From positions 24,376 to 88,375 of the forward strand of contig JAZDPX010000012.1 of assembly GCA_043797125.1 (NCBI GenBank): a stretch of 64,000 nt of DNA, written 5' to 3'. This document shows, piece after piece, positions 1 to 64,000 of this stretch. The translations under genes were made by a program, and so were the position numbers. The DNA is from Candidatus Omnitrophota bacterium (lineage in GTDB: Bacteria > Omnitrophota > Gorgyraeia > JABMRG01 > JAFGKX01). Numbering within the stretch: position 1 is the stretch's first letter; the number at the start of each line of letters is the position of its first letter. A model generated the notes under the pieces. It was not told where the DNA came from. It worked only from the letters and a program-made list of their open reading frames with translations, and did no database searches.

Positions 1-1548
1 GAAATCGTGGGAAAACATTTTAAGGAAATAATACATCCTGATGATATTAATGCCATTGACCGCGAGAGAGTCCTGCCTAAATACGCAGGCAAGGTAACCG
101 GCGATACAAACGCGCCCAAGCTTTTTAACGAAAGAAGGACGAACGGTCGAATGACAAAAGACCTGCAGGTTAAACTTTTGCTAAAAGGCGCTAAAGACTT
201 ATTGCAGGATTACCGGTATGTTGAGATATGTTCCTCGGGAAAATGGCTTAAACTTGCCAAGGAAGGCAATAGAGAGTTTGTAGGTAGTATCGGGATTATC
301 ACGGATATCACAGAGCGCAAAAAGGCCCAGGAGGCGCTTGAGAAAGCAAAAAAAGAGCTGGAGATACAGGCTTGGGGGTTAAAAAAGACAAACGAAGGCG
401 TAAAGCTGCTCTATAAAGAATTGGAAGAAAGGAATAAGCGGCTTCAGAAGCTTGATCAGCTAAAATCTGATTTTATTTCCACGGTTTCGCATGAGTTGCG
501 CACACCTCTTTCCATTACAAAAGAGGGCTTAAACCTTATTTTAGATAAAATCGCAGGCGACATTACACAAAAGCAGCATGAGATACTTACTGTTTCAAGA
601 GACAATATAGACCGCCTGGCGCGGATGATAAACAACCTGCTTGATGTATCAAAAATAGAGGCAGGCAAAGTAGAATTAAAAAAGTCACTTTTTAATATAA
701 ATAACCTGATATCCGAGCTCGCATTCACTTTTGAGCCTAAATTAAAGAGCAAAGGGTTAGAACTTAAATTAAGCCTCACTAAAGACGAAATTAATATTTT
801 TGCCGACGCGGATAAAATTACCCAAACTTTTACCAACCTGATATATAATGCCATAAAGTTTACTGAAAAAGGTTTTATAGAAATTTCAGCAAAAGAAAAA
901 GAGAATGAGGTTGAGTTTTCTGTGTCAGATACCGGTAAAGGCATAGCAAAAGAAGACCTGCCTAAACTATTCAGCAAGTTTGAGCAGTTTGGACGCATGC
1001 ATGGTTCGGGGGATAAAGGCACGGGCCTGGGCCTTTCCATAGCTAAGAGCATAGTAGAGCTGCACAAGGGTATGATTTGGGCTGAAAGCACGCTTGGCGA
1101 AGGAACAAAGTTTATTTTTACTTTACCGAAGTATACGAGCGAAGGCGTATTGAAAGAGCATATTGATAAAGCTATAGCAGATGCGCAAGAAAAGAATTCT
1201 AAGCTGTCTGTTATCGCGGTATCCCTTGCCAGCTCTGATAGATTAAATGAGGCGTTGCCCGATGAGAAAATACAGTCTGTGTTAAAAGATATTGAAAATA
1301 TACTTGATAGCAGTCTGCTTCGTTCCGAGGATATATCAGTTAAGGCTACGGGCGAGATAATAGTTGTTTTAGCTGATTGCGATAAAGAGAGCGCGTTGAA
1401 AGTAAGGTTAAGAATTGAGCAGGCTATACGTAACTACTTGACCAGCAGGGAATTGACTGATAAAATTAAGCTGCTATTTAGCTGTATTACCTATCCCGAT
1501 GAGGCAAAGACTTCTGAGGAGATAGTAAAAAAGACAAAGGGTATATAA
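1..1548 (+). CDS. PAS sensor histidine kinase (5' partial) with a C-terminal degenerate GGDEF-like domain
   Basis: Frame is open to the window edge. HisKA H-box SHELRTPL. HATPase_c G-boxes DTGKGI and GTGLGLSIAKSIVELH. The last ~150 aa align to the GGDEF fold, but the GG(D/E)EF position reads ATGEI. Confidence 0.8.
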   Translation, partial: EIVGKHFKEIIHPDDINAIDRERVLPKYAGKVTGDTNAPKLFNERRTNGRMTKDLQVKLLLKGAKDLLQDYRYVEICSSGKWLKLAKEGNREFVGSIGIITDITERKKAQEALEKAKKELEIQAWGLKKTNEGVKLLYKELEERNKRLQKLDQLKSDFISTVSHELRTPLSITKEGLNLILDKIAGDITQKQHEILTVSRDNIDRLARMINNLLDVSKIEAGKVELKKSLFNINNLISELAFTFEPKLKSKGLELKLSLTKDEINIFADADKITQTFTNLIYNAIKFTEKGFIEISAKEKENEVEFSVSDTGKGIAKEDLPKLFSKFEQFGRMHGSGDKGTGLGLSIAKSIVELHKGMIWAESTLGEGTKFIFTLPKYTSEGVLKEHIDKAIADAQEKNSKLSVIAVSLASSDRLNEALPDEKIQSVLKDIENILDSSLLRSEDISVKATGEIIVVLADCDKESALKVRLRIEQAIRNYLTSRELTDKIKLLFSCITYPDEAKTSEEIVKKTKGI

Positions 1549-1550
1549 AC

Positions 1551-1937
1551 ATGGGAGCAAAAATGGGTGAAAAAAAGATTTTGGTGATAGACGATGAGGC
1601 AGATATCCTCGATGTCGTCAGCGCCTTGTTAAAATTTAACGGCTATGAAGTAGATACCGCAGGCGATGGCCTTGAAGGATTGGAAAAGGCAAGTTTAGGA
1701 AAGCCGGATTTAATTCTTTTGGATATTAAAATGGCCCAGGTTGACGGCTATACTGTTTTACGTAAATTAAAACAAAACCAGCTTACAAAACACATTCCCG
1801 TTATTGTTATGACTGTTTACGATAAAATGAGAGACCTGTTTGAAGCCGAGGGCATAGCTGATTATATTGTTAAGCCCTATGACGACCAGGATCTTTTGCT
1901 AAGGGTGGCGAGGATAATAAAAGAAGGAAAGAGGTGA
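1551..1937 (+). CDS. single-domain response regulator receiver (CheY-like)
   Basis: REC motifs ILVIDDE...LILLDIKM...DGYTVLRKLK...KP; no output domain. Confidence 0.8.
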   Translation: MGAKMGEKKILVIDDEADILDVVSALLKFNGYEVDTAGDGLEGLEKASLGKPDLILLDIKMAQVDGYTVLRKLKQNQLTKHIPVIVMTVYDKMRDLFEAEGIADYIVKPYDDQDLLLRVARIIKEGKR

Positions 1938-1943
1938 TAGGCC

Positions 1944-2312
1944 TTGGACAAAAAAAAGATATTGATAGTTGATGACGAGGTTCAGTTAGTTGAGATGGTT
2001 AAGATGCGGCTTGAGGCCAATAACTACGATGTTATTACCGCGCATGACGGCGATGAAGCCATAGAAAAGGCAAGATTGAGCCCGGATTTGATTCTTTTGG
2101 ATGTTATGATGCCTAAGTCAGATGGTTTTGAGGTGGCTAAAAAGCTAAAGGCCAATTCCAAGACACAACCTATACCCATAATTATGTTTACCGCAAGAAG
2201 CGAATCAGAGGCAACTAAAAAGGCGCTTGACGCTGGGGCTTATGACTATATTGTAAAACCATTTAACCCTGTGGTGTTGTTAAATAAAGTTAAGGACGCG
2301 TTAAAAAAATAG
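1944..2312 (+). CDS. single-domain response regulator receiver (CheY/PilH-like)
   Basis: REC motifs ILIVDDE...DLILLDVMMPKSDG...YIVKPF; no output domain. Confidence 0.8.
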   Translation: MDKKKILIVDDEVQLVEMVKMRLEANNYDVITAHDGDEAIEKARLSPDLILLDVMMPKSDGFEVAKKLKANSKTQPIPIIMFTARSESEATKKALDAGAYDYIVKPFNPVVLLNKVKDALKK

Positions 2313-2330
2313 GAGCTTGAAGCTAACTAT

Positions 2331-4025
2331 ATGGAAAAAGATATATTAAATATTTTGGTTGAGGAAGGGCTGATTACCTCTAAACAGCTCGATGAGATAA
2401 AAGGCGAACAAAAATTAACCAATCTTACGGCGCAGAAAATTTTGCTTAGCAAAGGCTATATAAGCGACGAGCAGCTTGCAAAAGCGCAAGGCAAGGTTAT
2501 GGATGTCGGGTATATAAAGCTCTCAGATATAAAAATTGACGCGCAGGTTATACAAATGGTGCCTATGGATGTGGCGCGCAGATACAACGCAGTTCCGGCA
2601 AAGATGCAGGGCAATGACCTTTACGTAGCTTTTATTAACCCCGCGGATTTACCAGCCAGAAACGAAATAAGACTGCTTACGGGCTGCGTAATAAAGCCGA
2701 TGATAACAACCGAAAAAGAGATAGTGCAGGCCATAAGCAAATATTATAAGGTTGAAGACTCCGGCAAACAGGCGCTTATCGATATGCGCGTTAAGGAGCT
2801 TAAGGACAAAAAGAAGGAAAAGGCCTCTGCCCAAACGCAGGAACAAGTAGACAAACTGGAAGACATGCCTGTTGTGCGCTTAGTAAACGATATTATTGCC
2901 GGAGCTATAAACGCAAAAGCCAGCGACATACATTTAGAGCCGCAGGATCCCGAGATGAGGGTCCGTTACAGGATAGACGGAATTTTACACGATGTAATGA
3001 AGGTGCCAAAACATATCGAGTCAGCCGTAATTTCCCGTATTAAGATTATGTCTAATCTGGATATTACCGAGAGACGACGCCCGCAGGACGGCCACATTAC
3101 AATAAAAAAAGAAGCCAAGGATTATGATTTCAGAATTTCAACGCTTTTGACTATAAACGGAGAAAAGGTAGTTATAAGGATTTTAGACAGGGCCAGCATG
3201 CTGATAAGCTTGGAAAGATTAGGTCTTACGTCATATGATCAGAAAATTTTCAGGTCATTGGTTGATAAGCCTTACGGCATGGTATTGGTTACAGGCCCGA
3301 CAGGAAGCGGCAAGACCACGACGCTATACGCTGTTTTAAGCCAGCTTAACAAAAACGAACGCAATATCATTACCATAGAAAATCCTGTTGAATACAAGCT
3401 AAACGGCATAAACCAGATTCAGGTGGATAGCGGAGTTAATATGACATTCGCAACAGGCTTAAGAACCATCTTAAGGCAGGATCCTGATATTATAATGGTC
3501 GGTGAAATCAGAGACAAGGAGACAGCGGAGATAGCAATTCATGCGGCATTGACAGGCCATTTGGTTTTTAGCACCCTGCATACCAACGATGCGCCCAGCG
3601 CTGTAACGCGTTTGGTAGATATGGGGGTGGAGCCGTTTTTAATCTCATCTACCGTAATAGGCGCGATAGCGCAGAGGCTGTGCAGGGTCATCTGCCCCGA
3701 ATGCAAACAGGAATATTCCCCGTCACAAGACGAACTAAATATTTTAGAACACAAAGCGCAGGATACAAAATTAGTCCATGGCAAAGGATGTGATTTCTGC
3801 TATCACACCGGTTTTAAGGGCCGCAGCGCCATTTTTGAAGTTATGAAGATAAGCGAGGCAATTGCGCAGCTTATATTGGATATGCGCCCGGTGCCGGAAA
3901 TAAAAGCGCAGGCAATGAAAGAGGGCATGAAGACGCTGAGGCAGAACGGCATACAGAAGGTGCTGGATAAAATTTCCACAATAGCAGAAGTAAAAAGGGT
4001 AGTTTATACAGAGGAAAATAAATAG
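2331..4025 (+). CDS. pilB: type IV pilus assembly ATPase PilB/GspE family
   Basis: N-terminal T2SSE_N-like domain. Walker A GPTGSGKTTT, Asp box, His box, tetracysteine motif CPECK...CDFC. Confidence 0.9.
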   Translation: MEKDILNILVEEGLITSKQLDEIKGEQKLTNLTAQKILLSKGYISDEQLAKAQGKVMDVGYIKLSDIKIDAQVIQMVPMDVARRYNAVPAKMQGNDLYVAFINPADLPARNEIRLLTGCVIKPMITTEKEIVQAISKYYKVEDSGKQALIDMRVKELKDKKKEKASAQTQEQVDKLEDMPVVRLVNDIIAGAINAKASDIHLEPQDPEMRVRYRIDGILHDVMKVPKHIESAVISRIKIMSNLDITERRRPQDGHITIKKEAKDYDFRISTLLTINGEKVVIRILDRASMLISLERLGLTSYDQKIFRSLVDKPYGMVLVTGPTGSGKTTTLYAVLSQLNKNERNIITIENPVEYKLNGINQIQVDSGVNMTFATGLRTILRQDPDIIMVGEIRDKETAEIAIHAALTGHLVFSTLHTNDAPSAVTRLVDMGVEPFLISSTVIGAIAQRLCRVICPECKQEYSPSQDELNILEHKAQDTKLVHGKGCDFCYHTGFKGRSAIFEVMKISEAIAQLILDMRPVPEIKAQAMKEGMKTLRQNGIQKVLDKISTIAEVKRVVYTEENK

Positions 4026-5114
4026 ATGCAGGAATTAAAACGCACATCAATATTATTCAGGACATACAGTAGATTATCTTCTGACGATCTGGTGACTTTT
4101 AGCCAGCAGTTTGCTTCTATGCTGGGAGCGGGGCTCTCACTTATAAGATGCCTGGACGCTTTGGAAAAGCAGACAGAAAACATGATTTTAAAAAAAGTGA
4201 TTAAGGATGTGCGCTTAAACATAGAAGGGGGCAGCTCATTTTCAGAGGCTCTGGCTAAACACCCTAAAGTCTTTTCGGATTTTTTCATAAGCCTTGTAAG
4301 CGCAGGCGAGAAAGCAGGTGTTATGCCCGAAGTTTTAGACAGGCTGGCAAGCTATTTGGAAAGCCAGCAGGCTTTAAGGCAAAAAGTAAAAAGCGCGTTT
4401 GCATACCCGACTATTGTAGGAGCGCTCGCGCTTTTGGTCATGGCGTTTTTGGTTGTGGTAATCGTGCCCATATTTAAGGATATATATGCGCGCATACATG
4501 TGCCGCTTCCCGCCCCGACTGTGGCGTTAATCACGGTGAGCAATATTGCCGTTAAATTCTGGTGGGCGTTGCTTTTTTTTGTTGCCGGAGTTATTATCGG
4601 GTATTATCGGATAAAAGATATACCTGTGGTAAGAAGGCAAATAGATAATTTTAAAATTAATATGCCGGCTTTTGGAAATGTTGTGCGAAAGGCGGCGGTT
4701 TCCCGTTTTATCAGGACATTCGGCGATATGTTAAGAAGCGGCGTTTCAGTGCTGCAGGCTATAGATGTTTCTGAAAAGGTCGCGAAAAATATTGTTATAT
4801 CGGAACTTGCGCGAAGAATGAAAGAAAATGTGCGCCGCGGAGGCTTAATTACCGAGCCGCTTCTGGGGGACCAGAGGATATTTCCTCCTTCGGTAGTGCA
4901 GATGATGGCTGCCGGCGAGGAAAGCGGCACTTTGCCGCATATGCTCCAGAAAAGCGCGGATACATTAGATAGGGATGTGGATACAGCGGTAAAAAGGCTT
5001 GTTGTTAAGGTAGAGCCTATTTTGACTATGCTGTTGGCGGCATTTGTCGCTTTTATCGCATTGGCGATATATCTGCCTATCTTTGATCTAATTAAACAAA
5101 TAAGCGCAAAATGA
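4026..5114 (+). CDS. pilC: type IV pilus inner-membrane platform protein PilC/GspF
   Basis: Two T2SS_F repeats, each followed by a TM segment. Immediately downstream of pilB. Confidence 0.8.
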   Translation: MQELKRTSILFRTYSRLSSDDLVTFSQQFASMLGAGLSLIRCLDALEKQTENMILKKVIKDVRLNIEGGSSFSEALAKHPKVFSDFFISLVSAGEKAGVMPEVLDRLASYLESQQALRQKVKSAFAYPTIVGALALLVMAFLVVVIVPIFKDIYARIHVPLPAPTVALITVSNIAVKFWWALLFFVAGVIIGYYRIKDIPVVRRQIDNFKINMPAFGNVVRKAAVSRFIRTFGDMLRSGVSVLQAIDVSEKVAKNIVISELARRMKENVRRGGLITEPLLGDQRIFPPSVVQMMAAGEESGTLPHMLQKSADTLDRDVDTAVKRLVVKVEPILTMLLAAFVAFIALAIYLPIFDLIKQISAK

Positions 5115-5138
5115 GTCGTTATAAAGTTTGTTTTTTTA

Positions 5139-5240
5139 CACAGATGATCGCAGATTAGAAGAAACAGACGATCACAGATTATTTTCCCACGTATCTGTGA
5201 TCATCTTGTATCTTTTCATCTGTGCTAATCTGCGCAAAGA
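5139..5240 (+). promoter_or_regulatory. array of four CACAGAT(G) motif copies (two forward, two reverse) upstream of the major pilin gene
   Basis: GATCACAGAT (5171-5180) and ATCTGTGATC (5194-5203) form a perfect 10-bp inverted repeat. Flanking copies sit at 5140-5158 and 5216-5236. The array lies between the pilC stop and the pilin RBS. Confidence 0.35.
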
Positions 5241-5272
5241 CAATCAGTACAAAATGAGAGGGGGTGAAGAGT

Positions 5273-5596
5273 ATGTTTAGCGAAAAAAGAGCTTTTACAT
5301 TGATAGAAATTCTGTTTGTAATAATTGTTATCGCGGTGTTGGCGGCAATTGCCATACCCAGAATTGTAACCAGCACGGCAACAGCAAAGACAAACGCCTG
5401 CTTGGCTAACCAGTCTATTATGGATACGCAGATTGAGCAATACCATATGGATACAGGAAACTGGCCTGGCACTTTAGCTACCGTTACGGGGAATACGTCA
5501 TATTTTCCAGATGGCGCGCCTACCTGTCCGGAAAGCGGCACTTATTCTATGAACGGAACTACGTATAGAACAAGTTGCAGCAATAGCGACCATTAA
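5273..5596 (+). CDS. type IV (major) pilin with prepilin N-terminal methylation motif
   Basis: Strong SD AGGGGGTG 8 nt upstream of ATG 5273. Leader MFSEKRA followed by FTLIEILFVIIVIAVLAAIAIP. C-terminal cysteines. ORF-track start 5264 (GTG) is less likely. Confidence 0.8.
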   Translation: MFSEKRAFTLIEILFVIIVIAVLAAIAIPRIVTSTATAKTNACLANQSIMDTQIEQYHMDTGNWPGTLATVTGNTSYFPDGAPTCPESGTYSMNGTTYRTSCSNSDH

Positions 5597-5600
5597 TAAT

Positions 5601-6038
5601 ATGAAGCGTAAGATTAGGGCGGGTTATACCTTTATCGAACTTGTGTTTGTCATATTGGTAGTGGCTATATTGGCGGCAGTAGCGCTATTTCGCCCTGGTT
5701 TTGATTTTACTGTCAAGGCCAAGGTAAGAACAGCTGCCCAACGCCTGGTTTCTGATTTGCGCCTTACCAGAACGCTGGCCGTTACAAATAATGAAAATTA
5801 TAAACTTGTAATTGACCAGAACAACAATGAATACAGTATTTTTGATTCGGGCAATACGCAGTCAGGCGCTACCAGGACCGTTGATTCTAATATTACGCTG
5901 ACCGGCGATACGGAATTTATTTTTCAAGCCCTTGGTAATGCCTCAAGCGGAAGCAGCGCTTCGCTTGAGGCAGAGTCGAATCAGTATAACATCGACGTAG
6001 TTTCAGTCACAGGCATGGTAAACATGCAAGAGCAATAG
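5601..6038 (+). CDS. prepilin-type minor pilin/pseudopilin
   Basis: MKRKIRAG followed by YTFIELVFVILVVAILAAVA, a class III signal and N_methyl motif. Resembles GspH/FimT. Confidence 0.75.
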   Translation: MKRKIRAGYTFIELVFVILVVAILAAVALFRPGFDFTVKAKVRTAAQRLVSDLRLTRTLAVTNNENYKLVIDQNNNEYSIFDSGNTQSGATRTVDSNITLTGDTEFIFQALGNASSGSSASLEAESNQYNIDVVSVTGMVNMQEQ

Positions 6039-6437
6039 ATGAATAAAAGAGGGTTTACGCTCATAGAGGCCATAGCATCCGTGCTTCTTATAGGGGTGGC
6101 TATTGTGCCCATAGCGAAGATTTTGACTCAAAGTTTTGTTATAAGTACCAAGGAAGAAAGATTTACCAAGGTCGTATTTTTGGCAGAAAGAAAAATTGAA
6201 GAGGTTAAGAACAAGGCCTTATATGATTTTAATACGGACAGGGATCAAAGCGCGACAGCATTTACCGATACAGGTTTTACAAATTATAAATATACAGTTG
6301 CTGATAATATTATTGAAGATGACGATTCGGCATTAAAGCAGATTCAGGTAATAGTCTGGCATGATGAGGATAACGATAATGCTGTTGATGCTAACGAAGA
6401 GTCAATTACGCTTGATACTAAAATTGCAGAAAGATAA
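6039..6437 (+). CDS. prepilin-type minor pilin/pseudopilin
   Basis: MNKRG followed by FTLIEAIASVLLIGVAIVP. Confidence 0.75.
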   Translation: MNKRGFTLIEAIASVLLIGVAIVPIAKILTQSFVISTKEERFTKVVFLAERKIEEVKNKALYDFNTDRDQSATAFTDTGFTNYKYTVADNIIEDDDSALKQIQVIVWHDEDNDNAVDANEESITLDTKIAER

Positions 6438-7551
6438 GGAAAAATTTGTAACGGGGTTTACACTTACAGAAGTGCTCTTTGTGGTGTTGTTGATTGCTTT
6501 ATTGATAGCGGTTGTGTATCCTTATCTTAGGGCTACGCACACCGGGTGGAAGACGCTTGACAGAAGGCAGGAAGTGATTCAGAATGCTCGCGTCGGAATG
6601 GATAAGATGAACAGATTGTTAAGAGAGGCAACCGGGTTTACCAGCGTAACAGGCGCTTCTGATAATAACGGCAGGATTGTTTTTTTGGATAAAGATTCAA
6701 ATACAGTTGAATTTAAAAAATATAACGACGGGACAAACGACATGTTGGGATATGTTACGGGCGCTAACACATATTCCCTGGCAGGGCCGATAGAGGCACT
6801 TACATTTACCTGCTATAAAGAAGACGGCGTGACTACGACTACCACAGCTTCTGATATTAAGTCTGTTGAAGTTAAAATGGTGGTTGCGGATAGCGAGTCA
6901 GAAGTGCCTTCGCAGACATTTATATCAAGAATCTTTTACCGGAAGGATACGGCAACCGCTATTGTAATAAACGAGATTTTATATTATCCGTGTAATGATA
7001 CAGGTTCTGATAAAGAGAGAGAATTTGAATTTATCGAAGTATATAATAACGGCGCCGAAAATATTGATCTTAACGGCTGGCAGATCCAGGATAGCGGCGG
7101 CACAGACACAGATATTATCGAGGCATATGGCGCAAGCTCAACAATATTGACCGCAGGCGAATACGCTGTTATCGGCGCAAAAGACACTAAGATATTTACC
7201 AAGCTGAATATAACATGCGACATTAAATTAAAAACCAATGATAACGAGTTTGGCGATAATAAGTTGGGAAATTCCAACGATACTGTTGTTTTAAAAAATT
7301 CAGGCGGCGTTCAGATAGACAGCGTTTCCTATTCATCAAGCTGGGGTGGCGGCTATAGCCAAACTGGCAACACAGGTACATCGTATTCATTGGAGAGAAT
7401 AGACCCATCCGGAACTTCCAATGATTCCGGCAACTGGGACCAGAATGAAAGCGCAAGCCCGAATGCTGTCGTTGTTTTGGGATCAGGCAGTAATAAAGTT
7501 ACAGTATCGTTTTATTGCACGCCGGGAGAACTAAACAGTGTATCTGACTGA
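6424..7551 (+). CDS. prepilin-type pseudopilin fused to a C-terminal lamin-tail domain (LTD)
   Basis: In-frame TTG at 6424 gives leader MQKDKEKFVTG followed by FTLTEVLFVVLLIALLIAV. The ATG at 6361 is out of frame with the upstream gene and gives a nonsense N-terminus. The C-terminal ~140 aa match LTD hallmarks INE...EFIEVYN...DLNGW...GEYAVI...VVLKNSGGVQIDSVSY. Confidence 0.7.
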   Translation: MQKDKEKFVTGFTLTEVLFVVLLIALLIAVVYPYLRATHTGWKTLDRRQEVIQNARVGMDKMNRLLREATGFTSVTGASDNNGRIVFLDKDSNTVEFKKYNDGTNDMLGYVTGANTYSLAGPIEALTFTCYKEDGVTTTTTASDIKSVEVKMVVADSESEVPSQTFISRIFYRKDTATAIVINEILYYPCNDTGSDKEREFEFIEVYNNGAENIDLNGWQIQDSGGTDTDIIEAYGASSTILTAGEYAVIGAKDTKIFTKLNITCDIKLKTNDNEFGDNKLGNSNDTVVLKNSGGVQIDSVSYSSSWGGGYSQTGNTGTSYSLERIDPSGTSNDSGNWDQNESASPNAVVVLGSGSNKVTVSFYCTPGELNSVSD

Positions 7552-7963
7552 TAAAAGAGGAGTAATGTTGCTGCTTGTAGTTTTTATTATTCTTGTTATG
7601 ACAGTTCTTGTAATCGGCTATCTGCAGGCTGCAACCACAGAGACAGAGATTATGCGAAACCACAAGATGTCTACCCAGGCGCTATATATCGCGGAAGCAG
7701 GAATAGAAGATGCAATATATACTATCAGGCAAACAGGAAACAGCCAGTGGGATGCTGGTTTCCAGAATAAAGAATTTCCAGCAGGTTCAGGCAACACCTA
7801 TACGGTTGTAGTTGATAATTCTAATTATCCGAGCGTTATTATAACGTCTGTTGCAACAGTTTCAAGCACATATCAAAGGGGAGTTGAGGCGGAGATAGCT
7901 GTTTCAGGCCCGCCTACATCCGCCCCCTATCCTGTTAGCATGAATTATTGGAAGGAAGCATAA
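7538..7963 (+). CDS. PilX/GspK-like minor pilin (PilX_N-type N-terminus)
   Basis: KRGVMLLLVVFIILVMTVLVIGYLQAATTETEIMRN resembles the PilX N-terminal domain. Lies in the pilin cluster. Confidence 0.6.
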   Translation: MYLTDKRGVMLLLVVFIILVMTVLVIGYLQAATTETEIMRNHKMSTQALYIAEAGIEDAIYTIRQTGNSQWDAGFQNKEFPAGSGNTYTVVVDNSNYPSVIITSVATVSSTYQRGVEAEIAVSGPPTSAPYPVSMNYWKEA

Positions 7964-7969
7964 ACATAA

Positions 7970-9457
7970 ATGAGTATTTTTAAAAAAGGCACCCAGGCAG
8001 TTGGTTTGGATATCAACCAGGAAACAATCACTGTAATTGAGATTGCTAAGTCCAAACAGGGGTTTGTTCTTAAAAATATTGCAGCATGCCCTACGCCTTC
8101 CGGTTCAATAGAAAAAGGCATAATTGTTAACCCTAAAGCGCTTGGTAAAACGATTAAAGAGCTGTTTATCAAAAATAATATAAAATCAAGACAGGCAACT
8201 GTTGCGGTTTGGGGCCCCGGAGCGCTTGTTCATCTAAGCAAAATTCCAGCTATACCTGATAAAGAAATAAAAGAGGCATTAAAATCAGAGGTTTCCCATT
8301 ATATAGTTTTTGCCGGAGGCGAGACTGTTACGGATACATATAAACTTGAAGAGATAATAGATAATGGAGTTAAAAAAACTCAGGTATTGCTTGGTGTGGC
8401 AAAAAAGGATGTTGTTAATTCGTATGTTGAGGCCGCAAAATATGCCGGCCTTGAGTTAATCGCCATAGACATAGGCTGTTTAGCTGTTATGAGGGCATTA
8501 TATTCCAACGCATTGAGGGCTCAAAGCAATGAAGCAGTTGTTTTGGCGACTGTTGAAACGGAAAACACGGTCCTTTCCGTGCTAAGAGGAGGGATTTTAT
8601 CATATTCTTATAATATTGACGCGGGAAGCAGAGATAGGGAATTTGCATCTAAGCTAACTTTTGAGCTTAAGTCTGTTATTAACTATTATCAATCTGAACA
8701 TACAGAGGTTGTCAAAAAAATAGTCATAGCAGGCGAGATACAGAAACTCGGGGCAATAGAAAAGGATTTAAGCGCGGAGTTTGCGGGAATAGGCGTGGAA
8801 AAAGGCCTTGTTGGCGCTGATATTCAATACGACAAAAGCGCTTCTCCATTTTCTGTCAGGGCTGTCGGCCTTGCCATGCTGGCAAAAGGAGTAGGCGAGT
8901 ATCCGGTCAAGATAAACCTTCTTCCGGCAGAAGAGATAAAAATTCAAGAAGCAAAAATCCAGGTGCTTAAATTCTTGATTGCTCTGTGCTTTTTAATATT
9001 TTTAATATTAATATCCTTTGCAGCTATAAAATTATCTATTAAAGCAACAGCGTCAAAGATACTTGTTATTCAACAACAGTTGGAGAAGCCAAGCCCGCAG
9101 CTACAAAGGCTTTTGGGGATTGAGCAGGGCGCAAGAGCATATACAGGCGAAATAGAAAAGCAAAACGGCATTATTGACACGGCGGGTAAAGCTAAGGCAT
9201 CCGATTTGTTAGACGAGATAAGGCGCCTGACGCCAAAAGATGCGCGGCTGATTAAATTAACAAAAAAGGAGAACACGGTAATCTTTAGCGGCGAGGCAGT
9301 TTCGCAGGAAGCGGTATTTAATTTTGTTCGCAGCCTGAAAGGGTCAGGTTATTTTGAAGAAGCAAAGCTTCAAACAGCGGAATCTAAAAGCGATCAGGAA
9401 AAGACTTATATTGATTTTGCCATAATCTGTCAATTAAGTTCCGGAGAGAACCAATGA
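7970..9457 (+). CDS. PilM-PilN fusion protein (actin-like ATPase domain plus PilN TM/periplasmic domain)
   Basis: N-terminal ~350 aa are PilM-like (VGLDINQETITVIEI..., actin-like fold). Then INLLPAEE, the PilN signature INLLP, followed by a TM helix and a coiled-coil segment. Confidence 0.7.
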   Translation: MSIFKKGTQAVGLDINQETITVIEIAKSKQGFVLKNIAACPTPSGSIEKGIIVNPKALGKTIKELFIKNNIKSRQATVAVWGPGALVHLSKIPAIPDKEIKEALKSEVSHYIVFAGGETVTDTYKLEEIIDNGVKKTQVLLGVAKKDVVNSYVEAAKYAGLELIAIDIGCLAVMRALYSNALRAQSNEAVVLATVETENTVLSVLRGGILSYSYNIDAGSRDREFASKLTFELKSVINYYQSEHTEVVKKIVIAGEIQKLGAIEKDLSAEFAGIGVEKGLVGADIQYDKSASPFSVRAVGLAMLAKGVGEYPVKINLLPAEEIKIQEAKIQVLKFLIALCFLIFLILISFAAIKLSIKATASKILVIQQQLEKPSPQLQRLLGIEQGARAYTGEIEKQNGIIDTAGKAKASDLLDEIRRLTPKDARLIKLTKKENTVIFSGEAVSQEAVFNFVRSLKGSGYFEEAKLQTAESKSDQEKTYIDFAIICQLSSGENQ

Positions 9458-10089
9458 CGTTTAATCCGCTTGAAGGCGTTTTAAAGTTCGTGTATAAATT
9501 AAAAATATACCAAAGGCTAATTCTTGCTTTGCTGACAATGTTTTTATGTTGCTATGCCGTGTATAATTCTCTTATTTCAGCGCAGCTTATTAATTTAAAT
9601 TCCATAAAAAAGCAGCTTATGGTGCAGGCAAACCTTATAGAGTCTAAGAGAGAGAAAACAAAACAGCTGCTGCAGCTCGAGGACGGTTATAATAAACTCC
9701 GCGAAGACATAAACAAAAAGAATATGAGATTTTTTAGCGACGAAGAAGCTATTGATTTTTTCAAAAATCTAAACAAATTAGTCGGTCAAGACTCCGGCAA
9801 CGAGCTCATTTTTATAAAGCCGCTGTCGGAAGATACTATCGGTGAATCATTGATAGACGGGGCCAGGTATATTTACAAAAGGTCAGATGTTCAGTTAATT
9901 ATAAGTGGAGGGTTTAGCTCCATATATGAACTTTTCAAGAAATTATCGGATTTTAATAAAGTTATTAGCATAAAGGATTTTGACATAGAACTCAAGCAGA
10001 GTGAAAACATGATGCTTAAATCTGATTTTGTCTTAAGTATATATATTTTAAGCCACAAGGAAGAAAAGACAATTGAAAACAACGCATAA
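9454..10089 (+). CDS. pilO: PilO-like inner-membrane pilus assembly protein
   Basis: N-terminal TM helix, coiled-coil region, position after pilMN. Call rests on architecture and position. Confidence 0.5.
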   Translation: MTFNPLEGVLKFVYKLKIYQRLILALLTMFLCCYAVYNSLISAQLINLNSIKKQLMVQANLIESKREKTKQLLQLEDGYNKLREDINKKNMRFFSDEEAIDFFKNLNKLVGQDSGNELIFIKPLSEDTIGESLIDGARYIYKRSDVQLIISGGFSSIYELFKKLSDFNKVISIKDFDIELKQSENMMLKSDFVLSIYILSHKEEKTIENNA

Positions 10090-10474
10090 AATAAATATTA
10101 GGTATTTAATCATTTTAATCGCCGTAGCAATGTTGGCTTGCGTTGTAAGCTTAGAAGGCGTATATTCGCAGGATACTGCAGAGAAACCCAAAAAGGAAGA
10201 TCTTGCACCCGATATATACGGCAGATACGACCCGTTTGCGCCAATAGGAATGGATTATAACGGTTCATCCGCTAATAAAATGCTGGGCCTTACTTTGGAA
10301 GGCGTGATAACCGGGTCTACAAAACCTCTTGCAATAATAAACAACACAATTGTAAAAGAAACCGACATAATAGAGGGTAAAAAAATTAAAAAGATTCAGA
10401 CAGATAGAATTACTATTGAAGATGAAAACGGCAAGGAACACGAACTTAAACTGTTTAAAGAAGAGGATAAATAG
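10073..10474 (+). CDS. pilP: PilP-like pilus assembly lipoprotein
   Basis: Signal or TM segment. YDPF motif (PilP-type RDPF hallmark) followed by a beta-rich C-terminus LTLEGVITG...AIINNTIV... Confidence 0.5.
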   Translation: MKTTHKINIRYLIILIAVAMLACVVSLEGVYSQDTAEKPKKEDLAPDIYGRYDPFAPIGMDYNGSSANKMLGLTLEGVITGSTKPLAIINNTIVKETDIIEGKKIKKIQTDRITIEDENGKEHELKLFKEEDK

Positions 10475-10485
10475 GGGGAGGGAGC

Positions 10486-10695
10486 ATGTTTATTTTTGGT
10501 TTAATAGGCATAGTAGCATTGGCTTTAGGAATACTGCATTTTACCAGCACGGATACAATATGTAAAATAGATGAAATCGGGAAAAAGGTTATCATTACCA
10601 TGGATAAGATGGTAAAAAAATACCCTAAAAGATTAGGCGTGCTTTACATTATTGCCGCTACTTTCCTGATTTATGTTGGCTTCTTTTTGAAATAA
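10486..10695 (+). CDS. small two-TM membrane protein, hypothetical
   Basis: 69-aa ORF with two hydrophobic helices. 3' end overlaps the convergent gene. No recognisable motif. Confidence 0.3.
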   Translation: MFIFGLIGIVALALGILHFTSTDTICKIDEIGKKVIITMDKMVKKYPKRLGVLYIIAATFLIYVGFFLK

Positions 10696-12785
10696 TTTAA
10701 AGCCTTGTATAGATTCAGCCTTGCCTGTACGTGATTCGGGTTAAGGCGCAGCGCCTTTCTCCAAAATTTAATCGCCTTATCTTGATTTCCGATAGCGTTG
10801 TATATTACCCCGATATTGTTATAAGCAAATGCCGACCCCGAATCAGAGCGTAAGATTGCCCTAAACGCTTTCAGAGAATCATTTATTTTTCCTTTTTCGT
10901 AAAATAAAAGCCCAAGCCTGCTAAAGGCCTCGGTATGATTGGGGTTTGCCTTGACAACTTTTAAGAACTCCTCAATTGCCTTATCGCTTTCGCGCTTTTT
11001 TTCGTATGCAAGCCCGAGGTTATAATGGATAAACGGGCTTTTTTGGTCCGCATTTTTTGCCTCTTCTAATACAGATATGGCCTCATCATACAGGCCGATT
11101 ATTCTTAGGAATTCCCCTTTCTTAAAAAGCGTAAACGGAAACAGCCCCTTTACTGCCTTTTGAGCAGGATATTGTTTAATTACTTCGTAGATATTAGGAT
11201 ATTTATTGATAATATCCCTGTTCGCAAAAGAATTTTTTACAAAGACGCAGGATATCTCGTCAAAAAAGACAAGCCTCCAGTCGCTATTGTTATAAATATA
11301 TTCCAGAAGCGCGTCAGAATCAATGTATATGCGGCTTAAAATTATATAATTTATGTCAAAACCTTTCGTCACCTTGTCAAATTCTTTAGGATGCGATGTT
11401 AAGTCCACGTAGCCTTTGTAGAATTTCGGGCCGTATACTTCGGTTCTGCCGTCGATAAACACCTTTCTTTCAGGGGTAAGCCGAAAGATAAGATAACCGC
11501 CTATTTCGTAGGCATTGAACATATTGCCTTTGATGTTATTTGCCAGGATAAAGCGAACAGCGTCCTTTGGATATTTTGCATCCAAATCCCCAAGCCCGAA
11601 ACTTCGCACTGTTTTTTCCCTGAAGCAATATCTTGGAGATGTGGCAATAAAAGTTAAAGAAAGCATGCCGGCGATAAGACATAGAAGCAGTAGTAATTCT
11701 AAAACCATAGGGGACAGTTTCCCGAACAATTTGGAAAGCGTCTCCCGAACAAATCGGAAAGCGTCTCCGGATTGAGCAGATTCAAAGTTAAGCATGGTAA
11801 TAGGAGCGGTGAGTATGGCAAAATCAATGATATTTCTATTGGCCTTAAACGAAAAGGCCAAAAAAATAGCGTAAATGATAAGGTGCGTAGGATTCAAGCG
11901 CTTGTAATTTAAAACAAAGCCGGCTAAAGATAAAAATATCAGAAGTTTATAATAAGGGTAAGGTTGTAATTTTAAGATATTGTAAATATTAAGAGGCGGC
12001 TGCAGCTCCGTGATGTATTTCATTATAACTTCCTGCCAGCCGCTGTTGTTTATGCCTGTTAATGTCAAAAACGGATACAAAGCCCCGGTTAAGCCGTTTG
12101 GATTTATCAGGCCTGCTAATATGGCTGCCGCTGCAACACGCAGCAGCGTATTAAGTTTTTCTCTTTTCATGCGCTGCAATGCCTCGCCGATTAAATAGGA
12201 GAGTATAAGTATTATCCCCATTAAAGAGCCGCCGTGCAGATTTGTCCAAACCATTTGCAAGACAGGCAGTAAAAAAATTAGTTTCGTATTTTTGTATTTA
12301 AAATTATGCAATATTGAAAAATATATAACAAGGAATAAGGAATTGAACATGAAGGGGCGCTCAAGAAATCTATGTTCTGAAGCCAAAACCGCCACGACCG
12401 TTAAAATCACAGAAACCAAATATAAATTCTTGCGAAAACAAACAGCAAAAACAATAAAAAACGCAGCGCCAAAAACAAGCGCCTTCAAAACCACGATGCC
12501 GCCCAAGCCAAAGCCCCTGAAAATTAAGAAAAGCAAGACATCAGCCAACCACTGATGGTTAACCCATCGATGGCCAGGCACTGTATATGAAAATATATCG
12601 ATTTTTGGGATAAAACCATTGGCTAATATATACTCCCCTGTTTTTAAGTGCCACCAGATGTCAAAATCCCTTATATTTTGAATTAACATGGCAGCTACAA
12701 ACGTAAAAAGCCCTAAAAATACAGCGTATTTCGCGGCCTTTAGCAAGACAGGCAGCCAAGGAAAGAAAAAATTTTGCTTTTTCAT
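10671..12785 (-). CDS. polytopic membrane protein (GT-C/PMT-like N-terminal domain) with C-terminal TPR repeats
   Basis: At least 10 predicted TM helices in the N-terminal 450 aa. The C-terminal 170 aa contain about four TPR units (NLGLAYEKK..., AFSRLGLLFYEKG..., AYNNIGVIYNAIG...). Confidence 0.7.
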   Translation of the reverse strand: MKKQNFFFPWLPVLLKAAKYAVFLGLFTFVAAMLIQNIRDFDIWWHLKTGEYILANGFIPKIDIFSYTVPGHRWVNHQWLADVLLFLIFRGFGLGGIVVLKALVFGAAFFIVFAVCFRKNLYLVSVILTVVAVLASEHRFLERPFMFNSLFLVIYFSILHNFKYKNTKLIFLLPVLQMVWTNLHGGSLMGIILILSYLIGEALQRMKREKLNTLLRVAAAAILAGLINPNGLTGALYPFLTLTGINNSGWQEVIMKYITELQPPLNIYNILKLQPYPYYKLLIFLSLAGFVLNYKRLNPTHLIIYAIFLAFSFKANRNIIDFAILTAPITMLNFESAQSGDAFRFVRETLSKLFGKLSPMVLELLLLLCLIAGMLSLTFIATSPRYCFREKTVRSFGLGDLDAKYPKDAVRFILANNIKGNMFNAYEIGGYLIFRLTPERKVFIDGRTEVYGPKFYKGYVDLTSHPKEFDKVTKGFDINYIILSRIYIDSDALLEYIYNNSDWRLVFFDEISCVFVKNSFANRDIINKYPNIYEVIKQYPAQKAVKGLFPFTLFKKGEFLRIIGLYDEAISVLEEAKNADQKSPFIHYNLGLAYEKKRESDKAIEEFLKVVKANPNHTEAFSRLGLLFYEKGKINDSLKAFRAILRSDSGSAFAYNNIGVIYNAIGNQDKAIKFWRKALRLNPNHVQARLNLYKALNYFKKKPT
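11690..11775. repeat. two tandem copies of a short dispersed repeat (TTTCCCGAACAA...GGAAAGCGTCTC) embedded in-frame in the TPR membrane protein gene
   Basis: gacagtttcccgaacaatttggaaagcgtctcccgaacaaatcggaaagcgtctcc. Its reverse complement matches 34967-35002 in the bio esterase-BioC gene at 31/33 nt. Confidence 0.5.
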
Positions 12786-12847
12786 TTTAATTATTTAGTA
12801 TATCATATATAGTAAGTTATGCAATGTAATATTGCCATTAGAAATCA

Positions 12848-12876
12848 TTGACAACACTAATGCGTTATGTTAGTAT
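12848..12876 (+). promoter_or_regulatory. sigma70-type promoter for the tRNA cluster
   Basis: TTGACA (12848-12853), 17-nt spacer, TAGTAT (12871-12876). The first tRNA begins at 12893. Confidence 0.5.
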
Positions 12877-12892
12877 ATCTGCTCATATATGA

Positions 12893-12968
12893 GCCCGCAT
12901 AGCTCAATTGGTAGAGCAGCGCCCTCTTAAGGCGAAGGTTCCAGGTTCGATTCCCGGTGCGGGTACCA
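12893..12968 (+). tRNA. tRNA-Lys (anticodon CUU)
   Basis: Cloverleaf by eye: acceptor GCCCGCA/TGCGGGT, D-arm GCTC/GAGC, anticodon loop CTCTTAA, T-loop TTCGATT, 3' CCA encoded. Confidence 0.9.
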
Positions 12969-13108
12969 TGAACCATTCGACAAAACCTTTGGTTTTGTCT
13001 CAGGTTCATGGCACAGCCATGAAAGTTTTGTCGAATGATGAATGCCCTGTACCCGAGCCCCGATGCTTCGGGGCGAGTGGTTCAGGGCAACCATGCTTGC
13101 TTGTATTC

Positions 13109-13193
13109 GCGGATGTGGCGAAATTGGCAGACGCGTGCGGCTTAGGACCGCATGGAGCAATCCATGGGGGTTCAACTCCCTCCATCCGCACCA
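13109..13193 (+). tRNA. tRNA-Leu (anticodon UAG), long variable arm
   Basis: Acceptor GCGGATG/CATCCGC, anticodon loop CTTAGGA, variable arm TGGAGCAATCCATG, T-loop TTCAACT, CCA encoded. Closely resembles canonical tRNA-Leu. Confidence 0.9.
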
Positions 13194-13232
13194 GCGAATT
13201 TTGCTACGCAAAATTTGTGAAACTAAAAAACG

Positions 13233-13307
13233 CGGGTGTAGCTCAGTTGGTAGAGCATTACGTTGCCAACGTAAATGTCGTCGGTTCGAACCCGATCACC
13301 CGCTCCA
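13233..13307 (+). tRNA. tRNA-Gly (anticodon GCC)
   Basis: Acceptor GCGGGTG/CACCCGC, anticodon stem TTACG/CGTAA with loop TTGCCAA, T-loop TTCGAAC, CCA encoded. Confidence 0.9.
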
Positions 13308-13339
13308 TCTTTACCAAAGCGAAAAGGAGCTAATCAAAA

Positions 13340-13804
13340 ATGCAGATAAAAGATTTTTTAGATCCAAAGGCGATAAATATTGATTTGAAAGCTGACACCA
13401 AAGAGCATGTTATAAAGGAATTGCTTGATATGCTGGTTGAATCAGGCGCAATAAAAAACAAGGATAAACTCTTCAAGATCCTGATGAACCGGGAAGCGCT
13501 TGGCTCAACAGGCATAGGCCAAGGCGTAGGTATCCCCCACGGAAAGACAGATGCTGTTACAGACATAGTCGGCGCATTCGGCATTTCTAAAGCCGGCGTA
13601 GACTTTGATTCCCTTGATGGCGAACCCACCCATATATTTTTCCTGCTGTTGGCTCCGGAGGATACGGCAGGGCCGCACCTTAAAGCGCTGGCAAAAATAT
13701 CCCGCTTGCTTAAAGATAAATTTTTCCGGGATGAGCTTGTGAAAGCCGGCTCAAAGAAAGAAATTTTAGACATAATAAACGAAGAAGACAAGAGAAACCA
13801 GTAA
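13340..13804 (+). CDS. ptsN: PTS IIA-Ntr (nitrogen regulatory IIA protein), fructose-type EIIA
   Basis: PTS_EIIA_2 fold with phosphorylatable His in GVGIPHGKT. Clustered with yvcK, ptsH and ptsI. Confidence 0.8.
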   Translation: MQIKDFLDPKAINIDLKADTKEHVIKELLDMLVESGAIKNKDKLFKILMNREALGSTGIGQGVGIPHGKTDAVTDIVGAFGISKAGVDFDSLDGEPTHIFFLLLAPEDTAGPHLKALAKISRLLKDKFFRDELVKAGSKKEILDIINEEDKRNQ

Positions 13805-13826
13805 GAACCTTCTCTTAAAGCACATC

Positions 13827-15113
13827 ATGCGCAAAAGAAAAATAATTTCCAAAATAAGAAATATCTTAAAGCCGCTTAAATGGTTTTACCCTGGCATGAG
13901 GGTTAAGCGGTGGCTGCTTTTATCATTTATAGGCGTTATAATGATAGTTGCCGGAGGCCAGTTTTTATCGGGGCCTACGCCGGTCTTTCGCATGGTGGGA
14001 ATAATATATATGCTTGTCGGCATAATCGTTATTTTTTTTGGAATGAGAAAGATGGTGGCTTCTTTTATCACAATATTTTTGCCGGAGCACGAGCAGGATT
14101 TGGTTGATATCGTATATCAAAAGAGGCACTTAAGTAAAGGCCACAGAATAGCAGCGATTGGAGGCGGCACCGGGCTTTCAGTGCTTTTGCACGGGCTTAA
14201 ACGCCACACAAGCAATATTTCAGCCATAGTTACTGTTACTGATGAAGGAGGCTCATCAGGCAAATTACGCGAGGAATTCGGCATATTGCCTCCGGGAGAC
14301 ATAAGAAATTGCCTGGTGGCATTAGCAGATACAGAGCCTTTAATGAGCGATCTTTTTCAATACCGTTTTGACGGCGGATCATCGGCTTTGCAAGGGCATA
14401 GTTTTGGAAATATCTTTCTCCTTGCAATGAGCAAAGTTACAAAAGATTTTGAGGAGGCTGTCAAAGAATCAAGCAAGATCCTGGCGATAAGCGGACAGGT
14501 AATACCTTCGACATTAGAGAAGGTGCGCCTGCTCGCGGAATTTGAAGACGGGACAAAAGAATTGGGCGAAACGCGCGTCTCTAAAAACCAGAAGCCTATA
14601 AAGCGTATTTCGCTTATCCCTTTACATTCTAAGGCAACCAATAGCGCCACAGAAGCGATAAAGGCATCGGAGGTTGTAATACTCGGTCCGGGCAGCTTAT
14701 ATACAAGCGTGATACCAAATCTTTTGGTTGACGGAATATCAGACGCTATTTATAATTCAAGCGCTATCAAGATATATATATGCAATGTCATGACTCAAGC
14801 CGGCGAAACAGACAACTATAAAGCAAGCGACCATATTAAGGCATTGCTGGATAACACAAAACTCGGCAAAGTAGATTATGTAATAGTGAATAATGCCGGC
14901 GTGCCTAAAGAACTGCTTGCCAAATACCAAGAAAAGCAGGCTTACCCTGTTGAGCCTGACGCAGAAAATATCAGGGCCATGGGCATAACCCCGATAGAAG
15001 ATAATGTGATAGATGCAAGAGACTATGTAAGGCATAATCCAAACAGGCTGGCTAAGGCAATTGTGGATATAATTTCTATAGCCAAGACCGAGGCAGCGCA
15101 TCAGGAATATTAA
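13827..15113 (+). CDS. YvcK/UPF0052 gluconeogenesis-factor family protein with N-terminal two-TM extension
   Basis: IAAIGGGTGLSVLLHGLK...VTVTDEGGSSGKLR is the CofD/YvcK signature. The first ~95 aa contain two hydrophobic helices absent from typical YvcK. Confidence 0.8.
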   Translation: MRKRKIISKIRNILKPLKWFYPGMRVKRWLLLSFIGVIMIVAGGQFLSGPTPVFRMVGIIYMLVGIIVIFFGMRKMVASFITIFLPEHEQDLVDIVYQKRHLSKGHRIAAIGGGTGLSVLLHGLKRHTSNISAIVTVTDEGGSSGKLREEFGILPPGDIRNCLVALADTEPLMSDLFQYRFDGGSSALQGHSFGNIFLLAMSKVTKDFEEAVKESSKILAISGQVIPSTLEKVRLLAEFEDGTKELGETRVSKNQKPIKRISLIPLHSKATNSATEAIKASEVVILGPGSLYTSVIPNLLVDGISDAIYNSSAIKIYICNVMTQAGETDNYKASDHIKALLDNTKLGKVDYVIVNNAGVPKELLAKYQEKQAYPVEPDAENIRAMGITPIEDNVIDARDYVRHNPNRLAKAIVDIISIAKTEAAHQEY

Positions 15114-15118
15114 AATAT

Positions 15119-15430
15119 ATGGCAATAGAAAAAAAAGTAGTTATTAAGAACAAGCAAGGGCTTCACGCGCGCCCCGCAGCCACATTCGTGCAGATTGCAA
15201 ATAAATTTGAAAGCGAGATAATCGTAAAAAAGGACAACGAGGAGGTAAACGGTAAGTCCATTATGGGCATATTAATGCTGGCGGCTGAAGAAGGAAGCGT
15301 AGTCTATATAAGGGCGCAAGGCGTTGATTGCAAGGAGGCTGTTGAGGCGCTTGAGCAGATTTTAATAAACCAGACAGACGATATTAAGCAGCAAATAAAT
15401 AACAAGAAATACAAAGGAAAGAAACAATGA
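15119..15430 (+). CDS. ptsH: phosphocarrier protein HPr
   Basis: Active-site His in GLHARPAA and regulatory Ser in NGKSIMGIL. Confidence 0.85.
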   Translation: MAIEKKVVIKNKQGLHARPAATFVQIANKFESEIIVKKDNEEVNGKSIMGILMLAAEEGSVVYIRAQGVDCKEAVEALEQILINQTDDIKQQINNKKYKGKKQ

Positions 15431-17181
15431 TCACATTAAAGGGCATACCTGCCTCTCAACAGATATGCGTGGGCAAGGCATTTTTGTTTGACAGCCAGGA
15501 TGTTTCCGTTATAAAGAAAAAGATCAGCAAGGAAAGTATCCCTAAGGAAATCCTGCGTTTTGAAGAAGCGCTTATAAAAACCCGCTCCGAGATTATAAAG
15601 ATCCAGGAAAATATTTCCAAGGAAATGGGCGTTGAGCACGCCGAGATTTTTAATGCCCACCTTTTAGTCCTGGAAGACAGGATGATAATAGACGAAGTAA
15701 TTAATACGCTAAAAAGGGAATGTTACAACGTAGAATTTATATTTACCAAGCTGCTCAAGAAGTATATAGGCGTTTTCCAGAAGATGGACGACGAATACCT
15801 TAGGGAGCGGATAAGCGATATAGAAGACGTCGGCAAGAGAATGCTTAAAAACCTTATGGGCATAAAACGCCAGACCCTTGCCGATATAAAAGAAAAGGTT
15901 ATAGTGGTTGCGTATGATTTATCCCCGAGCGATACCGCCACCATGCACAAGAAAAATGTAATAGGTTTTATTACTGATATAGGCGGTAAGACCTCGCATA
16001 CGGCAATCATGGCTAAATCATTGGAAATAGCTGCGGTAGTAGGCCTTGAGACCGCAACAAAGGCAGTTAAAAACGACGATATATTAATAGTCGATGGTTT
16101 ATCCGGCGTTGTTTGGGTGAATCCCGATAAAAAGACCCTGCAGAAATACCAGAAGGAAAAGATAAGATATAAGAAAATAAACAAGGATTTGGAGGATTTA
16201 AAGGATCTGCCAAGCCAGACTAAAGACGGGCGGCGTATAGAAGTTTCTGCCAATATAGAATTTCCGGAAGAGGTGCCGTCTGTGATTTCACACGGAGCGG
16301 AGGGCATAGGCCTTTACAGGACGGAATATTTTTATATGTCCAGGCACGACCTGCCTTCGGAAGATGAACAATACCGCGCGTATAAAGACGTAGCAGTGAG
16401 GATGAAGCCCAATTCCGTAATTATCAGGACCCTGGACCTTGGGGGAGATAAATTTTTGTCTCAGCTTGAACTGGCAAAGGAAATGAATCCTTTCCTTGGC
16501 TGGAGGGCTATACGCTTAAGCCTTGCCAAGCCGGATTTATTTAAAATGCAGCTGCGCGCAATATTAAGGGCCTCAGCCTTCGGCAAAGTAAAGGTTATGT
16601 ATCCTATGATTTCCGGCGTTGAAGAGGTCGACGCTGCTAATAAACTGCTAAACGACGCAAAAAATGAACTTATAAATCAAAATATAGATTTCGATAAGAC
16701 AATACAGGTGGGCGCCATGATCGAAGTCCCATCAGCAGCGTTGATAGCGGATATTATTGCTAAAAGAGTGAGTTTTTTCAGCATAGGAACGAATGACCTT
16801 ATACAATACTCGCTAGCAGTGGACAGGGTGAATGAAAAAATAGCCTATCTCTACGAGCCCGTGCATCCGGCTGTGCTGCGCTTAATCAGGAATGTTGTTG
16901 ACGCCGCCCACAAAAACAATATTTGGGCCGGCATGTGCGGCGAAATGGCTGGGGAACCGGCATTTGTGCCTTTGCTGGTCGGATTAGGCCTGGATGAATT
17001 TAGCGTTCCGGCCGTATCCGTGCCGCAGATAAAGAATGTGATACGCTTAATAAATTACGAAGATTCCAAAAAATTGGCGGCAAAAGCCTTGCAGCTTTCA
17101 ACAGGAAAAGAGGTCGAGGCTTTATTGGCAGAGAGTTTCAGGGAAATTTTAAGTAAGACAGGTAAGAATGACAAAGAGTAA
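15427..17181 (+). CDS. ptsI: phosphoenolpyruvate-protein phosphotransferase (PTS enzyme I)
   Basis: PEP-utilizer motifs GGKTSHTAIMAKSLEIAAVVG, IGTNDLIQY and a PEP-binding TIM barrel. 584 aa. Confidence 0.9.
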   Translation: MITLKGIPASQQICVGKAFLFDSQDVSVIKKKISKESIPKEILRFEEALIKTRSEIIKIQENISKEMGVEHAEIFNAHLLVLEDRMIIDEVINTLKRECYNVEFIFTKLLKKYIGVFQKMDDEYLRERISDIEDVGKRMLKNLMGIKRQTLADIKEKVIVVAYDLSPSDTATMHKKNVIGFITDIGGKTSHTAIMAKSLEIAAVVGLETATKAVKNDDILIVDGLSGVVWVNPDKKTLQKYQKEKIRYKKINKDLEDLKDLPSQTKDGRRIEVSANIEFPEEVPSVISHGAEGIGLYRTEYFYMSRHDLPSEDEQYRAYKDVAVRMKPNSVIIRTLDLGGDKFLSQLELAKEMNPFLGWRAIRLSLAKPDLFKMQLRAILRASAFGKVKVMYPMISGVEEVDAANKLLNDAKNELINQNIDFDKTIQVGAMIEVPSAALIADIIAKRVSFFSIGTNDLIQYSLAVDRVNEKIAYLYEPVHPAVLRLIRNVVDAAHKNNIWAGMCGEMAGEPAFVPLLVGLGLDEFSVPAVSVPQIKNVIRLINYEDSKKLAAKALQLSTGKEVEALLAESFREILSKTGKNDKE

Positions 17182-17188
17182 TAAAACC

Positions 17189-17932
17189 ATGAAGGCATTA
17201 ATGCTGGCTGCGGGATATGCTACCAGATTATGGCCGCTTACTTTGGATAAACCAAAACCGCTCCTTCCTATCAAGGGAAAACCGATTATGGAATACAGTG
17301 TTGATAAAATTGCAAAAATTCCCGATATTGGCGCTGTATACGTAGTTACTAACAGCAAATTTGTAAAGAGTTTTCAGGGTTGGGCAAACGGTTATAAAAC
17401 AGATAAAAAGATTTTGGTAATAGACGATGAAATGAAGACCGTGGACCAACGCCGCGGCGCGATAGGCGACATACTATACAGCATCGAAAATAAAAAAATA
17501 AAAGATGATTTGTTGATAATTGCAGGCGATAATTTATTTAATTTTTCCATAAAGGATTTTATGGCATTTGCCGTTTCGCATAAGCCCTACGCAACCATAG
17601 GGGCCTTTGATGTAAAAGATTTTGAGCTTGCGAAAAATTACGGCATAATAAAAATCGATAAGAACGCGAAAATAATTAATTTTATTGAAAAGCCGAAGGA
17701 CCCGCCGTCTACACTGGCTGCGATGTGCCTGTATTTTATTCCGGCCGAGAAACTTTCGCTAATCAAAGAATATAAAAGCCAGGGTTCCCCCCTTGACCTT
17801 GCGGGAAATTTTATAAAATGGCTAAGCGAAAAAGAATCGGTATACGGTTATGTATTCACAGGAACGTGGATGGATATAGGAGACAAAGAAACGCTTAAAT
17901 ACGCCCAGGAAAACTATAAGGAGGAGCAATGA
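17189..17932 (+). CDS. sugar-phosphate nucleotidyltransferase (NTP_transferase family)
   Basis: [28 protein letters not shown] nucleotide-binding loop. Start taken at ATG 17189 (RBS AAAGAG upstream); the ORF-track start at 17168 overlaps ptsI. Confidence 0.7.
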
Positions 17933-19077
17933 AACACAGTTATCTTTTTACTTCGGAGTCTGTGACAGAAGGGCACCCGGATAAAATCTGCGATCAGATC
18001 GCAGACGCCATACTAGATGCAATATACCAGAAAGATACAAAGGGCAGAGTTGCCTGCGAGGCCATGGTAACAACAGGTTTGGCAATGGTGGCTGGCGAGG
18101 TTACGACCTCCTGCTACGTTGAAATACCGAAGATTATAAGAAATACAATTAAAGAAATCGGCTATACAGATCCTGTATATGGTTTTGATCATTTGACCTG
18201 CGGCGTTATAACTTCAATTCAGGAACAATCGCCTGACATTGCGTTAGGGGTCGATACCGGAGGAGCAGGGGATCAAGGCATGATGTTCGGCTACGCCAGC
18301 AACGAAACCCCCGAATTAATGCCTTTACCCATAACTTTGGCTCACAAGATTACCAGGAGGCTGGCAAAGGTTCGCAAGGAGGGCGTATTAAAATATCTGC
18401 GTCCCGACGGCAAAAGCCAGGTTACGGTAGAGTATCATAAAGGAAACCCAAAAAGAATAGAGGCCATAGTAGTGAGCGCGCACCATGACCGAAAGGTTAA
18501 ATTAAATCAGATACGCGAGGACATAAAGAAACAGGTCATTAATGAAGTTATCCATCCGAAGTTGATGGATAAAAACACGAAGATATTTATTAATCCGACA
18601 GGCAGATTTGAGGTTGGCGGTCCGCAAGGCGACACGGGTGTTACAGGGAGAAAGATAATAGTAGATACCTATGGCGGGGTGGGAAGCCATGGCGGTGGCT
18701 GCTTTAGCGGAAAAGACCCGACCAAGGTTGACAGGTCAGCGTCTTACATGGCCAGATATGTCGCAAAAAATATAGTAGCAGCGGGCCTGGCAGACAAATG
18801 CGAAATACAGATTGCGTATGCCATAGGAGTTGCCGAACCGGTAAGCGTGATGGTGGGCACTCACAGGACGGGCAGAATAGATGATGGTAAAATAAAAAAA
18901 ATAGCCTTAGAGACATTTGACCTTACTCCTTCAGGTATCATTAAACATCTTAATTTAAGAAGGCCTATATATAAGCAGACCGCCAGCTACGGGCATTTCG
19001 GAAGAAAAGAACAGGATTTTACCTGGGAGTGGACGGACAAGGCAGCGGAGCTTAAGAGAAAAGCTAGCAGGATATAG
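17929..19077 (+). CDS. metK: S-adenosylmethionine synthetase
   Basis: [32 protein letters not shown] and other hallmark MetK motifs. Confidence 0.95.
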
Positions 19078-19104
19078 TCGATGGTCGATGGTCGATGGTC
19101 GATA
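19078..19104. repeat. heptanucleotide tandem repeat (GTCGATG) x3.5 in the metK-ahcY spacer
   Basis: tcgatggtcgatggtcgatggtcgata directly follows the metK stop and precedes the ahcY RBS. Confidence 0.6.
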
Positions 19105-19121
19105 AGGAAGGGAATGCTTAT

Positions 19122-20378
19122 ATGAAATATGATGTTAAGGATTTAAAATTAGCAAAAAAGGGAAAGCTTCGTATCGAGTGGGCTGGCAATGATATGCCGG
19201 TCTTAAAACAGATTGCCGCGCGCTTTAAAAAAGAAAAACCGCTTAAAGGCGTGAATATCAGCTGTTGCCTGCATGTAACTACTGAAACAGCCAACCTTGT
19301 TTTAGCTTTAAAAGAGGCAGGGGCAAATGTCGCGCTTTGCGCGTCAAATCCTTTAAGCACGCAGGATGATGTTGCAGCCTCATTGGTGAAGGATTATCAT
19401 ATTTCCACATTTGCGATAAAAGGTGAAGACGCAAAAACATATTACAGGCATCTTAATAGCGTCCTGGATATAAAACCCAATGTTACAATGGATGACGGCG
19501 CTGATTTGGTTTCAGCCGTGCATAAAAAAAGGCGTAACCTATCTAAAAATATTTACGCCGGCACAGAGGAGACAACGACGGGAGTTATAAGATTGCGCAG
19601 CCTTCAGGAAAAAGGGCTTTTGCTTTTTCCTGTCATTGCTGTTAACGACGCAAAGACCAAGCATCTTTTTGATAACCGTTATGGCACAGGCCAGTCTACT
19701 ATAGACGGTATTATAAGAGCAACCAACAAGTTGCTGGCTGGCAGCACTTTTGTTGTGTGCGGTTATGGCTGGTGCGGAAGAGGAATAGCGATGAGGGCAA
19801 AGGGCTCCGGCGCTGATGTAATAGTAACCGAGGTGGATCCTTTGAAGGCGATAGAGGCGACTATGGATGGTTATCGGGTCATGCCGTTAAAACAGGCGGT
19901 AAGGCTGGCAGATATATTTGTTACTTCAACGGGCGATGTATCGGTAATATCAAAAGAACATTTCAAGCTTATGAAGAACGGGGCAATTATAGCGAACGCC
20001 GGCCATTTTAACGTTGAACTTGATATTGCAGCTTTGAAGTCGTTGAGTAAAAGCACAAGAACGGTAAGAGATTATAACGTGGAATTTACTTTAAAAAACA
20101 ACAGGAAGATTTACCTGTTAGGAGATGGCAGGCTGGTTAATCTTGCATGCGCAGAGGGGCATCCTGCCAGCGTCATGGATATGAGCTTTGCAAACCAGGC
20201 CTTAAGCGCCGAATATGTGGTAAAAAATAAATATAAATTAAAAATAGGGGTTTACGTTGTGCCAAAACATATCGATGAAAAAATCGCCTTTCTTAAGTTA
20301 AAATCCATGGGCGTAAATATTGATAAACTCACCAAGCAGCAGGAAAAATATCTTGCCAGCTGGGAGGCTGGAACATAG
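19122..20378 (+). CDS. ahcY: adenosylhomocysteinase
   Basis: SAHH N-terminus [17 protein letters not shown]-binding [30 protein letters not shown]. Start set at ATG 19122; the upstream in-frame start at 19095 lies within the repeat. Confidence 0.9.
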
Positions 20379-20387
20379 GAGATAAAA

Positions 20388-21479
20388 ATGGATCCACAAA
20401 ATTATTTAAAGATGATGCTGGATAAGGGGGCTTCAGATCTTTATTTTAAGGTAGGCAGCCCTCCATGCCTTAGGGTAAATGATGAGCTCAAGCTCTGCGA
20501 CGAAAATAGACTCAAACCCGAGGATACGGAAGCTGTCGCTAAGAAGATTATCGGTAAGGAGAAATTCGATGAGTTTATCCAGAAAAGAGAACTTGATGCA
20601 GCTTATAGCGTTTCTGGTGTGGGGAGATTCAGGGTTAATATGTATATACAAAGAGGTACCGTATCAATAACGCTGCGTTCTATCAAAAGCCAAATTTCAT
20701 CTTTTGCCGAATTAAATTTGCCTATAGATATAATGCAGAGGCTTTCCTCCTGCCAGAGGGGCCTTGTATTGATAACAGGGCATGCCGGCAGCGGCAAAAG
20801 CACCACGTTAGCGGCTATCATTGATTATATAAATGAAAATACAGCGAGGAATATAATAACCATAGAAGATCCCATTGAATTTTTACATCGCGATAAAAAA
20901 TCAATAATATCGCAAAGAGAAGTTGCTACAGATACCGATAGCTTCAACGTGGCATTGCGCCATGTTATACGCCAGTCTCCGGATGTGATACTTATCGGCG
21001 AAATGAGGGATTTAGAGAGCATACAGACAGCCATGATGGCGGCTGAGACGGGGCATTTGGTTTTAAGCACACTGCATACTGTTGATACAACCCAGACAAT
21101 CGAGAGGATTATTAATTATTTTCCGACCCACATGCATCATCAGATAAGGATGCAGTTCGCGCTTCTTTTCGCGGGTGTTATCTCAATGAGGCTTATTCCG
21201 CGTTGCGACAAACCCGGGCGCGTTCCCGCATGCGAAATAATGCTGCCGTCTCCCACGGTAAAAAAGATGATACACGAAGGCAGGATAAATGAGATAATAG
21301 ACGCCATTCAGGACGGCGCCATCTTTAGGATGCAGTCTTTCAATCAGGCGCTTATTGACTGGGTTAAGAAAGGCGTCGTAAGCAAAGAATCCGCTCTTGA
21401 AAACGCCAGTAACCCCGATGAGCTAAGGCTGGAATTTGCCGATATTTTTTCCGGCAAAAAAACACATGAAAAACAGTAA
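20388..21479 (+). CDS. pilT: PilT-family type IV pilus retraction ATPase (variant Walker A GHAGSGKST)
   Basis: T2SSE core with Asp and His boxes. Length and organisation are PilT-like. Confidence 0.8.
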   Translation: MDPQNYLKMMLDKGASDLYFKVGSPPCLRVNDELKLCDENRLKPEDTEAVAKKIIGKEKFDEFIQKRELDAAYSVSGVGRFRVNMYIQRGTVSITLRSIKSQISSFAELNLPIDIMQRLSSCQRGLVLITGHAGSGKSTTLAAIIDYINENTARNIITIEDPIEFLHRDKKSIISQREVATDTDSFNVALRHVIRQSPDVILIGEMRDLESIQTAMMAAETGHLVLSTLHTVDTTQTIERIINYFPTHMHHQIRMQFALLFAGVISMRLIPRCDKPGRVPACEIMLPSPTVKKMIHEGRINEIIDAIQDGAIFRMQSFNQALIDWVKKGVVSKESALENASNPDELRLEFADIFSGKKTHEKQ

Positions 21480-21493
21480 GAGAGGAGTTTGAA

Positions 21494-22543
21494 ATGCTGG
21501 ATATTAAGGATCTTTTAAGGCACGCTTCGGAAAAAGGCGCTTCTGATTTGCATATTACGCAGGACATGCCACCTATGTTGAGAATAGACGGAGAATTGCA
21601 CACAACAGCATTTGATATTTTGAACAGAGAGCAGACCAAAAAAATGGTTTATGGTATTTTAAATGATAAGCAGAAAGTGAGGTTCGAGGAAAATCTAGAA
21701 CTGGATCTTTCCCTTTATGTGCCGGATTTGTGCCGTTTTAGGGTAAACGTGCACATGCAAAAAGGCAGCGTCGAGGCGGCATTCAGGGTTATACCGAATA
21801 CCGTGCAGACCGTAGAAAAACTGGGCCTTCCCCGCATAGTATCTGAATTGGCAAGGCTGCCAAACGGGCTTGTGCTGGTAACAGGGCCCACAGGAGTAGG
21901 CAAGAGCACAACGCTCGCTTCTATGGTGGACCAGGTTAACAATGAAAGGCACTGCCATATTATCAGCGTAGAAGATCCGATAGAATATGTGCATCAGAAT
22001 AAAAACAGCATAGTGAAGCAAAGAGAGGTGGGTATTGATACCTTGTCTTTTTCCAACGCGCTAAAGCACGCGCTCAGGCAGGACCCTAACGTTATATTGG
22101 TAGGCGAAATGAGGGATCTGGAAACCATATCTACGGCAATAACAGCTGCTGAAACAGGGCATCTAGTGTTAAGCACTCTTCATACGCCTGATGCCCCGCA
22201 GACCATAGACAGGCTTATAGATATATTTCCTCCTCATCAGCAGGAACAGATAAAAGTGCAGCTATCAGGCTGTTTTCAGGGAGTTATATGCCAGCAGCTG
22301 CTTGTAAGAAAAGATGGCAGGGGAAGGATTCCTTCGTGCGAGATAATGACAGGTACATCAGCGGTCAGAAGCCTTATACGGGAGCACAAGACAGAACAGC
22401 TTATGACAGTTATACAGACAAGCGGCAAGCACGGCATGATAACGATGGATAAATCCATAAAAAAGCTGTATCTAGACGGCCTGATAGATCTTGAGACAGC
22501 GCATGATAAAATAAAAGACAAGGCAGAGTTTGAAAAGTTATGA
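21494..22543 (+). CDS. pilT: PilT/PilU-family twitching motility ATPase
   Basis: Walker A GPTGVGKSTT, Asp and His boxes. The AVRSLIRE motif near the C-terminus resembles the PilT AIRNLIRE signature. Confidence 0.85.
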   Translation: MLDIKDLLRHASEKGASDLHITQDMPPMLRIDGELHTTAFDILNREQTKKMVYGILNDKQKVRFEENLELDLSLYVPDLCRFRVNVHMQKGSVEAAFRVIPNTVQTVEKLGLPRIVSELARLPNGLVLVTGPTGVGKSTTLASMVDQVNNERHCHIISVEDPIEYVHQNKNSIVKQREVGIDTLSFSNALKHALRQDPNVILVGEMRDLETISTAITAAETGHLVLSTLHTPDAPQTIDRLIDIFPPHQQEQIKVQLSGCFQGVICQQLLVRKDGRGRIPSCEIMTGTSAVRSLIREHKTEQLMTVIQTSGKHGMITMDKSIKKLYLDGLIDLETAHDKIKDKAEFEKL

Positions 22544-23529
22544 GCAGGATTAAAAGAATAGCGGTTTTAACCAGCGGCGGCGATTGTTCAGGGATGAATG
22601 CGGCAATAAGAGCTGTGGTAAGGTGCGCCATATTCAACGGGCTTTCCGTATTTGGCGTTATGCGCGGCTATGAAGGTTTAATAAAAGGAGACATGAAGCA
22701 GTTAAACAGGCGCTCTGTCAGCAACATCATAAATATGGGCGGTACAATTCTCAAGACGGCGCGAAGCAAAGAATTTATGACAAAAAACGGCCAGCGCAAG
22801 GCATTAAGACAGATAGCGAAATTTAAAATAGACGGTTTAGCCATAATAGGCGGCGACGGTTCTTTTAGAGGGGCGCACATTCTATGCGCCGATTATGGAG
22901 TACGCTGCATAGGCATACCCGGAACCATAGATAATGATATTAACGGAACAGACTTTACTATTGGTTCAGATACAGCGGTCAATGTTGCGCTGGATGCCAT
23001 AGATAAAATAAGAGATACTGTTAGCAGCCTGGAAAGGATTTTTGTAGTCGAAATTATGGGCAGAGAATGCGGTTATATAGCGGCAAGGGTTGCTCTTGCA
23101 GGCGGCGCGGAAGATGTATTAATGCCGGAGATGAAATTTGACATGAGCAAAATATGCAGAGAAATAAATGCCGCGCACAAAAAGGGCAAGCTAAGCTGGA
23201 TTCTGCTGGTTGCCGAGGGAGTTGGAAGCGCGCATGAAGTTGCCAAGATTGTTCAGAAAAAAACAGGTTACGAAACAAGGGTTACGGTGCTTGGCCACAT
23301 ACAAAGAGGGGGCCGGCCCACCGCGCAGGATAGAATTTTAGCTGCAAGGTTAGGCGCAAAGGCTGTAGAACTTTTAATACAGGGTGAAAGCGATAAAATG
23401 GCGGGTATTGTATCGGACCGGGTAATGGCAGTAGACCTTGAATTTGCCTGTAACCAAAAATCTAATGTAGAAGAGAATACAAAGAAAAATATAGAGTTGT
23501 ATAAACTGACAAAGATTTTAGAGGCGTAA
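22540..23529 (+). CDS. pfkA: ATP-dependent 6-phosphofructokinase
   Basis: IAVLTSGGDCSGMNAAIRAVV, IGGDGS, GIPGTIDND. Confidence 0.9.
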   Translation: MSRIKRIAVLTSGGDCSGMNAAIRAVVRCAIFNGLSVFGVMRGYEGLIKGDMKQLNRRSVSNIINMGGTILKTARSKEFMTKNGQRKALRQIAKFKIDGLAIIGGDGSFRGAHILCADYGVRCIGIPGTIDNDINGTDFTIGSDTAVNVALDAIDKIRDTVSSLERIFVVEIMGRECGYIAARVALAGGAEDVLMPEMKFDMSKICREINAAHKKGKLSWILLVAEGVGSAHEVAKIVQKKTGYETRVTVLGHIQRGGRPTAQDRILAARLGAKAVELLIQGESDKMAGIVSDRVMAVDLEFACNQKSNVEENTKKNIELYKLTKILEA

Positions 23530-23534
23530 AGAGT

Positions 23535-24626
23535 TTAAGCCGGCGCTTTTTTGATAAGCATAACAGCAATTGTAAAGAATACAACATTCGGAAGATGAAC
23601 AGCAATAAGCGGCGGTAAAAAATTTCCCTTTCCTAAAGACAAGCAGACCCCTATAAATCCATAATATAACAATCCCGCTATTATACTTATCCCCATACTC
23701 GCGGCAACGCCTCCCCTGACCGTAGTTAAGGAAAAAGGGATGCCTAAGAGTATCATTATAAAAACGCAAAATGGCAGCGCTAATTTAAAATAAAGGTCTG
23801 TCCTTAACCGGTCAATAGTTTTTTTATCAGCGCCTTTGACTCTGTTTATATATATCTTAAGCTGAGAGTAATTCATGTAGGTGGCCGCGCCCTCACCTTT
23901 TAGAAGATCAGAGGGTTTATCAGGAAGCCTTACAACCTTTTTATTGAAAGTCAAAACTTGTCCCCTGGGGTGGCCGAACTCGTCAAAGCGGTATACTATC
24001 ACGTCGTAAAATGTCCATTTTTCATTAAACCAAACCCCGTACCTCGCAAGTATTTTTCGTTTTAATTTTTGATCCTTGTCATGTTCGAGTATTATGACTT
24101 CGTCGAGCCTGTTGGTGGCGGGGTTAAAGCCCTTTGCATATATCATCTGGGAAGCTTTTCCGTAAACGGTCAGATTTTTGACTGACTTTAATTCTTTATC
24201 TTTTTTATTGGATTCTATATATTCTGTTTTTATTTTTTCCGATACCAAGGCCCCCTTTGGCGCGATATTTTCATTTACATAGAATATGCCTAGACAGATT
24301 ATTATGCCGATAACGAATATGGGCCGCATTGTCGCAAATATGTTTATGCCGCTTGCCTTCATAGCGGTTAATTCGTTATTCTTGTTCATGGCGCTTAAAA
24401 CATAAACTGTTGCTAAAAGCCCTGCCAGAGGGGTTGTCTGCACAAATATGAGAGGGCTGAAGGAAATATAGAATCGCGCCAAAATTTCAAGAGGCACTCT
24501 ATTTTTGAGTATTTCATCCATGTGCCCCAGCATATCAGCGATAATAAAAAGCAGATAGAATACTGTAAGGCAGTAGAAAAGGGAAGACACAAAGCCTTTA
24601 ACTATATATTTATCCAGTATCTTCAT
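23535..24626 (-). CDS. LptF/LptG-family LPS export permease (YjgP/YjgQ)
   Basis: Six-TM topology with a central periplasmic beta-jellyroll region. Tandem with a paralog. Confidence 0.7.
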   Translation of the reverse strand: MKILDKYIVKGFVSSLFYCLTVFYLLFIIADMLGHMDEILKNRVPLEILARFYISFSPLIFVQTTPLAGLLATVYVLSAMNKNNELTAMKASGINIFATMRPIFVIGIIICLGIFYVNENIAPKGALVSEKIKTEYIESNKKDKELKSVKNLTVYGKASQMIYAKGFNPATNRLDEVIILEHDKDQKLKRKILARYGVWFNEKWTFYDVIVYRFDEFGHPRGQVLTFNKKVVRLPDKPSDLLKGEGAATYMNYSQLKIYINRVKGADKKTIDRLRTDLYFKLALPFCVFIMILLGIPFSLTTVRGGVAASMGISIIAGLLYYGFIGVCLSLGKGNFLPPLIAVHLPNVVFFTIAVMLIKKAPA

Positions 24627-24699
24627 CCCGCACCTTTTTTATATTTCTTCCGCACCCTTTTAATATTCATCGCTGAATACCAAAAAGGTGCGGGATTAA

Positions 24700-25794
24700 C
24701 TAACACTCCGCTATCCTTACATAAAGCGAAATACCGGCAGCCAAAAATATGACATTCGCTGCCCACAGGCCTAAATAAGGCGGCATGATTTCCTTAAGCG
24801 CCAAAGCCTCCCCTGCTATAAATATGCCGTAATAACTCAGCATAATAATCAGGCTTAAGCCGAAGGCTACGGATTTTTCTCGTCTCCTTGTATTTATCGC
24901 AATAGGCAGCCCTACCAGCGCGAATACAAAACTTGAAAATGCCAGGGCTATCTTTTTGTGTATTTCAATTATAAGCGGCGTGGGCTTTATATTAGATGCC
25001 TTCATTGTGAGGGCCTCGGCTTTAAGCTCCTTTATCGACATATCTTTCGGTTTTTTTGTAACGTTAACATCTACAAGTTCTTCAGAAAGGTCCAGGGTGA
25101 GATTATAGTTTTTAAAATTTACCTTATAATAAAGATTAGGATTTTTGGGGTTTGGTTCATCGATTGTTCCGTTTATCAATTTTAGCAACACCGTGCTTTT
25201 TTCCGGGAATGTTGTTATTTCGCCTCCCTGCGCTATAATGGTCCTTGTGGGATTATCTTCCTGCAGTCTGTATACCCTGATATTTTCAAGCTTGTTCCCG
25301 TTTATGCCGTATATAAATATGATATGGTCTTTAAAGTCTTTGATAAAAACCCCGGGCTCAAGATAAGCTATCGGGTTCTTAAGGCCGATTTCTTTTACCG
25401 TCTTGTTTATAAAATAATGAGACCTGGTAATTATGGTGTCATTTAGATAAACCTGAAAAAGGCTCAATATAAACGCAAACACTATTACAGGAAACCCTAT
25501 TCTATATATACTTATGCCGCTCGCCTTCATAGCAACCACTTCATTATCAGATGCCAGCCTGCCAAAACACATTACTATTGAAGCGAGTATGGCCATGGGC
25601 AGCGTATAACTTAGCAGGTATGGTATGAAGGCCGAAAAGACCTTTGCCATCAGGATAGGGTTTACGCCTTTATTGATGACCATGTCCGTCATCTTCATGA
25701 CATTGCCTATTACCATCACAAAAGTGAACACCGCCAGAGATATGAAAAACGGCCCCAGCAGTTCTTTTAGCACATAATTTCTCAATGTCCTCAT
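24700..25794 (-). CDS. LptF/LptG-family LPS export permease (YjgP/YjgQ)
   Basis: Paralogous to the adjacent gene. The pair implies an outer membrane with LPS. Confidence 0.7.
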   Translation of the reverse strand: MRTLRNYVLKELLGPFFISLAVFTFVMVIGNVMKMTDMVINKGVNPILMAKVFSAFIPYLLSYTLPMAILASIVMCFGRLASDNEVVAMKASGISIYRIGFPVIVFAFILSLFQVYLNDTIITRSHYFINKTVKEIGLKNPIAYLEPGVFIKDFKDHIIFIYGINGNKLENIRVYRLQEDNPTRTIIAQGGEITTFPEKSTVLLKLINGTIDEPNPKNPNLYYKVNFKNYNLTLDLSEELVDVNVTKKPKDMSIKELKAEALTMKASNIKPTPLIIEIHKKIALAFSSFVFALVGLPIAINTRRREKSVAFGLSLIIMLSYYGIFIAGEALALKEIMPPYLGLWAANVIFLAAGISLYVRIAEC

Positions 25795-25798
25795 TTAT

Positions 25799-26599
25799 TT
25801 ACAGCCCTCTCGCCAATGTTAACAGAAACACCGATTTAGTTCCGGCCTTTTTTAAAACAGATGCGCATTCGTCGGCAGTGGCAAACGTGGTTGCAACATC
25901 GTCCACTAGCAGCACAGCCTTTTTGTTAAATATATTTTTGTCTTTAACGGAAAACGCGCCTTTAATATTGTCCATGCGCTGAAACCTGCTTAAATGCGTC
26001 TGCTGGGCGGTGTATCTGTTCCTTTTTAACGCATTATAAACAAGCGGCAGATTGAATATGTTAGATACGCGGCTGGATATAAGCAGCGATTGGTCAAACC
26101 CTCTTTCGCGTATTTTTCTTTTGTGCAGCGGAACAGGCACTACCATATCTATGGCCTGTGTATCCATGTGCGTTTTTATGAATTGCGTCATTAATTCATC
26201 AAACAGGCAGACCAGGTATCTGTTTTGTTTATATTTAAAATTGTGTATAAGTTCTTTAATCAGCCCGTCGTAATTACAGCAGGAAAACGCCTTATCAAAG
26301 CTGTAATTTGTTCCCATGCATTCTCCGCATACTGCGCTTAAGTTTACCGCGCCGCACAAAGAATGGCCGCATCTTATGCAGAACGGAGGCTTGTTTATTG
26401 TTATGGTTTTAAAGCAGCTTTCGCACAGGTACAATTTATTTTTGTAATCGAGGCTCTTGCCGCAGCCTTGGCAATTTTTTGGATAGATCAAATTCAAAAA
26501 TGCCAAAAAGGCATCTTTTGCCGGGTTTACAACTGTCAACATAGAGGATAATATAACACTAATTATTAGAGATGTCAAAAGGAGATTTTTCTCTTGCAT
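25799..26599 (-). CDS. comF: ComF/ComFC-family competence protein (zinc-ribbon plus phosphoribosyltransferase domain)
   Basis: N-terminal CQGCGKSL...CESC and CIRCGH...CGEC zinc ribbons. C-terminal PRTase motif VLLVDDVATTFATADE. Confidence 0.7.
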   Translation of the reverse strand: MQEKNLLLTSLIISVILSSMLTVVNPAKDAFLAFLNLIYPKNCQGCGKSLDYKNKLYLCESCFKTITINKPPFCIRCGHSLCGAVNLSAVCGECMGTNYSFDKAFSCCNYDGLIKELIHNFKYKQNRYLVCLFDELMTQFIKTHMDTQAIDMVVPVPLHKRKIRERGFDQSLLISSRVSNIFNLPLVYNALKRNRYTAQQTHLSRFQRMDNIKGAFSVKDKNIFNKKAVLLVDDVATTFATADECASVLKKAGTKSVFLLTLARGL

Positions 26600-26644
26600 A
26601 ATGGCGTATATTGATTATAATAGGCAAAAACAGAGGAGGCGGTC

Positions 26645-27571
26645 ATGGCGCTTATATCATCAAAACAAATGTTTCAAAAGGCACTAAAGGAAAACTACGC
26701 AGTAGGGGCTTTTAATGTAAATAATATGGAGATAATACAGGGTATAACCGAGGCCGTAAAAGAAGAAAAGGCCCCGCTTATACTGCAGTTTTCAGCAGGC
26801 GCGCGCAAATATGCAAAACATGTATACCTCATGCACCTTGTAGAAGCTGCGATTGAGGACACGGGCCTGGATATCGTCCTGCACCTTGACCACGGCGAGG
26901 ATTTCCAGATATGCAAGTCGTGCATTGACGGCGGGTTTACATCAGTCATGATAGATGCGTCAAAACACCCGCTTGGTGAAAACATCAGGATTACAAAAGA
27001 GGTAGTGGATTACGCGCACTCAAAAGGCGTTGTGGTTGAAGCGGAATTAGGCAGGCTCCAGGGAGTGGAAGATAACGTATCCGTTTCCGAAAAAGAAGCT
27101 ATATTAGTGCACCCTGATGAAGCAGAAGAATTTGTCAAAAAAACGCATTGCGATTCTCTGGCAATAGCCATTGGAACCAGCCATGGGGCATACAAGTTTA
27201 AAGGCGAAGCGAAGCTGCATTTTGACAGGCTGGCAGAAGTTGAAAAACGCTTGCCCAATTTCCCGCTTGTCCTGCATGGTGCTTCAAGCGTCTTGGATGA
27301 GTATGTGAAGATATGCAATCAATACGGCGGAAAGCTTCCCGGAGCAAAGGGCGTGCCCGAGGAAATGATTTCCAAGGCAGCGAAGATGAATGTTTGTAAG
27401 GTTAATATTGATACTGACTTGCGTCTGGCCATGACTGCCATGATAAGAAAACAGTTTGTCGAGGATCCAAGCAACTTTGATCCCAGAAAATATTTAACTC
27501 CCGCAAGAGACGCGATAAAACAGGTTGTAAAACAGAAATTGCAGGTGTTAGGCTGTGTTGGTAAGGCATAA
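26645..27571 (+). CDS. fba: class II fructose-bisphosphate aldolase
   Basis: YAVGAFNVNNME, LHLDHG, IAIGTSHGAYKF, GASSV. Confidence 0.9.
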   Translation: MALISSKQMFQKALKENYAVGAFNVNNMEIIQGITEAVKEEKAPLILQFSAGARKYAKHVYLMHLVEAAIEDTGLDIVLHLDHGEDFQICKSCIDGGFTSVMIDASKHPLGENIRITKEVVDYAHSKGVVVEAELGRLQGVEDNVSVSEKEAILVHPDEAEEFVKKTHCDSLAIAIGTSHGAYKFKGEAKLHFDRLAEVEKRLPNFPLVLHGASSVLDEYVKICNQYGGKLPGAKGVPEEMISKAAKMNVCKVNIDTDLRLAMTAMIRKQFVEDPSNFDPRKYLTPARDAIKQVVKQKLQVLGCVGKA

Positions 27572-27583
27572 CGATAATATAGA

Positions 27584-28402
27584 ATGAAAAAGGCCATAGC
27601 TGTTCTTTTGCTTTTTGTCTGGGCATATGTATTATTTGAAAAAGGTTATTTATTAAATCAGAAAAATTTTACATTTCCAACGTTAACCCTAACGCCGGTA
27701 TCGATACCGGTGCCTGTGCCTATTCCGACATTTAAGATTATAGAGAAGCCGGAAGAACCTATCTCGCCTCCAGAGGAACAACAACCCCCGTTTCAAGCCC
27801 AAGAGACTTTTAATTTTTTCTATTCAATGGGCCCGATAAGAGCCGGAAGCGCCAAGCTTACCTTTGTAGGCAAGGTTGACTTTGAAGGCAAAGACAGCTT
27901 CCTTATAAACTTTGAAAGCAAAGTCGGGGTTTTCTATGATTTTGAAAAAATTTACACTGACCCTGAAACATTTTACCCGTTATATGTGCATAGAAATATC
28001 AACAACTTAGGTTTTTCCAATATTATAGAGGAAAGGTATGATCAGGTAAATTATAAGGTAGAGATTATTAAACGCGGCATCTTTGGAAAAAAAAGCGATG
28101 TTATAAAAAAACACGCGCCCATCCAAAACGCCGTCCTTCTTATATATTCCTGCAGGAGGCTTGAACTTGCAAAATTAAAGCCTGGCTATGAATTCTATGT
28201 TCAGCTGCCGGTCGATGAATTCAAGGTGATATTTAGAAAAATAAATAAAATTAAAACTCCTGCCGGCGCTTTTAATGCGTACTTGTTTGAGACCGAACCT
28301 GAAAAAATAAGGCTATGGATAAGCACAGACGCCAAACACATACCATTGAAGATGGAAAATCTTACTTCGTTGGGGCCTTCCTCCATTGTTTTTGAAGACT
28401 AA
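27584..28402 (+). CDS. secreted hypothetical protein, possibly DUF3108 family
   Basis: Signal peptide followed by a Pro-rich linker. YSMGPIRAGSAKLTF resembles the DUF3108 N-terminus. Confidence 0.4.
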   Translation: MKKAIAVLLLFVWAYVLFEKGYLLNQKNFTFPTLTLTPVSIPVPVPIPTFKIIEKPEEPISPPEEQQPPFQAQETFNFFYSMGPIRAGSAKLTFVGKVDFEGKDSFLINFESKVGVFYDFEKIYTDPETFYPLYVHRNINNLGFSNIIEERYDQVNYKVEIIKRGIFGKKSDVIKKHAPIQNAVLLIYSCRRLELAKLKPGYEFYVQLPVDEFKVIFRKINKIKTPAGAFNAYLFETEPEKIRLWISTDAKHIPLKMENLTSLGPSSIVFED

Positions 28403-28409
28403 ACCTTAG

Positions 28410-29498
28410 ATGAAAAAAAGAGCGGTTGTTGCGATGAGCGGCGGCGTTGATTCCTCCACCGCAGCCTATTTATTGTTAAAAAAAGGCTACGATGTTATCG
28501 GAATAAGCCTTAAACTTTTTAACTCGCAAGACAGTAAAGAGCCAACTCAAGGTAGAAAGGCCTGCTGCGGCATACAAGGGATAAATGACGCAAGGGCTGT
28601 AGCGCTTAAGTTAGGCATTCCTTTCTACGCGCTTAATTATGTTGAAGAATTCAAGGCAGGTGTCATAGATTATTTTTTAAATGAATATAAAAACGCAAGG
28701 ACGCCGAATCCTTGCGTTATGTGCAACGAAATAATAAAGTTTGACAGCCTCTTAAAAAAGGCAAAGTCCCTTGGCGCAGATTTCATTGCCACAGGCCATT
28801 ACGCGAAAGTCGGTTACGATAAAAAAGTAAAAAGGTACATTCTTAAAAAAGCCAAAGACATTCGCAAGGACCAGTCGTATTTTTTATTCTCTCTGCCTCA
28901 GGAGTCGCTTAAGCATACTATTTTTCCGCTGGCGGATTTTACTAAACACCAGGTGCGCAGGGTAGCTAAAAAAATCGGAATCAAGGTTTACAATAAACCT
29001 GCCAGTCATGAGATTTGTTTTATCCCGGATAATAACTACAGGGATTTTCTTATAAAGAATGATCCGGCAATAGCAAACCCGGGGCCGATAATTGACAGGC
29101 AAGGGAAGGTTTTGAGCTCTCATAAAGGCATAGGGTTTTACACGGTAGGCCAGAGAAGGGGCCTTGGCATCTGGGGTAAACACCCTCTTTATGTAATTGC
29201 ATTGGACGGCAAAAGAAACACGGTTATAGTCGGTGAAAAAAAAGATTTATATTCCAAGAGGTTAATAGCAAAAAGAGTTAATTGGATAGCGATTAGCGGC
29301 CTTGATAAGCCGCTAAAAGTCAAGGCGCAGGTCAGGTATAATCAGCCGCCTTCATGGGCAGTTGTATCAAAAATTGATAAAGATAAGGTAGCAGTTGATT
29401 TCCTCAGACACGAGGAGGCAGTTACCCCAGGTCAGGCTGTTGTGTTCTATCACAATAACGTTGTTTTAGGCGGCGGCATTATTGAAAACGGAGCTTAA
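28410..29498 (+). CDS. mnmA: tRNA-specific 2-thiouridylase
   Basis: PP-loop AMSGGVDSS. Catalytic cysteines in NPCVMCNEIIKF and CF. Confidence 0.9.
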   Translation: MKKRAVVAMSGGVDSSTAAYLLLKKGYDVIGISLKLFNSQDSKEPTQGRKACCGIQGINDARAVALKLGIPFYALNYVEEFKAGVIDYFLNEYKNARTPNPCVMCNEIIKFDSLLKKAKSLGADFIATGHYAKVGYDKKVKRYILKKAKDIRKDQSYFLFSLPQESLKHTIFPLADFTKHQVRRVAKKIGIKVYNKPASHEICFIPDNNYRDFLIKNDPAIANPGPIIDRQGKVLSSHKGIGFYTVGQRRGLGIWGKHPLYVIALDGKRNTVIVGEKKDLYSKRLIAKRVNWIAISGLDKPLKVKAQVRYNQPPSWAVVSKIDKDKVAVDFLRHEEAVTPGQAVVFYHNNVVLGGGIIENGA

Positions 29499-30506
29499 AT
29501 GAAAAAGGTAAAGGCAATATCCTTAATGTCAGGCGGGTTAGACAGCATATTGGCAACCAGGCTTATGCTTGAACAGGGCATAGAGATAGAAGCTGTAAAC
29601 TTTCTGACTGTGTTTTGCACTTGCACCAGCCGTGGGAAGACTTGCCTGGCAAGCAAATCCGCTGCAGATAACTTAGGCATTAAGCTTAAGGTGTTTGAAA
29701 TAAGCAAAGAGTATTTCCAGATAATAAAAAATCCCAAACATGGCTACGGCAGCAACATGAACCCCTGCCTTGACTGCCGCATATTAATATTCAAGAAGGC
29801 GGCGGAATATATGAGGCAGACAGGCGCGTCTTTTTTAATAACAGGTGAGGTTTTAGGCGAGAGGCCAATGTCTCAGAGGAGGGATGCCTTAAGAATTATA
29901 GAAAGAGACAGCGGCCTGGAAGGATTAATATTGCGTCCCCTTTCGGCAAAGCTGTTTGAGCCGACCATTGCCGAAAAAGAGGGCTTGGTAGACAGGGAAA
30001 AGCTGCTTTCTATTAAGGGCCGTTCCCGCAAGCCGCAGATTCAATTAGCTAAGGATTTCGGGATAAATGATTATCCGTGCCCTGCGGGCGGATGCCTGCT
30101 GACAGACCCCGGATTCGCGGCGCGGATAAGGGACCTGATAAAACATAAACCCGATTTTAATATAAATGATGTTAAGCTGCTTAAGGCAGGAAGGCATTTT
30201 CGTTTAACCAAAACAGCAAAACTCGTGGTAGGCAGAAACGAAAAAGAAAACGATATTCTGCTTGCCTTAGCCAACGATGATGATTTATGTTTTCATCCTG
30301 TAAATACAACAGGCCCGACCGCGATAGGAAGAGGCGAGTTTGACCGCGGCGTAATATCCCTGGCAGCGTCAATAGTCGCAAGATACAGTGATACAGTCAG
30401 CGGCGGGCAAATAGAAATCGCGCATAAAGATTATAGCGGTAAGGTTATTAGCAAGATTGCGCCGCCTTTGGCGCAAGAGGCGCTGCTGGATAGTCTAAGG
30501 ATATAA
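29499..30506 (+). CDS. PP-loop ATP pyrophosphatase superfamily protein (MnmA/ThiI-like tRNA sulfurtransferase paralog)
   Basis: SGGLDS PP-loop, NPCLDCR, ITGEVLGERPMSQ. Exact family not resolved by eye. Confidence 0.55.
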   Translation: MKKVKAISLMSGGLDSILATRLMLEQGIEIEAVNFLTVFCTCTSRGKTCLASKSAADNLGIKLKVFEISKEYFQIIKNPKHGYGSNMNPCLDCRILIFKKAAEYMRQTGASFLITGEVLGERPMSQRRDALRIIERDSGLEGLILRPLSAKLFEPTIAEKEGLVDREKLLSIKGRSRKPQIQLAKDFGINDYPCPAGGCLLTDPGFAARIRDLIKHKPDFNINDVKLLKAGRHFRLTKTAKLVVGRNEKENDILLALANDDDLCFHPVNTTGPTAIGRGEFDRGVISLAASIVARYSDTVSGGQIEIAHKDYSGKVISKIAPPLAQEALLDSLRI

Positions 30507-30593
30507 GGCCTGTTGCAATTTGCTCCCCCCGATGTCATTCCCGCGAAACTTGTCCCCGTGAAAACGGGGAGCGGGGATCCATAGTTCGGCTTT

Positions 30594-30820
30594 TGCAATG
30601 TTTGGTGCTAAATCCTTTTAGCTTTTGCGTGCCTGCCTTCGCTTGTCGCTCGCAAAAAGGATCGTTTCGCCTTCGGCGAAAGGCGCTTTTTGCTCGCTGT
30701 GGCAAAAATCGCTCACTTCTCGCTTAGGTTTTCGCGATTTTTGACAGTCGCTCCGGCAGGACACGCAAAAGCTTTTTTAATGTACCTCGCATTGCAGAAA
30801 CCTCACTTAGATGAATTAGG
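30594..30820. mobile_element. MITE-like highly structured repeat element, copy 1
   Basis: Terminal inverted repeats GGCTTTTGCAATG...CATTGCAGAAACC. Internal nested palindromes. A second copy sits at 36438-36621 with near-identical termini and both end in ATTAGG. No ORF. Confidence 0.5.
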
Positions 30821-30902
30821 GTCAGGGCTCAATAATCAACAAAAATTGTAAAATGTTGAAAATTGAGATCAGGCCCTATATTTCACAGAAAAGAGGCAAG
30901 AT

Positions 30903-31076
30903 ATGGCAATTGTAAGATCTATTGTGTGCTTTGACAAGAATTTTCAGCTAGTCGTAAGCGTATTGATAGCAGTGCTTGCTTTCATTTATAGCTTGACAAA
31001 TGTCTTTACTTATGATATTCTTTATATAAGTCTATATAAAATAACAAAAGGAAGACCGCTTTTATATTATTACTAA
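30903..31076 (+). CDS. possible 57-aa single-TM micro-protein in an AT-rich segment
   Basis: ATG preceded by AGAGG. Hydrophobic core LVVSVLIAVLAFIYSL. No other support. Confidence 0.2.
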   Translation: MAIVRSIVCFDKNFQLVVSVLIAVLAFIYSLTNVFTYDILYISLYKITKGRPLLYYY

Positions 31077-31135
31077 TTTATGATTTTAGTATTAACGGGG
31101 CAAAGACAAAAAAGATATTTTTAAATTACAAAGCC

Positions 31136-32092
31136 ATGAAGCAAGTTTTGATGATTATTGCAATAATCTGTTTTTGTTGGTCGCAAACGATTTGGGCAAT
31201 TGAAGTCGACGGTTATAGTTTAAGACCCATTGCAACCTCTCTTGCGCCAAACGAAACCATCCCCCAACCAGGAGCTGAATCTTCTTTGTCCCATCTTGAA
31301 CATTTAATCCCTTATTTAACCAGCGAAAAAGCGGATACGCGCACAGAAGCAACAGCCATAGTGAGAGCTGCCGTTGCTAAGATCAAAAACGTTAAAGCTA
31401 TTGCTTTTGACTTTGCTGGAGTAGTATCTCTGGATGGGATATCTGTCACTCTGCGAACATTAAAAGACCGGCTTGGTATCGATTATGATAAATTAGAGGA
31501 TGTATTTTTTGGGTCAGAATATTTTGAATGGACCGCGGGAAAATTGACGAAAGACGAATTTTGGCAAAAGATTCGCGACAGACTTAGGAATGAACAGCAC
31601 GTTGACTTATTCGGGTTCATGCCAAAAGACGAGATTGAAAAACTTTGGTTTGGGGCATATGTGATAATGCCGGGGATGGTGGAATTGATAAGAAACTTAA
31701 AAGATCGCGGATATAAAGTTATACTATTTACCAACAATGCCAAAGAAAAATTTGGTTACGCAATGGAAAAATATAGGCTTGATGACCTATTTGATTGTAT
31801 TTTAAATACCGCGGATATTAACTGTACCAAAAAGGACAAAGAAAGCTATGAAAAACTTGTAGAGAAATCGGGGGTTCAGCCTGAAGAAATATTATTTGTA
31901 GATGATAAAAAAGTTTTTTTTGAACACCCTAACAATATGGGTATATTGACACTCGAATATTCTTGTATGATCAGTTGCGTGCCCCTTAAAGATAATTCTG
32001 TGATTGCAGAACTCTTAAACGGAAAAATAAGCGGGTTAATATCTCAAGGAGATTACAGAAGAATCGCTGAATCTATAGGCGCTGCTGCCTGA
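31136..32092 (+). CDS. secreted HAD-superfamily hydrolase-like protein
   Basis: Signal peptide. HAD motif I-like IAFDFAGVV (second Asp replaced by Ala), Lys motif KVILFTNN, motif IV FVDDKK. Confidence 0.5.
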   Translation: MKQVLMIIAIICFCWSQTIWAIEVDGYSLRPIATSLAPNETIPQPGAESSLSHLEHLIPYLTSEKADTRTEATAIVRAAVAKIKNVKAIAFDFAGVVSLDGISVTLRTLKDRLGIDYDKLEDVFFGSEYFEWTAGKLTKDEFWQKIRDRLRNEQHVDLFGFMPKDEIEKLWFGAYVIMPGMVELIRNLKDRGYKVILFTNNAKEKFGYAMEKYRLDDLFDCILNTADINCTKKDKESYEKLVEKSGVQPEEILFVDDKKVFFEHPNNMGILTLEYSCMISCVPLKDNSVIAELLNGKISGLISQGDYRRIAESIGAAA

Positions 32093-32185
32093 CCCTTACG
32101 AGTACGTACCGTTTACCGACTCAATTGGTAACCTGTTCTTACCTTAAGCTTATAACTGTCCCCCGGATTCCCGCTTGCGCGGGAA

Positions 32186-32217
32186 TGACAAACCTTAAAA
32201 GGTTTGTCATTTTTTTA
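32186..32217 (+). terminator. rho-independent terminator
   Basis: TGACAAACC-ttaaaa-GGTTTGTCA hairpin followed by TTTTTTT. Preceded by a second hairpin ATTCCCGC-ttgc-GCGGGAAT. Confidence 0.6.
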
Positions 32218-32248
32218 TGGAAATCGTCAACCCAACCTGCTACAATAG

Positions 32249-33184
32249 TTGACAATTATGGAAACCGCCTCAAAAACCACAAAAAACCAGCTCCTTGAGC
32301 TGGAGCTTTCCGAGCTTTTACTTAGAGCCAATAGGATAAGGCAGCAATTTATAGCTGACAGAGTAGAGCTTTGCAGTATTACGAACGCCAAAAGCGGCTT
32401 ATGCAACGAGGACTGTAAATTCTGCGCCCAGGTATCACGCTACAAAGCCGCAAAACAGACGTATCCCCTTAAAAGCGTAAAAGAGATAGTAGCGGCCGCA
32501 AAAACTGCCAAATGCGCAGGCGCAGGAAGGTTCGGTATTGTAACAAGCGGCAACCGCCTGAACGCAAAAGAGCTGGGCGATATAGCGGCTGCAATATCAA
32601 AAATTAAAAATGAAGTTAATATTATTGTTTGCGCATCCTTAGGTGCCCTTAATGAAAATGAGCTGAAAAAATTAAAAGACGCAGGGCTTTCGCGTTATCA
32701 TCACAATATCGAGACATCCGAAAGGTTCTACCCGAACATCGTCTCTACGCATAGTTTTAAAGAGCGCATAGATACAATAAGGGCCGCCAAGCAAGCAGGC
32801 TTAGAGGTTTGCAGCGGCGGCATAATCGGCATGGGTGAGAGCTGGCAGGATAGAATTGATATGGCGCGCACTTTAAAAAAATTAAATGTGGATTCTGTGC
32901 CCTTAAACCTGCTTGTGCCTATAAAAGGGACGCCTTTGGAATTTATTGAGCCTATTTCCTGCAAAGATGCAATCAGGGCAATAGCTATTTTTAGAATCAT
33001 ATTAAAGGACAAGACCTTAAAGATAGCCGCAGGAAGAGAAAGCGTTTTAAAGGATTTTCAGACCTTAGGATTTTTAGCAGGCGCTAATGGAATGATTATA
33101 GGTGGTTATCTTACTGTTAAAGGCAATCCCCTGCAGGATGATTACAAACTTATAGAACAAGTAAAATCTTTATGGAGCAAATAA
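32249..33184 (+). CDS. bioB: biotin synthase
   Basis: Radical-SAM CNEDCKFC (CxxxCxxC). BioB length and motifs. Confidence 0.9.
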   Translation: MTIMETASKTTKNQLLELELSELLLRANRIRQQFIADRVELCSITNAKSGLCNEDCKFCAQVSRYKAAKQTYPLKSVKEIVAAAKTAKCAGAGRFGIVTSGNRLNAKELGDIAAAISKIKNEVNIIVCASLGALNENELKKLKDAGLSRYHHNIETSERFYPNIVSTHSFKERIDTIRAAKQAGLEVCSGGIIGMGESWQDRIDMARTLKKLNVDSVPLNLLVPIKGTPLEFIEPISCKDAIRAIAIFRIILKDKTLKIAAGRESVLKDFQTLGFLAGANGMIIGGYLTVKGNPLQDDYKLIEQVKSLWSK

Positions 33185-34326
33185 ACCAGTTTTTAAAAGA
33201 GGCAGAAGAAAACGGCCTTTTAAGAATCCTGCACCCGGCAGATTACAGAAGAAACGGCGTGATTTGCATTGAAGGCAGAGAATATGCTGATTTTTCATCC
33301 AATGATTATCTTGGCTTATCGCATCATGCTTATATAAAAAGCGCCTCATGCAATATTATAGAAAAACTCGGCGCCTCATCAAGCGCATCCAGATTATTAA
33401 GCGGAAGCTTAACGCTTCACAGCGAACTTGAAGACAGAACCGCCTCTTTTAAAGGCAAGGAAGCAGCTCTTATTTTTAATAGCGGCTATCAGGCAAACAT
33501 AGGGATAATAAGTTCGTTGTGCTCAAGGGGCGATGTTGTCTTCACCGACAAGCTAAGCCACGCGAGCATAATCGATGGGGTATTGTTATCCGGGGCGAAA
33601 CTTTTTAGGTTTCTGCATAATGACGCAGGGAGTCTTGAATCTTTATTAAAAACGCACAGGCAAAAATTTAAAAACGCCCTGATAATAACAGAAACAGTTT
33701 TCAGCATGGATGGGGACATAGCGCCTTTGAAAGACTTAGTAAGCATAAAAGAAGAATACAACTGCCAAATCATGATTGATGAAGCTCATGCAACAGGCGT
33801 ATTCGGCGATAGTGGCTCAGGGATTGCGGAAAAGGAGAATTTAACAGATTCCATAGATTTGATTATGGGGACATTCAGCAAGGCCCTCGGAAGCTTCGGT
33901 GCCTATTTGGCTTGCTCAAAAAATATAAAAGATTATTTAATAAATACATCAAGAAGCTTTATATATTCCACCGCATTGCCACCCTCGGTTATAGCGGCAA
34001 ATTTGGCCAGCCTTGAGTTAATTAAAAAGGAGCCGTTTAGAAGGCGGGAACTTTTGCAGAAAGCGTCATATTTTAGAAATGAATTATCAAGCCTCAGGCT
34101 TACAGTAAAAGGCTCTTCGCAAATAATACCTTTAATTGTTAAGGACAGCCGTAAGGCAGTAAAAATCAGCAGCCTCCTTAAAGAGAAAGGCTTCTGGGCG
34201 CCTGCCATAAGGCCGCCTACGGTCCCTGCCAATGAAGCGCGAATAAGGTTTTCCTTAAGTTATTGCCACACAAAAGATGTATTGGATAGGCTTATCAATG
34301 ATATCTATGAAATCAACGAATTTTAA
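33172..34326 (+). CDS. bioF: 8-amino-7-oxononanoate synthase
   Basis: Class II aminotransferase fold. PLP lysine in TFSKALGSFG. FSSNDYLGLS. Confidence 0.85.
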   Translation: MEQINQFLKEAEENGLLRILHPADYRRNGVICIEGREYADFSSNDYLGLSHHAYIKSASCNIIEKLGASSSASRLLSGSLTLHSELEDRTASFKGKEAALIFNSGYQANIGIISSLCSRGDVVFTDKLSHASIIDGVLLSGAKLFRFLHNDAGSLESLLKTHRQKFKNALIITETVFSMDGDIAPLKDLVSIKEEYNCQIMIDEAHATGVFGDSGSGIAEKENLTDSIDLIMGTFSKALGSFGAYLACSKNIKDYLINTSRSFIYSTALPPSVIAANLASLELIKKEPFRRRELLQKASYFRNELSSLRLTVKGSSQIIPLIVKDSRKAVKISSLLKEKGFWAPAIRPPTVPANEARIRFSLSYCHTKDVLDRLINDIYEINEF

Positions 34327-34354
34327 ATACATAAACAGGAATAAAGAGAGCACA

Positions 34355-35848
34355 ATGGTTTTTGTGCCCGGCTGGGCAACTGATTACAGGATTTTTGATT
34401 CGCTAAAGCAGGATTGCAACTGCCTGATCCCTGAGAGTTTTCACCCGTTCGATTTTAAAGAGCGTCTTTTGAATGCGTTAAAAAAAAATAGCATAGAAAG
34501 GCTCTCGCTTTTTGGATTTTCGCTCGGTGGTTTTGTCGCAGCGGAATTTGCTTTTGAATTTCCAAAGCTGGTAGATGAGCTTGTGTTGGTAGGCATAAGA
34601 AAAAGATACGACCCCTTGGCGATAGAGACGATAAAACAAAAGCTTCTAAAAAACAAAAACGCCTTTTTGTACACATTTTACAGTCAGTGTTTTTATAATA
34701 AAGACGCCTTTTCCTTTTTTAAGAAGAATTTGCTCAAAATTTATTGCGATTGTATGGAGCTGGATTACCTGCTTGAAACTTTGGAGTATCTAAAAAATTC
34801 TAGAATAACATCCCAGATGCTGAAAGCAATAAAGAGCGTAAAAATCATGCACGGAGAATTTGACGCAATAGCCCCGATAGAAGAGGCCAGGGATATAGCA
34901 CGCAGCTTAAACAATGCAGAGTTCGCATGCCTACAAAACGAAGGCCACATCCCCTACAGCTGGAGACGCTTACCAAATTGTTCGGGAAAGTGTCCCAAAA
35001 TTGTTCGGGAAAGTGTTCCCGTCTTGTTCGGGAAACAGTTTCCTGAACAGATCAGAAAGCGTTTCCCGAGCAAGTTGGAAAACGTCTCGATGAACAAAGA
35101 AGCTATAAGAAGGAATTTTTCGAAATACGCAGGATATTATGATCAATACTGCAATATACAGAATGCCTGCGCGCAAGAACTCATAGGAAAATTAAACGGC
35201 GCTCATTTCAATAATATTCTTGATATCGGCTGCGGAACAGGAAACTACACTAAATTTTTAAGGGAAAAATTTCCAAAGGCCGCAATAAAGGCGATAGACA
35301 TCTCGGAAAACATGATAGAAATAGCGAAGCTTAAATTATCGGGCGATAATATAGAATTTATCGTTGCCGATGCGGAGACAATAGACCTTGACGCTGGGTT
35401 TGACCTTTTAAGCTCAAACGCTTCCTTGCAATGGTTTGAAAACCTAGAAAGCGCTCTTATAAAATATAAGGAATTACTGGCAGCAGGAGGCGTCGCGCTG
35501 TTTTCTGTATTCGGGCCCAACACTTTTCATGAGCTGGATGAGTCCCTGAAGCAGGTATTCGGCAAAAGTAAAAGCATAAGTTCCTATAATTTTCTGGAAA
35601 AAAGAAAAATAGAGGCTGTCTTAAGCGGACTTTTTAATGAAATCCAGATAGAGCAAAAGATATACACCGAAAAACACGCCTCTTTGACAGACCTGCTTAA
35701 AAAAATAAAATATACAGGCACAAGAGGCAATGGCGCTCGTACGCTTTGGAGCATTGGCACATTAAGCAGGCTTGAAGACGTATATAAAAAGAAATTCAAC
35801 GATATAACAGCAACATACGAGGTGTTTTTTTGCAAAGCGGTAAAATGA
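34355..35848 (+). CDS. fusion of pimeloyl-ACP methyl ester esterase (BioG/BioH-type alpha/beta hydrolase) and malonyl-ACP O-methyltransferase BioC
   Basis: N-terminal ~215 aa carry the GFSLGG nucleophile elbow and His near the end. C-terminal half carries SAM motif ILDIGCGTGNYT and BioC-like sequence. Start set at ATG 34355 (RBS AAAGAGAG). Confidence 0.75.
   Translation: MVFVPGWATDYRIFDSLKQDCNCLIPESFHPFDFKERLLNALKKNSIERLSLFGFSLGGFVAAEFAFEFPKLVDELVLVGIRKRYDPLAIETIKQKLLKNKNAFLYTFYSQCFYNKDAFSFFKKNLLKIYCDCMELDYLLETLEYLKNSRITSQMLKAIKSVKIMHGEFDAIAPIEEARDIARSLNNAEFACLQNEGHIPYSWRRLPNCSGKCPKIVRESVPVLFGKQFPEQIRKRFPSKLENVSMNKEAIRRNFSKYAGYYDQYCNIQNACAQELIGKLNGAHFNNILDIGCGTGNYTKFLREKFPKAAIKAIDISENMIEIAKLKLSGDNIEFIVADAETIDLDAGFDLLSSNASLQWFENLESALIKYKELLAAGGVALFSVFGPNTFHELDESLKQVFGKSKSISSYNFLEKRKIEAVLSGLFNEIQIEQKIYTEKHASLTDLLKKIKYTGTRGNGARTLWSIGTLSRLEDVYKKKFNDITATYEVFFCKAVK
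34967..35090. repeat. intragenic array of a ~23-nt repeat (TTGTTCGGGAAAGTGTCCC; three direct copies plus one inverted) in the esterase-BioC linker
   Basis: ccaaattgttcgggaaagtgtccc / aaaattgttcgggaaagtgttccc / gtcttgttcgggaaacagtttcc / tttcccgagcaagttggaaaacgtctc. Each copy is read in a different codon phase. Confidence 0.6.
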
Positions 35849-36465
35849 AAGCTATTTTTGTTACAGGCACCGGAACAGGCGTAGGAAAGACCACTGTCTG
35901 CAGACTGCTGGAAAGATTCCTTAAGACAAATGGATACAGGACGATAACGCAGAAGTGGATCTGCACAGGCAGTAAAACCCTTCCCATAAATAAAGATAAG
36001 CAGCCTTACACATTTAAATTTCCTGCCTCGCCTCATCTTGCGGCGCGGCTCGAACGAAAATGTGTAAGTAAAAAAATAATAAAACAAAGTTTCAGGAATT
36101 TGCAGAGGCAGTTTGATTTTGTAATAGTAGAAGGCATAGGTGGGGCGCTTGTGCCTTTTAATAATAAGCAACTGGTGATAGATATTGCCAAAGAACTGAA
36201 GCTGCCAGTTTTGGTAGTAATAGATAATAAACTCGGCGCCATTAACCATGCCCTATTAACTATCGAGGCCTTGCGGCGAAGAAAGATGAACATAATAGGC
36301 CTCATCTTCAATAACCGCCGCAAGAGTCAGAACAAAATAATCTTGAATGATAATGTTGATATAATAAAAAGGCTGACAGGGAAGCGGGTGCTGGGAGTAC
36401 TGCCATTCATTCAACGGCGGGCCCTATCTCACCGTTGGTTCGGTTTTTGCAATGCTTGGTGCTGA
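35830..36465 (+). CDS. bioD: dethiobiotin synthetase
   Basis: P-loop FVTGTGTGVGKTTV. Length about 210 aa. The last ~10 codons and the stop lie inside the MITE-like element. Confidence 0.85.
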   Translation: MQSGKMKAIFVTGTGTGVGKTTVCRLLERFLKTNGYRTITQKWICTGSKTLPINKDKQPYTFKFPASPHLAARLERKCVSKKIIKQSFRNLQRQFDFVIVEGIGGALVPFNNKQLVIDIAKELKLPVLVVIDNKLGAINHALLTIEALRRRKMNIIGLIFNNRRKSQNKIILNDNVDIIKRLTGKRVLGVLPFIQRRALSHRWFGFCNAWC

Positions 36466-36621
36466 AATTTTTCGCCGTCCTTTTGGACTTACGGCTTGGT
36501 CGCTTACCCTATAATAAAGAATCTTAGCCGCTTCCGCGCCGTAAGTCCTAAAAGGACATTTGGCGAAAAATTTCTAATGCACCTTCGCATTGCAAAAACC
36601 TCACCAATGGTAAATATTAGG
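36438..36621. mobile_element. MITE-like structured repeat element, copy 2 (overlaps bioD 3' end)
   Basis: Termini GGTTTTTGCAATG...CATTGCAAAAACC. Internal 28-bp stem TTTTTCGCCGTCCTTTTGGACTTACGGC/GCCGTAAGTCCTAAAAGGACATTTGGCGAAAAA. Confidence 0.5.
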
Positions 36622-36945
36622 CCGAGGGGTGTTACTTTAGAATTCGCAACTGATTAAAGGCTTAAGGCGTTGCCGAAAAAACAATAGCGGAGGATTTGGT
36701 ATACTTGCTTAGGAGTAGGCAAAACTTAGGAGTGCCTGCCTACCGTCAGGCAGGCAGGCTGGGGACACCGAAACTGAACCCTTGTATAGTAGGGCCGGCT
36801 TAAGCCTGCCCTACTATCAGTAGGTGAATTTCGGAGGGGCCCCAGCCGAACGACTATAGTTTTGCCCAAATCCGAAGCGTGTTTTTGAGGCAATGCCTTA
36901 AGCCTATTAATGTAGCTCAAATTGCAAAAGCCTCAACTTAGGTGA
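36590..36945. repeat. left arm of long inverted repeat flanking bioA
   Basis: Reverse complement matches 38297-38607 at roughly 85-90% identity by eye, e.g. cctcaaaaacacgcttcggatttgggcaaaactatagtcgttcgg and ctgcctgcctgacggtaggcaggcact. Confidence 0.7.
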
Positions 36946-36949
36946 TAAT

Positions 36950-38296
36950 ATGAATACGTGGATAGAGAAGGATCTCAAGTACGTTTGGCATCCGTATACC
37001 CAAATGAAGGATTGCAAGAAACTCCCGCCTATTCTGATCGAGCGGGCAAAGGGTATTAAGCTCTACGATAACAAAGGTAATTTTTACTACGATACCATCT
37101 CAAGCTGGTGGTGCAATGTCCACGGGCATAACCATCCCAAAGTAAAAGCGGCGATTAAAAGGCAGCTGGATTTATTTGAGCACGTGATGTTTGCCGGCTT
37201 TACGCATAAGCCCGCCATTATGCTGGCAGAAGAACTTATCCGCATTTCTCCCGAATCCCTGACAAAGGTGTTTTTTTCAGATAACGGCTCAACAGCTGTT
37301 GAGACAGCGCTTAAAATGTCTTTTCAATATTGGCATAACACAGGCAAAAGCAAAAAGACAAAATTTCTTTCCTTAGATTACGGGTATCACGGCGACACAA
37401 TAGCGACGATGAGCGTAAGCAGCGTTGATTTGTTCAATATAAAATATAAAGCGCTTATGTTTAACTCGTACAAGGCGAGTTCGCCTTACTGCTATCGCTG
37501 CCCCGTAGGAAAAAATCGCAATAATTGCAGTATAGAGTGCATAGGTTCGCTGGAAACCGCGCTTAAAAATCATAACAGCGAAATAGCCGCTGTTATATTA
37601 GAGCCACTGGTTATGGCTGCAGGCGGAATGATTATATATCCTAAAGAATATCTGGAAAAGGCAGGCGCACTTGCTGAAAAATACAATGTCCACCTGATAT
37701 TAGACGAAGTTGCAACAGGCTTTGGCAGGACAGGAAAGATGTTTGCCTGCGATTATACGGATATACAACCTGACTTTATGTGCCTGTCTAAAGGCATAAC
37801 AGCGGGTTTTCTTGCGATGGGCGCAACGTTGACTACGGATAAGATTTACAATGCCTTTTATGCGGATTATCAGAAGAAAAAGACATTTTATCACGGCCAT
37901 ACCTATACCGCTAACCCTTTATGCTGCGCAGCAGCATTAGCGAGCCTTGGTGTGTTCCGCAAAGAGTGCACTTTAGACAAAATAGACAAACTTATTCCAG
38001 TTTTTCATAAAAAGCTGGAAGGTTTTAAGAATCTTCCAGCTGTCGGAGACATCCGCTACATAGGCATGATAGGCGCTCTGGAATTAGTTAAGGATAAAAA
38101 TACCAAAGAGGCATTTGGCTTTAAAGAAAGAATAGGCCAAAAGATTTATGCCGAAGGCTTAAAAAGTGGCATTTTGTTAAGGCCGCTTGGAAATATAATT
38201 TATTTCTTCTTGCCTTTATGTATTGCAGAGCGCGAGATTAAACTCATTTTAGAAAAGTCCTATAATATACTTTCCAGAATCAGCAAATCTATTTAA
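36950..38296 (+). CDS. bioA: adenosylmethionine-8-amino-7-oxononanoate aminotransferase
   Basis: Class III aminotransferase. N-terminal YVWHPYTQM. PLP-lysine region typical of BioA. Confidence 0.9.
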   Translation: MNTWIEKDLKYVWHPYTQMKDCKKLPPILIERAKGIKLYDNKGNFYYDTISSWWCNVHGHNHPKVKAAIKRQLDLFEHVMFAGFTHKPAIMLAEELIRISPESLTKVFFSDNGSTAVETALKMSFQYWHNTGKSKKTKFLSLDYGYHGDTIATMSVSSVDLFNIKYKALMFNSYKASSPYCYRCPVGKNRNNCSIECIGSLETALKNHNSEIAAVILEPLVMAAGGMIIYPKEYLEKAGALAEKYNVHLILDEVATGFGRTGKMFACDYTDIQPDFMCLSKGITAGFLAMGATLTTDKIYNAFYADYQKKKTFYHGHTYTANPLCCAAALASLGVFRKECTLDKIDKLIPVFHKKLEGFKNLPAVGDIRYIGMIGALELVKDKNTKEAFGFKERIGQKIYAEGLKSGILLRPLGNIIYFFLPLCIAEREIKLILEKSYNILSRISKSI

Positions 38297-38607
38297 GGCT
38301 TAAGGCATAGCCTCAAAAACACGCTTCAGATTTGGGCAAAACTATAGTCGTTCGGCCGGGGCCCCTCCGAATTCACCTACAGATGGTAGCGCAGGCTTAA
38401 GCCTGCGCTACCATCCAAGGGTTCATTCGGTGTCCCCGGCCTGCCTGCCTGACGGTAGGCAGGCACTGCTATGTTTTGCCTACAACCAAAACAAGCGAGC
38501 CAAATCTTCCGCTATTGTTTTTTCGGCAATGTCTTAAGCCTTCAAAGCGGAGACATTGTCAATAAGTTAGGCTTTTGCAATGTGAGGCGCATATGTTTAA
38601 GGCCTGT
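38297..38607. repeat. right arm of long inverted repeat flanking bioA
   Basis: Inverted copy of 36590-36945. Contains hairpin GGTAGCGCA-GGCTTAAGCC-TGCGCTACC. Confidence 0.7.
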
Positions 38608-38751
38608 GGTAATTCGAGCAGGGCTTGCGAGGCCGAGCGGGCATGGTTCGCCCTTGTTTCCATACAGGCGAGAGCGAAGGCCGAGGTCAGAGCACAAAAA
38701 TCCACGCTGGGGATTTTTGTGCGTCCCTGCGAGAATTGCCACAGGCCTTAA
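38607..38751. repeat. 145-bp palindromic structured element
   Basis: Ends TTAAGGCCTGTGGTAATTCGAGCAGGGC and GTCCCTGCGAGAATTGCCACAGGCCTTAA pair over about 28 bp. Internal perfect hairpin GCACAAAAATCC-acgctgg-GGATTTTTGTGC. Confidence 0.5.
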
Positions 38752-38774
38752 GCAAGTCTACTCAAATATTAAAC

Positions 38775-38802
38775 TTGACATATATTAAAGTACATATAAA
38801 AT
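38775..38802 (+). promoter_or_regulatory. candidate sigma70 promoter for rpe-rpiB
   Basis: TTGACA (38775-38780), 16-nt spacer, TAAAAT (38797-38802). Confidence 0.35.
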
Positions 38803-38850
38803 AGCAAATATAATACTAATATTTACCCCGGCAAAGGAACAGCATATAAT

Positions 38851-39525
38851 ATGAAAACAGAAATCGAGATACTTCCTTCATTATTATCAGCGGATTTTTC
38901 CATACTTACAGAAGAGATAAAAAAGGTTGAACAGGCAGGCTGCAAAAAGCTGCACCTGGATGTGATGGATGGTCACTTTGTGCCTAACATAACCATCGGC
39001 CCTGTTGTGATAAAAAAGATAAGAAAAAAGACCAAGCTTTTTCTCGACGCGCACCTTATGATAGAGAACCCGCAAAAATATATCAACGATTTTAAAGAGG
39101 CAGGCTCCGACGGTATTACCATACACCAGGAAGCGTGTGAAGATTTTTTAGGCGCGATAAGACAGATAAAAAGTTTAGGCCTGGTAGCCGGAGTGGCATT
39201 AAGGCCGAAAACTTCCGTTGATACAATTAAGAATATTATACACGAGGTGGATTTGATTTTAATTATGTCCGTTGAGCCGGGTTTTGGCGGGCAGGCGTAT
39301 ATTGACGGTTCAGAAAAGAAGATAGAAGAGCTGGCGCGCCTGATTAAGGCAAAAGGCCTCAACACACCAATACAGGTTGACGGCGGGATAAATATCCTAA
39401 CTGCGCCGCTGGTAGCTAAAGCAGGGGCAACGCAGCTCGTTGCCGGGAACGCTGTTTTTTGCGGGGATGTCATAAAGAATATTAACGCGTTATATAAAAG
39501 CATAGGTAAAAAAAATGAGAAATAA
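38851..39525 (+). CDS. rpe: ribulose-phosphate 3-epimerase
   Basis: ILPSLLSADF...HLDVMDGHFVPNITIGP...MSVEPGFGGQ. Confidence 0.9.
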   Translation: MKTEIEILPSLLSADFSILTEEIKKVEQAGCKKLHLDVMDGHFVPNITIGPVVIKKIRKKTKLFLDAHLMIENPQKYINDFKEAGSDGITIHQEACEDFLGAIRQIKSLGLVAGVALRPKTSVDTIKNIIHEVDLILIMSVEPGFGGQAYIDGSEKKIEELARLIKAKGLNTPIQVDGGINILTAPLVAKAGATQLVAGNAVFCGDVIKNINALYKSIGKKNEK

Positions 39526-39529
39526 ATTT

Positions 39530-39979
39530 ATGATAGTCATTGGTTCTGATCACGCTGGTTTTAAGCTGAAGCAATATCTTAAAGCGGAGCTGAATAAGCT
39601 TGGTTACAAAATAAAGGACATAGGTACCTTTAGCGAGGAAAGCGTAGATTACCCCGATTATGCAGAGAAAGTAGCTTGTTTGGTAAGTAAATCCAGACAG
39701 AAAAAAGGTATTTTAGTTTGCGCAACAGGAATAGGCATGTCTATAGCAGCTAATAAAATACCCGGCATAAGGGCTGCTTTGGCGTACGATGTATCTGTGG
39801 CAGCGTTGAGCAGGCAGCACAACGACTCAAATATCCTTGTCCTCTCCGGAAGGCCCTGCAACAAGGCAAGAGCAAGAAAGATTTTGCTTGTGTGGCTTAA
39901 AACGGAATTTGAAGGCCAAAGGCACGCAAGAAGAGTGCAAAAGATAGCGAGAATAGAAAAGAAACATCCGGGTGTTTAG
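39530..39979 (+). CDS. rpiB: ribose-5-phosphate isomerase B
   Basis: MIVIGSDHAGFKLK...VCATGIGMSIAANK. Start taken at ATG 39530. Confidence 0.9.
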   Translation: MIVIGSDHAGFKLKQYLKAELNKLGYKIKDIGTFSEESVDYPDYAEKVACLVSKSRQKKGILVCATGIGMSIAANKIPGIRAALAYDVSVAALSRQHNDSNILVLSGRPCNKARARKILLVWLKTEFEGQRHARRVQKIARIEKKHPGV

Positions 39980-40035
39980 TTTAGTAGGTTCCCGCCAAAG
40001 CATTTCCTAAAAATACATATACACAACAGGTGAAC

Positions 40036-41067
40036 ATGACAAAGAAAGATATCAAGGATTTTACTCAGGAAGAGCTTGAAAAGATAGTATTAAAGCTCAA
40101 AGAACAGCCATATAGAGCAGAGCAGGTATTTTTCTGGCTTTATAAAAAGGGCGTGGATAATTTTAGCCAGATGAACAATATACCTAAGTCGCTTCAGCGC
40201 TCATTAAGCGAAAACTATTTATTAAGCGCTCTTACACTCGCAGAGCATCAAAAGTCACAGGACGGCGTTGAGAAGTTTCTCTTCAGGCTTTCGGACGCAA
40301 ATTATATAGAAACGGTGCTTATACATTCAAAATACCGCCAGACAATATGCATTTCAACGCAGGTGGGCTGCAAATTTAGATGCCTGTTTTGCGCAAGCGG
40401 GTCCAAAGGTTATGTAAGAAACCTAAAACCCGCTGAAATAGTAAACCAGGTATTATTCCTGCAGAACAATTTCCTGAATACGATAACCAATTACGTATTT
40501 ATGGGCATGGGCGAGCCGCTGGATAATTACGATAATTTATCAAAGGCGCTTTTGATAATGAACGATGAAAAGGCAATGAATATAGGTTCAAGGAGAATGA
40601 CGATTTCAACCTGCGGCATAATCCCCGGCATAGATAAGCTTAAAAAATTAGGCCTGCAGGTTAATTTATCCGTATCCCTGCATGCTGCGGATAATCAAAA
40701 AAGAGATAAACTGATGCCTGTTAATAAAATTTACCCGCTTGAAAAACTTATAACAGCGTGCGAGAAGTTTATGGAAAAAACAGGCAGGATAATTACGCTT
40801 GAATATGTGTTGATGAAAGAGAAAAACGATACTGCACAGGATGCGGACGCGCTCTCTGTCATAGCCAAGAGGCTGAACGCAAAGGTGAATCTAATTGCGT
40901 ATAGCAGGGTTGGTAACTTAGGGCTAGAATCCCCGCTTGCAAAAGACATAGCCCTGTTTGCAAATAGGCTCCGTAAAAACGGCGCAAAGGTTACGGTAAG
41001 AGATTCAAGAGGCAAGGATATAGCTGCCGCCTGCGGGCAGCTCGCCGGGAAAAAGAAAGATGAGTAA
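40036..41067 (+). CDS. rlmN: 23S rRNA/tRNA adenine-C2 methyltransferase RlmN (radical SAM)
   Basis: CISTQVGCKFRCLFCASG (CxxxCxxC) and MGMGEPLDN. Typical length. Confidence 0.9.
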   Translation: MTKKDIKDFTQEELEKIVLKLKEQPYRAEQVFFWLYKKGVDNFSQMNNIPKSLQRSLSENYLLSALTLAEHQKSQDGVEKFLFRLSDANYIETVLIHSKYRQTICISTQVGCKFRCLFCASGSKGYVRNLKPAEIVNQVLFLQNNFLNTITNYVFMGMGEPLDNYDNLSKALLIMNDEKAMNIGSRRMTISTCGIIPGIDKLKKLGLQVNLSVSLHAADNQKRDKLMPVNKIYPLEKLITACEKFMEKTGRIITLEYVLMKEKNDTAQDADALSVIAKRLNAKVNLIAYSRVGNLGLESPLAKDIALFANRLRKNGAKVTVRDSRGKDIAAACGQLAGKKKDE

Positions 41068-42334
41068 AGGCGCAATTTACGACGTCGCTGTTATTGGCGC
41101 AGGCGCAGCCGGGACCATGGCTGCTATCAGGGCTGGTGAGCTTGGCAGGAAAGCGCTTTTAATTGAGAGAAATAATTCCATAGGCAAAAAGATCCTTCTT
41201 ACAGGCAAAGGCAGATGCAATATTACCAATAGCGCTTCTATTGATACGTTCATAGAAAAATTTCAGGAACAAGGCGAATTCTTCAGGACAGCTTTTCACA
41301 AGTTTTTTAATCAGGATTTGATTGATTTTTTTCAGGCCAAAGGCCTGGAGCTTAAAGAGGAAAGGCAGGGCAGGGTTTTTCCAGCAACAGATAAAGCCGA
41401 GTCTGTTCTTGAAGTTTTCAATAAATGCCTTGTTGATAATAAAATAGATACGCTTTTTAATACGCGCCTGGTCGGAATCAACATAGAAGACGCCGGCTTT
41501 AAGCTGGCCCTAGACAATAATAACAGCATCCACGCAAAAAAGGCGATTCTGGCGACAGGGGGGATTTCTTATAAAGCCACAGGCTCTACAGGCGACGGAT
41601 TTTTAATAGCCAAAAAACTCGGGCATGAAATTACGCCTTTAAAACCCGCCCTGGTTCCTTTAAAGGTAAGCCAGCCATGGATAAAACAATTGCAGGGGTT
41701 GTCATTACGAAACATACGCATCAGTTTTGAGTGCGCCAAAAAGAAAAAAGCCTCCGCGATAGGAGAATTGATGTTTACGCATTTCGGGATTTCAGGGCCA
41801 TTAGTTTTGGATCTAAGCGGCGAAATAGTAAACTTGCTTGAAAAACATAAGAAAATAGATCTTTTTATAGATTTTAAGCCGGCTCTTAAGCGCGAGCAAC
41901 TCGAAACCAGGCTGCTAAAAGAGTTTAAGGCAAGAGGAAATATGCAGTTAAAAAGCATCATGAAAGGCCTGCTGCCACAGAGGATGATACAGGTGTTTAT
42001 ATGCTTGCTTAATTTAAACCCTATGGTAAAATTAAACCAAATTACGCAAGGACAAAGGCGTTCTATAATAAATCTGCTAAAGGCGCTGCCTTTAACAGTT
42101 ACAGGCGCGTTGCCCATAGAAGAGGCAATGGTTACAAACGGTGGGGTTTCAACAAAGCAAATTAACCCAAGGACCATGGAATCCAGGCTTGTAAGCGGCC
42201 TGTATTTTGTGGGAGAAATTATAGACGGCTGCGCTCCGAGCGGCGGCTATAATCTTCAACAGGCATTTTCAACAGGTTATCTTGCCGGCGAGGAGGCAGC
42301 TCGCCAGGTAAATCAGCTAAAGGATAAAGGTTAA
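41060..42334 (+). CDS. HI0933/BaiN-family NAD(FAD)-utilising flavoprotein
   Basis: YDVAVIGAGAAGTMAAIRA dinucleotide fold and GKGRCNITN motif. Confidence 0.8.
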   Translation: MSKGAIYDVAVIGAGAAGTMAAIRAGELGRKALLIERNNSIGKKILLTGKGRCNITNSASIDTFIEKFQEQGEFFRTAFHKFFNQDLIDFFQAKGLELKEERQGRVFPATDKAESVLEVFNKCLVDNKIDTLFNTRLVGINIEDAGFKLALDNNNSIHAKKAILATGGISYKATGSTGDGFLIAKKLGHEITPLKPALVPLKVSQPWIKQLQGLSLRNIRISFECAKKKKASAIGELMFTHFGISGPLVLDLSGEIVNLLEKHKKIDLFIDFKPALKREQLETRLLKEFKARGNMQLKSIMKGLLPQRMIQVFICLLNLNPMVKLNQITQGQRRSIINLLKALPLTVTGALPIEEAMVTNGGVSTKQINPRTMESRLVSGLYFVGEIIDGCAPSGGYNLQQAFSTGYLAGEEAARQVNQLKDKG

Positions 42335-42350
42335 AGGATAGACGACTATT

Positions 42351-43727
42351 ATGAAAAGAAAACTCTCCATTATTATTTGCGTCGCTTTATTAGCGGCGCT
42401 GGGAGGCCTGAAAATAGGCTTTAGTGTGCATCAGGCCATAACAATAGGCGTGTTTTTAATGTCGCTTCTGGGGATAATATTCTTCTGGGATTTACGGCTT
42501 AGCTTTGTTTTTTTAGGCGCAGGAATTTTACTTATCACGCGGTCTGTTGACCTGGAAAACCTCATAAAATTCGCGTCCCTTGACGTAATACTTTTTCTTA
42601 TAGGAATGATGATCTTAGTCGGCATGATGAACGAGGCAGGCCTGATTATGTGGATTATAACCAAACTGTTGACTGTTAAAAAAATAACAGGCAGGAAACT
42701 TTTTGTGCTGATTATGCTGGTTTCAGCTACCTGTACAGGGCTTATGGATGAAGTGACCTCGATAATAATAATGACAAAGATTATTCTGACAATTTGCGAT
42801 TTCTTCGAGATAAACCCCGTACCTTTATTGATTTCCTCGGTTTTGGCGACAAACATAGGTTCTGCCAGCACTGTTCTCGGTAACCCCATAGGCGTGCTTA
42901 TAGCCGCGAGAGGCAACCTTACGTTTGAGGATTTCTTAACGCAGGCCTTGCCTATAACGATAGTTGTTTTATTGGTTACCATTTGTTTTTTGCTATTTTG
43001 GTTCAGGAAATATATCGCGCAGCTTAACGAAAAACTTGTCTCGCTCGGCGAGAACAAGTTTTTTCTATCGCTTATTTCTATTCCGGCTGATAGAAAGGTG
43101 AGAATAAGCATATTTATTTTTTCGCTTACCTTACTAAGCATCGCCCTTCACAGGCGTATAGAATTATTGTTTGGCCTTGAAGAAAATACCCTTTTGTTAA
43201 TGCTGCCTATTATTGCGGCCGGGATAGTCTTAGTCTATCGGCGCGATAAAGTGCGTTATTACGTTGAACATGAGATTGAATGGTTTTCTTTGCTGTTTTT
43301 CCTGTTTCTTTTCGCTTTGGCAGGGGTTATTAAATACTCAGGCATATCTGATATTTTCGCGAACAAGCTTGTCGCCACTATCGGGACAAACCAGAATCTT
43401 TTTTCAGCAATTATGCTGTATTCAAGCGGCATTCTTTCGGGAGTATTAGATAATACGGTTGTTGTGGCAACCTATGTGCCCATAGTCCAGAGCTTGGGCT
43501 CTTTAGACATACCGCTAAGGACTTTATGGTGGGCAATATTATTCGGCGCCTGCTACGGCGGAAACATTACAATGATAGGCTCTACTGCTAACGTAGTCGC
43601 GTTGGATATCCTGGAAAAAACGGAAAACAAAAAGATAAACTTTTTTGAATGGATGAAACTCGGCCTTATTGTCGGAATCATATCCATGACAATCGCGTAT
43701 GCCTTTCTTTTTCTTTTTTTCAAATGA
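42351..43727 (+). CDS. ArsB/NhaD-superfamily anion/cation permease
   Basis: About 12 TM helices with an internal repeat. Family call is tentative. Confidence 0.6.
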   Translation: MKRKLSIIICVALLAALGGLKIGFSVHQAITIGVFLMSLLGIIFFWDLRLSFVFLGAGILLITRSVDLENLIKFASLDVILFLIGMMILVGMMNEAGLIMWIITKLLTVKKITGRKLFVLIMLVSATCTGLMDEVTSIIIMTKIILTICDFFEINPVPLLISSVLATNIGSASTVLGNPIGVLIAARGNLTFEDFLTQALPITIVVLLVTICFLLFWFRKYIAQLNEKLVSLGENKFFLSLISIPADRKVRISIFIFSLTLLSIALHRRIELLFGLEENTLLLMLPIIAAGIVLVYRRDKVRYYVEHEIEWFSLLFFLFLFALAGVIKYSGISDIFANKLVATIGTNQNLFSAIMLYSSGILSGVLDNTVVVATYVPIVQSLGSLDIPLRTLWWAILFGACYGGNITMIGSTANVVALDILEKTENKKINFFEWMKLGLIVGIISMTIAYAFLFLFFK

Positions 43728-44665
43728 GTCGTAAGCCTAAAAAATTATTTTTTGTTTTTTACTGCTTAATTTGCGCCTTTTTATCGGCAGGTTGTCAAAA
43801 TAAACGCCTCTATACAGAAACCTGCATTGCCATGGGAACATTTATAGAGGTAAAATCCCCGCACAAAGAAGCCGCAGGCATTGTCTTTAAAGAGATAAAA
43901 AGAATAGAGAGCCTGTTAAGCAAATATAATCCGGAAAGTGAAGTCTCAAGGTTAAATAAATCCGGCGCATTAAATGTAAGCCCCGAGACATTTTTTGTGG
44001 TGAAAAAATCAAAGGAATTCTGGCAGGCAACCGGCGGCGCGTTTGATATCACTGTTAGCCCCCTGATAGACCTTTGGGGGTTTACCGATAAAAAATATAA
44101 TGTGCCGGCAAAAGAGGAAATTGAGAATACGCTGAAGCTTATCGGGTCAGATAAAATTATTTTAGAAGACAAAGACAATACGATAAAATTCTCAACTTTC
44201 GGGATGAAGATAGACTTAGGCGCTGTTGCTAAGGGCTATGCCCTTGATTGCGCAAAAAATAAACTAAAACAGGCAGGAATAGAAAATTGCCTATTAAATG
44301 CGGGCGGACAAGTATTTGCATTGGGAAATAATTACGGCTTACCATGGAGAGTTGCCATTAGGGGAGCGCGCGAAAATAAATTTGCCGGATATTTAGAACT
44401 GGAAAATAAATCTGTTTCCACGTCCGGAGATTACGAGCAGTTTTTCCTTGAAGGTAATAAGCGTTATGCGCATATTATAGACCCTAAAACCGGCTATCCC
44501 GTTGACTCTGACGTTGTTTCAGTTACGGTGGTTGCCGAAGACGGCTTAACCGCCGATGTTCTTTCAACCGCAATTTTTGTATTAGGCAAAGAAAAAGGCA
44601 AAAGCCTGGCCAAGAAGTTTCCGGATACAAAAGTGAAAATAATAGTAACAGTTCAGCCACAATAA
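43724..44665 (+). CDS. apbE: FAD:protein FMN transferase ApbE (lipoprotein)
   Basis: Lipobox LSAGC. ApbE motifs GGAFDITV and GAVAKGYALD. Start at 43724 overlaps the upstream stop as ATGA. Confidence 0.8.
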   Translation: MSRKPKKLFFVFYCLICAFLSAGCQNKRLYTETCIAMGTFIEVKSPHKEAAGIVFKEIKRIESLLSKYNPESEVSRLNKSGALNVSPETFFVVKKSKEFWQATGGAFDITVSPLIDLWGFTDKKYNVPAKEEIENTLKLIGSDKIILEDKDNTIKFSTFGMKIDLGAVAKGYALDCAKNKLKQAGIENCLLNAGGQVFALGNNYGLPWRVAIRGARENKFAGYLELENKSVSTSGDYEQFFLEGNKRYAHIIDPKTGYPVDSDVVSVTVVAEDGLTADVLSTAIFVLGKEKGKSLAKKFPDTKVKIIVTVQPQ

Positions 44666-44678
44666 GTATCTCGACTCG

Positions 44679-44710
44679 GACGTAGCGGAGGCTTAAGCCT
44701 CCGCTACGTC
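44679..44710. repeat. perfect hairpin GACGTAGCGGA-GGCTTAAGCC-TCCGCTACGTC (GGCTTAAGCC REP-like family)
   Basis: Same GGCTTAAGCC core and GTAGSGC arms as hairpins at about 36788-36816 and 38378-38406. Confidence 0.6.
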
Positions 44711-44772
44711 GGGAGGCCTTCCAATAGCTGAGCTATTACAAATAATAAGTTCTACTAGAACATAAAGAGTAA

Positions 44773-45003
44773 ATGGAAAAAGTATCTTTAATTAAACTTA
44801 AGCCAAATCATAAAGGAAAAATTTCTGAGATTTCAGGGGGCGTGGCTCTTCAAAGAAGGCTTATGAATTTAGGTATATATAAAGGCAGAGAAGTTACCAA
44901 GCTTAGCCATATCGGTTTAAGAGGCCCTGTTGTAATGAGGGTTGGCAGGAGCATCCTTGCTTTAGGGCATGGCATGGCATCAAAAATTATATTGGAAAAA
45001 TAA
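44773..45003 (+). CDS. feoA: ferrous iron transport protein A
   Basis: 76-aa FeoA SH3-like domain. Immediately precedes feoB. Confidence 0.8.
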   Translation: MEKVSLIKLKPNHKGKISEISGGVALQRRLMNLGIYKGREVTKLSHIGLRGPVVMRVGRSILALGHGMASKIILEK

Positions 45004-46727
45004 TGATAAAGAAGATTTATCTTATCGGCAATCCCAACGTAGGTAAGAGCGTGGTATTTTCGCGCCTCACAGGCGTTCAGGCAATATCTTCTAATTATCC
45101 CGGCACAACCGTAGAAATAACCAAAGGCTATCTGAAATTAGGCGAAGATAAAATTGAGGTTGTAGACCTGCCCGGGACCTATTCGCTTGAGCCTTCTTCT
45201 TCAGCGGAAGAAGCGGCAGTGTCTTTGCTGAAAGAATATCCAAAAGAAGAGATAGCGGTAATCAACATTATCGACGCTACTAATCTTGAGAGAAATTTAC
45301 TCCTGACTTTGCAGTTGCTGGAGCAGGGGTATCCGGTAATAGTTTGCCTTAATATGTGCGATGACGCCGGGCACAGGGGCATACACATAGATTTCCAAAA
45401 GCTGGAAAAACTCCTGGGCGTTGCAGTTATTCCTACCTGCGCAGTAACGGGCTCAGGGATAAAATCATTAATCAGCAGGATACAGGAGGCAGAGCCTGCA
45501 TTAATAGATAAACTCGTTTCTGAGGCGCGCTGGCTTGAAATAGGCAAAATTGTTGAGCAGGTCCAGCGATTAGAACACAGGCACCATACCCTAAGAGAAT
45601 TATTGGAGGATGCGTCTGTCAGGCCTTTATCAGGCCTTTTGATGGCTGCGGGCGTAATTTACGCCTCATTTAAAATTGTGCGCTTTGTTGGAGAGTTTAT
45701 CGTTAACAGGATAACCGACCCTGTCTTTATTAATTTTGTAAAACCCCTTTTGGAAAAATTGACCCTTCATTGGCAGGAGGAAGGGTTCTGGTTTCACCTT
45801 TTAATCGGCGACTTGATAAACGGCAAAATTGATTTTAAGCAATCCCTCGGCGTGCTTACAACAGCCCCTTACATTGAATTCGGCATGGTCTTGCCTTATA
45901 TGATATCATTCTATTTTATCTTAAGCCTTTTGGAAGATATCGGATATCTGCCGCGTCTGGCAATACTTCTGGATAATGTTTTGCACCAGTTGGGCTTACA
46001 TGGTTTTGCAATTATTCCCGTGCTCTTGGGCTTCGGTTGCAATGTCCCGGGCATCTTAGCAACGCGGTCTCTTGAATCCAAACGCGAAAGGCTCATCGCG
46101 TCGACCGTTATTTCCATAGGCGTGCCATGCGTTCCGCTGCAGGCAATGATTTTCGGCTTGCTGGGTAAATTCGGAGGATTTTACGTAGGCGGTGTATATC
46201 TGGTTTTATTCAGCCTGATTTTAATATTGGGGATTATTTTAAACAGCGCGCTCAAAGGCTATAGCCCGGAATTTCTGTTGGAGATTCCGCCATACAGGCT
46301 TCCTCCGTTGAATGTCCTGTTAAAAAAATTATACTTTCGCATCAAGGCCTTTTTAATCGAGGCAGTGCCCGTAGTGCTTATCGGCGTTATGGTTGTAAAT
46401 ATACTCATATACTTTAAGCTTTTTGATATAGTGACCGGCATATTCGCCCCCGTGGTCAATGGTTTATTTGGCCTGCCAAAGCAGGCTATAGCCGCTCTTA
46501 TTATCGGATTCTTAAGAAAAGATGTTGCTGTCGGAATGCTGATGCCGTTGGGCTTATCTGCTAAGCAACTGTTTATCGCGGCAACGTTATTGGCAATATC
46601 GTTTCCGTGCATTGCCACGTTTATTGTTTTATGGAAAGAGCTGGGCATGAAAGATTTAATAAAATCAACGCTTATCATGATATCTGTCAGCGTAATAGTC
46701 GGGACAATGCTTAATTTTTTTATATAG
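45003..46727 (+). CDS. feoB: ferrous iron transport protein B
   Basis: N-terminal G-domain IYLIGNPNVGKS...DLPGTYSL followed by a polytopic permease domain. Confidence 0.9.
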   Translation: MIKKIYLIGNPNVGKSVVFSRLTGVQAISSNYPGTTVEITKGYLKLGEDKIEVVDLPGTYSLEPSSSAEEAAVSLLKEYPKEEIAVINIIDATNLERNLLLTLQLLEQGYPVIVCLNMCDDAGHRGIHIDFQKLEKLLGVAVIPTCAVTGSGIKSLISRIQEAEPALIDKLVSEARWLEIGKIVEQVQRLEHRHHTLRELLEDASVRPLSGLLMAAGVIYASFKIVRFVGEFIVNRITDPVFINFVKPLLEKLTLHWQEEGFWFHLLIGDLINGKIDFKQSLGVLTTAPYIEFGMVLPYMISFYFILSLLEDIGYLPRLAILLDNVLHQLGLHGFAIIPVLLGFGCNVPGILATRSLESKRERLIASTVISIGVPCVPLQAMIFGLLGKFGGFYVGGVYLVLFSLILILGIILNSALKGYSPEFLLEIPPYRLPPLNVLLKKLYFRIKAFLIEAVPVVLIGVMVVNILIYFKLFDIVTGIFAPVVNGLFGLPKQAIAALIIGFLRKDVAVGMLMPLGLSAKQLFIAATLLAISFPCIATFIVLWKELGMKDLIKSTLIMISVSVIVGTMLNFFI

Positions 46728-46739
46728 GAGGGAGCAGGT

Positions 46740-47591
46740 ATGTTTAGGAAATTATTGTTTATTTTAATTATTATTGCCTTCGCAAGTTCTGCGTTTGCCG
46801 CCAGAGGTAAAAATTCGATACAAGTCAAAGGTTCGGATACCATGGTTAATTTAGGCCAGGCCTGGGCTGAAAAATTTATGGAGAAAAACCCGGGCTATTT
46901 TGTGGCAGTTACAGGCGGAGGCTCAGGCACAGGGCTTTCAAGCCTTATAAGCGGCACCTGCGATATTACTATGAGCTCAAGAAACATCAAAGAAAAGGAA
47001 ATCGGCCTTGCCAAACAGAAAGGCGTAAATCCCAATGAAATAAAAGTAGCGTTAGACGGCCTTGCTGTCGTGGTAAACCCGGGCAATCCCGTGACTAAGC
47101 TTACCGTGGCCAAACTGGCAGGTATTTTTACCGGGAGAATCTCTAACTGGAAAGAAGTCGGCGGTAGAGATGAAAGAATAGTGATACTTTCACGCGAGGT
47201 TAACTCAGGAACCCATGTTTATTTTAAGGAACACATATTAAGAGGCAACGACCCTAACAGCAAAGAAGAATTCGCGCCGGCAGCTTTAATGCTTTCATCT
47301 TCCCAGGCAATTGCCGATGAGGTAGCTGGAAATTCCGCCGCTATCGGATATTATGGAATGGGCTATATTTCAAAAAACCAAAAACCATTAGCCATAGCAG
47401 TAGATGAAAATTCAGAATATGTAGCGCCCGCAACGGAAAACGTCATAAACGGTAAATACCCTGTTTTAAGGCCGTTGTTTCTTTATACCAACGGCACGCC
47501 GCAAGCGCAGGTAAAAAAATTTATAGATTTTGCGCTTTCCGAAGAAGGCCAGGATATTGTCTTAGAAACTGATTTTGTGCCTGTTAAATAG
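46740..47591 (+). CDS. pstS: phosphate ABC transporter substrate-binding protein
   Basis: Signal peptide plus PBP motif KGSDTMVNL...GGGSGTG. Confidence 0.85.
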   Translation: MFRKLLFILIIIAFASSAFAARGKNSIQVKGSDTMVNLGQAWAEKFMEKNPGYFVAVTGGGSGTGLSSLISGTCDITMSSRNIKEKEIGLAKQKGVNPNEIKVALDGLAVVVNPGNPVTKLTVAKLAGIFTGRISNWKEVGGRDERIVILSREVNSGTHVYFKEHILRGNDPNSKEEFAPAALMLSSSQAIADEVAGNSAAIGYYGMGYISKNQKPLAIAVDENSEYVAPATENVINGKYPVLRPLFLYTNGTPQAQVKKFIDFALSEEGQDIVLETDFVPVK

Positions 47592-48474
47592 TTTGAAGTT
47601 GAAAGCCGTGAATAAGGTAAAAGAATTTATAATTGAAAAATTAATCTTTGTTTGTGGGTTAGTTTCCGTTTTTTTTGTGGTATTAATTTTTCTTTTTCTG
47701 CTTAAAGAAGGGCTTGCGTTATTTAGGACCGCAGGCCCTTTAAAGTTTCTTTTTGGCAGGAACTGGTATCCTATTTCCGAACCGCCTCAGTTGGGAATAC
47801 TTCCGTTAATTCTCGGTTCATTATTTGTTACTTTAGGGGCAGCTATTATTTCTATCCCTATCGGGGTCGGGTGCGCGGTTTTCATCGCAGAAATAGCCCC
47901 CTTAAAAATCAAGGAGGCGCTCAAGGCAGGCATAGAATTGCTGGCAGCTATACCAAGCGTTGTCTTGGGATTTATCGGCATGGTGACCCTTGTGCCTTTG
48001 GTAAAAGGAGTTTTTCACCTGCCGACAGGGCTGACCGCATTGTCAGGGTCTGTAATGCTGGCATTTATGGCTATGCCCACAATAGTTTCAATAGCGGAGG
48101 ATGCGCTATATTCGGTCCCAAAGATATATAAAGAAGGCGCTCTCGCGCTTGGGGCGACGCGTTGGCAAATGATATGGCGGGTAATGCTTCCGGCTGCATC
48201 AAGCGGCATACTTGCGGCGGTCATGCTTGGGATAGGCAGGGTAATAGGCGAGACCATGGCGGTAATGATGATTACAGGCAATGCTGCGGTTATGCCGAAA
48301 AGCATTTTGGCGCCTGTCAGAACATTGACCGCTACCATTGCCGCTGAAATGGGCGAGGCTGTGATGGGCAGCGAACATTATTTTGCTTTGTTTGCCATTG
48401 GTATAGTTTTATTTGTTATCAGTTTTGCCATTAATGTAACCGCGGACTTATTTTTACACAAAAGGCAGGGATGA
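47575..48474 (+). CDS. pstC: phosphate ABC transporter permease PstC
   Basis: Six-TM BPD_transp_1 permease in pst operon context. Confidence 0.85.
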   Translation: MCLLNSLKLKAVNKVKEFIIEKLIFVCGLVSVFFVVLIFLFLLKEGLALFRTAGPLKFLFGRNWYPISEPPQLGILPLILGSLFVTLGAAIISIPIGVGCAVFIAEIAPLKIKEALKAGIELLAAIPSVVLGFIGMVTLVPLVKGVFHLPTGLTALSGSVMLAFMAMPTIVSIAEDALYSVPKIYKEGALALGATRWQMIWRVMLPAASSGILAAVMLGIGRVIGETMAVMMITGNAAVMPKSILAPVRTLTATIAAEMGEAVMGSEHYFALFAIGIVLFVISFAINVTADLFLHKRQG

Positions 48475-49319
48475 AAAACCCTTATAGAACACAAAATATC
48501 GCATTTTCACTTTTGTTCTTAGCGACGCTTTTAATAGTAATCCCTGTAGGCTTAATCGTCGTCGTTATTATACAGAAAGGGTTACCCGCAATTAACTGGC
48601 AGTTTCTTTCGGATATGCCGCGGCAAGGAATGCGTGCAGGCGGTATATTCCCGGCAATTATAGGAACGATATATTTGGTGACGGGCGCTATTGTTTTTGC
48701 TCTGCCGATAGGGCTTCTTGCGGCAATATACTTAACCGAATACGCAAAAGATAACCTGCTTACGCGCCTTATAAAATTGGCAATCGTCAACCTTGCAGGA
48801 GTGCCTTCTGTGGTTTACGGGCTTTTTGGCCTGGCGCTTTTTGTGGTATTTCTTAAATTCGGAGTATCGATTATTTCCGGCTCTCTTACCCTCGGGATTA
48901 TGATTCTTCCCGTCATTATTACTACTTCGCGCGAGGCCCTGGAAAGCGTGCCGCATTCATTTCGCGAAGTAAGCCTGTCTTTAGGCGCAAGCAAATGGCA
49001 GACCGTAAGGCACATTGTCCTTCCCAGCGCCGTACCGGGCATATTAACCGGAACTATTTTAGGTTTAGGAAGGGCGGCTGGAGAAACAGCTCCTATTCTT
49101 TTTACTGTCGCGGCTTTCTACCTGCCGCAATTGCCCAATTCTATCTTTGATCAGGCGATGGCGTTGCCCTACCATCTCTATGTCATCTCAACACAGGTGC
49201 CTAATGTCGATGAGAAGATAAGGTATGGGACAGCGTTTGTCTTGCTAACATTGGTTTTATTTATGAACCTAGTGGCGATAATAATACGCTATAAGTTTAG
49301 AAAGAAAAAGAAATGGTAG
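48471..49319 (+). CDS. pstA: phosphate ABC transporter permease PstA
   Basis: Six-TM permease with EAA-like loop, in pst operon. Confidence 0.85.
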   Translation: MKNPYRTQNIAFSLLFLATLLIVIPVGLIVVVIIQKGLPAINWQFLSDMPRQGMRAGGIFPAIIGTIYLVTGAIVFALPIGLLAAIYLTEYAKDNLLTRLIKLAIVNLAGVPSVVYGLFGLALFVVFLKFGVSIISGSLTLGIMILPVIITTSREALESVPHSFREVSLSLGASKWQTVRHIVLPSAVPGILTGTILGLGRAAGETAPILFTVAAFYLPQLPNSIFDQAMALPYHLYVISTQVPNVDEKIRYGTAFVLLTLVLFMNLVAIIIRYKFRKKKKW

Positions 49320-49326
49320 CGCTGCA

Positions 49327-50070
49327 ATGAAATTTAAGATACGCGATCTGAATATTTGGTTTGGCTGTGTGCGCGCCATAAAGCAATTGAACATGGAAAT
49401 TCAGGCCAATGAAATTCTAAGCATAATAGGGCCTTCAAACAGCGGGAAAACGACTTTCTTGCGGGCGCTCAACCGCCTTAACGATCTCAACGCGGATTTT
49501 AAAATAAAAGGAACAATAGAGTTTGAAAAAAAAGATATCCGCGCGGTTGAGGTAGGAGAATTGCGGCGCAAGATAGGCATGGTATTCGCGCTGCCGTTGC
49601 CTTTGCCGTTATCCATATTTGATAATGTAGCCTACGGGCTAAGAATGTCCGGCGAAAGAAAAGCCAGCAACTTGGAAAATAAGGTAAAAGAGGCATTGAA
49701 TCAGGCGCATCTTTGGGATGAAGTAAAAGACAGATTAAACGAATCAGCTTTTAAATTATCAGGAGGCCAGCAGCAGCGCCTCTGTATCGCAAGGACGTTG
49801 GCGGTAGGGCCCGAGGTAATTCTGTTTGACGAACCCTGCTCGGGGCTTGATCCCATTTCCACGGCAAAAGTGGAAGATGCAATGATTAAGCTCAAAGAAA
49901 AATACACGATAGTTTTGGTAACCAATAACGTAAAGCAGGCCGCGAGGGTAGGAGATAAAACAGCGTTCTTTTTAAGCGGCGAGCTCGTTGAGTTGGACAG
50001 GACCGATAAGATTTTTACCGCTCCGCAAGACAAGCGCACGAACGATTACATAATAGGAAAATTCGGCTGA
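49327..50070 (+). CDS. pstB: phosphate ABC transporter ATP-binding protein PstB paralog 1 (intact LSGGQ; Q-loop Gln and H-loop His substituted)
   Basis: Walker A GPSNSGKT, signature LSGGQQQRL, Walker B ILFDEP. Q-loop position reads MVFALPLP. H-loop reads VTNN instead of VTHN. Confidence 0.9.
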
Positions 50071-50825
50071 TGGTAAAAATTACAACTAAAAATCTAAACC
50101 TTTGGTATGGCGCTTTTCATGCCTTAAAGAACATAAACTCGAGCTTTGAGGCAAATAGAATTACGGCCATAATCGGGCCTTCGGGGTGCGGCAAATCCAC
50201 CCTGCTTAGAGTCTTCAACCGGATGAACGACTTAATAGACGGGGTGCGCACCGACGGCGAAGTTTTAATAGACGATACAAATATCCTGAATTCCCACACA
50301 GATTTGGTGTTTCTACGCAAAAAGGTAGGGATGGTATTCCAGCGGCCCAATCCATTTCCTTTGTCAATTTATGAAAATATTGTTTTTGGGCAAAAGATTC
50401 ATGCCGACAGCATAACCAGAGGCGCATTGAATACAATTGTGGAGGCAAGCCTGAGGGACGTCCTTCTGTGGGATGAATTGAAGGACAGGCTTAATAAGCC
50501 TGCCTTGATGTTGTCGCTGGAGCAGAAACAAAGGCTTTGCATTGCGCGGCTTATTGCCGTTAAACCCGACGTATTATTAATGGATGAGCCCTGTTCCGCC
50601 CTGGACCCGCAGGCAACCGCAAGGGTCGAAGAATTGATGCGTGAACTGAGGAACAGGTACACCATAATAATAGTCACCCATAATATGCAGCAGGCAGCGC
50701 GCGTTTCGGATAATACGGGTTTTATGCTTTTAGGCGAGTTGATAGAATTTGGAAAAACACAAGAAATATTTACTGCTCCGTCTGATAAACGCACGGAAGA
50801 TTACATTACCGGAAGATACGGATGA
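50070..50825 (+). CDS. pstB: phosphate ABC transporter ATP-binding protein PstB paralog 2 (canonical Walker A/Q/H; degenerate signature LSLEQ)
   Basis: Walker [11 protein letters not shown]-loop [10 protein letters not shown], Walker B LLMDEP, H-loop [11 protein letters not shown]. Signature position reads LSLEQKQRL. Confidence 0.9.
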
Positions 50826-50828
50826 AAA

Positions 50829-50875
50829 GTCCCTCGGAAGCTCTTATTCATCGCTTCCTCGGGACGATTTTTGTT
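50829..50875 (+). terminator. rho-independent terminator after pstB2
   Basis: GTCCCTCGGAAGC...GCTTCCTCGGGAC stem followed by GATTTTTGTT. Confidence 0.55.
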
Positions 50876-50897
50876 CCACAAAAATCGGAGGCCAAAC

Positions 50898-51563
50898 ATG
50901 GAAAGACATGTTGACCACGAACTAAAAGAACGCAAAGCAGATATGTTAAGGAGGGGCGCTTTGGCGGAAGAGGCCATCTATAAATCAATTGAGGCGCTGA
51001 AGAACCGGGATAAGGCTGCGGCGGAATCCGTTATAGACGACGATTCCAATATCGATAAATTAGAATTGGCCGTGGATGAAAAATGCATTGATTTGATAGC
51101 GCGCTATCAACCCATGGCTCGTGACCTTCGCTTTATCGCAACCGGTATGAAAATAAACGCCGAGCTTGAAAGGATAGCGGATATTGCGGTGGATATAGCT
51201 CAGCGTACGCTTGAAATCGTGGATAAACCTTTGTTAAAACCGTTAATCGATATACCCAAGATAACTACCATTGCTCAAAACATGGTCAAGATGTCCATTG
51301 ACGCGTTCGTCAAAGGCGACAGCGCCCTAGCCAAAAAAGTCTTATTATCCGATACCGAAGCTGATCAGCTTCGTAATGCTATACAAAAGGAACTCATCGA
51401 GGATTACATGGCCAAAGACGGCAGCACTGCGTCGAGGGCGGTTCAATTACTGCTGATAGCCCGTTTTTTGGAGCGCATATGCGATCATGCTACCAATATA
51501 GCGGAAGATGTGATATATATGGTTCAGGCAGAAGTTGTAAGGCATCATCCCGAGAAGATTTGA
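50898..51563 (+). CDS. phoU: phosphate signalling complex protein PhoU
   Basis: Two PhoU repeats. RBS GGAGG before ATG 50898. The ORF-track TTG start at 50871 lies in the terminator. Confidence 0.85.
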   Translation: MERHVDHELKERKADMLRRGALAEEAIYKSIEALKNRDKAAAESVIDDDSNIDKLELAVDEKCIDLIARYQPMARDLRFIATGMKINAELERIADIAVDIAQRTLEIVDKPLLKPLIDIPKITTIAQNMVKMSIDAFVKGDSALAKKVLLSDTEADQLRNAIQKELIEDYMAKDGSTASRAVQLLLIARFLERICDHATNIAEDVIYMVQAEVVRHHPEKI

Positions 51564-51576
51564 AGGAGGAATAAAG

Positions 51577-52233
51577 ATGAATAATAAAGAGCGGGTATCC
51601 GCCATGCAGAAATTGAGAAAGGATTTTTTAGCCGGCATAGCTATTATTTTTCCGATAGCGGTTACGGCATATATTTTAATCATAGCCTTTAAATTCGCGG
51701 ATGGAATTTTAGGCAAGGCGCTAAACAGGTATATACATTATTATTTTGGCTACAAGATCCCAGGAATAGGTATTGTGCTGGGAGTGCTTTTAGTGCTATT
51801 CACAGGAATGCTTGCCAATCGTTTTATCGGCATAAAATTGTTTCCGGTTTTGGAGCGCTTTATAATAAAACTGCCGATTCTGCGGCATATCTATGCGCCG
51901 GCAAAACAGCTCTCGAATTTTTTCTTTAAAAACAATAAAGATTCTGTGTTCAACAGGGTTGTCCTGGTTCCGTATCCGAACGACGATACCTATTCAATAG
52001 GGTTCATGACAAACGATGAATTATCCGAAATTGACGCAAAATTAGGTAAAAAGATTGTGTCAGTGCTTATTTCAACGCCGCCATCGCCTTTTAGCGGGCC
52101 TATTATTTTTGTTCCAAAAGAAAAGGTAAAGCCGCTTGATTTATCCATGGAAGAGGCGATTAAATTTATCGTGTCAGGGGGATTGATTGCCCCTAACAGG
52201 TATCTTAACAAGAATAAAGAAAACATAATATGA
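51577..52233 (+). CDS. DUF502-family membrane protein
   Basis: Two N-terminal TM helices. Sequence pattern resembles DUF502. Assigned by eye. Confidence 0.5.
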   Translation: MNNKERVSAMQKLRKDFLAGIAIIFPIAVTAYILIIAFKFADGILGKALNRYIHYYFGYKIPGIGIVLGVLLVLFTGMLANRFIGIKLFPVLERFIIKLPILRHIYAPAKQLSNFFFKNNKDSVFNRVVLVPYPNDDTYSIGFMTNDELSEIDAKLGKKIVSVLISTPPSPFSGPIIFVPKEKVKPLDLSMEEAIKFIVSGGLIAPNRYLNKNKENII

Positions 52234-53930
52234 TTTATCATATAGTTCTTATTGCCGTAGTATTTTTCATACTGGCTTTTCGTTTTTACGGCTCTTTTTT
52301 AGCCAAAAAATTTCAGGTTGAGGATTCTTCACCCACGCCTGCCTGCCAGATAAATGATGGCATAGATTACGTCCCTGCAAAACCTGCCTTGCTTTTAGGC
52401 CAGCATTTTTCAGCTATTGCCGCAGCCGGGCCAATTGTAGGGCCTATTCTTGCCTGCATCTGGTTTGGCTGGGTACCTGCGCTTTTATGGATTGTGTTAG
52501 GCGCGGTTTTTATAGGCGGCGTGCATGATTTCGGCAGTTTATTCGCGTCGCTTAAGCACAAGGCAGCATCTATAGGAGAAATTGTCAAGGATAACATGCC
52601 AAGGGTCTATAAATTATTTCTTGTCTTCGTGTGGCTTGCGCTGGTTTATGTCATTATTGCCTTTACCGATATTACCGCGCACACTTTTAAGACAACTGTC
52701 GGGGGCGAGGCCTTTGGTCCGGCAGTGGCAGGCTCATCAGCTCTCTATCTTTTGGCAGCAATTGCAATGGGAATTTTATTATACCGTTTTAAAATCAGGC
52801 TTTGGCTGGCGACATTAATATTTTTACCTTTAATATTATTTATTATCTGGGCAGGGCCGCGCCTGCCGCAGCCTATATTAACTTCCTTGTCAGGAATTTC
52901 AGTCAAGCAATGGGATGCGATACTTTTGGTTTACTGCCTGGCAGCGTCTTTGTTCCCTGTGTGGCTTTTATTGCAGCCGCGAGGGTATTTAGGCGGCTGG
53001 TTTTTATATCTGGTTATTTTAATCGGGTTAATCGGGGCTGTCTTTGGCGGATTTCGCATAGAATATCCCGCTTTTAACTTAAGCGGATTAAAAAGCGCGG
53101 ATAATGCCAAATCAATTTTTCCTGTATTGTTTATTACCGTTGCCTGCGGCGCTGTTTCAGGATTTCACGGTATTGTTTCATCAGGCACTACCTCAAAACA
53201 GGTCTGCAAATATAAGGATAGTTTGCCCATTGGTTACGGCACGATGCTTTTAGAGGGGTTAGTAGCGGTTCTGGCGATAGCTACGGTGATTATGTTGCCA
53301 AAAGGTTCGCAGATTTTGAAATCCGACCCGAATTTAATTTATGCGCAAGGCCTTGCCCGCTATTTAGGTTTGCTGAAAATAAATTACGGGCTGGCTTTAG
53401 CTTTTGCGCTTTTGGCATTTTCCACTTTTGTGTACGACACGCTGGATGTCTGCACAAGGCTGGCGCGCTATATTTTCCAGGAATTAACAGGATGGAAATC
53501 AAGGCAAGGCGGATTTATAGCCGCTCTTATCAGCCTTATTATCCCTTTTGTTTTCCTTATGTTTACCGAGGAAAAGGGCTATCTTGTGGCGTGGCCTATT
53601 TTTGGCACATCAAATCAGCTTTTGGCCAGTTTGATATTATTGGCAATTTCAGTATGGCTGATTAAATCAGGGAAAAGGCCTTTTTATGTAATTTTACCGA
53701 TGTTATTTATGATGGTAATGACTATCTGGTCATTGTTTAGCTTGGTTGTTCCTTTTATCAGCAGCTTACCAGCAATATTACAGGGTGAAACAAGCGCTGA
53801 TATTTTAATTTCAGGCATTTGCGCAGTTGCGCTTTTGGCTTTAAGCCTTACGTTAATTTACGAGGCAGCCATATCGCTTATGGGCAATGGAAACAGTAAA
53901 GGCATTAAACAAGGAGCAAAAGTTTCTTAA
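52230..53930 (+). CDS. cstA: carbon starvation protein CstA-family transporter
   Basis: Polytopic, about 16 TM helices. N-terminus VVFFILAFRFYGSFLAKKF is CstA-like. Confidence 0.8.
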   Translation: MIYHIVLIAVVFFILAFRFYGSFLAKKFQVEDSSPTPACQINDGIDYVPAKPALLLGQHFSAIAAAGPIVGPILACIWFGWVPALLWIVLGAVFIGGVHDFGSLFASLKHKAASIGEIVKDNMPRVYKLFLVFVWLALVYVIIAFTDITAHTFKTTVGGEAFGPAVAGSSALYLLAAIAMGILLYRFKIRLWLATLIFLPLILFIIWAGPRLPQPILTSLSGISVKQWDAILLVYCLAASLFPVWLLLQPRGYLGGWFLYLVILIGLIGAVFGGFRIEYPAFNLSGLKSADNAKSIFPVLFITVACGAVSGFHGIVSSGTTSKQVCKYKDSLPIGYGTMLLEGLVAVLAIATVIMLPKGSQILKSDPNLIYAQGLARYLGLLKINYGLALAFALLAFSTFVYDTLDVCTRLARYIFQELTGWKSRQGGFIAALISLIIPFVFLMFTEEKGYLVAWPIFGTSNQLLASLILLAISVWLIKSGKRPFYVILPMLFMMVMTIWSLFSLVVPFISSLPAILQGETSADILISGICAVALLALSLTLIYEAAISLMGNGNSKGIKQGAKVS

Positions 53931-54911
53931 ATGGATCTAGTTCTAGTAGGTTCAATTTTATTGATGGCTATTGCAGTAGGATGGTCAATAGGCGCAAACG
54001 ACGCAGCTAATTCTTTAGGCACTGCAGTTGGCTCAAGAGTGTTGACATTGCGTCAGGCGATTATTCTGATCAGCGTCTTTGGTTTTCTCGGAGCATTTCT
54101 GCAGGGCGCTCATGTAACCAAAACCATTGGTAAAGGCATTGTAGCCATTGATAAATTAGACAAAGACGCGGCTTTGTATTTAGCTTTAGTCGCTTGTTTC
54201 GCTACTTGCGCGTGGGTAATATTGGCTACTTACTGGAAGATGCCTATCTCTACCAGTCACTCTATTGTTGGCGCAGTGGCAGGCGCAGGCATTGCTATAC
54301 ACGAGCCGCTTAAATGGAAAGTCCTTTTTGACATATTTCTTTGCTGGGTGTTTACCCCTGTCGGCGCGGCTGTTTTAGGGTATCTGTTTTACCGGATTTT
54401 TAAAATTATATTTTACAAGTTTTTTCCGCGCAAATACCTGAAGCAAACTTTAACGGTTTTGATAATTGTAAGCGGCTGTTATGTTTCTTATACATGGGGA
54501 GCAAACGATGTTGCTAATGCAACCGGAGTTATTGCTGGCGCAGGGGTGCTTACGCCGACAACGAGCGTGATCCTGGGCGGCCTGGCAATAGCCTTAGGCA
54601 TTATAACATGGGGATATAAAGTTATTGAAACAATCGGCGTGCGCATAACATCGCTTTTGCCGATTATGGCGTTTTCAGCGCAATTAGCCAGCGCTATTAA
54701 CGTCCATGTTTACACCATTTTTGGCATACCTGTTTCTACAAGCCATTCTATTGTAGGTGCGATTTTCGGCGTGGGATTAGTCAGGGGCGTCAGGGCTGTT
54801 AATATGCATATCTTAAAGGAAATAATTGTCTGCTGGTTAGCTACGCCGTTTATTTCCGGGGTAATCAGTTTTTTACTTTTAAAGGGTATTGCGATTTTTA
54901 TAAAAATATAG
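53931..54911 (+). CDS. inorganic phosphate transporter, PiT (PHO4) family
   Basis: Duplicated GANDVAN signature (GANDAANSLGTAVGS and GANDVANATG). Confidence 0.85.
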   Translation: MDLVLVGSILLMAIAVGWSIGANDAANSLGTAVGSRVLTLRQAIILISVFGFLGAFLQGAHVTKTIGKGIVAIDKLDKDAALYLALVACFATCAWVILATYWKMPISTSHSIVGAVAGAGIAIHEPLKWKVLFDIFLCWVFTPVGAAVLGYLFYRIFKIIFYKFFPRKYLKQTLTVLIIVSGCYVSYTWGANDVANATGVIAGAGVLTPTTSVILGGLAIALGIITWGYKVIETIGVRITSLLPIMAFSAQLASAINVHVYTIFGIPVSTSHSIVGAIFGVGLVRGVRAVNMHILKEIIVCWLATPFISGVISFLLLKGIAIFIKI

Positions 54912-54921
54912 GAGGAATAAA

Positions 54922-55590
54922 ATGAAGGAGAGAAGGAATTTTTTAGGCTGGCTTGAAATGGCGGAGGAACAATCAATTCTACAGGATGCCCAGAAGCATG
55001 TAGATGAAACCTACAAGACAGTTACATATTTTGCCGAGGCGATTAAGGCGTTTATTCAGGGCGACCTTAATGCCAAGGCCGCCGCAATTGAAAGCGTGAG
55101 AAAAAGCGAGCACGAAGCGGATATACTAAGGTCTAAAATGGTAAAGGAGCTATCAGAGGGCATATTCATGCCGCCTGACAGAGAAGAGATGATGCGTTTT
55201 GTCAGGACCCTGGATAAGATTGCTGACTGGACAAACGGGGCTGCCAGGATTTTGGGATTTATCGAGCATAAAATCCCGGAACCAATCTTGCAGAATATCT
55301 CAAGTGCCGCAGGATTGATTTTTAATTCAATTAGCAGTCTCAAAGAGGCTATTAAGGCCTTAACCAAAAATGACTTAAAAAACGCGTTAGCCAGCTGCGA
55401 AGATGTTGATAGAATCGAGCACGATGCCGATGACCAGAAAAAAGTCTTAATCGAGTCAATTATACACGCTAAGCTTGAGCCGACAAGCCTTTTACTATGT
55501 TATCAATTGGCAGAATATATGGAAGGCGTAACAGATAAAATAGAAGACGCGGCTGATTTTGTTAAGATTACTGCTATAAAATCGAAATAA
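54922..55590 (+). CDS. PhoU-like DUF47 protein (Pit accessory/regulatory protein)
   Basis: Helical bundle with PhoU-like repeats. Immediately downstream of the PiT gene, as is typical for DUF47. Confidence 0.65.
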   Translation: MKERRNFLGWLEMAEEQSILQDAQKHVDETYKTVTYFAEAIKAFIQGDLNAKAAAIESVRKSEHEADILRSKMVKELSEGIFMPPDREEMMRFVRTLDKIADWTNGAARILGFIEHKIPEPILQNISSAAGLIFNSISSLKEAIKALTKNDLKNALASCEDVDRIEHDADDQKKVLIESIIHAKLEPTSLLLCYQLAEYMEGVTDKIEDAADFVKITAIKSK

Positions 55591-55604
55591 TAAAAGAGGT
55601 TTTT

Positions 55605-56135
55605 ATGATGCCGGTTGGACCACTGATGAAAGAACACAGGCTTATCGAGCGCATGATACGGATAACGGGTGGTAAGCTTGATAAAATAAAGCAAACAAAA
55701 GATGCGGATACGCTATTTATTGACGCGGCAGTGGATTTCATAAGGACATACGCGGACAAATGCCATCACGGCAAAGAGGAAGACATATTATTCAGGGAGC
55801 TTGCTAAGAAGGAATTATCCGACGAGCATAAGAAAATTATGAATGAATTAATAGAAGAGCATAAGCTAGCTAGAAATAATACAAGACAGCTAATTACAGC
55901 AAAAGAGAATTACGCTAAAGGCGATAAAAACGCTTTAAAAGATATCATGTCAAATATGGAAATATTAGTTAAATTTTATCCAAAACACATCGAGAAAGAA
56001 GATAAACGTTTTTTTATTCCGTGCATGAGCTATTTTACAGAGCTTCAAAGAGATGCAATGCTTAGCGAAATGCTGGAATTTGACAGAAACATGATTCATA
56101 AAAAATACGCCGATATTGTCGAAGGATATGAATAA
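55605..56135 (+). CDS. hemerythrin HHE cation-binding domain protein
   Basis: H...HxxxE pattern (KCHHGKEEDILF, EEHK). Four-helix-bundle length. Confidence 0.65.
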   Translation: MMPVGPLMKEHRLIERMIRITGGKLDKIKQTKDADTLFIDAAVDFIRTYADKCHHGKEEDILFRELAKKELSDEHKKIMNELIEEHKLARNNTRQLITAKENYAKGDKNALKDIMSNMEILVKFYPKHIEKEDKRFFIPCMSYFTELQRDAMLSEMLEFDRNMIHKKYADIVEGYE

Positions 56136-56574
56136 TTCAAGAAGAGCCCCCATAGTGCTTTCCCAGAAAATAGCGATGTTAATTATAGTTGTGTTTTCTT
56201 TATCTGCTTCAGTCAGATTATTCAGTTACGCGGTTGATTTCAACGGTGCGGATATAAAGAATAACAACATAAGCCGATATGAAAGCCGCTTTAGCGAAAT
56301 CAGGAAAATGTTAGCTAGCGAAAAGGTTGTCGGGTATATTACGGAAAAGACTCCGGAAGAAATCACTGCTGATGCAAACGCTACGGCTGAGTATTTTTTG
56401 ACACAATACGCTATTTCGCCGACGGTTGTCGATAATAAAAAATTTGACGGTCTCGTCGTAGGAAATCTTCACTCCGGCTATTTATCTGGTAATGCCAGCA
56501 CTAAAAAACTTTCTTTAATAAAAAATTTCGGAAACGGTGTAATGCTATTAAAGAGTGTAGGAGAATCAGAATGA
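56116..56574 (+). CDS. membrane-anchored hypothetical protein
   Basis: N-terminal TM helix. No recognisable motif. Confidence 0.3.
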   Translation: MSKDMNNSRRAPIVLSQKIAMLIIVVFSLSASVRLFSYAVDFNGADIKNNNISRYESRFSEIRKMLASEKVVGYITEKTPEEITADANATAEYFLTQYAISPTVVDNKKFDGLVVGNLHSGYLSGNASTKKLSLIKNFGNGVMLLKSVGESE

Positions 56575-57992
56575 TAATAGCTTCCTTATTCGCTTTTCTT
56601 TTGCCGGCAATGATAGGCCTACTAATAATTTATTTATCTTGGCCGGATCAATACTCAATTTTTAAAAATCCCCTGATTAAATTTTCACTTGCGATAGGCT
56701 TAGGATTTGGAATATCGTCATTATGTTTTTTTATTTGGGTCATCATTCTTGGCCCTAAGAACGGATTTGTTCCTTCCATAATGTCAGAATTTTTATTATT
56801 AATCGTATTATCTATTATCGCCTTGCGGCACCTCAAGAAAAACGCCGGATCTCAAATGCAAGATTGCGGTATCCGCCCAAATCCCGTTAAGCACCAGCTC
56901 CTCTACAAGATTCTTTTAAGCGTTACTTGCGTTGTTTTCGCAATGACGGCGGTATCTTTTATATGCATGTCACTTAAAGAACCGCACGGAGGTTGGGACG
57001 CGTGGGCCATATGGAATATGCATGCGCGTTTCCTATTTAGAGGCGACCTTGATTGGCGCAATGTATTTTCTGCAGCAATAGACTGGACACATTCTGATTA
57101 CCCTTTTCTTATTCCAGGGCTAATAGCTCGCTGTTGGAGATTTATAGGCAAGGAGATGGTGTGGCCGCCTTGTGCAATAGCCATGCTTTTTACGCTAGGG
57201 ACAGCTGGCGTAATCATTTCTTCACTTTCTATAATAAAAGGTAAAATAGATGGCCTTTTGGGCGGTTTGATGTTAATGGGAACATCTTTTTTTATACAAC
57301 ACGGCGCCTCGCAGTATGTGGATGTGCCGCTGTCATTCTTTTTTTGTTCGGTTTTGGCGCTATTTAGTATCATAGATTTTTCATATCACGATAGGCAAAA
57401 ACTTTTACCTTTAGCGGGCATGATGGCGGCTTTTTCAGCATGGACCAAAAATGAAGGTATTGTATTTCTTTTTTCGCTTATCGCGGCACGATTTATAATA
57501 GTTATAAGATCCAGAGGTTTTAAGGCCTATATGAAAGAAACAGGGTTATTGATAATAGGCATAATGCCGGTCGCTCTTGTTTTGGCTTATTTTAAGTTGT
57601 ATTTAGCGCCGCGCAACGACCTTTCCAGAGGTAATTTTTTAGCAACCGTAACAGATTTTCCCAGATATCTTTTTATCATAAAGGCCTTCCTTGGCCAGTT
57701 TATACATTTTGGAGCTTTTTTCATAGGAGCAATACCTCTTTTATTTATATACCTGTTTATATCAGGAGTAAGCATAAAGAAAAAATATATTTCAGTTCCA
57801 GCGACCTCATTTATAGTTCTTTGTCTGATGACCTGTTTTTACTTCCTTGTGTATCTTATTACGCCACGCGACCTAAGCTGGCATCTGGGCACATCTCTTG
57901 ATCGTCTGTTCCTGCAATTATGGCCCAGCACAATATTGTTTATTTTTCTTATAGCCAAACCTATTGAAGGAGACCAGCTAACATTACAATGA
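56571..57992 (+). CDS. polytopic integral membrane protein, hypothetical (possible GT-C-like glycosyltransferase)
   Basis: At least 11 predicted TM helices. Start codon overlaps the upstream stop. No diagnostic motif recognised. Confidence 0.4.
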   Translation: MIIASLFAFLLPAMIGLLIIYLSWPDQYSIFKNPLIKFSLAIGLGFGISSLCFFIWVIILGPKNGFVPSIMSEFLLLIVLSIIALRHLKKNAGSQMQDCGIRPNPVKHQLLYKILLSVTCVVFAMTAVSFICMSLKEPHGGWDAWAIWNMHARFLFRGDLDWRNVFSAAIDWTHSDYPFLIPGLIARCWRFIGKEMVWPPCAIAMLFTLGTAGVIISSLSIIKGKIDGLLGGLMLMGTSFFIQHGASQYVDVPLSFFFCSVLALFSIIDFSYHDRQKLLPLAGMMAAFSAWTKNEGIVFLFSLIAARFIIVIRSRGFKAYMKETGLLIIGIMPVALVLAYFKLYLAPRNDLSRGNFLATVTDFPRYLFIIKAFLGQFIHFGAFFIGAIPLLFIYLFISGVSIKKKYISVPATSFIVLCLMTCFYFLVYLITPRDLSWHLGTSLDRLFLQLWPSTILFIFLIAKPIEGDQLTLQ

Positions 57993-58201
57993 TACAGATA
58001 TCCAGATGGCATATCTCCCAACTGCCTCTCAACGCCACCTTTTTCTTAAGAGATATTTTTAATGGATAAACATATACACATACGTACTTTCGGATGGCCG
58101 TTGTCCACCCTATAGACGCACGATGGCGAGCTTGGCGGAGGCGTTGGTAGGGGCGGATTGAGAGCAAGTATTATAGACAGGTTTATTAAAGGTTGTGATG
58201 T

Positions 58202-58780
58202 ATGAAAATTCGAGAAAGCGGGATGCCTGAGCGTGAAATGTGGGAGAAATTCTTTAGTCCTGCAAAAATTCTGTCCACGCTCGGCATAAATAGTCAAACA
58301 GGTGACGTTGCTGAGTTCGGGTGCGGCTACGGCACCTTTACGATTCCGGCCGCGAAAGTAATCAAAGGAGAAATATACGCGCTGGATCTTGAGCCTGATA
58401 TGATCCTATTTACTGATGAAGAAGCTAACAAGGGCGGTTTGACCAATGTGAAAACAGTCCTGCGTGATTTTATGGCAGAGGGATCCGGCCTTCCGGATGG
58501 AAGCGTGGATTATGCGATGCTCTTCAATATTCTTCATCTTGAAAAACCAATGATTCTTATTAATGAGGCAAAGCGGATTTTGAGGGAAGGCGGCAAGCTT
58601 GGGATCATTCATTGGAATTACGATCCGAAGACGCCGCGCGGGCCTTCGATGGATATTCGGCCAAAACCGGAAGATTGCACAAAATGGGCGGAAAGCGCCG
58701 GGTTCGGCGGAGCTGTCCAGTATGACTTAAAGCCATATCATTACGGCATCGTTTTAACGAAAGCGGAGGTTATAAGATGA
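58202..58780 (+). CDS. class I SAM-dependent methyltransferase
   Basis: Motif I VAEFGCGYGTF. Acidic residue after beta2 (ALDLEPDM). Methyltransf_11/25-like. Confidence 0.7.
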   Translation: MKIRESGMPEREMWEKFFSPAKILSTLGINSQTGDVAEFGCGYGTFTIPAAKVIKGEIYALDLEPDMILFTDEEANKGGLTNVKTVLRDFMAEGSGLPDGSVDYAMLFNILHLEKPMILINEAKRILREGGKLGIIHWNYDPKTPRGPSMDIRPKPEDCTKWAESAGFGGAVQYDLKPYHYGIVLTKAEVIR

Positions 58781-59097
58781 GGATCGGGGTTATTATTTCA
58801 AGCAATGATGCAGAAACGTCTTGGAACGCGTTTCGGTACGCCAACTTTTGTTTGGGGCAAAAAGACGAGGTGAAGGTGTTTCTAACCGGCAAGGGCGTTG
58901 AATACCAAAAGATAAGTACCGAGAAGTTCAATACGATCGAGCAGGCAGAGAAATTACTTCAGGCCGGAGGCAAGATACTGGCTTGTGGAACATGTATTAA
59001 GTCTCGGAATCAGGAAGGCACGGAAATGTGCCCGATCAACACCATGAAGGATATGTACGAGATCATTAAAGAGAGCGACAAGGTGGTCACCTTTTAG
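58777..59097 (+). CDS. DsrE/DsrF-like family protein
   Basis: About 106 aa with conserved Cys in ILACGTC. Translationally coupled (ATGA) to the methyltransferase. Confidence 0.55.
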   Translation: MRIGVIISSNDAETSWNAFRYANFCLGQKDEVKVFLTGKGVEYQKISTEKFNTIEQAEKLLQAGGKILACGTCIKSRNQEGTEMCPINTMKDMYEIIKESDKVVTF

Positions 59098-59498
59098 CAC
59101 AGCCAAGTTTAGAATCATTAGAGCCCTATGGCTGTGCCGGGTGGCATAGTCATAGGGTTTTCTGTTTACGGGTCCTTGGAAGCCGGTGTCGGGTGAGGGT
59201 CGGGCGAGGCGCGGGTTGTCAGTGATTATGGTCAAAAAAATCGATGACAATGTCAATTCAACGGGTGTCTTGGGCATCTATGGTCAGATTGGCTGGAATG
59301 AGCGTTCCCAGACGGTAAACAAGCGACTTTCGGGGTGTCCTGCAGGCGGTCGGGGTCGTCAAAAAGGGCGTTTTTGAGTGACATGGATGGACATTTGGTG
59401 CGTTGTATAAACGTTATGCGATTGTAACTGTAGGCGGTACTTTTGATGAACGAAAGTACAGCAAGATTTGGGTGAATTTTAATGCTCACTTTAGGCTA

Positions 59499-59565
59499 AT
59501 GTTCACTAAACAGTGAACATTGTTGCGCGAACATCGTGTCAGAAAAAGCATATAGTTTTTCTGAC
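59499..59565 (+). promoter_or_regulatory. candidate operator boxes: palindrome ATGTTCAC-N6-GTGAACAT, a third GAACAT half-site, and perfect IR GTCAGAAAAA-N8-TTTTTCTGAC
   Basis: Perfect 8-bp arms at 59499-59520. Extra half-site at 59530-59535. 10-bp arms at 59538-59565. All lie just upstream of the XRE gene promoter. Confidence 0.45.
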
Positions 59566-59597
59566 AAGGCCAATCCTGTTTTGCTGGCTGTTTTTGA

Positions 59598-59626
59598 TTG
59601 ACTCCCAATGCTTTTCGTGCTATAAG
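59598..59626 (+). promoter_or_regulatory. sigma70-type promoter for the XRE regulator operon
   Basis: TTGACT (59598-59603), 17-nt spacer, TATAAG (59621-59626). RBS AGGAGA and ATG at 59655. Confidence 0.45.
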
Positions 59627-59654
59627 ATGCAATATGCGCAATAGGAGAATAACT

Positions 59655-59891
59655 ATGATAAACACAGGAGCAGGGCATATGGATATCATAAAAAAATTAG
59701 AGCTGTACCGTCTTGAGAACAAGATCACACAGCAGGATTTAGCCAAGGAGCTGGGTGTTGCTTTTTCGACCGTGAGCCGATGGTTTAACGGCAAGACCGT
59801 TCCCAGTAAAATCCAGCAGTATCATGTCGAGAAGTATTTAACCAAGAAGAAAATAACATTTTCGGCTAAGAGCGTAAAAGAGGTCAAGTAA
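59655..59891 (+). CDS. XRE-family HTH transcriptional regulator (controller C-protein-like)
   Basis: HTH_3 motif ITQQDLAKELGVAFSTVSRWFNG. About 78 aa. The ORF-track start 59598 lies upstream of the predicted promoter. Confidence 0.7.
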   Translation: MINTGAGHMDIIKKLELYRLENKITQQDLAKELGVAFSTVSRWFNGKTVPSKIQQYHVEKYLTKKKITFSAKSVKEVK

Positions 59892-59892
59892 G

Positions 59893-61341
59893 ATGAAATA
59901 TAAAATCTTTGTCAGTGGTGCACAGAAGGAGTTGAAGAAAGAACGCCGGGCAGTCAAAGAGTTTATCCGTAAGGATGCGCTTTTATCAGAATATTTCGAT
60001 GTTTTTCTTTTTGAGGATTCTCCCGCCAAGAGTAAATCAGCCGAAGTAGCTTACATCGAAGAAGTCCGCAAAAGCGACATTTACATCGGCATTCTCGGAC
60101 AGCAATATGGCGGCTCCGGAAAAGAAAAGATGTCGCCGACAGAAGCAGAATTCCGCGAAGCCAAGGTGAAACACAAGGAAATATTGATCTATATTAAAGG
60201 TCAAAACACCGCAGATAAGCTCCGTGACGGTGGTATGCAGGAATTTATAACGGAAATTAAAAATCCGAAGGCAGGGTACAGTTATGGAAGATTTGATACT
60301 GCTACCGAATTAACCAATCTGGTTTACGAGAGCCTGATATCCTTTCTTAAAGAAAAAGGTGAGATTGGAAAGGCGGGATTTGATCAACGAATTTGCGAGG
60401 GGGCTAAGCTATCCGACATTGACGAGAATAAGGTTAAATGGTTTTTAAAGACAGCGCGGTCAAAACGTAATTTCCCGCTTGGGTTGGATGCTTCCGTGAC
60501 CGACATTTTTATTCATTTGAAACTACTCAAGGACGGTAAGCTGACTAATGCCGCCATTTTATTATTCGGCAAGAATCCGCGAAAGTTTTTTGATCAGGCA
60601 AAGATCAAGTGTGTGCAATTGCCCAGCACTGAGGTCGTGAAGCCGTTTTCGTCGTATCATATTTATGAGGAAGAAAACCTCTTTGAACAAGTCGATAAGG
60701 CAGTATCGTTTGTTTTGGATGCCATTAAATTTCCTGTCATTCAACAATCGCATACAGTGCAGGTAGCGCGGCCTCGTGAGATACCTGAGTTTGCTATCCA
60801 TGAAGCAATCGTTAATGCTGTAGCGCATCGTGATTACAATACAACGTCATCTGTTCAGGTGATGGTTTTTCTCGATCGCGTTGAGATATGGAATTCCGGA
60901 ACGCTTCCCGGGAATCTCAAAGTGGAGGATCTAAGAAAACCACATTCTTCACATCCGTCAAATCCGACGTTAGCGAGTGTTCTATTTTTTGGAGACTATA
61001 TACAACAGGTGGGATCCGGCACAACGGAAATGATTCGACAGTGTAAAGAACATGGACTTCCGGAGCCGGAGTTCATTTCAGTGCGAAATCTTGAGTTTAA
61101 GACGATACTGGCAAGGGATGTCTTTACGGAAACTAATCTTGCCCAAATGGGGCTTAATGACCGTCAGGTTAAGGCTATCAAGTATATCAAGGAGCATAGG
61201 CAAATTTCGCGTAAAGACTATGTTAGTTTGGTATCTATATCTCCTCGGCAAGCTCTAATTGATCTCACAGAACTGGTAGAGAAGAAAGTCTTAATATTGA
61301 TAGGCAAGGGAAGATCGTCTAAATATACATTGCGCAAATAA
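59893..61341 (+). CDS. DUF4062 - AlbA_2 (Schlafen-like divergent AAA) - HATPase_c_4 - wHTH protein, putative defense/regulatory ATPase
   Basis: N-terminus KIFVSGAQKELKKERRAVKEFI is DUF4062-like. Middle region has the AlbA_2 pattern. C-terminus GSGTTEMIRQCKEHGLPEPEF is the HATPase_c_4 signature, followed by a winged helix. Confidence 0.7.
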   Translation: MKYKIFVSGAQKELKKERRAVKEFIRKDALLSEYFDVFLFEDSPAKSKSAEVAYIEEVRKSDIYIGILGQQYGGSGKEKMSPTEAEFREAKVKHKEILIYIKGQNTADKLRDGGMQEFITEIKNPKAGYSYGRFDTATELTNLVYESLISFLKEKGEIGKAGFDQRICEGAKLSDIDENKVKWFLKTARSKRNFPLGLDASVTDIFIHLKLLKDGKLTNAAILLFGKNPRKFFDQAKIKCVQLPSTEVVKPFSSYHIYEEENLFEQVDKAVSFVLDAIKFPVIQQSHTVQVARPREIPEFAIHEAIVNAVAHRDYNTTSSVQVMVFLDRVEIWNSGTLPGNLKVEDLRKPHSSHPSNPTLASVLFFGDYIQQVGSGTTEMIRQCKEHGLPEPEFISVRNLEFKTILARDVFTETNLAQMGLNDRQVKAIKYIKEHRQISRKDYVSLVSISPRQALIDLTELVEKKVLILIGKGRSSKYTLRK

Positions 61342-61345
61342 TGTT

Positions 61346-61381
61346 CGATTAGTGCGCGATTTGCGCGATTAGTGCGCGATT
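61346..61381. repeat. direct repeats CGATTAGTGCGCGATT x2 (GCGCGATT x3) upstream of radC
   Basis: cgattagtgcgcgatt-tgcg-cgattagtgcgcgatt. Confidence 0.5.
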
Positions 61382-61412
61382 AAATAAGCGAAGAACAGAG
61401 AAGAGAAGAATA

Positions 61413-62114
61413 GTGAAGGAAAGAAAAGCGACAGGTATAAAGACTTGGCCGGAGGATGATAGGCCGCGTGAGAAGTTGCTCAAGAAGGGTGCAGGGGCTT
61501 TGAGTAATTCAGAGCTTCTGGCTATTCTTCTTCGCACCGGCACGCAAGGCACCAGCGCAATTGACCTTGCTCGCAAGGTTTTGAAGAAATTCGGCACGTT
61601 CCGGAACATGGCGCATACGGATTCGCGCGATTGGAAGGATCTCAAGGGTTTAGGCGGGGCTAAGATTGCCCACATTCAGGCCGCGCTTGAAATCGGGCGG
61701 CGCTATCGCGAGGACGATGTGTCCACCGGGAAGCAGAAGATCGCCTCTGCCAAGGATGTTGTAGATATCGTCATGCCTCAGCTCCGCGACCTTAAGACGG
61801 AGGTGTTTAAGGTCGTTTACCTTGATAGTAATAACCGTATTATCGACATCGTGGATACCGCGGTTGGAACCGTTGATCAGGCATTCCCGATTGTCCGTGA
61901 AATAATCCACGCCGCCTTGCAGAAATTCGCGAAATCAATCGTTTGTGCTCACAATCACCCATCTGGCGAGGTTAATCCAAGCCGGGGCGATATCACTTTT
62001 ACGAATGAGCTTTATAACGCTGGGAAACTTATGCAGGTCGATATTTTGGATCACCTCATAGTAGGAAATGACAAATTTTACAGTTTTGCCGATGAAAATA
62101 AACTTGTAAGTTGA
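61413..62114 (+). CDS. radC: RadC-like JAB/MPN domain protein
   Basis: Helix-hairpin-helix [18 protein letters not shown] motif [14 protein letters not shown]. Stop overlaps the hsdM start region. Confidence 0.85.
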
Positions 62115-62128
62115 GGGAAGGGAATACT

Positions 62129-63679
62129 ATGGCACAAAATCATATAGCAGAGCTTGAGAAGCGATTGTGGGCGGTGGCTGACGAGTTACGAGCCAATTCT
62201 GATTTAAAGGCATCCGAATATTCAGCGCCAGTATTAGGGCTAATCTTTTTAAGATACGCAGATTATCGTTTCACCAAGCAAGAAAAGATACTCTCCGAGA
62301 AATCTACCAGCCGCAGAAAAATTAGTAAAACAGATTACCAAGCCGCAGGCGTTATGTATTTGCCTGATGAAGCGCGCTTTGCTTTTCTGTTGAACTTGCC
62401 GGAAGGTGCGGATATCGGCAAAGCGATCAATGAAGCTATGAAAGCGGTTGAACGCGAAAACGAAGACCTCAAAGGCATTCTTCCTAAAACGTACAACAGA
62501 TTTGACAACAACCTTTTGGTTGAACTGATTAAATTAATGTCATCAATTAAGGAAGATATCGAAGGTGATGCTTTCGGGAAAATTTATGAGTACTTCTTGG
62601 GTGAGTTTGCCATGACCGAAGGACAGCAAGGCGGGGAGTTTTTTACGCCGACTTCTGTTGTCAAATTGATCGTTTCAATTATCCAGCCGTTTCACGGGAA
62701 AATATTTGATCCGGCATGCGGATCGGGCGGTATGTTTGTCCAGAGTGCTGAGTTCGTAGAGGAGCACAAAAAGAAAGCCGTTGATGAGATTAGTATTTAT
62801 GGGGAGGAAAAAACGCGGGAGACGGTCAATCTCTGCAAAATGAACTTAGCGGTTCACGGATTATCGGGTGATGTTCTGCAGGGGAATTCTTATTATGAAG
62901 ATTTGCACAATATGGCTGGTGCATTCGACTTTGTCATGGCCAATCCTCCATTCAACGTCAATCGCATTGATAAAGATCGGATCAAGAATGACCGCAAGCG
63001 ATTTCCGTTTGGAATGCCATCGGCAGATAATGGCAATTACCTTTGGATTCAACTTTTTTACAGTGCGCTGAATGAAAAGGGGCGGGCAGGGTTCGTTATG
63101 GCCACTTCAGCAAGCGATGCCCGTGGAAGCGAGCAAGAAATCCGAAAGAAGTTAATTGATGATAAGACGGTAGATGTAGTGATAGCAGTTGGGTCGAATT
63201 TCTTTTATACGGTCACTTTGCCGGTGACACTGTGGTTTCTCGATAGGGCTAAAAAGAAAAGCGATCGCAAAGACAAAGTGCTTTTTATCGATGCTCGTAA
63301 AATCTTTAATCAGATAGATAGAGCCCATCGGGAATTCTTACCCGAACAGGTAGAGCTTATCGCAAATATTGTCAGAATGTACCGCGGTGAAAATATCGAA
63401 ATAGAACATGGTAGTGAAAAATTCATGAAGGAAAGCTTCCCGAAGGGAAGGTATCAAGATATTACCGGTCTGTGCAAGGTAGCTACCTTGAAGGATATTG
63501 AAGAATTAGGTCTCAGTTTAAATCCCGGTCGATATGTTGGGATAGTTGAGGATGAACGAGACGGTTTTGATTTTAAGGAAAGATTAGAAGTGCTGAATGA
63601 GGAATTGCAGACACTAAATGTTGAGGCGAAAGAGCTTGAGGGGACAATTTCTGAGAACATAAGCAAGATATTGGGTTAA
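62129..63679 (+). CDS. hsdM: type I restriction-modification system DNA methyltransferase subunit
   Basis: HsdM N-terminal domain ([11 protein letters not shown]), SAM motif DPACGSGGM, catalytic NPPF (VMANPPFN). Start set at ATG 62129 (RBS GAGGGAAGGGAA). Confidence 0.9.
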
Positions 63680-63681
63680 AC

Positions 63682-64000
63682 ATGATGCAGTACAAAACTA
63701 TTGATGACATAGCATTTATCAATCCCGACTCGATCAAGCGGGGGTATCCTCATAATGATATCGAATATATCGATATTGCTTCTGTTGGTTCCGGGAATTT
63801 GATGAAAACCACATCAATCACTTTATCTGAGGCATCGAGCAGGGCTAAACGTTTGGTAAAAAATGGCGACACTATTTTGTCTACAGTGCGGCCGAATCGA
63901 CGGTCTTTTTTATATGTTAAAAAGCCAAAGGATAATATTGTCGTATCAACTGGCTTCGTGGTGTTGAGAGCTAAGAATGGGACGGACCCGAGGTATTTGT
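63682..64000 (+). CDS. hsdS: type I restriction-modification specificity subunit HsdS (3' partial)
   Basis: ATG follows directly after the hsdM stop. The frame is open to the window edge. Target-recognition-domain-like N-terminus; TVRPNRRSFLYV...STGFVVLRAK is typical of HsdS. Confidence 0.7.
   Translation, partial: MMQYKTIDDIAFINPDSIKRGYPHNDIEYIDIASVGSGNLMKTTSITLSEASSRAKRLVKNGDTILSTVRPNRRSFLYVKKPKDNIVVSTGFVVLRAKNGTDPRYL

Follow-up and report, generated by a model that had tools for sequence, protein, structure and literature searches.

The gene at 6424..7551 (+ strand) encodes a protein made of two modules, an N-terminal pilin module and a C-terminal lamin-tail domain (LTD). It lies in a pilin operon of the window, the 64,000-nucleotide stretch of Candidatus Omnitrophota DNA that was analysed. 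We consider it probable that the protein is a bimodular type IV pilin, in which a minor pilin of the GspJ class located at the filament tip carries an acidic LTD, the latter being most likely an adhesin for a ligand other than DNA. Raynaud et al. (2021, PNAS, PMC8179133) showed that S. sanguinis PilB (pilin + vWA) and PilC (pilin + lectin) are modular pilins, and the pilin + LTD architecture (IPR012902-IPR001322) is already catalogued in their Dataset S1, with 6 uncharacterised proteins. The LTD-pilin is thus a further example of this known design, with which it shares a two-domain model and an inter-module linker (residues 172-179). It differs from PilB and PilC of S. sanguinis in its effector, which is an LTD, and in its carrier, which is a GspJ-class pilin encoded in a T2SS-ordered operon of a diderm. 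Our literature search returned no relevant link of an LTD with a pilin or with ComEC. Bacterial LTDs are very common on secreted and surface proteins, more than 34,000 cluster representatives being recovered by the profile search, yet they have no established function in general (PMC6085458).

A pilin module in fusion with a lamin-tail domain

Translation from TTG 6424, within an enclosing ORF at 6361..7551, gives 375 residues and begins with a class III leader peptide, MQKDKEKFVTG (6424..6456, + strand), followed by FTLTEVLF…; prepilin peptidase is predicted to cut after Gly11. As the first-pass annotation had noticed, the gene read from this codon overlaps the upstream gene, whose stop codon is at 6435-6437, by 14 nt, and the codon is in frame. 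Its claim that the class III signal exists only with TTG 6424 was too strict, since four in-frame ATGs (6361, 6364, 6379 and 6388) and TTG 6412 also precede the G↓F cleavage site (the arrow marks the cut), and every one of these starts leads to the same mature protein. The identical protein in NCBI (P0001, 'lamin tail domain-containing protein' of Ca. Omnitrophota) has 379 aa and starts at TTG 6412. Equivalents of ATG 6388 and TTG 6424 are kept in all four close loci and that of TTG 6412 is not. A well-spaced Shine-Dalgarno sequence (GAGGA) is found only at ATG 6379, a start made unusable in the L001 orthologue by an in-frame stop; TTG 6424 is devoid of such a sequence, but it is conserved and nearest to the stop of the upstream gene. 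Shine-Dalgarno motifs therefore do not settle the start, which, as judged from the nucleotide sequence, may be ATG 6388, TTG 6412 or TTG 6424.

The pilin module (6457..6936, + strand; mature residues F12-F171) consists of an α1 helix (residues 14-67) and a β-sheet (residues 71-171). With profiles, the outcome of the N_methyl search that had been suggested for it was mixed. PF07963 (N_methyl) gave 14.2-15.5 bits on the LTD-pilin, under its cutoff of 21.2; TIGR02532 (IV_pilin_GFxxxE, NCBIfam) gave 16.7 bits, just over its cutoff of 16.3, and all 19 aligned family members matched PF07963 at E ≤ 0.1, the best one at 1.1e-8. The LTD-pilin has the short charged leader with Gly/Ala at position -1 and the F/L/V/M at +1, and its homologues carry the sites KG↓L, RG↓V, HG↓V, SG↓L, RA↓L, RG↓F, LG↓F and NA↓F. 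The motif [G/A]↓[F/L/V]T..E is conserved across the family: [G/A] at -1, T at +2 and E at +5 occur in every full-length homologue, T13 (+2) and E16 (+5) being invariant in the 19-sequence alignment, and the glutamate at +5 is accompanied by a hydrophobic α1-N helix of ~20 residues. In addition, the family profile aligns to the α1 helices of solved pilins (E = 1.7e-7).

In the MSA-based AlphaFold model, the globular domain has a GspJ-type fold, and the best structural matches of the pilin module are the T2SS proteins GspJ, XcpW and EpsJ. The gene stands between I-like and K-like minor pilin genes in the window and in six related loci. No match of the window protein to T2SSJ, GspJ or PilW was obtained with Pfam and NCBIfam, and ComGF was matched by only two of the 19 homologues (E = 3.5e-4); membership in the GspJ/PilW/ComGF class therefore rests on fold and position and not on sequence family. 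Compared with GspJ, XcpW and EpsJ and with the GspI-J-K tip complex (3ci0), sequence identity is just 10-13% and the Pfam T2SSJ match is missing. Unlike the LTD-pilin, canonical GspJ has no additional C-terminal domain, and the K partner found here lacks the α-domain of the GspK present in the tip complex.

The C-terminal module (6961..7536, + strand; residues 180-371) is joined to the pilin module by the linker YRKDTATA (6937..6960, + strand). The search with PF00932 that had been proposed as a check gave an LTD match well above threshold (E = 5e-19; 69.1 bits for a gathering cutoff of 34.3), covering residues 177-304 and profile positions 5-108 of 109. The LTD is thus at the C-terminus as initially described, but its length had been underestimated at about 140 residues: the folded domain extends over residues ~180-371 (~190 aa), of which the Pfam model covers the first 128 only. 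Single-sequence AlphaFold prediction was unusable (pLDDT 41.5) and the MSA-based model (pLDDT 89.7) was used instead. It shows the helix and sheet, a low-confidence linker (pLDDT 65 for the block of residues 171-180, adjoining blocks being above 90) and a β-sandwich; with a pTM of 0.60 (AF2), it is uncertain how the two modules are oriented to each other. In this predicted model, the Ig-like β-sandwich can be superimposed on the lamin tail. The Ig-fold is shared with the tails of eukaryotic lamins A/C and B1 (1ifr, 3gef, 7dtg), from which the present LTD differs as a bacterial extracellular version with extra C-terminal strands and the motifs W…S.xR…NW…TPGxxN, the bacterial signature TPGxxN closing the domain; the cellular contexts are unrelated. 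HMM scores, the conserved motif and a two-domain model matching both GspJ and the lamin Ig-fold together bear out the fusion of a minor (pseudo)pilin with an LTD that the first-pass annotation had proposed.

The gene is indeed the fourth of five pilin-like genes, which begin at 5264, 5601, 6039, 6424 and 7538. All are on the + strand, in the order G-H-I-J(LTD)-K, between PilB/PilC and PilMN/PilO. The assembly ATPase PilB/GspE (2331..4025, +; TIGR02538 PilB 626 bits, GspE 596 bits) and the platform protein PilC/GspF (4026..5114, +; PilC 324 bits, GspF 318 bits) are followed by a ComGC/GspG-like major pilin of 110 aa (5264..5596, +), which probably starts at ATG 5273, preceded by a Shine-Dalgarno motif; it scores 24.6 bits with N_methyl, 50.7 bits with ComGC, its best family match, and 40.9 bits with GspG, the last two under their cutoffs. 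Next come a GspH/ComGD-like minor pilin (5601..6038, +; PF12019 GspH 27.7 bits for a cutoff of 21, N_methyl 21.4 bits, with ComGD, XpsH and GspH matches) and a minor pilin at the GspI/PilV/ComGE position (6039..6437, +; N_methyl 23.5 bits, weak PilV, ComGE and TIGR02532 matches), whose assignment as I is based mainly on gene position. Downstream, a GspK/PilX/ComGG-like minor pilin gene (7538..7963, +; PilX_N 23.9 bits, just under the cutoff of 25.5; GspK E = 2.7e-5; ComGG E = 3e-4) shares 14 nt with the end of the LTD-pilin gene, and its orthologues in L007 and L009 retain its KG↓V motif. The alignment subcomplex is represented by a PilM-PilN fusion (7970..9457, +; PilM_2 E = 9.4e-20, PilN E = 4.5e-13), PilO (9454..10089, +; E = 4.8e-7) and a small PilP/GspC-like protein (10073..10474, +; weak T2SSC match, E = 0.0015). 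Neither a prepilin peptidase (PilD-like) nor a secretin was found among the window ORFs scanned.

The window also contains two retraction ATPases of the PilT/PilU family (20388..21479 and 21494..22543, +; TIGR01420 428.9 and 469.2 bits for a cutoff of 319.1, with T2SSE Pfam matches) and a ComF-family gene (25799..26599, - strand). These genes, mentioned in the first-pass annotation as part of the locus, are real, but they lie 13-19 kb away and are not operon partners. We rejected them as functional evidence, tRNA, PTS, SAM-cycle and other housekeeping genes separating them from the pilin operon.

Related loci and exchange of the C-terminal module

The position of J in the order G-H-I-J-K is kept in seven loci, window included, from Omnitrophota/PVC, WOR-1 and Dictyoglomus. 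The six other loci are L001 (a PVC MAG), L004 (Dictyoglomus), L007, L011 (WOR-1), L012 and L013; in L011, a secretin and an ATPase of the size of PilT lie upstream, and the operon of L012 ends with a T2SSC-like gene followed by a secretin. The genome search, made with a narrower alignment, returned 3 loci only and so under-samples the taxonomic distribution. In a full-length profile search against 1.84 billion representatives, giant multi-LTD proteins dominate, and the pilin + LTD architecture accounts for 14 of the best 150 matches.

Orthologous pilin modules (40-72% identity) occur bare, with a β domain of ~105 aa, with a β-helix-like module, with two LTDs, or with an LTD that bears an insertion of ~140 aa. 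The pilin-only orthologues, P0206-P0211, stop exactly at the linker (…YRND followed by the stop codon), and K is enlarged where J is bare. The ~140-aa insertion is located in a loop of the LTD of P0005, P0130 and P0131; it has no Pfam match, and its match to legume lectins is not significant (E = 0.31). Since orthologous pilin modules are found either bare or with varied modules, the LTD behaves as a swappable cargo module, which fits the 'modular pilin' concept established with PilB and PilC of S. sanguinis. Between close orthologues, identity is 60-71% for the LTD and 68-76% for the pilin module; because the LTD evolves no faster than its carrier, there is no signature of diversification driven by a ligand.

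Alternative roles of the lamin-tail domain

In the order PilB-PilC-G-H-I-J-K-(PilM-N fusion, of GspL-like topology)-PilO-(GspC/PilP-like), the operon mirrors gspEFGHIJKLM, so that a non-extended, T2SS-type pseudopilus is conceivable: the filament would stay periplasmic and the LTD of the J subunit would touch secreted cargo or the secretin. The continuation of L012 into a T2SSC-like gene and a secretin, the T2SS proteins GspJ, XcpW and EpsJ as best structural matches, and the almost equal scores of the ATPase as GspE and as PilB are consistent with such a filament. We nevertheless hold a periplasmic pseudopilus to be unlikely.

The LTD could also be a structural passenger, i.e. a generic Ig-like spacer or cap with no specific ligand, which stabilises or shields the tip complex or sizes it for the secretin. 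Long tandem arrays of 7-20 LTDs, an arrangement typical of stalk or spacer modules, occur in giant surface proteins; the LTD and the pilin module show about equal rates of conservation, and no ligand-binding motif was recognised in the LTD. However, close orthologues (P0206-P0211) are devoid of any C-terminal module, and the LTD is therefore dispensable for the tip complex as such. Its replacement by unrelated folds and the ~140-aa domain inserted in its loop are better explained by diversification of an effector, and a purely structural role appears quite unlikely to us.

The first-pass annotation had evoked capture of DNA by the LTD. A pilus-displayed LTD would then bind extracellular DNA for uptake or foraging, in the manner of ComP, FimT and T. 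thermophilus ComZ. Like the LTD-pilin, these are minor pilins that carry or form an additional module displayed on the filament. In the L008 relative the same pilin carrier bears the β-helix-like module, reminiscent of the β-solenoid of ComZ (PMC8179133). LTDs recur in secreted nucleases: the proteins of the Shewanella ExeM and Vibrio Xds family, secreted or exposed at the surface, bear a PF00932 LTD as the LTD-pilin does, ExeM without its LTD degrades DNA more slowly in vitro (PMC6085458), and the LTDs of halophile DNases were proposed to be DNA-binding modules (PMC4486849). Two PilT genes and a ComF-family gene in the window, together with ComGC as the best, though below-cutoff, family match of the major pilin, point in the same direction.

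However, ComZ, ComP and FimT bind DNA by electropositive surfaces, whereas this LTD is strongly acidic, with a net charge of -17 and a pI of 4.07, and most LTDs of the family have charges of -14 to -29. Ten LTD columns are conserved as acidic, and the sole invariant basic residue, R325, is part of the generic LTD signature. Only four columns are basic in at least half of the sequences, and the alignment predicts no conserved basic patch of the kind expected for an electropositive DNA receptor. In ExeM and Xds, OB-fold and EEP nuclease domains follow the LTD, and the LTD-pilin has no nuclease domain; moreover, ExeM does not need its LTD to degrade DNA in vivo (PMC6085458). The suggested link with nucleases did not hold either: the nearest LTD relatives are cell-surface or T9SS-type proteins, in which CHU_C, FlgD_ig, CARDB or PKD domains and no nuclease domains are present. 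As for competence, ComEA, ComEC and DprA are absent from all seven syntenic operons; none was detected among the window ORFs scanned or in the flanks of the six related loci, the only candidate being the distant ComF-family gene, 18 kb off on the opposite strand among Lpt and glycolysis genes. Finally, orthologues replace the LTD by unrelated modules or do without it. Given the marked acidity of the LTD, its lack of a conserved basic patch and the absence of DNA-uptake genes from the operons, capture of DNA is disfavoured and we regard it as very unlikely; we are equally sceptical of a DNA receptor acting, for instance, through divalent-cation bridging by the conserved acidic residues. If true, DNA capture would explain the recurrence of LTDs on secreted nucleases, and uncultivated ultra-small bacteria and Dictyoglomus would possess minor pilins of a new class that capture DNA. 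In a related and likewise improbable reading, the pilin at the J position would be a platform for exchangeable modules, and its LTD, β-helix or Ig cargo would set host or prey specificity in host-dependent Omnitrophota.

That the protein is no pilin at all but an LTD protein held in the membrane, with an N-terminal hydrophobic helix that acts as a mere signal anchor, as the Pfam N_methyl score of 14.2 bits against a gathering threshold of 21.2 and the uncertain start codon could suggest, is already disfavoured and hardly credible.

Proposed mechanism and significance

In the adhesin model that we prefer, the class III signal would target the LTD-pilin to the inner membrane, where a prepilin peptidase, not seen among the window ORFs scanned, would cut after Gly11 and leave the N-terminus FTLTE…. 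The GspJ/PilW/ComGF-class module would then form a priming complex with the neighbouring H-, I- and K-like minor pilins, and this complex would initiate the filament on the PilB-PilC-PilMN-PilO machine and remain at its tip. Display at the tip, which the first-pass annotation had put forward along with display at the filament surface, can reasonably be expected of a GspJ-class protein whose gene keeps its place in the order H-I-J-K. Attached by its linker of ~8 residues, the acidic Ig-like β-sandwich would be an 'effector' module that travels to the tip as a passenger. There it would most likely serve as an adhesin for a ligand other than DNA, for example a surface glycan, a protein, or a mineral or cation-rich surface of a partner cell or substrate, and PilT-type ATPases would retract the filament.

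Although the pilin-LTD fusion does not overturn current understanding, the orthologous operons illustrate clearly how cargo is swapped in nature on a tip pilin of the GspJ class. With them, the 'modular pilin' idea reaches diderm phyla that have been little studied (Omnitrophota/PVC, WOR-1 and Dictyoglomota). The fusion would place a single LTD at a defined and accessible site, the filament tip, and in a small operon; since D. thermophilum, a cultivable relative, carries an orthologue (P0006), the family could be a simple test bed for the ligands of LTDs.

The two modules of the LTD-pilin

In the product of the LTD-pilin gene (6424-7551, + strand), the Pfam model of the lamin-tail domain (LTD, PF00932) matches residues 177-304 with E=5e-19 and 69.1 bits, clearly over its gathering cutoff of 34.3 bits. 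AlphaFold on the single sequence gave an unusable model (pLDDT 41.5); with a 27-sequence alignment we obtained a two-module model (pLDDT 89.7, pTM 0.60) with a pilin helix (residues 14-67) and beta-sheet (71-171), a block at 171-180 where the pLDDT dips to 65 and, beyond it, the beta-sandwich of the LTD (180-364). By Foldseek, the C-terminal half resembles the lamin A/C Ig-fold (1ifr, 3gef; probability 1.0, TMt 0.60-0.62), and it is an LTD. The folded domain outruns the Pfam match and reaches the bacterial-LTD motif 'TPGxxN' (residues 366-371). Cys195 (7006-7008, YYPC) and Cys365 (7516-7518, YCTPG) are kept only in the four closest orthologues (the window protein, P0002, P0003 and P0004), where a disulfide may staple the first and last LTD strands.

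The N-terminal half scores 14.2 bits with Pfam N_methyl (PF07963), below the cutoff of 21.2, whereas NCBIfam TIGR02532 (IV_pilin_GFxxxE) barely passes (16.7 against 16.3 bits). Among 19 aligned family members, PF07963 is matched by all at E<=0.1 (best 1.1e-8) and ComGF by two, and T13 and E16 are invariant; [G/A](-1), T(+2) and E(+5) are present in all full-length and N-terminal homologues, and prepilin cleavage is probable. In a profile alignment, the family matches alpha1 helices from solved pilin structures (E=1.7e-7). Since we found no T2SSJ/GspJ sequence-family match for this half, its placement as a GspJ-class pilin rests on modelled fold and gene position. The pilin plus LTD architecture proposed in the first-pass annotation is thus borne out by TIGR02532, the conserved cleavage motif, the LTD HMM and the model.

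Reading frame and start codon

The gene lies in an ORF at 6361..7551 (+ strand), with TTG 6424 in frame. From this codon the product has 375 aa and begins with MQKDKEKFVTG followed by FTLTEVLFVVLLIALL…, and the 14-nt overlap previously described is confirmed, the upstream gene ending at 6437. Making the prepilin signal conditional on this TTG was too strict, since the open frame reaches back to 6361 and other in-frame starts (ATG 6361, 6364, 6379 and 6388; TTG 6412) precede the G|F site. The mature protein is identical whichever of them is used. P0001, the identical NCBI protein (379 aa; 'MAG: lamin tail domain-containing protein [Candidatus Omnitrophota bacterium]'), begins at TTG 6412.

We aligned the start region with those of three close loci (L001, L002 and L003) and observed that counterparts of ATG 6388 and TTG 6424 are kept in all four, that TTG 6412 reads TTA in two, and that in L001 a stop interrupts the frame ahead of the ATG. 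A convincing Shine-Dalgarno motif is absent at every candidate but ATG 6379, which has one, yet this codon is not conserved. Distant homologues have short leaders (MKKG|L, MKNKG|V) and start at or beside the upstream stop. We therefore tentatively favour TTG 6424, which would give an 11-residue leader. Coding constraint from the C-terminus (…TKIAER*) of the overlapping upstream gene may explain some of the start-codon conservation; at the GFTLTE motif, downstream of the overlap, conservation must stem from the LTD-pilin gene. At L003 (72-200, protein P0003), the leader and cleavage motif occurs twice (…KDKNGFTPP…GKERAGFTLPE), perhaps by partial tandem duplication of the orthologue's 5' end.

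The operon and its relatives

The LTD-pilin, first annotated as the fourth pilin-like gene, stands fourth in a row of five such genes (Pfam and NCBIfam): a ComGC/GspG-like major pilin (G, start 5264), a GspH/ComGD-like minor pilin (H, 5601), a PilV/ComGE/GspI-position minor pilin (I, 6039), the LTD-pilin (J-LTD, 6424) and a PilX_N/GspK/ComGG-like minor pilin (K, 7538). Two putative response regulators, PilB/GspE and PilC/GspF precede them; a PilM-PilN fusion, PilO and a small PilP/GspC-like protein follow. For the major pilin (5264-5596), ATG 5273, with gagggggtg ahead of it, is a more probable start than GTG 5264; the -1 residue of this protein is Ala instead of Gly (KRA|FTLIE). In 7970-10474, PilM and PilN form one 495-aa fusion of GspL-like topology, followed by PilO and the small T2SSC-like protein. 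Gene order parallels gspEFGHIJKLM, while the family matches are PilM, PilN and PilO; this order speaks for a periplasmic T2SS-like pseudopilus, a reading of the filament that we nevertheless consider unlikely. No secretin occurs in the window; in the related loci L011 and L012, the cluster includes one.

A putative histidine-kinase-like ORF (7-1548) and two putative single-domain response-regulator-like ORFs (1551-1937, 1944-2312) lie directly upstream of PilB. Dedicated regulation is suggested by the related loci: ahead of the operon, L001 and L013 carry Response_reg pairs, and L011 has response regulators and histidine kinases.

The operon order with an LTD pilin in the same slot was found in six related loci: L001 (PVC-group MAG, 60% identity), L004/L005 (P0006, 532 aa, two LTDs, named for Dictyoglomus thermophilum in UniRef), L007 (a MAG), L011 (protein cluster with WOR-1 MAG proteins; secretin and PilT-sized ATPase just upstream), L012 (metagenome contig; T2SSC-like gene and secretin close the operon) and L013 (a MAG; insertion in the LTD). 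ComEA, ComEC and DprA are absent from these six operons and from that of the window.

The ComF gene and two PilT paralogs assigned to this locus do exist, but they lie 13-19 kb away and outside the operon: PilT-family genes at 20388-21479 and 21494-22543 (TIGR01420, 429 and 469 bits) and a ComF-family gene at 25799-26599 (minus strand). tRNAs, PTS, SAM-cycle and further housekeeping genes lie between; several ORFs overlapping the tRNA cluster Lys(CTT)-Leu(TAG)-Gly(GCC) (12893-13307) are spurious. Elsewhere, a 473-aa ORF (56571-57992) has no Pfam match at E<=1e-5, and a DUF4062 + HATPase_c_4 protein (59893-61341), followed by an HsdM methylase of a type I restriction-modification system (62111-63679), may form a defence islet at the window end.

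Cargo exchange and the role of the LTD

We searched 1.84 billion cluster representatives with a profile and obtained 34,687 matches, mostly LTD-only; pilin+LTD proteins account for 14 representatives (334-565 aa) among the best 150. Among the LTD-only matches are giant proteins of Bacteroidota and Melioribacteraceae that carry 7-20 LTDs. Such proteins, P0047-P0062 (2,000-6,900 aa, 7-20 tandem LTDs; those named are from Melioribacteraceae and Bacteroidota MAGs), dominate the LTD profile matches and look like surface fibres built from LTDs.

In a separate search with the pilin module alone (carrier identity 40-72%), the carrier was found bare (P0206-P0211 and L009; 167-182 aa, with '…YRND*' closing the protein precisely where the linker lies), fused to a ~105-aa beta domain (P0007-14, P0214), with a ~270-aa beta-helix-like 'SGSP'-repeat module (L008, 59-1378), with two LTDs, or with an LTD broken by a ~140-aa loop insertion (P0005, P0130, P0131; L013 9733-11085). 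The insertion had no Pfam match, and its sole PDB sequence match was a non-significant legume lectin (E=0.31). Where J is bare, in L009 (6001-7612), the K-like gene has 345 aa against 141, and cargo apparently shifts from one tip subunit to another. Because the carrier occurs bare or with other modules, and K is enlarged where J is bare, the LTD behaves as exchangeable cargo on a probable tip-complex subunit.

That the LTD is an inert Ig-like spacer seems to us improbable. A DNA receptor, as the suggested DNA capture would require, is about as improbable on sequence evidence: the module has a net charge of -17 and a pI of 4.07, ten conserved columns are acidic, and the sole invariant basic residue, R325, belongs to the generic LTD signature. 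Family charges are mostly -14 to -29, with one orthologue at +2, so the charge itself is not conserved. Outside the family, the nearest LTDs belong to surface proteins of the CHU_C, FlgD_ig, CARDB or PKD kind, none of them nucleases, and in ExeM, the one studied nuclease with an LTD, the domain helps activity in vitro and is dispensable in vivo, its role being called unresolved (PMC6085458). On charge, conserved columns, relatives and ExeM, and taking S. sanguinis PilB and PilC (PMC8179133) as the analogy, we favour the LTD as an adhesin or ligand-binding passenger module that would be displayed at the filament tip; its ligand class would be other than DNA. Of the first-pass interpretation, architecture and likely display therefore stand, while the start-codon condition and DNA capture do not.

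With its pilin module joined by a linker to a non-pilus domain, the LTD-pilin shares the modular pilin design of Raynaud et al. 2021, whose Dataset S1 (PMC8179133) lists six IPR012902-IPR001322 (pilin + LTD) proteins and one IPR012902-IPR013545-IPR001322 protein; public records title such proteins 'lamin tail domain-containing' or 'LTD domain-containing', and our literature search found no paper tying LTD to pilins functionally. It is thus a member of a known design and not a new kind. What is added is the placing of the carrier in the GspJ class, a conserved position in the operon, shared by Omnitrophota/PVC, WOR-1 and Dictyoglomus, a series of cargo swaps on the carrier and a charge-based case against DNA binding by the LTD.

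Follow-up and report, generated by a model that had tools for sequence, protein, structure and literature searches.

TA-flanked MITEs of bacteria, such as Correia/NEMIS in Neisseria and RUP in the pneumococcus, are linked to transposition of the IS630/Tc1-mariner type.

Short repeats are also known from within coding sequences. The classic example of selfish palindromic DNA placed in-frame in genes is that of the Rickettsia palindromic elements (RPEs), of which dozens of in-frame integrations have been recorded in metabolic genes (PMC10969869); RPEs also end in CGTC (PMC3733652). REPs tagged with GTAG or CGTC are found within ORFs too, where single copies, dimers or clusters encode 20-82 aa, and different REPs have been found at about the same recB site in two Xanthomonas species (PMC3733652). 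No dedicated transposase is assigned to the CGTC REPs, and the same paper reports no CGTC repeats for the PVC group (PMC3733652).

Here we analyze two repeat-containing loci in a stretch of 64,000 nucleotides from a member of the Omnitrophota; this whole stretch is called the window below, and all positions are given in its numbering. Site 1 lies in a gene for a TPR membrane protein and site 2 in a gene for an esterase-BioC fusion. We propose, with a probability of about 0.7, that both loci are copies of a non-autonomous, palindromic, MITE/REP-like family of dispersed repeats present in Omnitrophota and Planctomycetota. The family is new but of a familiar kind (RPEs, intragenic REPs), and not a new phenomenon; a full-text literature search returned no description of such repeats in Omnitrophota.

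A partial copy in a membrane-protein gene

The features of the first locus are as follows.

10671..12785, minus strand: host gene 1, coding for a polytopic membrane protein of 704 aa whose C-terminal part has TPR repeats
11708-11768, minus strand: repeat proper of site 1, two 23-nt units and the head of a third, inside the TPR membrane-protein gene
11745..11767, minus strand: sub-unit 1, GAGACGCTTTCCGATTTGTTCGG, read as (G)DAFRFVR
11722..11744, minus strand: sub-unit 2, GAGACGCTTTCCAAATTGTTCGG, read as ETLSKLFG, one phase off sub-unit 1
11708..11721, minus strand: head of the next sub-unit, GAAACTGTCCCC.., which finishes the conserved core module of about 38 nt

The sense strand, here the minus strand, reads tccGGAGACGCTTTCCGATTTGTTCGG, then GAGACGCTTTCCAAATTGTTCGG, then GAAACTGTCCCCtatg, and the predicted peptide is S-GDAFRFVR-ETLSKLFGKLS-P in the context ..SGDAFRFVRETLSKLFGKLSP.. 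(ORF 10671..12785). Tandem Repeats Finder reports a period of 23 with 2.1 copies and 92% matches at 11720-11768. Sub-units 1 and 2 are identical at 21 of 23 positions and, since 23 is not a multiple of 3, they are read in different phases. A preliminary description of this DNA had noticed near-identical tandem units translated in different frames at this place, and the identity and period just given confirm it; the repeat that it had delimited is present, but the repeat proper spans only 11708-11768. The profile of the core module matches site 1 at 11744-11708 (nhmmer, E=1.7e-12). No inverted partner arm follows the head of the third sub-unit, one element end only is found, and the predicted fold is not significant (z = -1.5). 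Site 1 represents a single partial copy of the element with a locally duplicated first sub-unit, and not two inserted copies. The duplication of 23 nt was probably recent, because in other copies the sub-units have diverged far more than these two.

The resemblance between the two loci is well above what base composition would produce. Indeed, when as many as 3 mismatches are allowed, the 27-mer GAGACGCTTTCCAAATTGTTCGGGAAA has four matches in the window (11718, 11741, 34963, 35062 on minus strand) against 0.00 expected from 100 shuffles, and TTGTTCGGGAAA with up to 1 mismatch has seven against 0.55 expected. Sites 1 and 2, in two unrelated genes, are 94% identical over a stretch of 35 nt, and they are the only loci that the core profile recovers in the 64-kb window. 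Both elements are in-frame within their ORFs and orthologues align on both flanks; for the latter reason neither locus is an assembly join. The element-coded residues are probably translated.

The closest orthologues of host gene 1 share 46-52% identity with it. In this protein the element-coded residues belong to a hypervariable inter-helix loop, between conserved motifs and before a hydrophobic helix. At the same position the loops of the orthologues are unrelated to the element-coded segment, both as protein and as DNA, and four orthologue loci of roughly 20 kb each contain zero family copies, so the segment of site 1 is lineage-specific. The loop measures 53 aa, compared with a median of 47 (range 35-65, 53 orthologues) and with 51 in the nearest orthologue. 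It is thus only 2-6 aa longer than those of the orthologues, though the repeat encodes about 20 aa, and a plain addition of 60 nt therefore does not fit this site. An insertion accompanied by loss of loop codons, a conversion-like overwriting, or a rapid turnover of the loop are possible origins. No empty site is available for comparison at either locus, since the nearest orthologues share only 49-52% identity.

The second of these origins deserves separate consideration. Some 60 nt would have been copied from a second element, for example site 2, onto loop-coding DNA that was already there, through ectopic gene conversion or template switching. This would account for a loop that gains only 2 aa over the nearest orthologue and 6 over the median, for the fact that the second arm and the TA flank are both missing at site 1, and for the 94% identity to site 2 over 35 nt. 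On the other hand, the sequences beyond the repeat show no recognisable homology from which conversion could have been seeded, and the data are accounted for just as well by insertion of a truncated or solo element together with a small deletion. The latter course is plausible, because solo half-elements of similar size are common elsewhere. We consider conversion at site 1 rather unlikely.

A complete palindrome in the linker of the esterase-BioC fusion

The second locus comprises the following features.

34277..35848, plus strand: host gene 2, coding for a fusion of an alpha/beta-hydrolase (BioH-like, aa ~55-227) with a BioC methyltransferase (aa 280-521)
34963..35088, plus strand: complete element of site 2, a palindrome of 126 nt (42 codons) with 12-nt terminal inverted repeats
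34963..35037, plus strand: left arm, extending to the symmetry centre, with forward 23-nt sub-units at 34963, 34986 and 35009 and the beginning of a fourth
35038..35088, minus strand: right arm, complementary to the left one and made of two inverted sub-units whose end is ..GGAAAACGTCTC

The palindrome has the termini GAGACGCTTACC ... GGAAAACGTCTC. Its three forward units occupy all three reading frames, as NCSGKC, KIVRESV and VLFGKQF, and this is the clearest evidence that we are dealing with a repeat of DNA and not of protein. The recurrence of the site 1 unit in this gene, which had been noticed before, is real; its extent has to be corrected to 34963-35088, with five units, three forward and two inverted. 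Both arms carry an end of the TTGTTCGG type; in nine full copies from outside the window the partner arm is devoid of TTGTTCGG, an asymmetry that is partly one of ascertainment, because the scan pattern demanded the motif on one arm. Site 2 is an atypical, head-to-head form of the element. Its left flank is TG, within a TGG codon. The TA that usually flanks the element would have made an in-frame TAG at this position, and the flank is compatible with a change from TA to TG after insertion.

Host gene 2 is part of a bioF / bioH-C / bioD / bioA cluster, and the BioC part of its product scores above the NCBIfam cut-off. The element encodes aa 230-271, which is exactly the interdomain linker: of its 46 aa, 42 are element codons. 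Two other fused homologues exist, from which it follows that the BioH-BioC fusion predates the element. One of them, P0123 (38% identity), has a linker of 16 aa without insert; the other, P0122 (49% identity), has a linker of 49 aa of unrelated sequence. Compared with the short-linker orthologue P0123, about 30 aa have been gained on balance, which supports an insertion at site 2. The in-frame insertion put forward for site 1 in the preliminary description is not shown as a simple insertion there, with a loop of 53 aa against 47 and 51; net insertion is supported for site 2 only (+30 aa).

The linker DNA of P0122 is itself a near-perfect palindrome, with 35-nt arms that are 91% complementary (z = -10). 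It was examined as a diverged member of the family and rejected as such, since its scores in local alignment fall in the range given by shuffled sequences; it is an independent insert. As the two palindromes are not detectably related, the esterase-BioC linker has gained palindromic DNA independently in two lineages. Further downstream, two inverted repeats of 250 nt (36654-36905 and 38296-38545) were considered as an autonomous IS with the ends of the element. Their sequence is unrelated and they lie on either side of bioA, and this candidate was discarded.

Such findings raise the possibility that the palindromes are kept for a useful hairpin in mRNA or DNA, through ribosome pausing, uncoupled expression of BioC, or stabilisation or processing of the transcript. 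The predicted fold of site 2 is very stable (-62.8 kcal/mol, z = -6.4), an ATG at 35090 that could serve to uncouple the BioC part stands directly after the element, and an unrelated near-perfect palindrome with 35-bp arms is present at the equivalent linker of P0122. Intergenic copies, moreover, are mostly placed between co-directional genes, in the manner of REPs. Nevertheless, site 1 is without significant structure and the orthologue P0123 does without any insert, and the permissiveness of the linker is by itself sufficient to explain recurrent insertion, as with the REPs at the same recB site in two Xanthomonas species. A hairpin function as the reason for the presence of these palindromes seems unlikely to us.

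Distribution and anatomy of the repeat family

The pattern GARACGYTTTCCNNNTTGYTCGG (23 bases) was used to scan 185,579 species-representative genomes, and this search yielded 28 loci. At 11 of these, from unrelated taxa, the match is confined to the 23 searched bases; about 9 chance matches were estimated for such a scan, and the 11 loci are read as chance matches. The remaining 17 extend to the full core of 38-41 nt and belong either to Omnitrophota (9 loci in 5 MAGs) or to Planctomycetota (8 loci in 3 MAGs). A tighter pattern recovered 12 further copies on JGI metagenome contigs. The MAG CAZOGI contains at least 7 copies and JBFZAD at least 4.

The consensus of the core, about 38 nt long, is (T)TA GAGACGYTTTCC N4 TTGTTCGGGA MNGTGTMCCC, in a simplified notation ending in ..TGTCCCC; the conserved end of the element consists of GAGACGYTTTCC-N4-TTGTTCGGGA and is followed by a GAMAGTGTMCCC box. 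The low-GC Omnitrophota and the high-GC Planctomycetota share about 85% or more of the 38-nt core, in which the GAGACGYTTTCC and TTGTTCGGGA blocks are invariant. Copies occur in two forms, as solo modules of about 38-65 nt and as hairpin-forming palindromes of 82-143 nt that are bounded by GAGACG...CGTCTC. Terminal inverted repeats of the type GAGACGYTTTCC ... GGAARRCGTCTC, with at most 2 mismatches per 12-mer, are present in 11 full copies including the one at 34963-35088. Since each arm of the full copies holds two or three direct sub-units of about 23 nt, the 23-mer has to be seen as a sub-repeat inside a larger element of modular build. The 23-mer had initially been taken for the dispersed unit, an interpretation that has to be given up in favor of an element with a core of about 38 nt and palindromes of 82-143 nt. 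Two regularities suggested by the full copies were not retained. A length that is always a multiple of 3 fits the first six (96-126 nt) and is broken by those of 82, 97, 115 and 143 nt. Homogenisation of the arms within elements finds no support, arm identity being 0.71 within and 0.70 between elements.

As single-stranded DNA, 8 of 10 solo modules are predicted to fold into a CTTTCC/GGAAAG stem-loop, which is significantly stable in 2 of the 10; the stem would comprise 6-10 bp around a conserved loop of about 10 nt with TTGTTCG. The copies end in CGTCTC or CGTTTC, and the CGT bases are paired in the predicted stem-loop. Covariation analysis of the full copies returned one pair with compensatory change, from an alignment in which the length-variable copies aligned poorly.

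TA precedes 17 of the 28 element ends outside the window, against a background of 5.7% (10-fold enrichment), and TTA precedes 14; in three copies TA is found on both sides. In the window it is absent at all element ends. Most copies are situated between ORFs, typically between co-directional genes, and their position relative to gene starts is not consistent. No protein family recurs beside the copies, the element has no gene of its own, and neither a transposase nor an autonomous partner was seen in the scanned loci with their 8-kb flanks. A comparison with Rfam 15 gave no match to the element at the gathering threshold (best E = 0.39), three tRNAs being the only matches in the window. Stop codons are scarce: over six frames, 12 copies contain 52, compared with 119 expected from shuffles, a deficit whose size is approximate, given the common ancestry of the copies and the use of mononucleotide shuffles. 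Intergenic copies are likewise poor in stops.

An exhaustive HMMER search of 1.84 billion representatives with the 47-aa peptide of site 2 gave just two spurious matches to tandem-repeat proteins; a word-indexed protein search with a composite element-peptide query returned zero candidates and was uninformative. The proposal made in the preliminary description, that the repeat exists at the level of nucleotides and not as a protein motif, is thereby upheld: the frames differ, copies elsewhere are mostly intergenic, and the peptide has no relatives among those 1.84 billion representatives. A peptide shared by orthologues had been named as the observation that would speak for an ancestral protein motif, and the orthologues were found to have neither the peptide nor the DNA.

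The invariance of the TTGTTCGGGA and GAGACGYTTTCC blocks across two phyla, next to variable neighboring positions, and the regular phasing of about 23 nt are also what phased binding sites for a host DNA-binding protein, be it a regulator or a nucleoid protein, would display, in which case the units would not be parts of a mobile element. We regard this as very unlikely, because the loci are dispersed and unrelated, the copies are delimited by terminal inverted repeats and enriched in TA flanks, their position relative to gene starts is inconsistent, and copies are also found inside coding sequence. As to the duplication of a protein motif or a similarity due to chance, suggested by nothing more than a superficial likeness of peptides of the ETLSKLFGK type, it is already refuted by the different frames of the units and has a negligible probability in view of a chance expectation of 0, the lack of peptide homologues and the unrelated loops of the orthologues.

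Origin, significance and relation to known repeats

According to the proposed reading of both loci as copies of a non-autonomous family, a transposase would move the copies in trans, and those that arrive in-frame at structurally permissive sites would persist, since the sequence rarely introduces stops. A complete copy of 126 nt would have turned into the linker that joins the esterase to the BioC domain. A partial copy, the first 23-nt sub-unit of which was duplicated locally, probably by slippage, would have become part of the inter-helix loop of the TPR protein. Mobilisation may be of a double-strand, TIR/DDE type or of a hairpin/Y1 type.

The present data add a repeat family that is not in Rfam for Omnitrophota and Planctomycetota, phyla known almost only from metagenome bins, and suggest that translated selfish DNA of the RPE type occurs in these two phyla too. 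Such elements inflate and distort protein annotation, as seen from the 42-residue linker of a fusion enzyme of biotin synthesis and from about 20 residues of a membrane loop; they can also mislead alignments and seed misassemblies of MAGs. The core motif provides a simple handle for cataloguing further copies and for seeking the mobilising enzyme. What goes beyond the ordinary is the conservation of the core across phyla and the recurrence of palindromic inserts in the esterase-BioC linker, and nothing else. It is conceivable, though we would give it little credence, that the 38-nt core is the module recognised, in both phyla, by a transposase or ssDNA-binding system not yet described, and that palindromes at domain boundaries are selected for a role in translation or folding.

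Comparison with described systems places the family near three of them. With the TA-flanked MITEs it shares a length of 80-150 nt, terminal inverted repeats, frequent TA borders, the potential for a hairpin in the transcript and the lack of coding capacity; full copies, at 82-143 nt and without coding capacity of their own, fall within the size of under about 300 bp that defines elements of the MITE type. It differs from them in that no parent IS or transposase was found and that TA is present at about 60% of the ends and at none in the window. The several direct sub-repeats per arm are also atypical of those families.

The likeness to the CGTC REPs (Di Nocera et al. 2013, PMC3733652) lies in the short stem-loop modules with a CGTC-containing terminus, which occur solo, as inverted dimers or in clusters, and in a mostly intergenic location between co-directional or convergent genes with some intragenic copies. 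However, REPs have a stem of 8-9 bp, a loop of 4-5 nt and an unpaired CGTC tag, whereas here CGT is inside the putative stem, and the present family falls outside the stem/loop definition of CGTC families 1-4 (PMC3733652).

Finally, RPEs differ in their hosts, those of the present family belonging to other phyla and not being obligate intracellular as far as records show. They differ also in that only two in-ORF copies were seen here, in 64 kb, and most members elsewhere are intergenic, and in the internal 23-nt sub-repeats, an architecture that is not described for RPEs in the literature examined. What the family has in common with RPEs, by description, is a gene-less palindrome of about 100-150 nt, open in several frames, that adds residues in-frame to unrelated housekeeping proteins where their structure is permissive.

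Neighbourhood of the host genes

Comparison of window 9454-10695 with the two closest orthologue loci (L043 and L044) places the TPR membrane-protein gene in synteny with pilus/type II secretion-like genes (PilM/N/O, T2SS E/F and prepilins), which suggests that the functional neighbourhood of this otherwise uncharacterised protein is conserved. Three clustered tRNA genes (12893-13304) lie on the opposite strand, about 110 nt upstream of the gene start. Elsewhere in the window, the adjacent stretches 20750-21121 and 21857-22228 share 65% DNA identity over approximately 370 nt and are probably tandem paralogous genes.

The esterase-BioC linker of P0122, a fused orthologue 49% identical to the window protein (MAG GCA_030605095.1), also contains a palindrome (locus L029, 10672-10746), with 35-nt arms that are 91% complementary, a 5-nt loop and a fold z of -10. 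It is read in-frame as ..EPFAISISTCPRKGDRLNGKSQTVQ.. and no second copy was found in 21.5 kb. Its sequence is unrelated to the window's element.

Further repeats in the window

The following repeats are also present:

36654-36905 and 38296-38545: two copies of a second repeat of about 250 nt, 89% identical and in inverted relative orientation
30584-30612, 36438-36466 and 38566-38594: dispersed copies of a third, short repeat, GTTCGGYTTTTGCAATG.TTGGTGCT
36789-36814, 38386-38411 and 44682-44707: palindromes of 26 nt with the pattern GTAG-NNNN-GGCTTAAGCC-NNNN-CTAC

The two ~250-nt copies bracket bioA (36950-38296) exactly; internal palindromes are abundant within each, and neither contains a transposase. 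These copies and the 23-nt family are unrelated. One copy of the third repeat, at 36438, overlaps the bioD ORF at its 3' end and encodes the protein's last residues (..WFGFCNAWC).

Among the solo copies of approximately 60 nt in the Planctomycetales MAG CAZOGI (L001, L002, L010 and L011), four of six carry TTA on the upstream side and TTAA or TTTAA on the downstream side; in the solo form, such flanks could represent a duplicated TA/TTA target. Several of these copies also share a second motif, CTTGTGTCATGTG.CTTGTGTCAAGTCT, 30-60 nt downstream.

The 26-nt palindromes occur three times in the window against none expected by chance. Two of the three are perfect, and the variable positions differ between copies in complementary fashion (GCGC/GCGC, GCGG/CCGC). 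At locus L024, the element copy is adjoined by TAGGGGAGGCTTAAGCCTCCCCTA, which resembles these palindromes. The GTAG with which they begin is also the tag of classical REPs.

Follow-up and report, generated by a model that had tools for sequence, protein, structure and literature searches.

The window analysed here, a stretch of 64,000 nt from a Candidatus Omnitrophota contig, contains a biotin operon with bioB, bioF, a bioH-bioC fusion, bioD and bioA, together with a series of palindromic repeats (Table 1). The BioA of the window is 70% identical from end to end to that of CP070780.1, and its C-terminus reads ...SI* versus ...SICV* in the latter. The gap between bioD and bioA is 484 nt, and a gap of 555 nt follows bioA. 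For comparison, 8 related Omnitrophota loci were used (L012, from CP070780.1; L063/64; L065/66; L067-69; L070/71; L072; and L073). Seven of these loci include bioA; in six of them bioD and bioA overlap or are separated by 5 nt, the remaining one (L065) having a gap of approximately 105 nt according to the gene calls, and bioH and bioC overlap or abut in every relative locus but that of CP070780.1. Between the ThiI/NFACT gene and bioB, the window has a segment of 1.7 kb, versus 49 nt in the relative; this segment contains copy 1 of the repeat, a 57-codon hydrophobic ORF and a HAD hydrolase gene. It should be considered that the nearest relative genome is only 65-70% identical in protein, so the compact related loci are not strict empty sites.

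Several other features of the window were recorded. Directly upstream of bioB is the inverted repeat GTCAAC-N16-GTTGAC (32222-32256), which we take to be a putative BirA-type operator; the relative has TTGTAAACC-N14-GGTTTACG at the equivalent place before bioB (L012 6180-6215). A terminator-like hairpin with a T7 run (32188-32216) lies ahead of the operator-like repeat. Farther along, positions 59100-59650 comprise approximately 550 nt with no long ORF, flanked by a small DsrE-like gene and an ORF with a helix-turn-helix; genes for DUF4062/HATPase_c_4 and for a type I restriction methylase (HsdM) follow at 59893-63679.

Table 1. Genes and repeat features at the biotin locus (window positions)
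Feature	Position	Strand	Remarks
H, small hairpins ATTCCCGC...GCGGGAAT	30537-30578 and 32167-32186		flank the 1.7-kb segment
Copy 1 (E1)	30588-30820	+	233 nt; L-type end, module X, R-type end
L-type end unit of copy 1	30576-30617	+	located by profile
Module X	30630-30771	+	core of copy 1, three-way junction; homologue at L012 8959-9083 (CP070780.1)
R-type end unit of copy 1	30774-30821		ends in ATTAGG
bioB	32249-33184		Pfam
bioF	33172-34326		Pfam
bioH-bioC fusion	34277-35848		Pfam
F cluster	34949-35090		23-nt units GTTTCCCGAACAATTTGGAAAGC, 3 reverse and 2 forward; bioH/bioC junction
bioD as now read	35830-36465	+	Pfam AAA_26/CbiA
Copy 2 (E2)	36442-36621	+	180 nt; boundaries uncertain by ~3 nt
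Displaced native bioD 3' end (PRGVTLEFATD and TAA)	36622-36657	+	in frame with codon 204 after excision
B+	36657-36905	+	250-nt hairpin element of a second family; terminal repeat AGGCTTAAGGC
Solo R-type end unit R3	36904-36952	-	between B+ and the bioA ATG; located by profile
bioA	36950-38296	+	full length; Pfam Aminotran_3; inverted B copies on both sides
B-	38296-38542	-	inverted copy of B
Solo end unit L3	38551-38598 (core 38570-38582)	+	faces the C hairpin; located by profile
C	38594-38754	+	161-nt branched hairpin, single copy, after L3
GGYTTTTGCAATG sites	30588+, 30790-, 36442+, 36588-, 36920-, 38570+		at most 1 mismatch

End units and the two full copies

The conserved part of the repeats is an end unit of approximately 45 nt that is also found singly, a point missed in the earlier note on this DNA. 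Its 13-mer core, GGYTTTTGCAATG, occurs exactly six times in the window at no more than one mismatch; shuffled sequences give an expectation of 0.52 sites, and none of 100 shuffles reached six. When the six ends are aligned, conservation spans about 45 nt, and a profile of these ends recovers the same six sites with E values of 6e-10 to 8e-8, the next best match having E = 1.9. All six ends lie within 8 kb around the bio operon, and the remaining 56 kb of the window has none; the end motif was also not found in the 8 related Omnitrophota loci. Two inverted (convergent) pairs of ends define copy 1 and copy 2, and the other two ends, R3 and L3, are solo units that diverge, each pointing away from the other and from bioA. 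Pairwise identity groups L1 with L2 as one type, and R1, R2, R3 and L3 are closer to each other. Taken singly, the 45-nt unit forms no hairpin and has only a TTGCAA palindrome. GTT(C/A) precedes all three left ends, which we regard as reminiscent of the fixed 4-5-nt target of IS200/IS605.

Copy 1 and copy 2 do share terminal inverted repeats, as had been proposed, with a core of 13-14 nt inside imperfect inverted ends of approximately 25-45 nt; copy 1, however, starts at 30588 instead of 30594. The ATTAGG said to terminate both copies is present at 30815-30820 and 36616-36621. In copy 2, a long interrupted hairpin lies between an L-type end and an R-type end, the latter with the terminal ATTAGG. 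The interiors of the two copies had been described as different from each other and self-complementary, and indeed they are unrelated while both copies fold into long hairpins, with energies of -100.9 kcal/mol (z = -5.9) for copy 1 and -98.8 kcal/mol (z = -11.9) for copy 2. The 28-bp stem reported for copy 2 exists, but as helices of 13, 8 and 11 bp broken by two small bulges. Copy 1, copy 2 and the B element (described below) fold about equally well on both strands, as DNA palindromes would be expected to do and strand-specific RNAs would not. Both copies contain only short ORFs, none with homologues. To the left of copy 2, 22 nt of native bioD are complementary to the element's own right tail at 14 of 21 positions.

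Of the two additional end fragments in the earlier note, that at 36905-36940 stands, whereas that placed at 38585-38607 is about 20 nt off, its true position being that of L3 in Table 1. Within R3, a TTGCAA-16-GATAAT arrangement (36922-36949) is followed by AGGTGA directly before the bioA ATG, and this end may supply bioA with an element-borne ribosome binding site and a weak promoter. An origin of the divergent R3...L3 pair by inversion or circular permutation was considered, and no such scenario rebuilds a normal element.

Neither copy has a copy-specific direct repeat of 3 nt or more that could be a target-site duplication. The flanking pentamers TTCGG and TTAGG are identical in both copies and are thus element sequence, not a duplication. 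With a candidate 10-bp target repeat (CACCGTTGGT/CACCAATGGT), the conserved ATTAGG would fall outside the element and the invariant Phe of BioD would be lost, and the flanks do not fit ISL3-type target duplications of 8 bp or 10 bp. Sixty ORFs of the window were scanned against Pfam, and none was found to encode a transposase, an integrase or a RAYT, in agreement with the earlier note with regard to transposase. Searches for further copies were also negative. The left-end pattern gave 11 hits in 596 Gb of genomes and 31 in JGI metagenomes, all of them single, in unrelated taxa and with no right-end partner within 500 nt, and hence attributable to chance; scans of IMG/VR for the end motif and for a block of module X gave chance hits or nothing. 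Concatenated six-frame peptides of the elements matched nothing at E <= 10 among 5.8 billion proteins, and blastn of the elements against plasmids gave no match. The Rfam scan and RNA folding suggested earlier yielded no Rfam family (at gathering score only tRNAs were detected, and a permissive search returned hairpin noise far below threshold) and the long stable hairpins described above. A full-text literature search found nothing relevant on such repeat elements in Omnitrophota.

Copy 2 within the 3' end of bioD

The BioD of the window ends with ...HRWF followed by GFCNAWC*, and the 13-mer GGYTTTTGCAATG starts at the G after F204. The last seven codons (GFCNAWC) and the TGA stop (36463-36465) are consequently sequence of copy 2, which bears out the earlier claim that the element encodes the C-terminus and stop of BioD; in addition, the native tail is still readable just downstream. 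The NCBI protein MFH0731557.1 is identical to the BioD of the window and has the same GFCNAWC tail. The comparison with relatives that had been called for gave a clear result. The BioD proteins of 19 relatives end ...L-Y-K-x-F-[IVL]-P-I-G-K-K-[IV]-x(1-5), whereas that of the window ends ...L-S-H-R-W-F-G-F-C-N-A-W-C and departs from them exactly where the 13-mer of copy 2 starts.

Conceptual excision of 36442-36621 (180 nt) or 36445-36621 (177 nt) yields ...HRWF(G)PRGVTLEFATD*. In the restored tail, a Phe, a Pro, a Gly and a hydrophobic residue line up with the F-x-P-x-G-K-K-I tail of the 19 relatives, and the stop codon is at the usual distance. This restoration of register and length shows copy 2 to be a discrete insertion of 177-180 nt, situated 11-12 codons ahead of the native bioD stop. 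The BioD of E. coli aligns only up to the LGxxPW/F loop, after which it has 16 further residues; the replaced segment is thus the terminal tail beyond the conserved core, and this tail may be dispensable. For annotation there is a trap here, in that the C-terminus of BioD is element-derived and the native tail is a cryptic remnant.

Module X and the neighbouring palindromes

The variable interiors are separate modules (X, B and C), one of which is common to another genome. Module X, the core of copy 1, is 74% identical over 101 nt to the bioH/bioC spacer of CP070780.1 (blastn, E ~2e-10), with one block identical at 31 of 32 positions and the same three-way-junction fold in both copies. A covariance model of X scores the two copies at 163 and 148 bits and detects nothing else in 173 kb. 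In CP070780.1, X lies inside a different, perfect 19-nt inverted repeat, itself nested in another inverted repeat; the TGA of bioH is contributed by the GCCTGTGAGGCC end of this outer repeat, and the mosaic is missing from 7 other genomes. X is therefore found at a different junction and in a different palindromic shell in the two genomes, as expected of portable modules. A REP-like palindrome of CP070780.1, TGTTCGAGGTTCGACCTCG, was also observed in three intergenic regions within 20 kb (L012 5052-5138, 9109-9137 and 12005-12037).

In both genomes X is in sense orientation and inside or next to the bio operon, and its joining strands are conserved, although the proteins of the two are only 65-70% identical. 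In the joint fold of the two copies, most of the "compensatory" pairs fall in the non-homologous shells, and within X there is one clear change, from C-G to U-A in the 3' hairpin. Since only bio-centred loci of relatives were sampled, the association of X with biotin genes is partly an ascertainment effect. We consider it very unlikely that X is a conserved structured RNA tied to biotin operons and more than cargo. We know of no biotin-responsive RNA, and if the proposal were true, a bio-linked X element would be new.

The second family, B, is present as two copies on either side of bioA, B+ being 89.2% identical to the reverse complement of B-. B+ folds with an energy of -143 kcal/mol (z = -10.8). 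Each copy begins at the final A of a TAA, which is the displaced bioD stop for B+ and the bioA stop for B-; within an operon transcript, the two could pair with one another, with the whole of bioA in between. Degenerate partner ends beside B+ and B- were considered; their alignment is weak and the profile does not detect them, and to the left of B+ the native bioD tail explains the sequence better. The apex palindrome of B, GTAGCGSAGGCTTAAGCCTSCGCTAC, recurs alone at 44682-44707. A perfect 32-nt palindrome, GACGTAGCGGAGGCTTAAGCCTCCGCTACGTC, is located there at 44679-44710, just past a gene end, with 24852-24861 as a further, shorter site; as it matches the apex, B apparently contains a small palindrome that also exists independently.

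The C hairpin differs from B and from the full copies in its strand preference, with minimum free energies of -90.2 kcal/mol on the plus strand versus -72.2 on the minus strand and 8 versus 1 G-U pairs. On the basis of this predicted asymmetry, C could be a strand-specific RNA. C has no match in Rfam, and it cannot be read as a diverged X, as the alignment is poor and the covariance model of X does not detect it.

The F cluster forms a hairpin (z = -6.8), and its in-frame translation gives a 44-residue linker that joins BioH to BioC. Two more F units occur at 11709-11781 within a gene for a membrane/TPR protein (10671-12785, minus strand), in the same orientation relative to translation; the comparison does not support an in-frame insertion at that site, as the loop of homologues there is of similar length. 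The two H hairpins share a flanking GTCATTCCCGCG in opposite orientation, and the first of them (30537-30578) has another hairpin nested in its loop. The H motif presumably resembles the dRS3 repeats of Neisseria. The whole region is built as a mosaic in which at least four palindromic families are nested.

Nature and probable origin of the elements

Taken together, these results make it reasonably probable that the elements are small non-coding palindromic repeats of a mobile type (MITE/REP-like), nested in one another in a Candidatus Omnitrophota genome. This reading is founded on the statistics of the ends, the excisable insertion, the absence from relatives, the lack of strand bias, the parallel behaviour of B and of the CP070780.1 mosaic, and the agreement with what is reported for MITEs, namely that they cluster, insert into one another, give rise to in-frame fusions and, when co-transcribed, are processed by RNase III (PMC10969869). 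MITEs measure roughly 50-600 bp and have no transposase gene, and the full copies here are 233 and 180 nt long. Like MITEs and the Correia elements of Neisseria, the present elements are small (180-233 nt), non-coding, bounded by terminal inverted repeats and able to form a hairpin. As with Correia elements, they are inserted at gene ends and in operons, are presumably co-transcribed, and have one end with a promoter-like hexamer pair, and their clustering and nesting are shared with MITEs (PMC10969869). On the other hand, they have neither a TA nor any other target-site duplication and no sequence similarity to these elements, their interior is not conserved between copies, and they belong to another phylum. 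The earlier label of a MITE-like family is consequently only partly supported: size, lack of coding capacity, terminal inverted repeats, hairpin, absence from relatives and excisability speak for it, whereas no target-site duplication is visible and all six ends in the window are confined to 8 kb. We regard it as the best available label, reasonable but incomplete.

The likeness to Correia elements and Rickettsia palindromic elements (RPEs) put forward earlier also needs widening, for the mosaic resembles the BIME or ERIC type just as much. As in RPEs, a palindromic repeat gives codons to a host protein, and the F cluster is read through in frame; copy 2, in contrast, is not read through, its TGA coming after 7 codons, so that the tail is replaced and no internal segment is added. 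ERIC/IRU sequences of enterobacteria are transcribed imperfect palindromes with conserved ends and with size variants due to internal insertion, and they affect mRNA stability. The sequences described here are unrelated to them, and the interiors are different modules rather than insertions into a common core (this comparison rests partly on PMC10969869).

An explanation without mobility would be that these are cis-acting RNA structures of the bio operon (for processing, stability or attenuation) that were locally duplicated and selected, X being a conserved regulatory RNA; we consider this unlikely. It would account for the clustering of all copies at one operon with none elsewhere in the 64 kb, and for their position on the transcribed strand within or next to that operon, but seven other Omnitrophota bio operons are tightly packed and do not have these structures. 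The strong strand asymmetry of C is in line with an RNA function, whereas copy 1, copy 2 and B have no strand bias and the interiors of the two copies are unrelated. Similarly, X is sense-oriented at the bio operon of two genomes and has conserved unpaired stretches and the one C-G to U-A change, but it occupies different junctions in the two, and its bio association is subject to the sampling effect mentioned above. Moreover, copy 1 lies upstream of an unrelated HAD hydrolase gene, with the terminator and the putative BirA-type operator intervening before bioB, and one copy has damaged a coding region.

A different account of the mobility, to which we assign a small probability, takes the end units as REP-like and copies 1 and 2 as REPIN-like doublets, mobilised by a RAYT or an IS200/IS605-type Y1 transposase and not by a DDE enzyme. 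The units do occur as inverted doublets and as singlets, at extragenic or gene-end positions between operon genes, with no target duplication, in mosaics with other palindromes as in BIMEs, and behind GTT(C/A) at all three left ends, with its presumed likeness to the IS200/IS605 target. However, REPs are units of 20-40 nt, each forming a stem-loop, that occur both alone and as inverted doublets around a short conserved spacer (PMC3116915, PMC3337134). The 45-nt unit here has no such hairpin, the two doublets have long spacers (130-190 nt) without relation to each other, there is a consistent difference between L-type and R-type units, and the window contains no RAYT or TnpA gene.

Integron-like, site-specific recombination sites (attC-like), with the genes between them as cassettes, are highly improbable, and this reading is largely refuted already. 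The conserved ends, the centres that vary in sequence and length while being structured, the bioD stop codon inside the element and the heptamers resembling GTTRRRY (GTTAGGC at 38566; GTTCGGC, GTTCGGT, ATTAGGC and CTTAGGT elsewhere) recall attC sites, but the core-site polarity is reversed, both strands reading 5'-GTTMGGY...RCCKMAC-3' versus 5'-RYYYAAC...GTTRRRY-3' in attC. In addition, there is no integrase in the window, what lies between the sites is the bio operon, native and syntenic, and not a set of promoterless cassettes, and copy 2 interrupts a gene instead of following one. Finally, chance similarity or an assembly artefact is extremely improbable. Repeats in a MAG such as the source can be assembled wrongly, but the statistics greatly exceed what chance would give, the copies are 71-89% identical and hence not collapsed or duplicated reads, and the elements lie mid-way in a 92.7-kb contig with coherent gene order and frames around them.

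As regards architecture, two inverted end units and a variable palindromic interior make up a hairpin element of 180-233 nt, and end units also exist singly beside other hairpin modules (B and C). Compared with a compact ancestral bioBFHCDA operon, there are insertions upstream of the operon, inside the 3' end of bioD, directly after the stops of bioD and bioA, and at the bioH/bioC junction. Copy 2 has split bioD, such that translation runs 7 codons into the element and halts at its TGA. Mobilisation was presumably in trans, through a transposase gene at another place in the genome; given the lack of target duplication and the strong hairpins, a single-strand (IS200/IS605/RAYT-type) or site-specific mechanism fits at least as well as DDE cut-and-paste. 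New elements would tend to land in or beside existing palindromes and so give nested mosaics. Once co-transcribed, hairpins of -100 to -140 kcal/mol may uncouple genes that formerly overlapped, with a probable role in stabilising the mRNA or as targets of RNase III.

The finding resolves no open question; it extends an ordinary kind of bacterial mobile DNA to a phylum in which it was previously undescribed. One lead from it is the sharing of X together with the modularity of shell and core, which gives a handle on how such mosaics are assembled, and the elements may be usable as strain markers. In the Omnitrophota, a candidate phylum known almost only from metagenomes, such repeats reshape operons: at this locus, overlapping genes have come to lie 0.5 kb apart, a protein tail has been replaced, two enzymes have been fused, and stop codons have been donated by repeats.

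Follow-up and report, generated by a model that had tools for sequence, protein, structure and literature searches.

A 23-nt repeat read in frame in two genes of an Omnitrophota bacterium very probably belongs to a RAYT-associated REP/REPIN family

Two genes in the 64-kb stretch of Omnitrophota DNA analyzed here (the window) contain arrays of a 23-nt repeat that lies in frame. We consider it very probable that the repeat is a member of a REP/REPIN family, i.e., a non-autonomous, hairpin-forming repeat associated with genes for REP-associated tyrosine transposases (RAYTs; HUH/Y1 enzymes of the IS200/IS605 superfamily). The larger array, element B, is a REPIN-like doublet, with two arms placed head to head in the layout of a RAYT locus minus the RAYT gene; the smaller one, element A, is a single arm. 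The transposase-less, REPIN-like nature of element B follows from the fact that inverted arms of the same family flank or adjoin RAYT genes in six loci. A preliminary description, made from the letters of the window, had likened the array to Rickettsia palindromic elements (RPEs), with in-frame colonization of ORFs as their hallmark. As a class assignment, this did not hold: since relatives of the repeat flank RAYT genes, it belongs with REP/REPIN rather than with RPEs.

Organization of elements A and B

Element B is a 126-nt imperfect palindrome (42 codons) with outer ends that read GAGACG and CGTCTC (Table 1). From left to right, it is composed of a terminal half-unit, three direct 23-nt units, two inverted units, and a second terminal half-unit. 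The preliminary description counted three direct copies and one inverted copy. The direct count was right; there are two inverted units (35038–35060 and 35061–35083) as well as the terminal half-units, and therefore the whole of 34963–35088 forms an imperfect palindrome. The dispersed ~23-nt repeat reported in a coding region is itself real. The 19-mer TTGTTCGGGAAAGTGTCCC is present on the plus strand at 34978 (exact) and 35001 (one mismatch) and on the minus strand at 11711–11729 (one mismatch), against a chance expectation of 0.00. The 12-mer TTGTTCGGGAAA, with no more than one mismatch allowed, was found at 7 sites, including 35024 on the plus strand and the inverted 35062–35073, compared to 0.55 sites expected. 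Tandem Repeats Finder detected a period of 23 at 34975–35035 (2.7 copies), and a profile (arm HMM) built from 17 arms of the family matched element B twice, at 34961–35020 on the plus strand (E = 4e-19) and at 35089–35031 on the minus strand (E = 2e-12).

The direct units of element B begin at ORF offsets 701, 724, and 747. They are thus read in phases 2, 1, and 0, as NCSGKCP, KIVRESVP, and VLFGKQFP, in agreement with the three different codon phases noticed earlier. Three phases for three direct units are unavoidable because 23 mod 3 = 2. The element as a whole is predicted to fold into one long hairpin, with a free energy of −35.7 kcal/mol as DNA (z = −7.5) and of −62.8 kcal/mol as RNA (z = −7.5); in both cases, none of 200 shuffled sequences was as stable. 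The flanks of element B (CCTACAGCTG on the left and GATGAACAAA on the right) contain no direct repeat, and a GTAG tag was found in no unit.

Element A consists of three units, spans ~62 nt, and encodes residues 339 to 359 (SGDAFRFVRETLSKLFGKLSP) of its 704-aa host protein. Its tandem structure was detected by Tandem Repeats Finder at 11720–11768 (period 23, 2.1 copies). The similarity between the array and a membrane-protein gene, pointed out before, was recovered as a match of 35 nt with 94% complementarity (11711–11745 against 34962–34996); its reported extent was too small, locus A being the full three units. Element A lacks an inverted partner and a flanking direct repeat, and its predicted fold is not significant (z = −0.4). 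No further units were revealed in the 64-kb window by the arm HMM and a motif scan.

Table 1. Coordinates of the repeat elements, their units, and their host genes in the window.
Feature	Position	Strand	Basis or remark
Host gene of element B: BioH-like alpha/beta hydrolase–BioC methyltransferase fusion	34307..35848	+	513 aa at NCBI; ORF open from 34277
Host gene of element A: polytopic membrane domain, then C-terminal TPR domain, 704 aa	10671..12785	-	Pfam; collinearity with 12 homologues is kept across the repeat
Element A, solo arm: terminal unit and two 23-nt units	11709..11770	-	Arm HMM, E 1e-16; tandem period 23
Element B, REPIN-like composite palindrome	34963..35088	+	Arm HMM and fold
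Left terminal half-unit of B, GAGACGCTTACCAAA	34963..34977	+	Aligns with the GGAGACG(C/T)TT(A/T)CC unit at the outer arm ends of L008/L011/L014 and of RAYT-flanking arms
Direct unit 1 of B, TTGTTCGGGAAAGTGTCCCAAAA	34978..35000	+	Phase 2, NCSGKCP
Direct unit 2 of B, TTGTTCGGGAAAGTGTTCCCGTC	35001..35023	+	Phase 1, (K)IVRESVP; core GGGAA-AGTG-TTCCC is a 5-bp dyad
Palindromic centre of B, TTGTTCGGGAAAC-A-GTTTCCTGAACAG	35024..35050		Direct unit 3 (starts at 35024; phase 0, VLFGKQFP) abuts the first inverted unit
Inverted unit of B, GTTTCCTGAACAGATCAGAAAGC	35038..35060	-	78% identity to locus A unit (repeat search)
Inverted unit of B, GTTTCCCGAGCAAGTTGGAAAAC, and terminal CGTCTC	35061..35088 (unit 35061–35083)	-	87% (repeat search)

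VRE(T/S)..LFGK..P is encoded at the two loci in identical phases, as could be expected if the two proteins had inherited an ancestral peptide repeat or had come to resemble each other by chance. However, the 23-nt period is not divisible by 3, inverted copies lie within the same ORF, and the same DNA is non-coding in many genomes and absent from the orthologues, all of which speaks against a peptide repeat; chance is opposed by the expectation of 0.00. An origin of either kind can be regarded as virtually impossible.

Several other candidates were rejected. The array is not a CRISPR, since its units abut and there are no spacers; it is not an intrinsic terminator, since no T-run follows the hairpin; and it is not an assembly artefact, since on either side of the repeat the two host ORFs align collinearly with homologues. 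Nor does it represent a known RNA family: at the Rfam gathering level, the window yielded three tRNAs only, and at the E-value level, the region 34850–35200 gave chance matches to a miRNA and to rox1, far below threshold.

Relatives of the repeat and their association with RAYT genes

A search with the pattern TTGTTCGGGA-N13-TTGTTCGGGA in one genome per species returned 19 loci, mostly in Omnitrophota MAGs and in MAGs labelled Planctomycetia, and a metagenome scan added 46 more. With the arm HMM, ~60 further elements were detected in Omnitrophota MAGs and in metagenome contigs that are labelled Planctomycetia or have a high GC content; most of them are intergenic. There are several loci per genome in CG1_02_44_16 and in binchicken_co34_514, ~20 SDBU01 contigs with the repeat, and the two copies in the 64-kb window. 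The 23-nt unit is highly conserved across genomes ranging from 36% to 65% GC, and the window arm is ~85% identical, by manual count, to the arm of locus L007, considered below. The preliminary description had raised the case of a match limited to the two loci of the window and ancestral in both proteins; the repeat occurs at dozens of loci elsewhere, and the orthologous genes are free of it (see below).

The PVC-type matches have a common architecture, in which an outer GGAGACG(T/C)TT(T/A)CC unit is followed by two to four units of 23 nt, often by a variable centre, and then by the same units in the inverted orientation. Three parts make up a 23-nt unit: the conserved motif (T/A)TCGGGA, a small dyad core (GGGAA-N3-5-TTCCC), and a spacer; the outermost unit reads GGAGACG. 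The conserved motif is single-stranded and preceded by TTG or CAA; the dyad cores are short (4 to 6 bp). Comparable elements from other genomes also form hairpins, with z = −11.4 for L010 and z = −9.2 for L009. In other genomes, a perfect tandem duplication of 7 to 13 nt that spans the junction between flank and element was observed in 13 of 61 arms, compared to 0.9% of random positions; such duplications may mark a nicking or slippage site.

Among the ~60 elements outside the window, no convincing intragenic copy was found. Apparent cases, in which a long open frame runs across an element in high-GC contigs and at L035, proved to be antisense or low-complexity junk or an element situated just upstream of a start codon. 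Both copies in the window, which represents 64 kb of genome, are intragenic, unlike those ~60; the difference may be due to chance, to ascertainment, or to a property of the lineage.

The regular 23-bp period and the dyad-symmetric cores would also fit iteron-like sites at which a DNA-binding protein of the host or of a plasmid contacts the duplex; such an array would have a regulatory or structural function, and its position within coding sequence would be incidental. Many copies in other genomes lie immediately upstream of gene starts, and plain 23-nt tandems with TTGTTCGGGA occur in other phyla, as such a role would allow. The matches in other phyla, however, have nothing in common but the 10-mer imposed by the search pattern. 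In addition, the copies are dispersed in both orientations, form head-to-head pairs, and bracket RAYT genes, and some lie within coding sequence, an improbable place for a regulatory site. Overall, we find a binding-site array very improbable.

The association with RAYT genes was observed at six loci in related genomes, where arms of the family are inverted around a RAYT gene or directly adjoin it. At L007/L062, a 159-aa ORF lies between inverted arms; in L007, this ORF matched Pfam Y1_Tnp (2.8e-14) and NCBIfam REP_Tyr_transpos (80.4 bits; cutoff 80). The RAYT loci L069, L070, L071, and L072/L073 were picked by protein similarity and not by the repeat, and in each of them the RAYT gene is preceded by an arm on the plus strand and followed by one on the minus strand. 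L069 to L071 come from three further assemblies, whereas L072 belongs to the L007 assembly, as its second RAYT gene (70% identical). A further RAYT, at L033, starts ~30 nt downstream of an arm. REP_Tyr_transpos was the best and nearly the sole NCBIfam match of these proteins, with scores of 75 to 81 bits that straddle the equivalog cutoff of 80 (two of five proteins pass), compared to 21 bits for IS200. The sole sequence match in the PDB was 4ER8 (E. coli TnpA_REP in complex with REP), and the alignment includes the HUH and Tyr motifs. At E ≤ 1e-20, the RAYT clade comprises 2252 homologues, nearly all of the named ones being from Omnitrophota. A second array of L007, at positions 1904–1963, still has ~30 nt from the RAYT-proximal interior next to an arm, which is what a deletion derivative would be expected to show. 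Locus L003/L030 was rejected as a RAYT-flanked locus, the RAYT gene (45% identical) being 4.9 kb away from the array and without recognizable flanking arms. In the 64-kb window itself, tblastn detected no RAYT gene.

Small size (126 nt) and inverted arms, both seen in element B, are also features of classical MITEs, which derive from DDE-transposase insertion sequences and move by cut-and-paste with target-site duplication. Yet there is no direct repeat at the flanks of element B, its arms are multi-unit hairpin arrays rather than simple terminal inverted repeats, and the only gene found between arms of this kind is a Y1/HUH RAYT. A DDE-derived MITE is thus an extremely unlikely identity for the element.

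Host genes and sites of the repeat

The host gene of element B is part of the operon bioF-bioHC-bioD-bioA. Its product is 100% identical to an annotated Candidatus Omnitrophota MAG protein and contains Abhydrolase_1 and Methyltransf_25 domains (Pfam); the repeat encodes residues 219 to 261, which form the domain linker. Elements A and B are both stop-free and in frame within genuine ORFs, and the same DNA is non-coding elsewhere; therefore, a nucleic-acid repeat has colonized coding sequence. To this extent, the earlier comparison with the in-frame colonization of ORFs by RPEs was correct.

The segment GHxPF..NFS(K/R) measures 15 to 23 aa (mode 18) in 27 fused BioH-BioC homologues, compared to 52 aa here. 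In orthologue P0003, the DNA of the linker bears no resemblance to the repeat unit, and the arm HMM gave no match in L001 or L074, the loci checked for element B. The protein collections contain no close relatives with an empty site, and since the nearest homologues are only 49 to 55% identical, the case for insertion rests on distant orthologues. Within the limits of this distant comparison, we infer that element B is an insertion into the BioH-BioC linker; the site also seems to have lost ~10 aa of the ancestral linker.

The segment is also long, 55 aa, in orthologue P0002 (49% identical). There, the linker DNA contains a hairpin that differs from element B; it is 75 nt long and nearly perfect, and its 35-nt arms are 91% complementary (z = −12.6). 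The hairpin has the core ...AACCTGTCCCC in common with some arms of the family, the similarity being ~66% by eye and without an HMM match. We interpret the hairpin as an independent insertion in the same permissive linker; the similarity is suggestive of kinship to the 23-nt repeat family.

An AlphaFold2 model of the fusion protein was calculated from an alignment of 28 fused proteins. Mean pLDDT was 86.7, and both domains were modelled confidently. The sole long stretch of low confidence (pLDDT < 50) was formed by residues 220 to 260, which coincide with the repeat-encoded residues 219 to 261. The repeat-encoded peptide of element B is thus predicted to be disordered.

At element A, the orthologous genes at L021 and L022 are without repeat DNA. 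Alignment with homologues revealed orthologous loops that are just 2 to 9 aa shorter, so that a variable loop has been replaced and a clean indel is absent. A length difference this small does not demonstrate a simple insertion at A and means that sequence must have been lost there as well; on this alignment, the 21 repeat-encoded residues must have taken the place of earlier loop sequence. The indel that orthologue alignment had been proposed to reveal is seen at B (52 versus 15 to 23 aa) and not at A.

The arms are poor in stop codons. At low-GC loci, 4.4 of the 6 frames are open, compared to 2.6 of 6 in random segments of the same length, and tandem arrays of consensus units have all six frames open. 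A crude ORF count puts the coding fraction of the window at ~93%; most landing sites are therefore genes, and survival of a copy needs both a kept frame and a permissive site.

Stop-poor arms, two window copies in frame within genes, and a second palindromic insert in the same linker of the P0002 orthologue are what an RPE-type element would produce, i.e., a member of a separate class of selfish palindromic repeats whose niche is in-frame gene insertion and which has no dedicated transposase. The outer ends of element B (GAGACG/CGTCTC) also carry CGTC, the tag reported for R. conorii RPE-4 and RPE-6 by Di Nocera et al. 2013 (PMC3733652). In other genomes, however, the family is essentially extragenic, and at six loci it flanks RAYT genes, which CGTC repeats and RPEs do not according to Table 1 of the same source. 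Moreover, the host belongs to Omnitrophota and not to Rickettsia. An RPE-type identity thus has very little probability, and a RAYT-associated REP/REPIN repeat remains the preferred reading.

It is conceivable, although we regard it as doubtful, that the RAYT-linked family behaves in an RPE-like way in this Omnitrophota lineage, recurrently settling in linkers and loops and supplying disordered segments; its multi-unit arms and junction duplications might also reflect RAYT copying unlike that of classical REPINs. Two observations hint at such settling, namely the intragenic position of both window copies and the independent palindromic insert in the BioH-BioC linker of P0002.

Proposed mechanism and comparison with known systems

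By analogy with known REP and IS200/IS605 systems, we infer that the 23-nt repeat family is mobile. A RAYT encoded elsewhere in the source genome, at present or in the past, would have recognized folded single-stranded units in the manner of E. coli TnpA_REP and of IS200/IS605. Acting in trans, it would have cut beside the units and copied them to new sites. Copies that landed in genes would normally be purged. Elements A and B may have survived owing to their stop-poor arms, a net length that keeps the frame, and sites in a linker and a variable loop that could tolerate extra disordered residues. The repeat-encoded peptide would be translated and neutral, and a benefit to the host proteins need not be assumed.

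Because intragenic in-frame REPs have already been catalogued (Di Nocera et al. 2013, PMC3733652), the element represents a known type, and it is the family itself that is new. The statement in the preliminary description that in-frame colonization by a short repeat is rarely described outside RPE-like cases was overstated, as intragenic REPs with GTAG or CGTC tags are described for several species in that source. The searchable literature contains no description of REP/RAYT elements in Omnitrophota. With the assignment proposed here, an enigmatic-looking repeat gains a concrete identity and a likely mobilizing enzyme, and REP/RAYT systems are extended to this phylum. Elements A and B provide two clean cases from nature in which a doublet or an arm of the REP type would be translated as a disordered linker or loop and leave the host protein intact. 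For annotation, this means that such linkers should not be taken for conserved protein motifs. The conserved 23-nt unit, the many RAYT-flanked copies, and the junction duplications also make the family a usable system for studying how RAYTs copy REPs.

The Y1/HUH transposases of IS200/IS605 elements recognize subterminal hairpins in single-stranded DNA and generate no target-site duplication. Unlike in those elements, the gene found between the arms scores as RAYT (75 to 81 bits) and not as IS200 transposase (21 bits), and the flanking repeats are present in multiple copies without the gene.

RPEs (RPE-1 and others; Ogata et al. 2000, summarized in PMC10969869) are palindromes of ~100 to 150 bp that lie in frame in unrelated genes and encode a fold-compatible peptide segment; in-frame insertions of MITEs and RPEs are summarized in a 2024 review. 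The likeness to the repeat described here is functional only and consists in the in-frame insertion in unrelated genes at structurally permissive sites. Whereas RPEs are Rickettsia-specific, mostly intragenic, and without a known transposase, our family is mostly intergenic elsewhere and associated with RAYT.

Another parallel to the in-frame read-through is found in Di Nocera, De Gregorio & Rocco 2013 (PMC3733652), where intragenic REPs that carry a GTAG or a CGTC tag are listed for several species, including the PVC bacterium Opitutus terrae and Thauera. According to this source, intragenic units, dimers, or clusters are read in frame and encode 20 to 82 aa; the highest intragenic counts are given for Opitutus terrae and for R. 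conorii (RPE-4 and RPE-6), with clusters that encode 43 to 82 aa. Further points of likeness with these REPs are the short-stem tandem clusters of Thauera and the CGTC sequence, which is located here at the outer ends. The CGTC repeats are presented there as an unpaired CGTC tag with an 8- to 9-bp stem, a 4- to 5-nt loop, and a CCA tail, without an associated transposase. Compared by this description, the family studied here differs in that CGTC is confined to the outermost unit and is paired in the doublet, the stems are shorter, and the arms flank RAYT genes. Its sequence family and host phylum also differ from those covered in that paper.

Also among the closest systems are the REP/BIME and REPIN repeats with their RAYTs, known from E. 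coli (TnpA_REP, 4ER8) and Pseudomonas fluorescens (Bertels & Rainey 2011, PMC3116915). Like the family described here, they consist of short dispersed hairpin repeats that often occur as head-to-head pairs and are mostly extragenic, and inverted copies of them enclose a single RAYT gene, as is the case for relatives of the window repeat. A classical REP is one palindrome of 20 to 40 nt, whereas each arm here comprises two to four tandem 23-nt units with dyad cores of 4 to 6 bp. The GTAG tag of the classical REP superfamily is missing here, the REP/RAYT architecture being otherwise kept. The system also differs in its host phylum, Omnitrophota, and in the intragenic position of both copies in the window.

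Conservation of the 23-nt unit and its search matches

The 23-nt unit of the arm family (GGAAACAGTTTCCAAG TTGTTCGG...) is nearly unchanged across genomes of 36% to 65% GC, and its carriers include metagenome-assembled genomes labelled Planctomycetia. The 10-mer TTGTTCGGGA was imposed by the search pattern; outside it, the remainder of the unit is also conserved between loci of high and low GC content (see the table). Plain tandem arrays with the same 23-nt period, found in Bacteroidales, Kiritimatiellae, Acidobacteriota, Burkholderiales, and unassigned contigs, have only TTGTTCGGGA in common with the arm family, and several of them are located upstream of genes. These arrays may be chance matches or unrelated binding-site arrays.

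Features in the window and at comparison loci (L-handles) from other genomes and metagenome contigs
Feature	Position or loci	Length	Remarks
Unit carriers, high GC	L023-L065 (SDBU01 contigs)		GC ~0.62
Unit carriers, low GC	L006-L010, L062		GC ~0.37
Plain tandem arrays	L013, L026, L018/L020, L012, L017, L028/L037, L056/L068		23-nt period
Junction duplication	L002, L006, L019, L025, L029, L034, L035, L044, L051, L052, L061, L072	7-13 nt	
Repetitive region	L035 1-3300		arm-family arms and repeated N-terminal coding segment
Hairpin, nearly perfect	L001 10672-10746	75 nt	35-nt arms; -42 kcal/mol; z = -12.6
Termini related to the ~180-nt element	30584-30612, 30774-30806		within the 30.5-31.1 kb intergenic gap
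Self-complementary element	36431-36611	~180 nt	covers the last codons and stop of bioD
Mutually inverted copies	36654-36905 and 38296-38545		89% identity over 253 nt
Inverted-repeat element	38594-38754	~160 nt	downstream of bioA
GTAG...CTAC palindrome GTAGCGGAGGCTTAAGCCTCCGCTAC	36789-36814, 38386-38411; third copy 44682-44707	26 nt	

Arm boundaries and insertions in coding sequence

Where the flank meets the first unit, at the 5' boundary of the arms, some loci have a tandem duplication, perfect or nearly so, that straddles the junction, as in TCAAACCCG / TCAAACCCG / AAACTG. Of 61 non-redundant arm boundaries, 13 show such a duplication; the rate at random positions taken from these loci is 0.9%. 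When the two window copies, elements A and B, were inspected, no junction duplication was seen at either.

In L035, a conserved N-terminal coding segment (...AADKGSDPVAHWRFDEGG...) is repeated several times, with arm-family arms ahead of the copies. Arms and segment copies combine into an open frame of 1073 aa, which is spurious.

In L001, which encodes a BioH-BioC orthologue 49% identical to the window protein, the linker carries the tabulated hairpin in frame. On its 3' side, GC-rich DNA codes for 19 more extra residues.

Palindromic elements around bioD and bioA

In the window, bioA (36950-38296) is bracketed exactly by two inverted copies of one element, each bearing 26-nt terminal inverted repeats of its own. 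The orthologous operons L001 and L074 have no spacer between bioD and bioA, which overlap there. Small palindromic repeats, of several families, are unusually abundant in this part of the genome.

Internal to the element bracketing bioA is a palindrome of the GTAG...CTAC type, GTAGGGCCGGCTTAAGCCTGCCCTAC. The 26-nt GTAG...CTAC palindrome also occurs elsewhere in the window, and the genome could thus host, besides the arm family, a second REP family, this one of the classical GTAG type.
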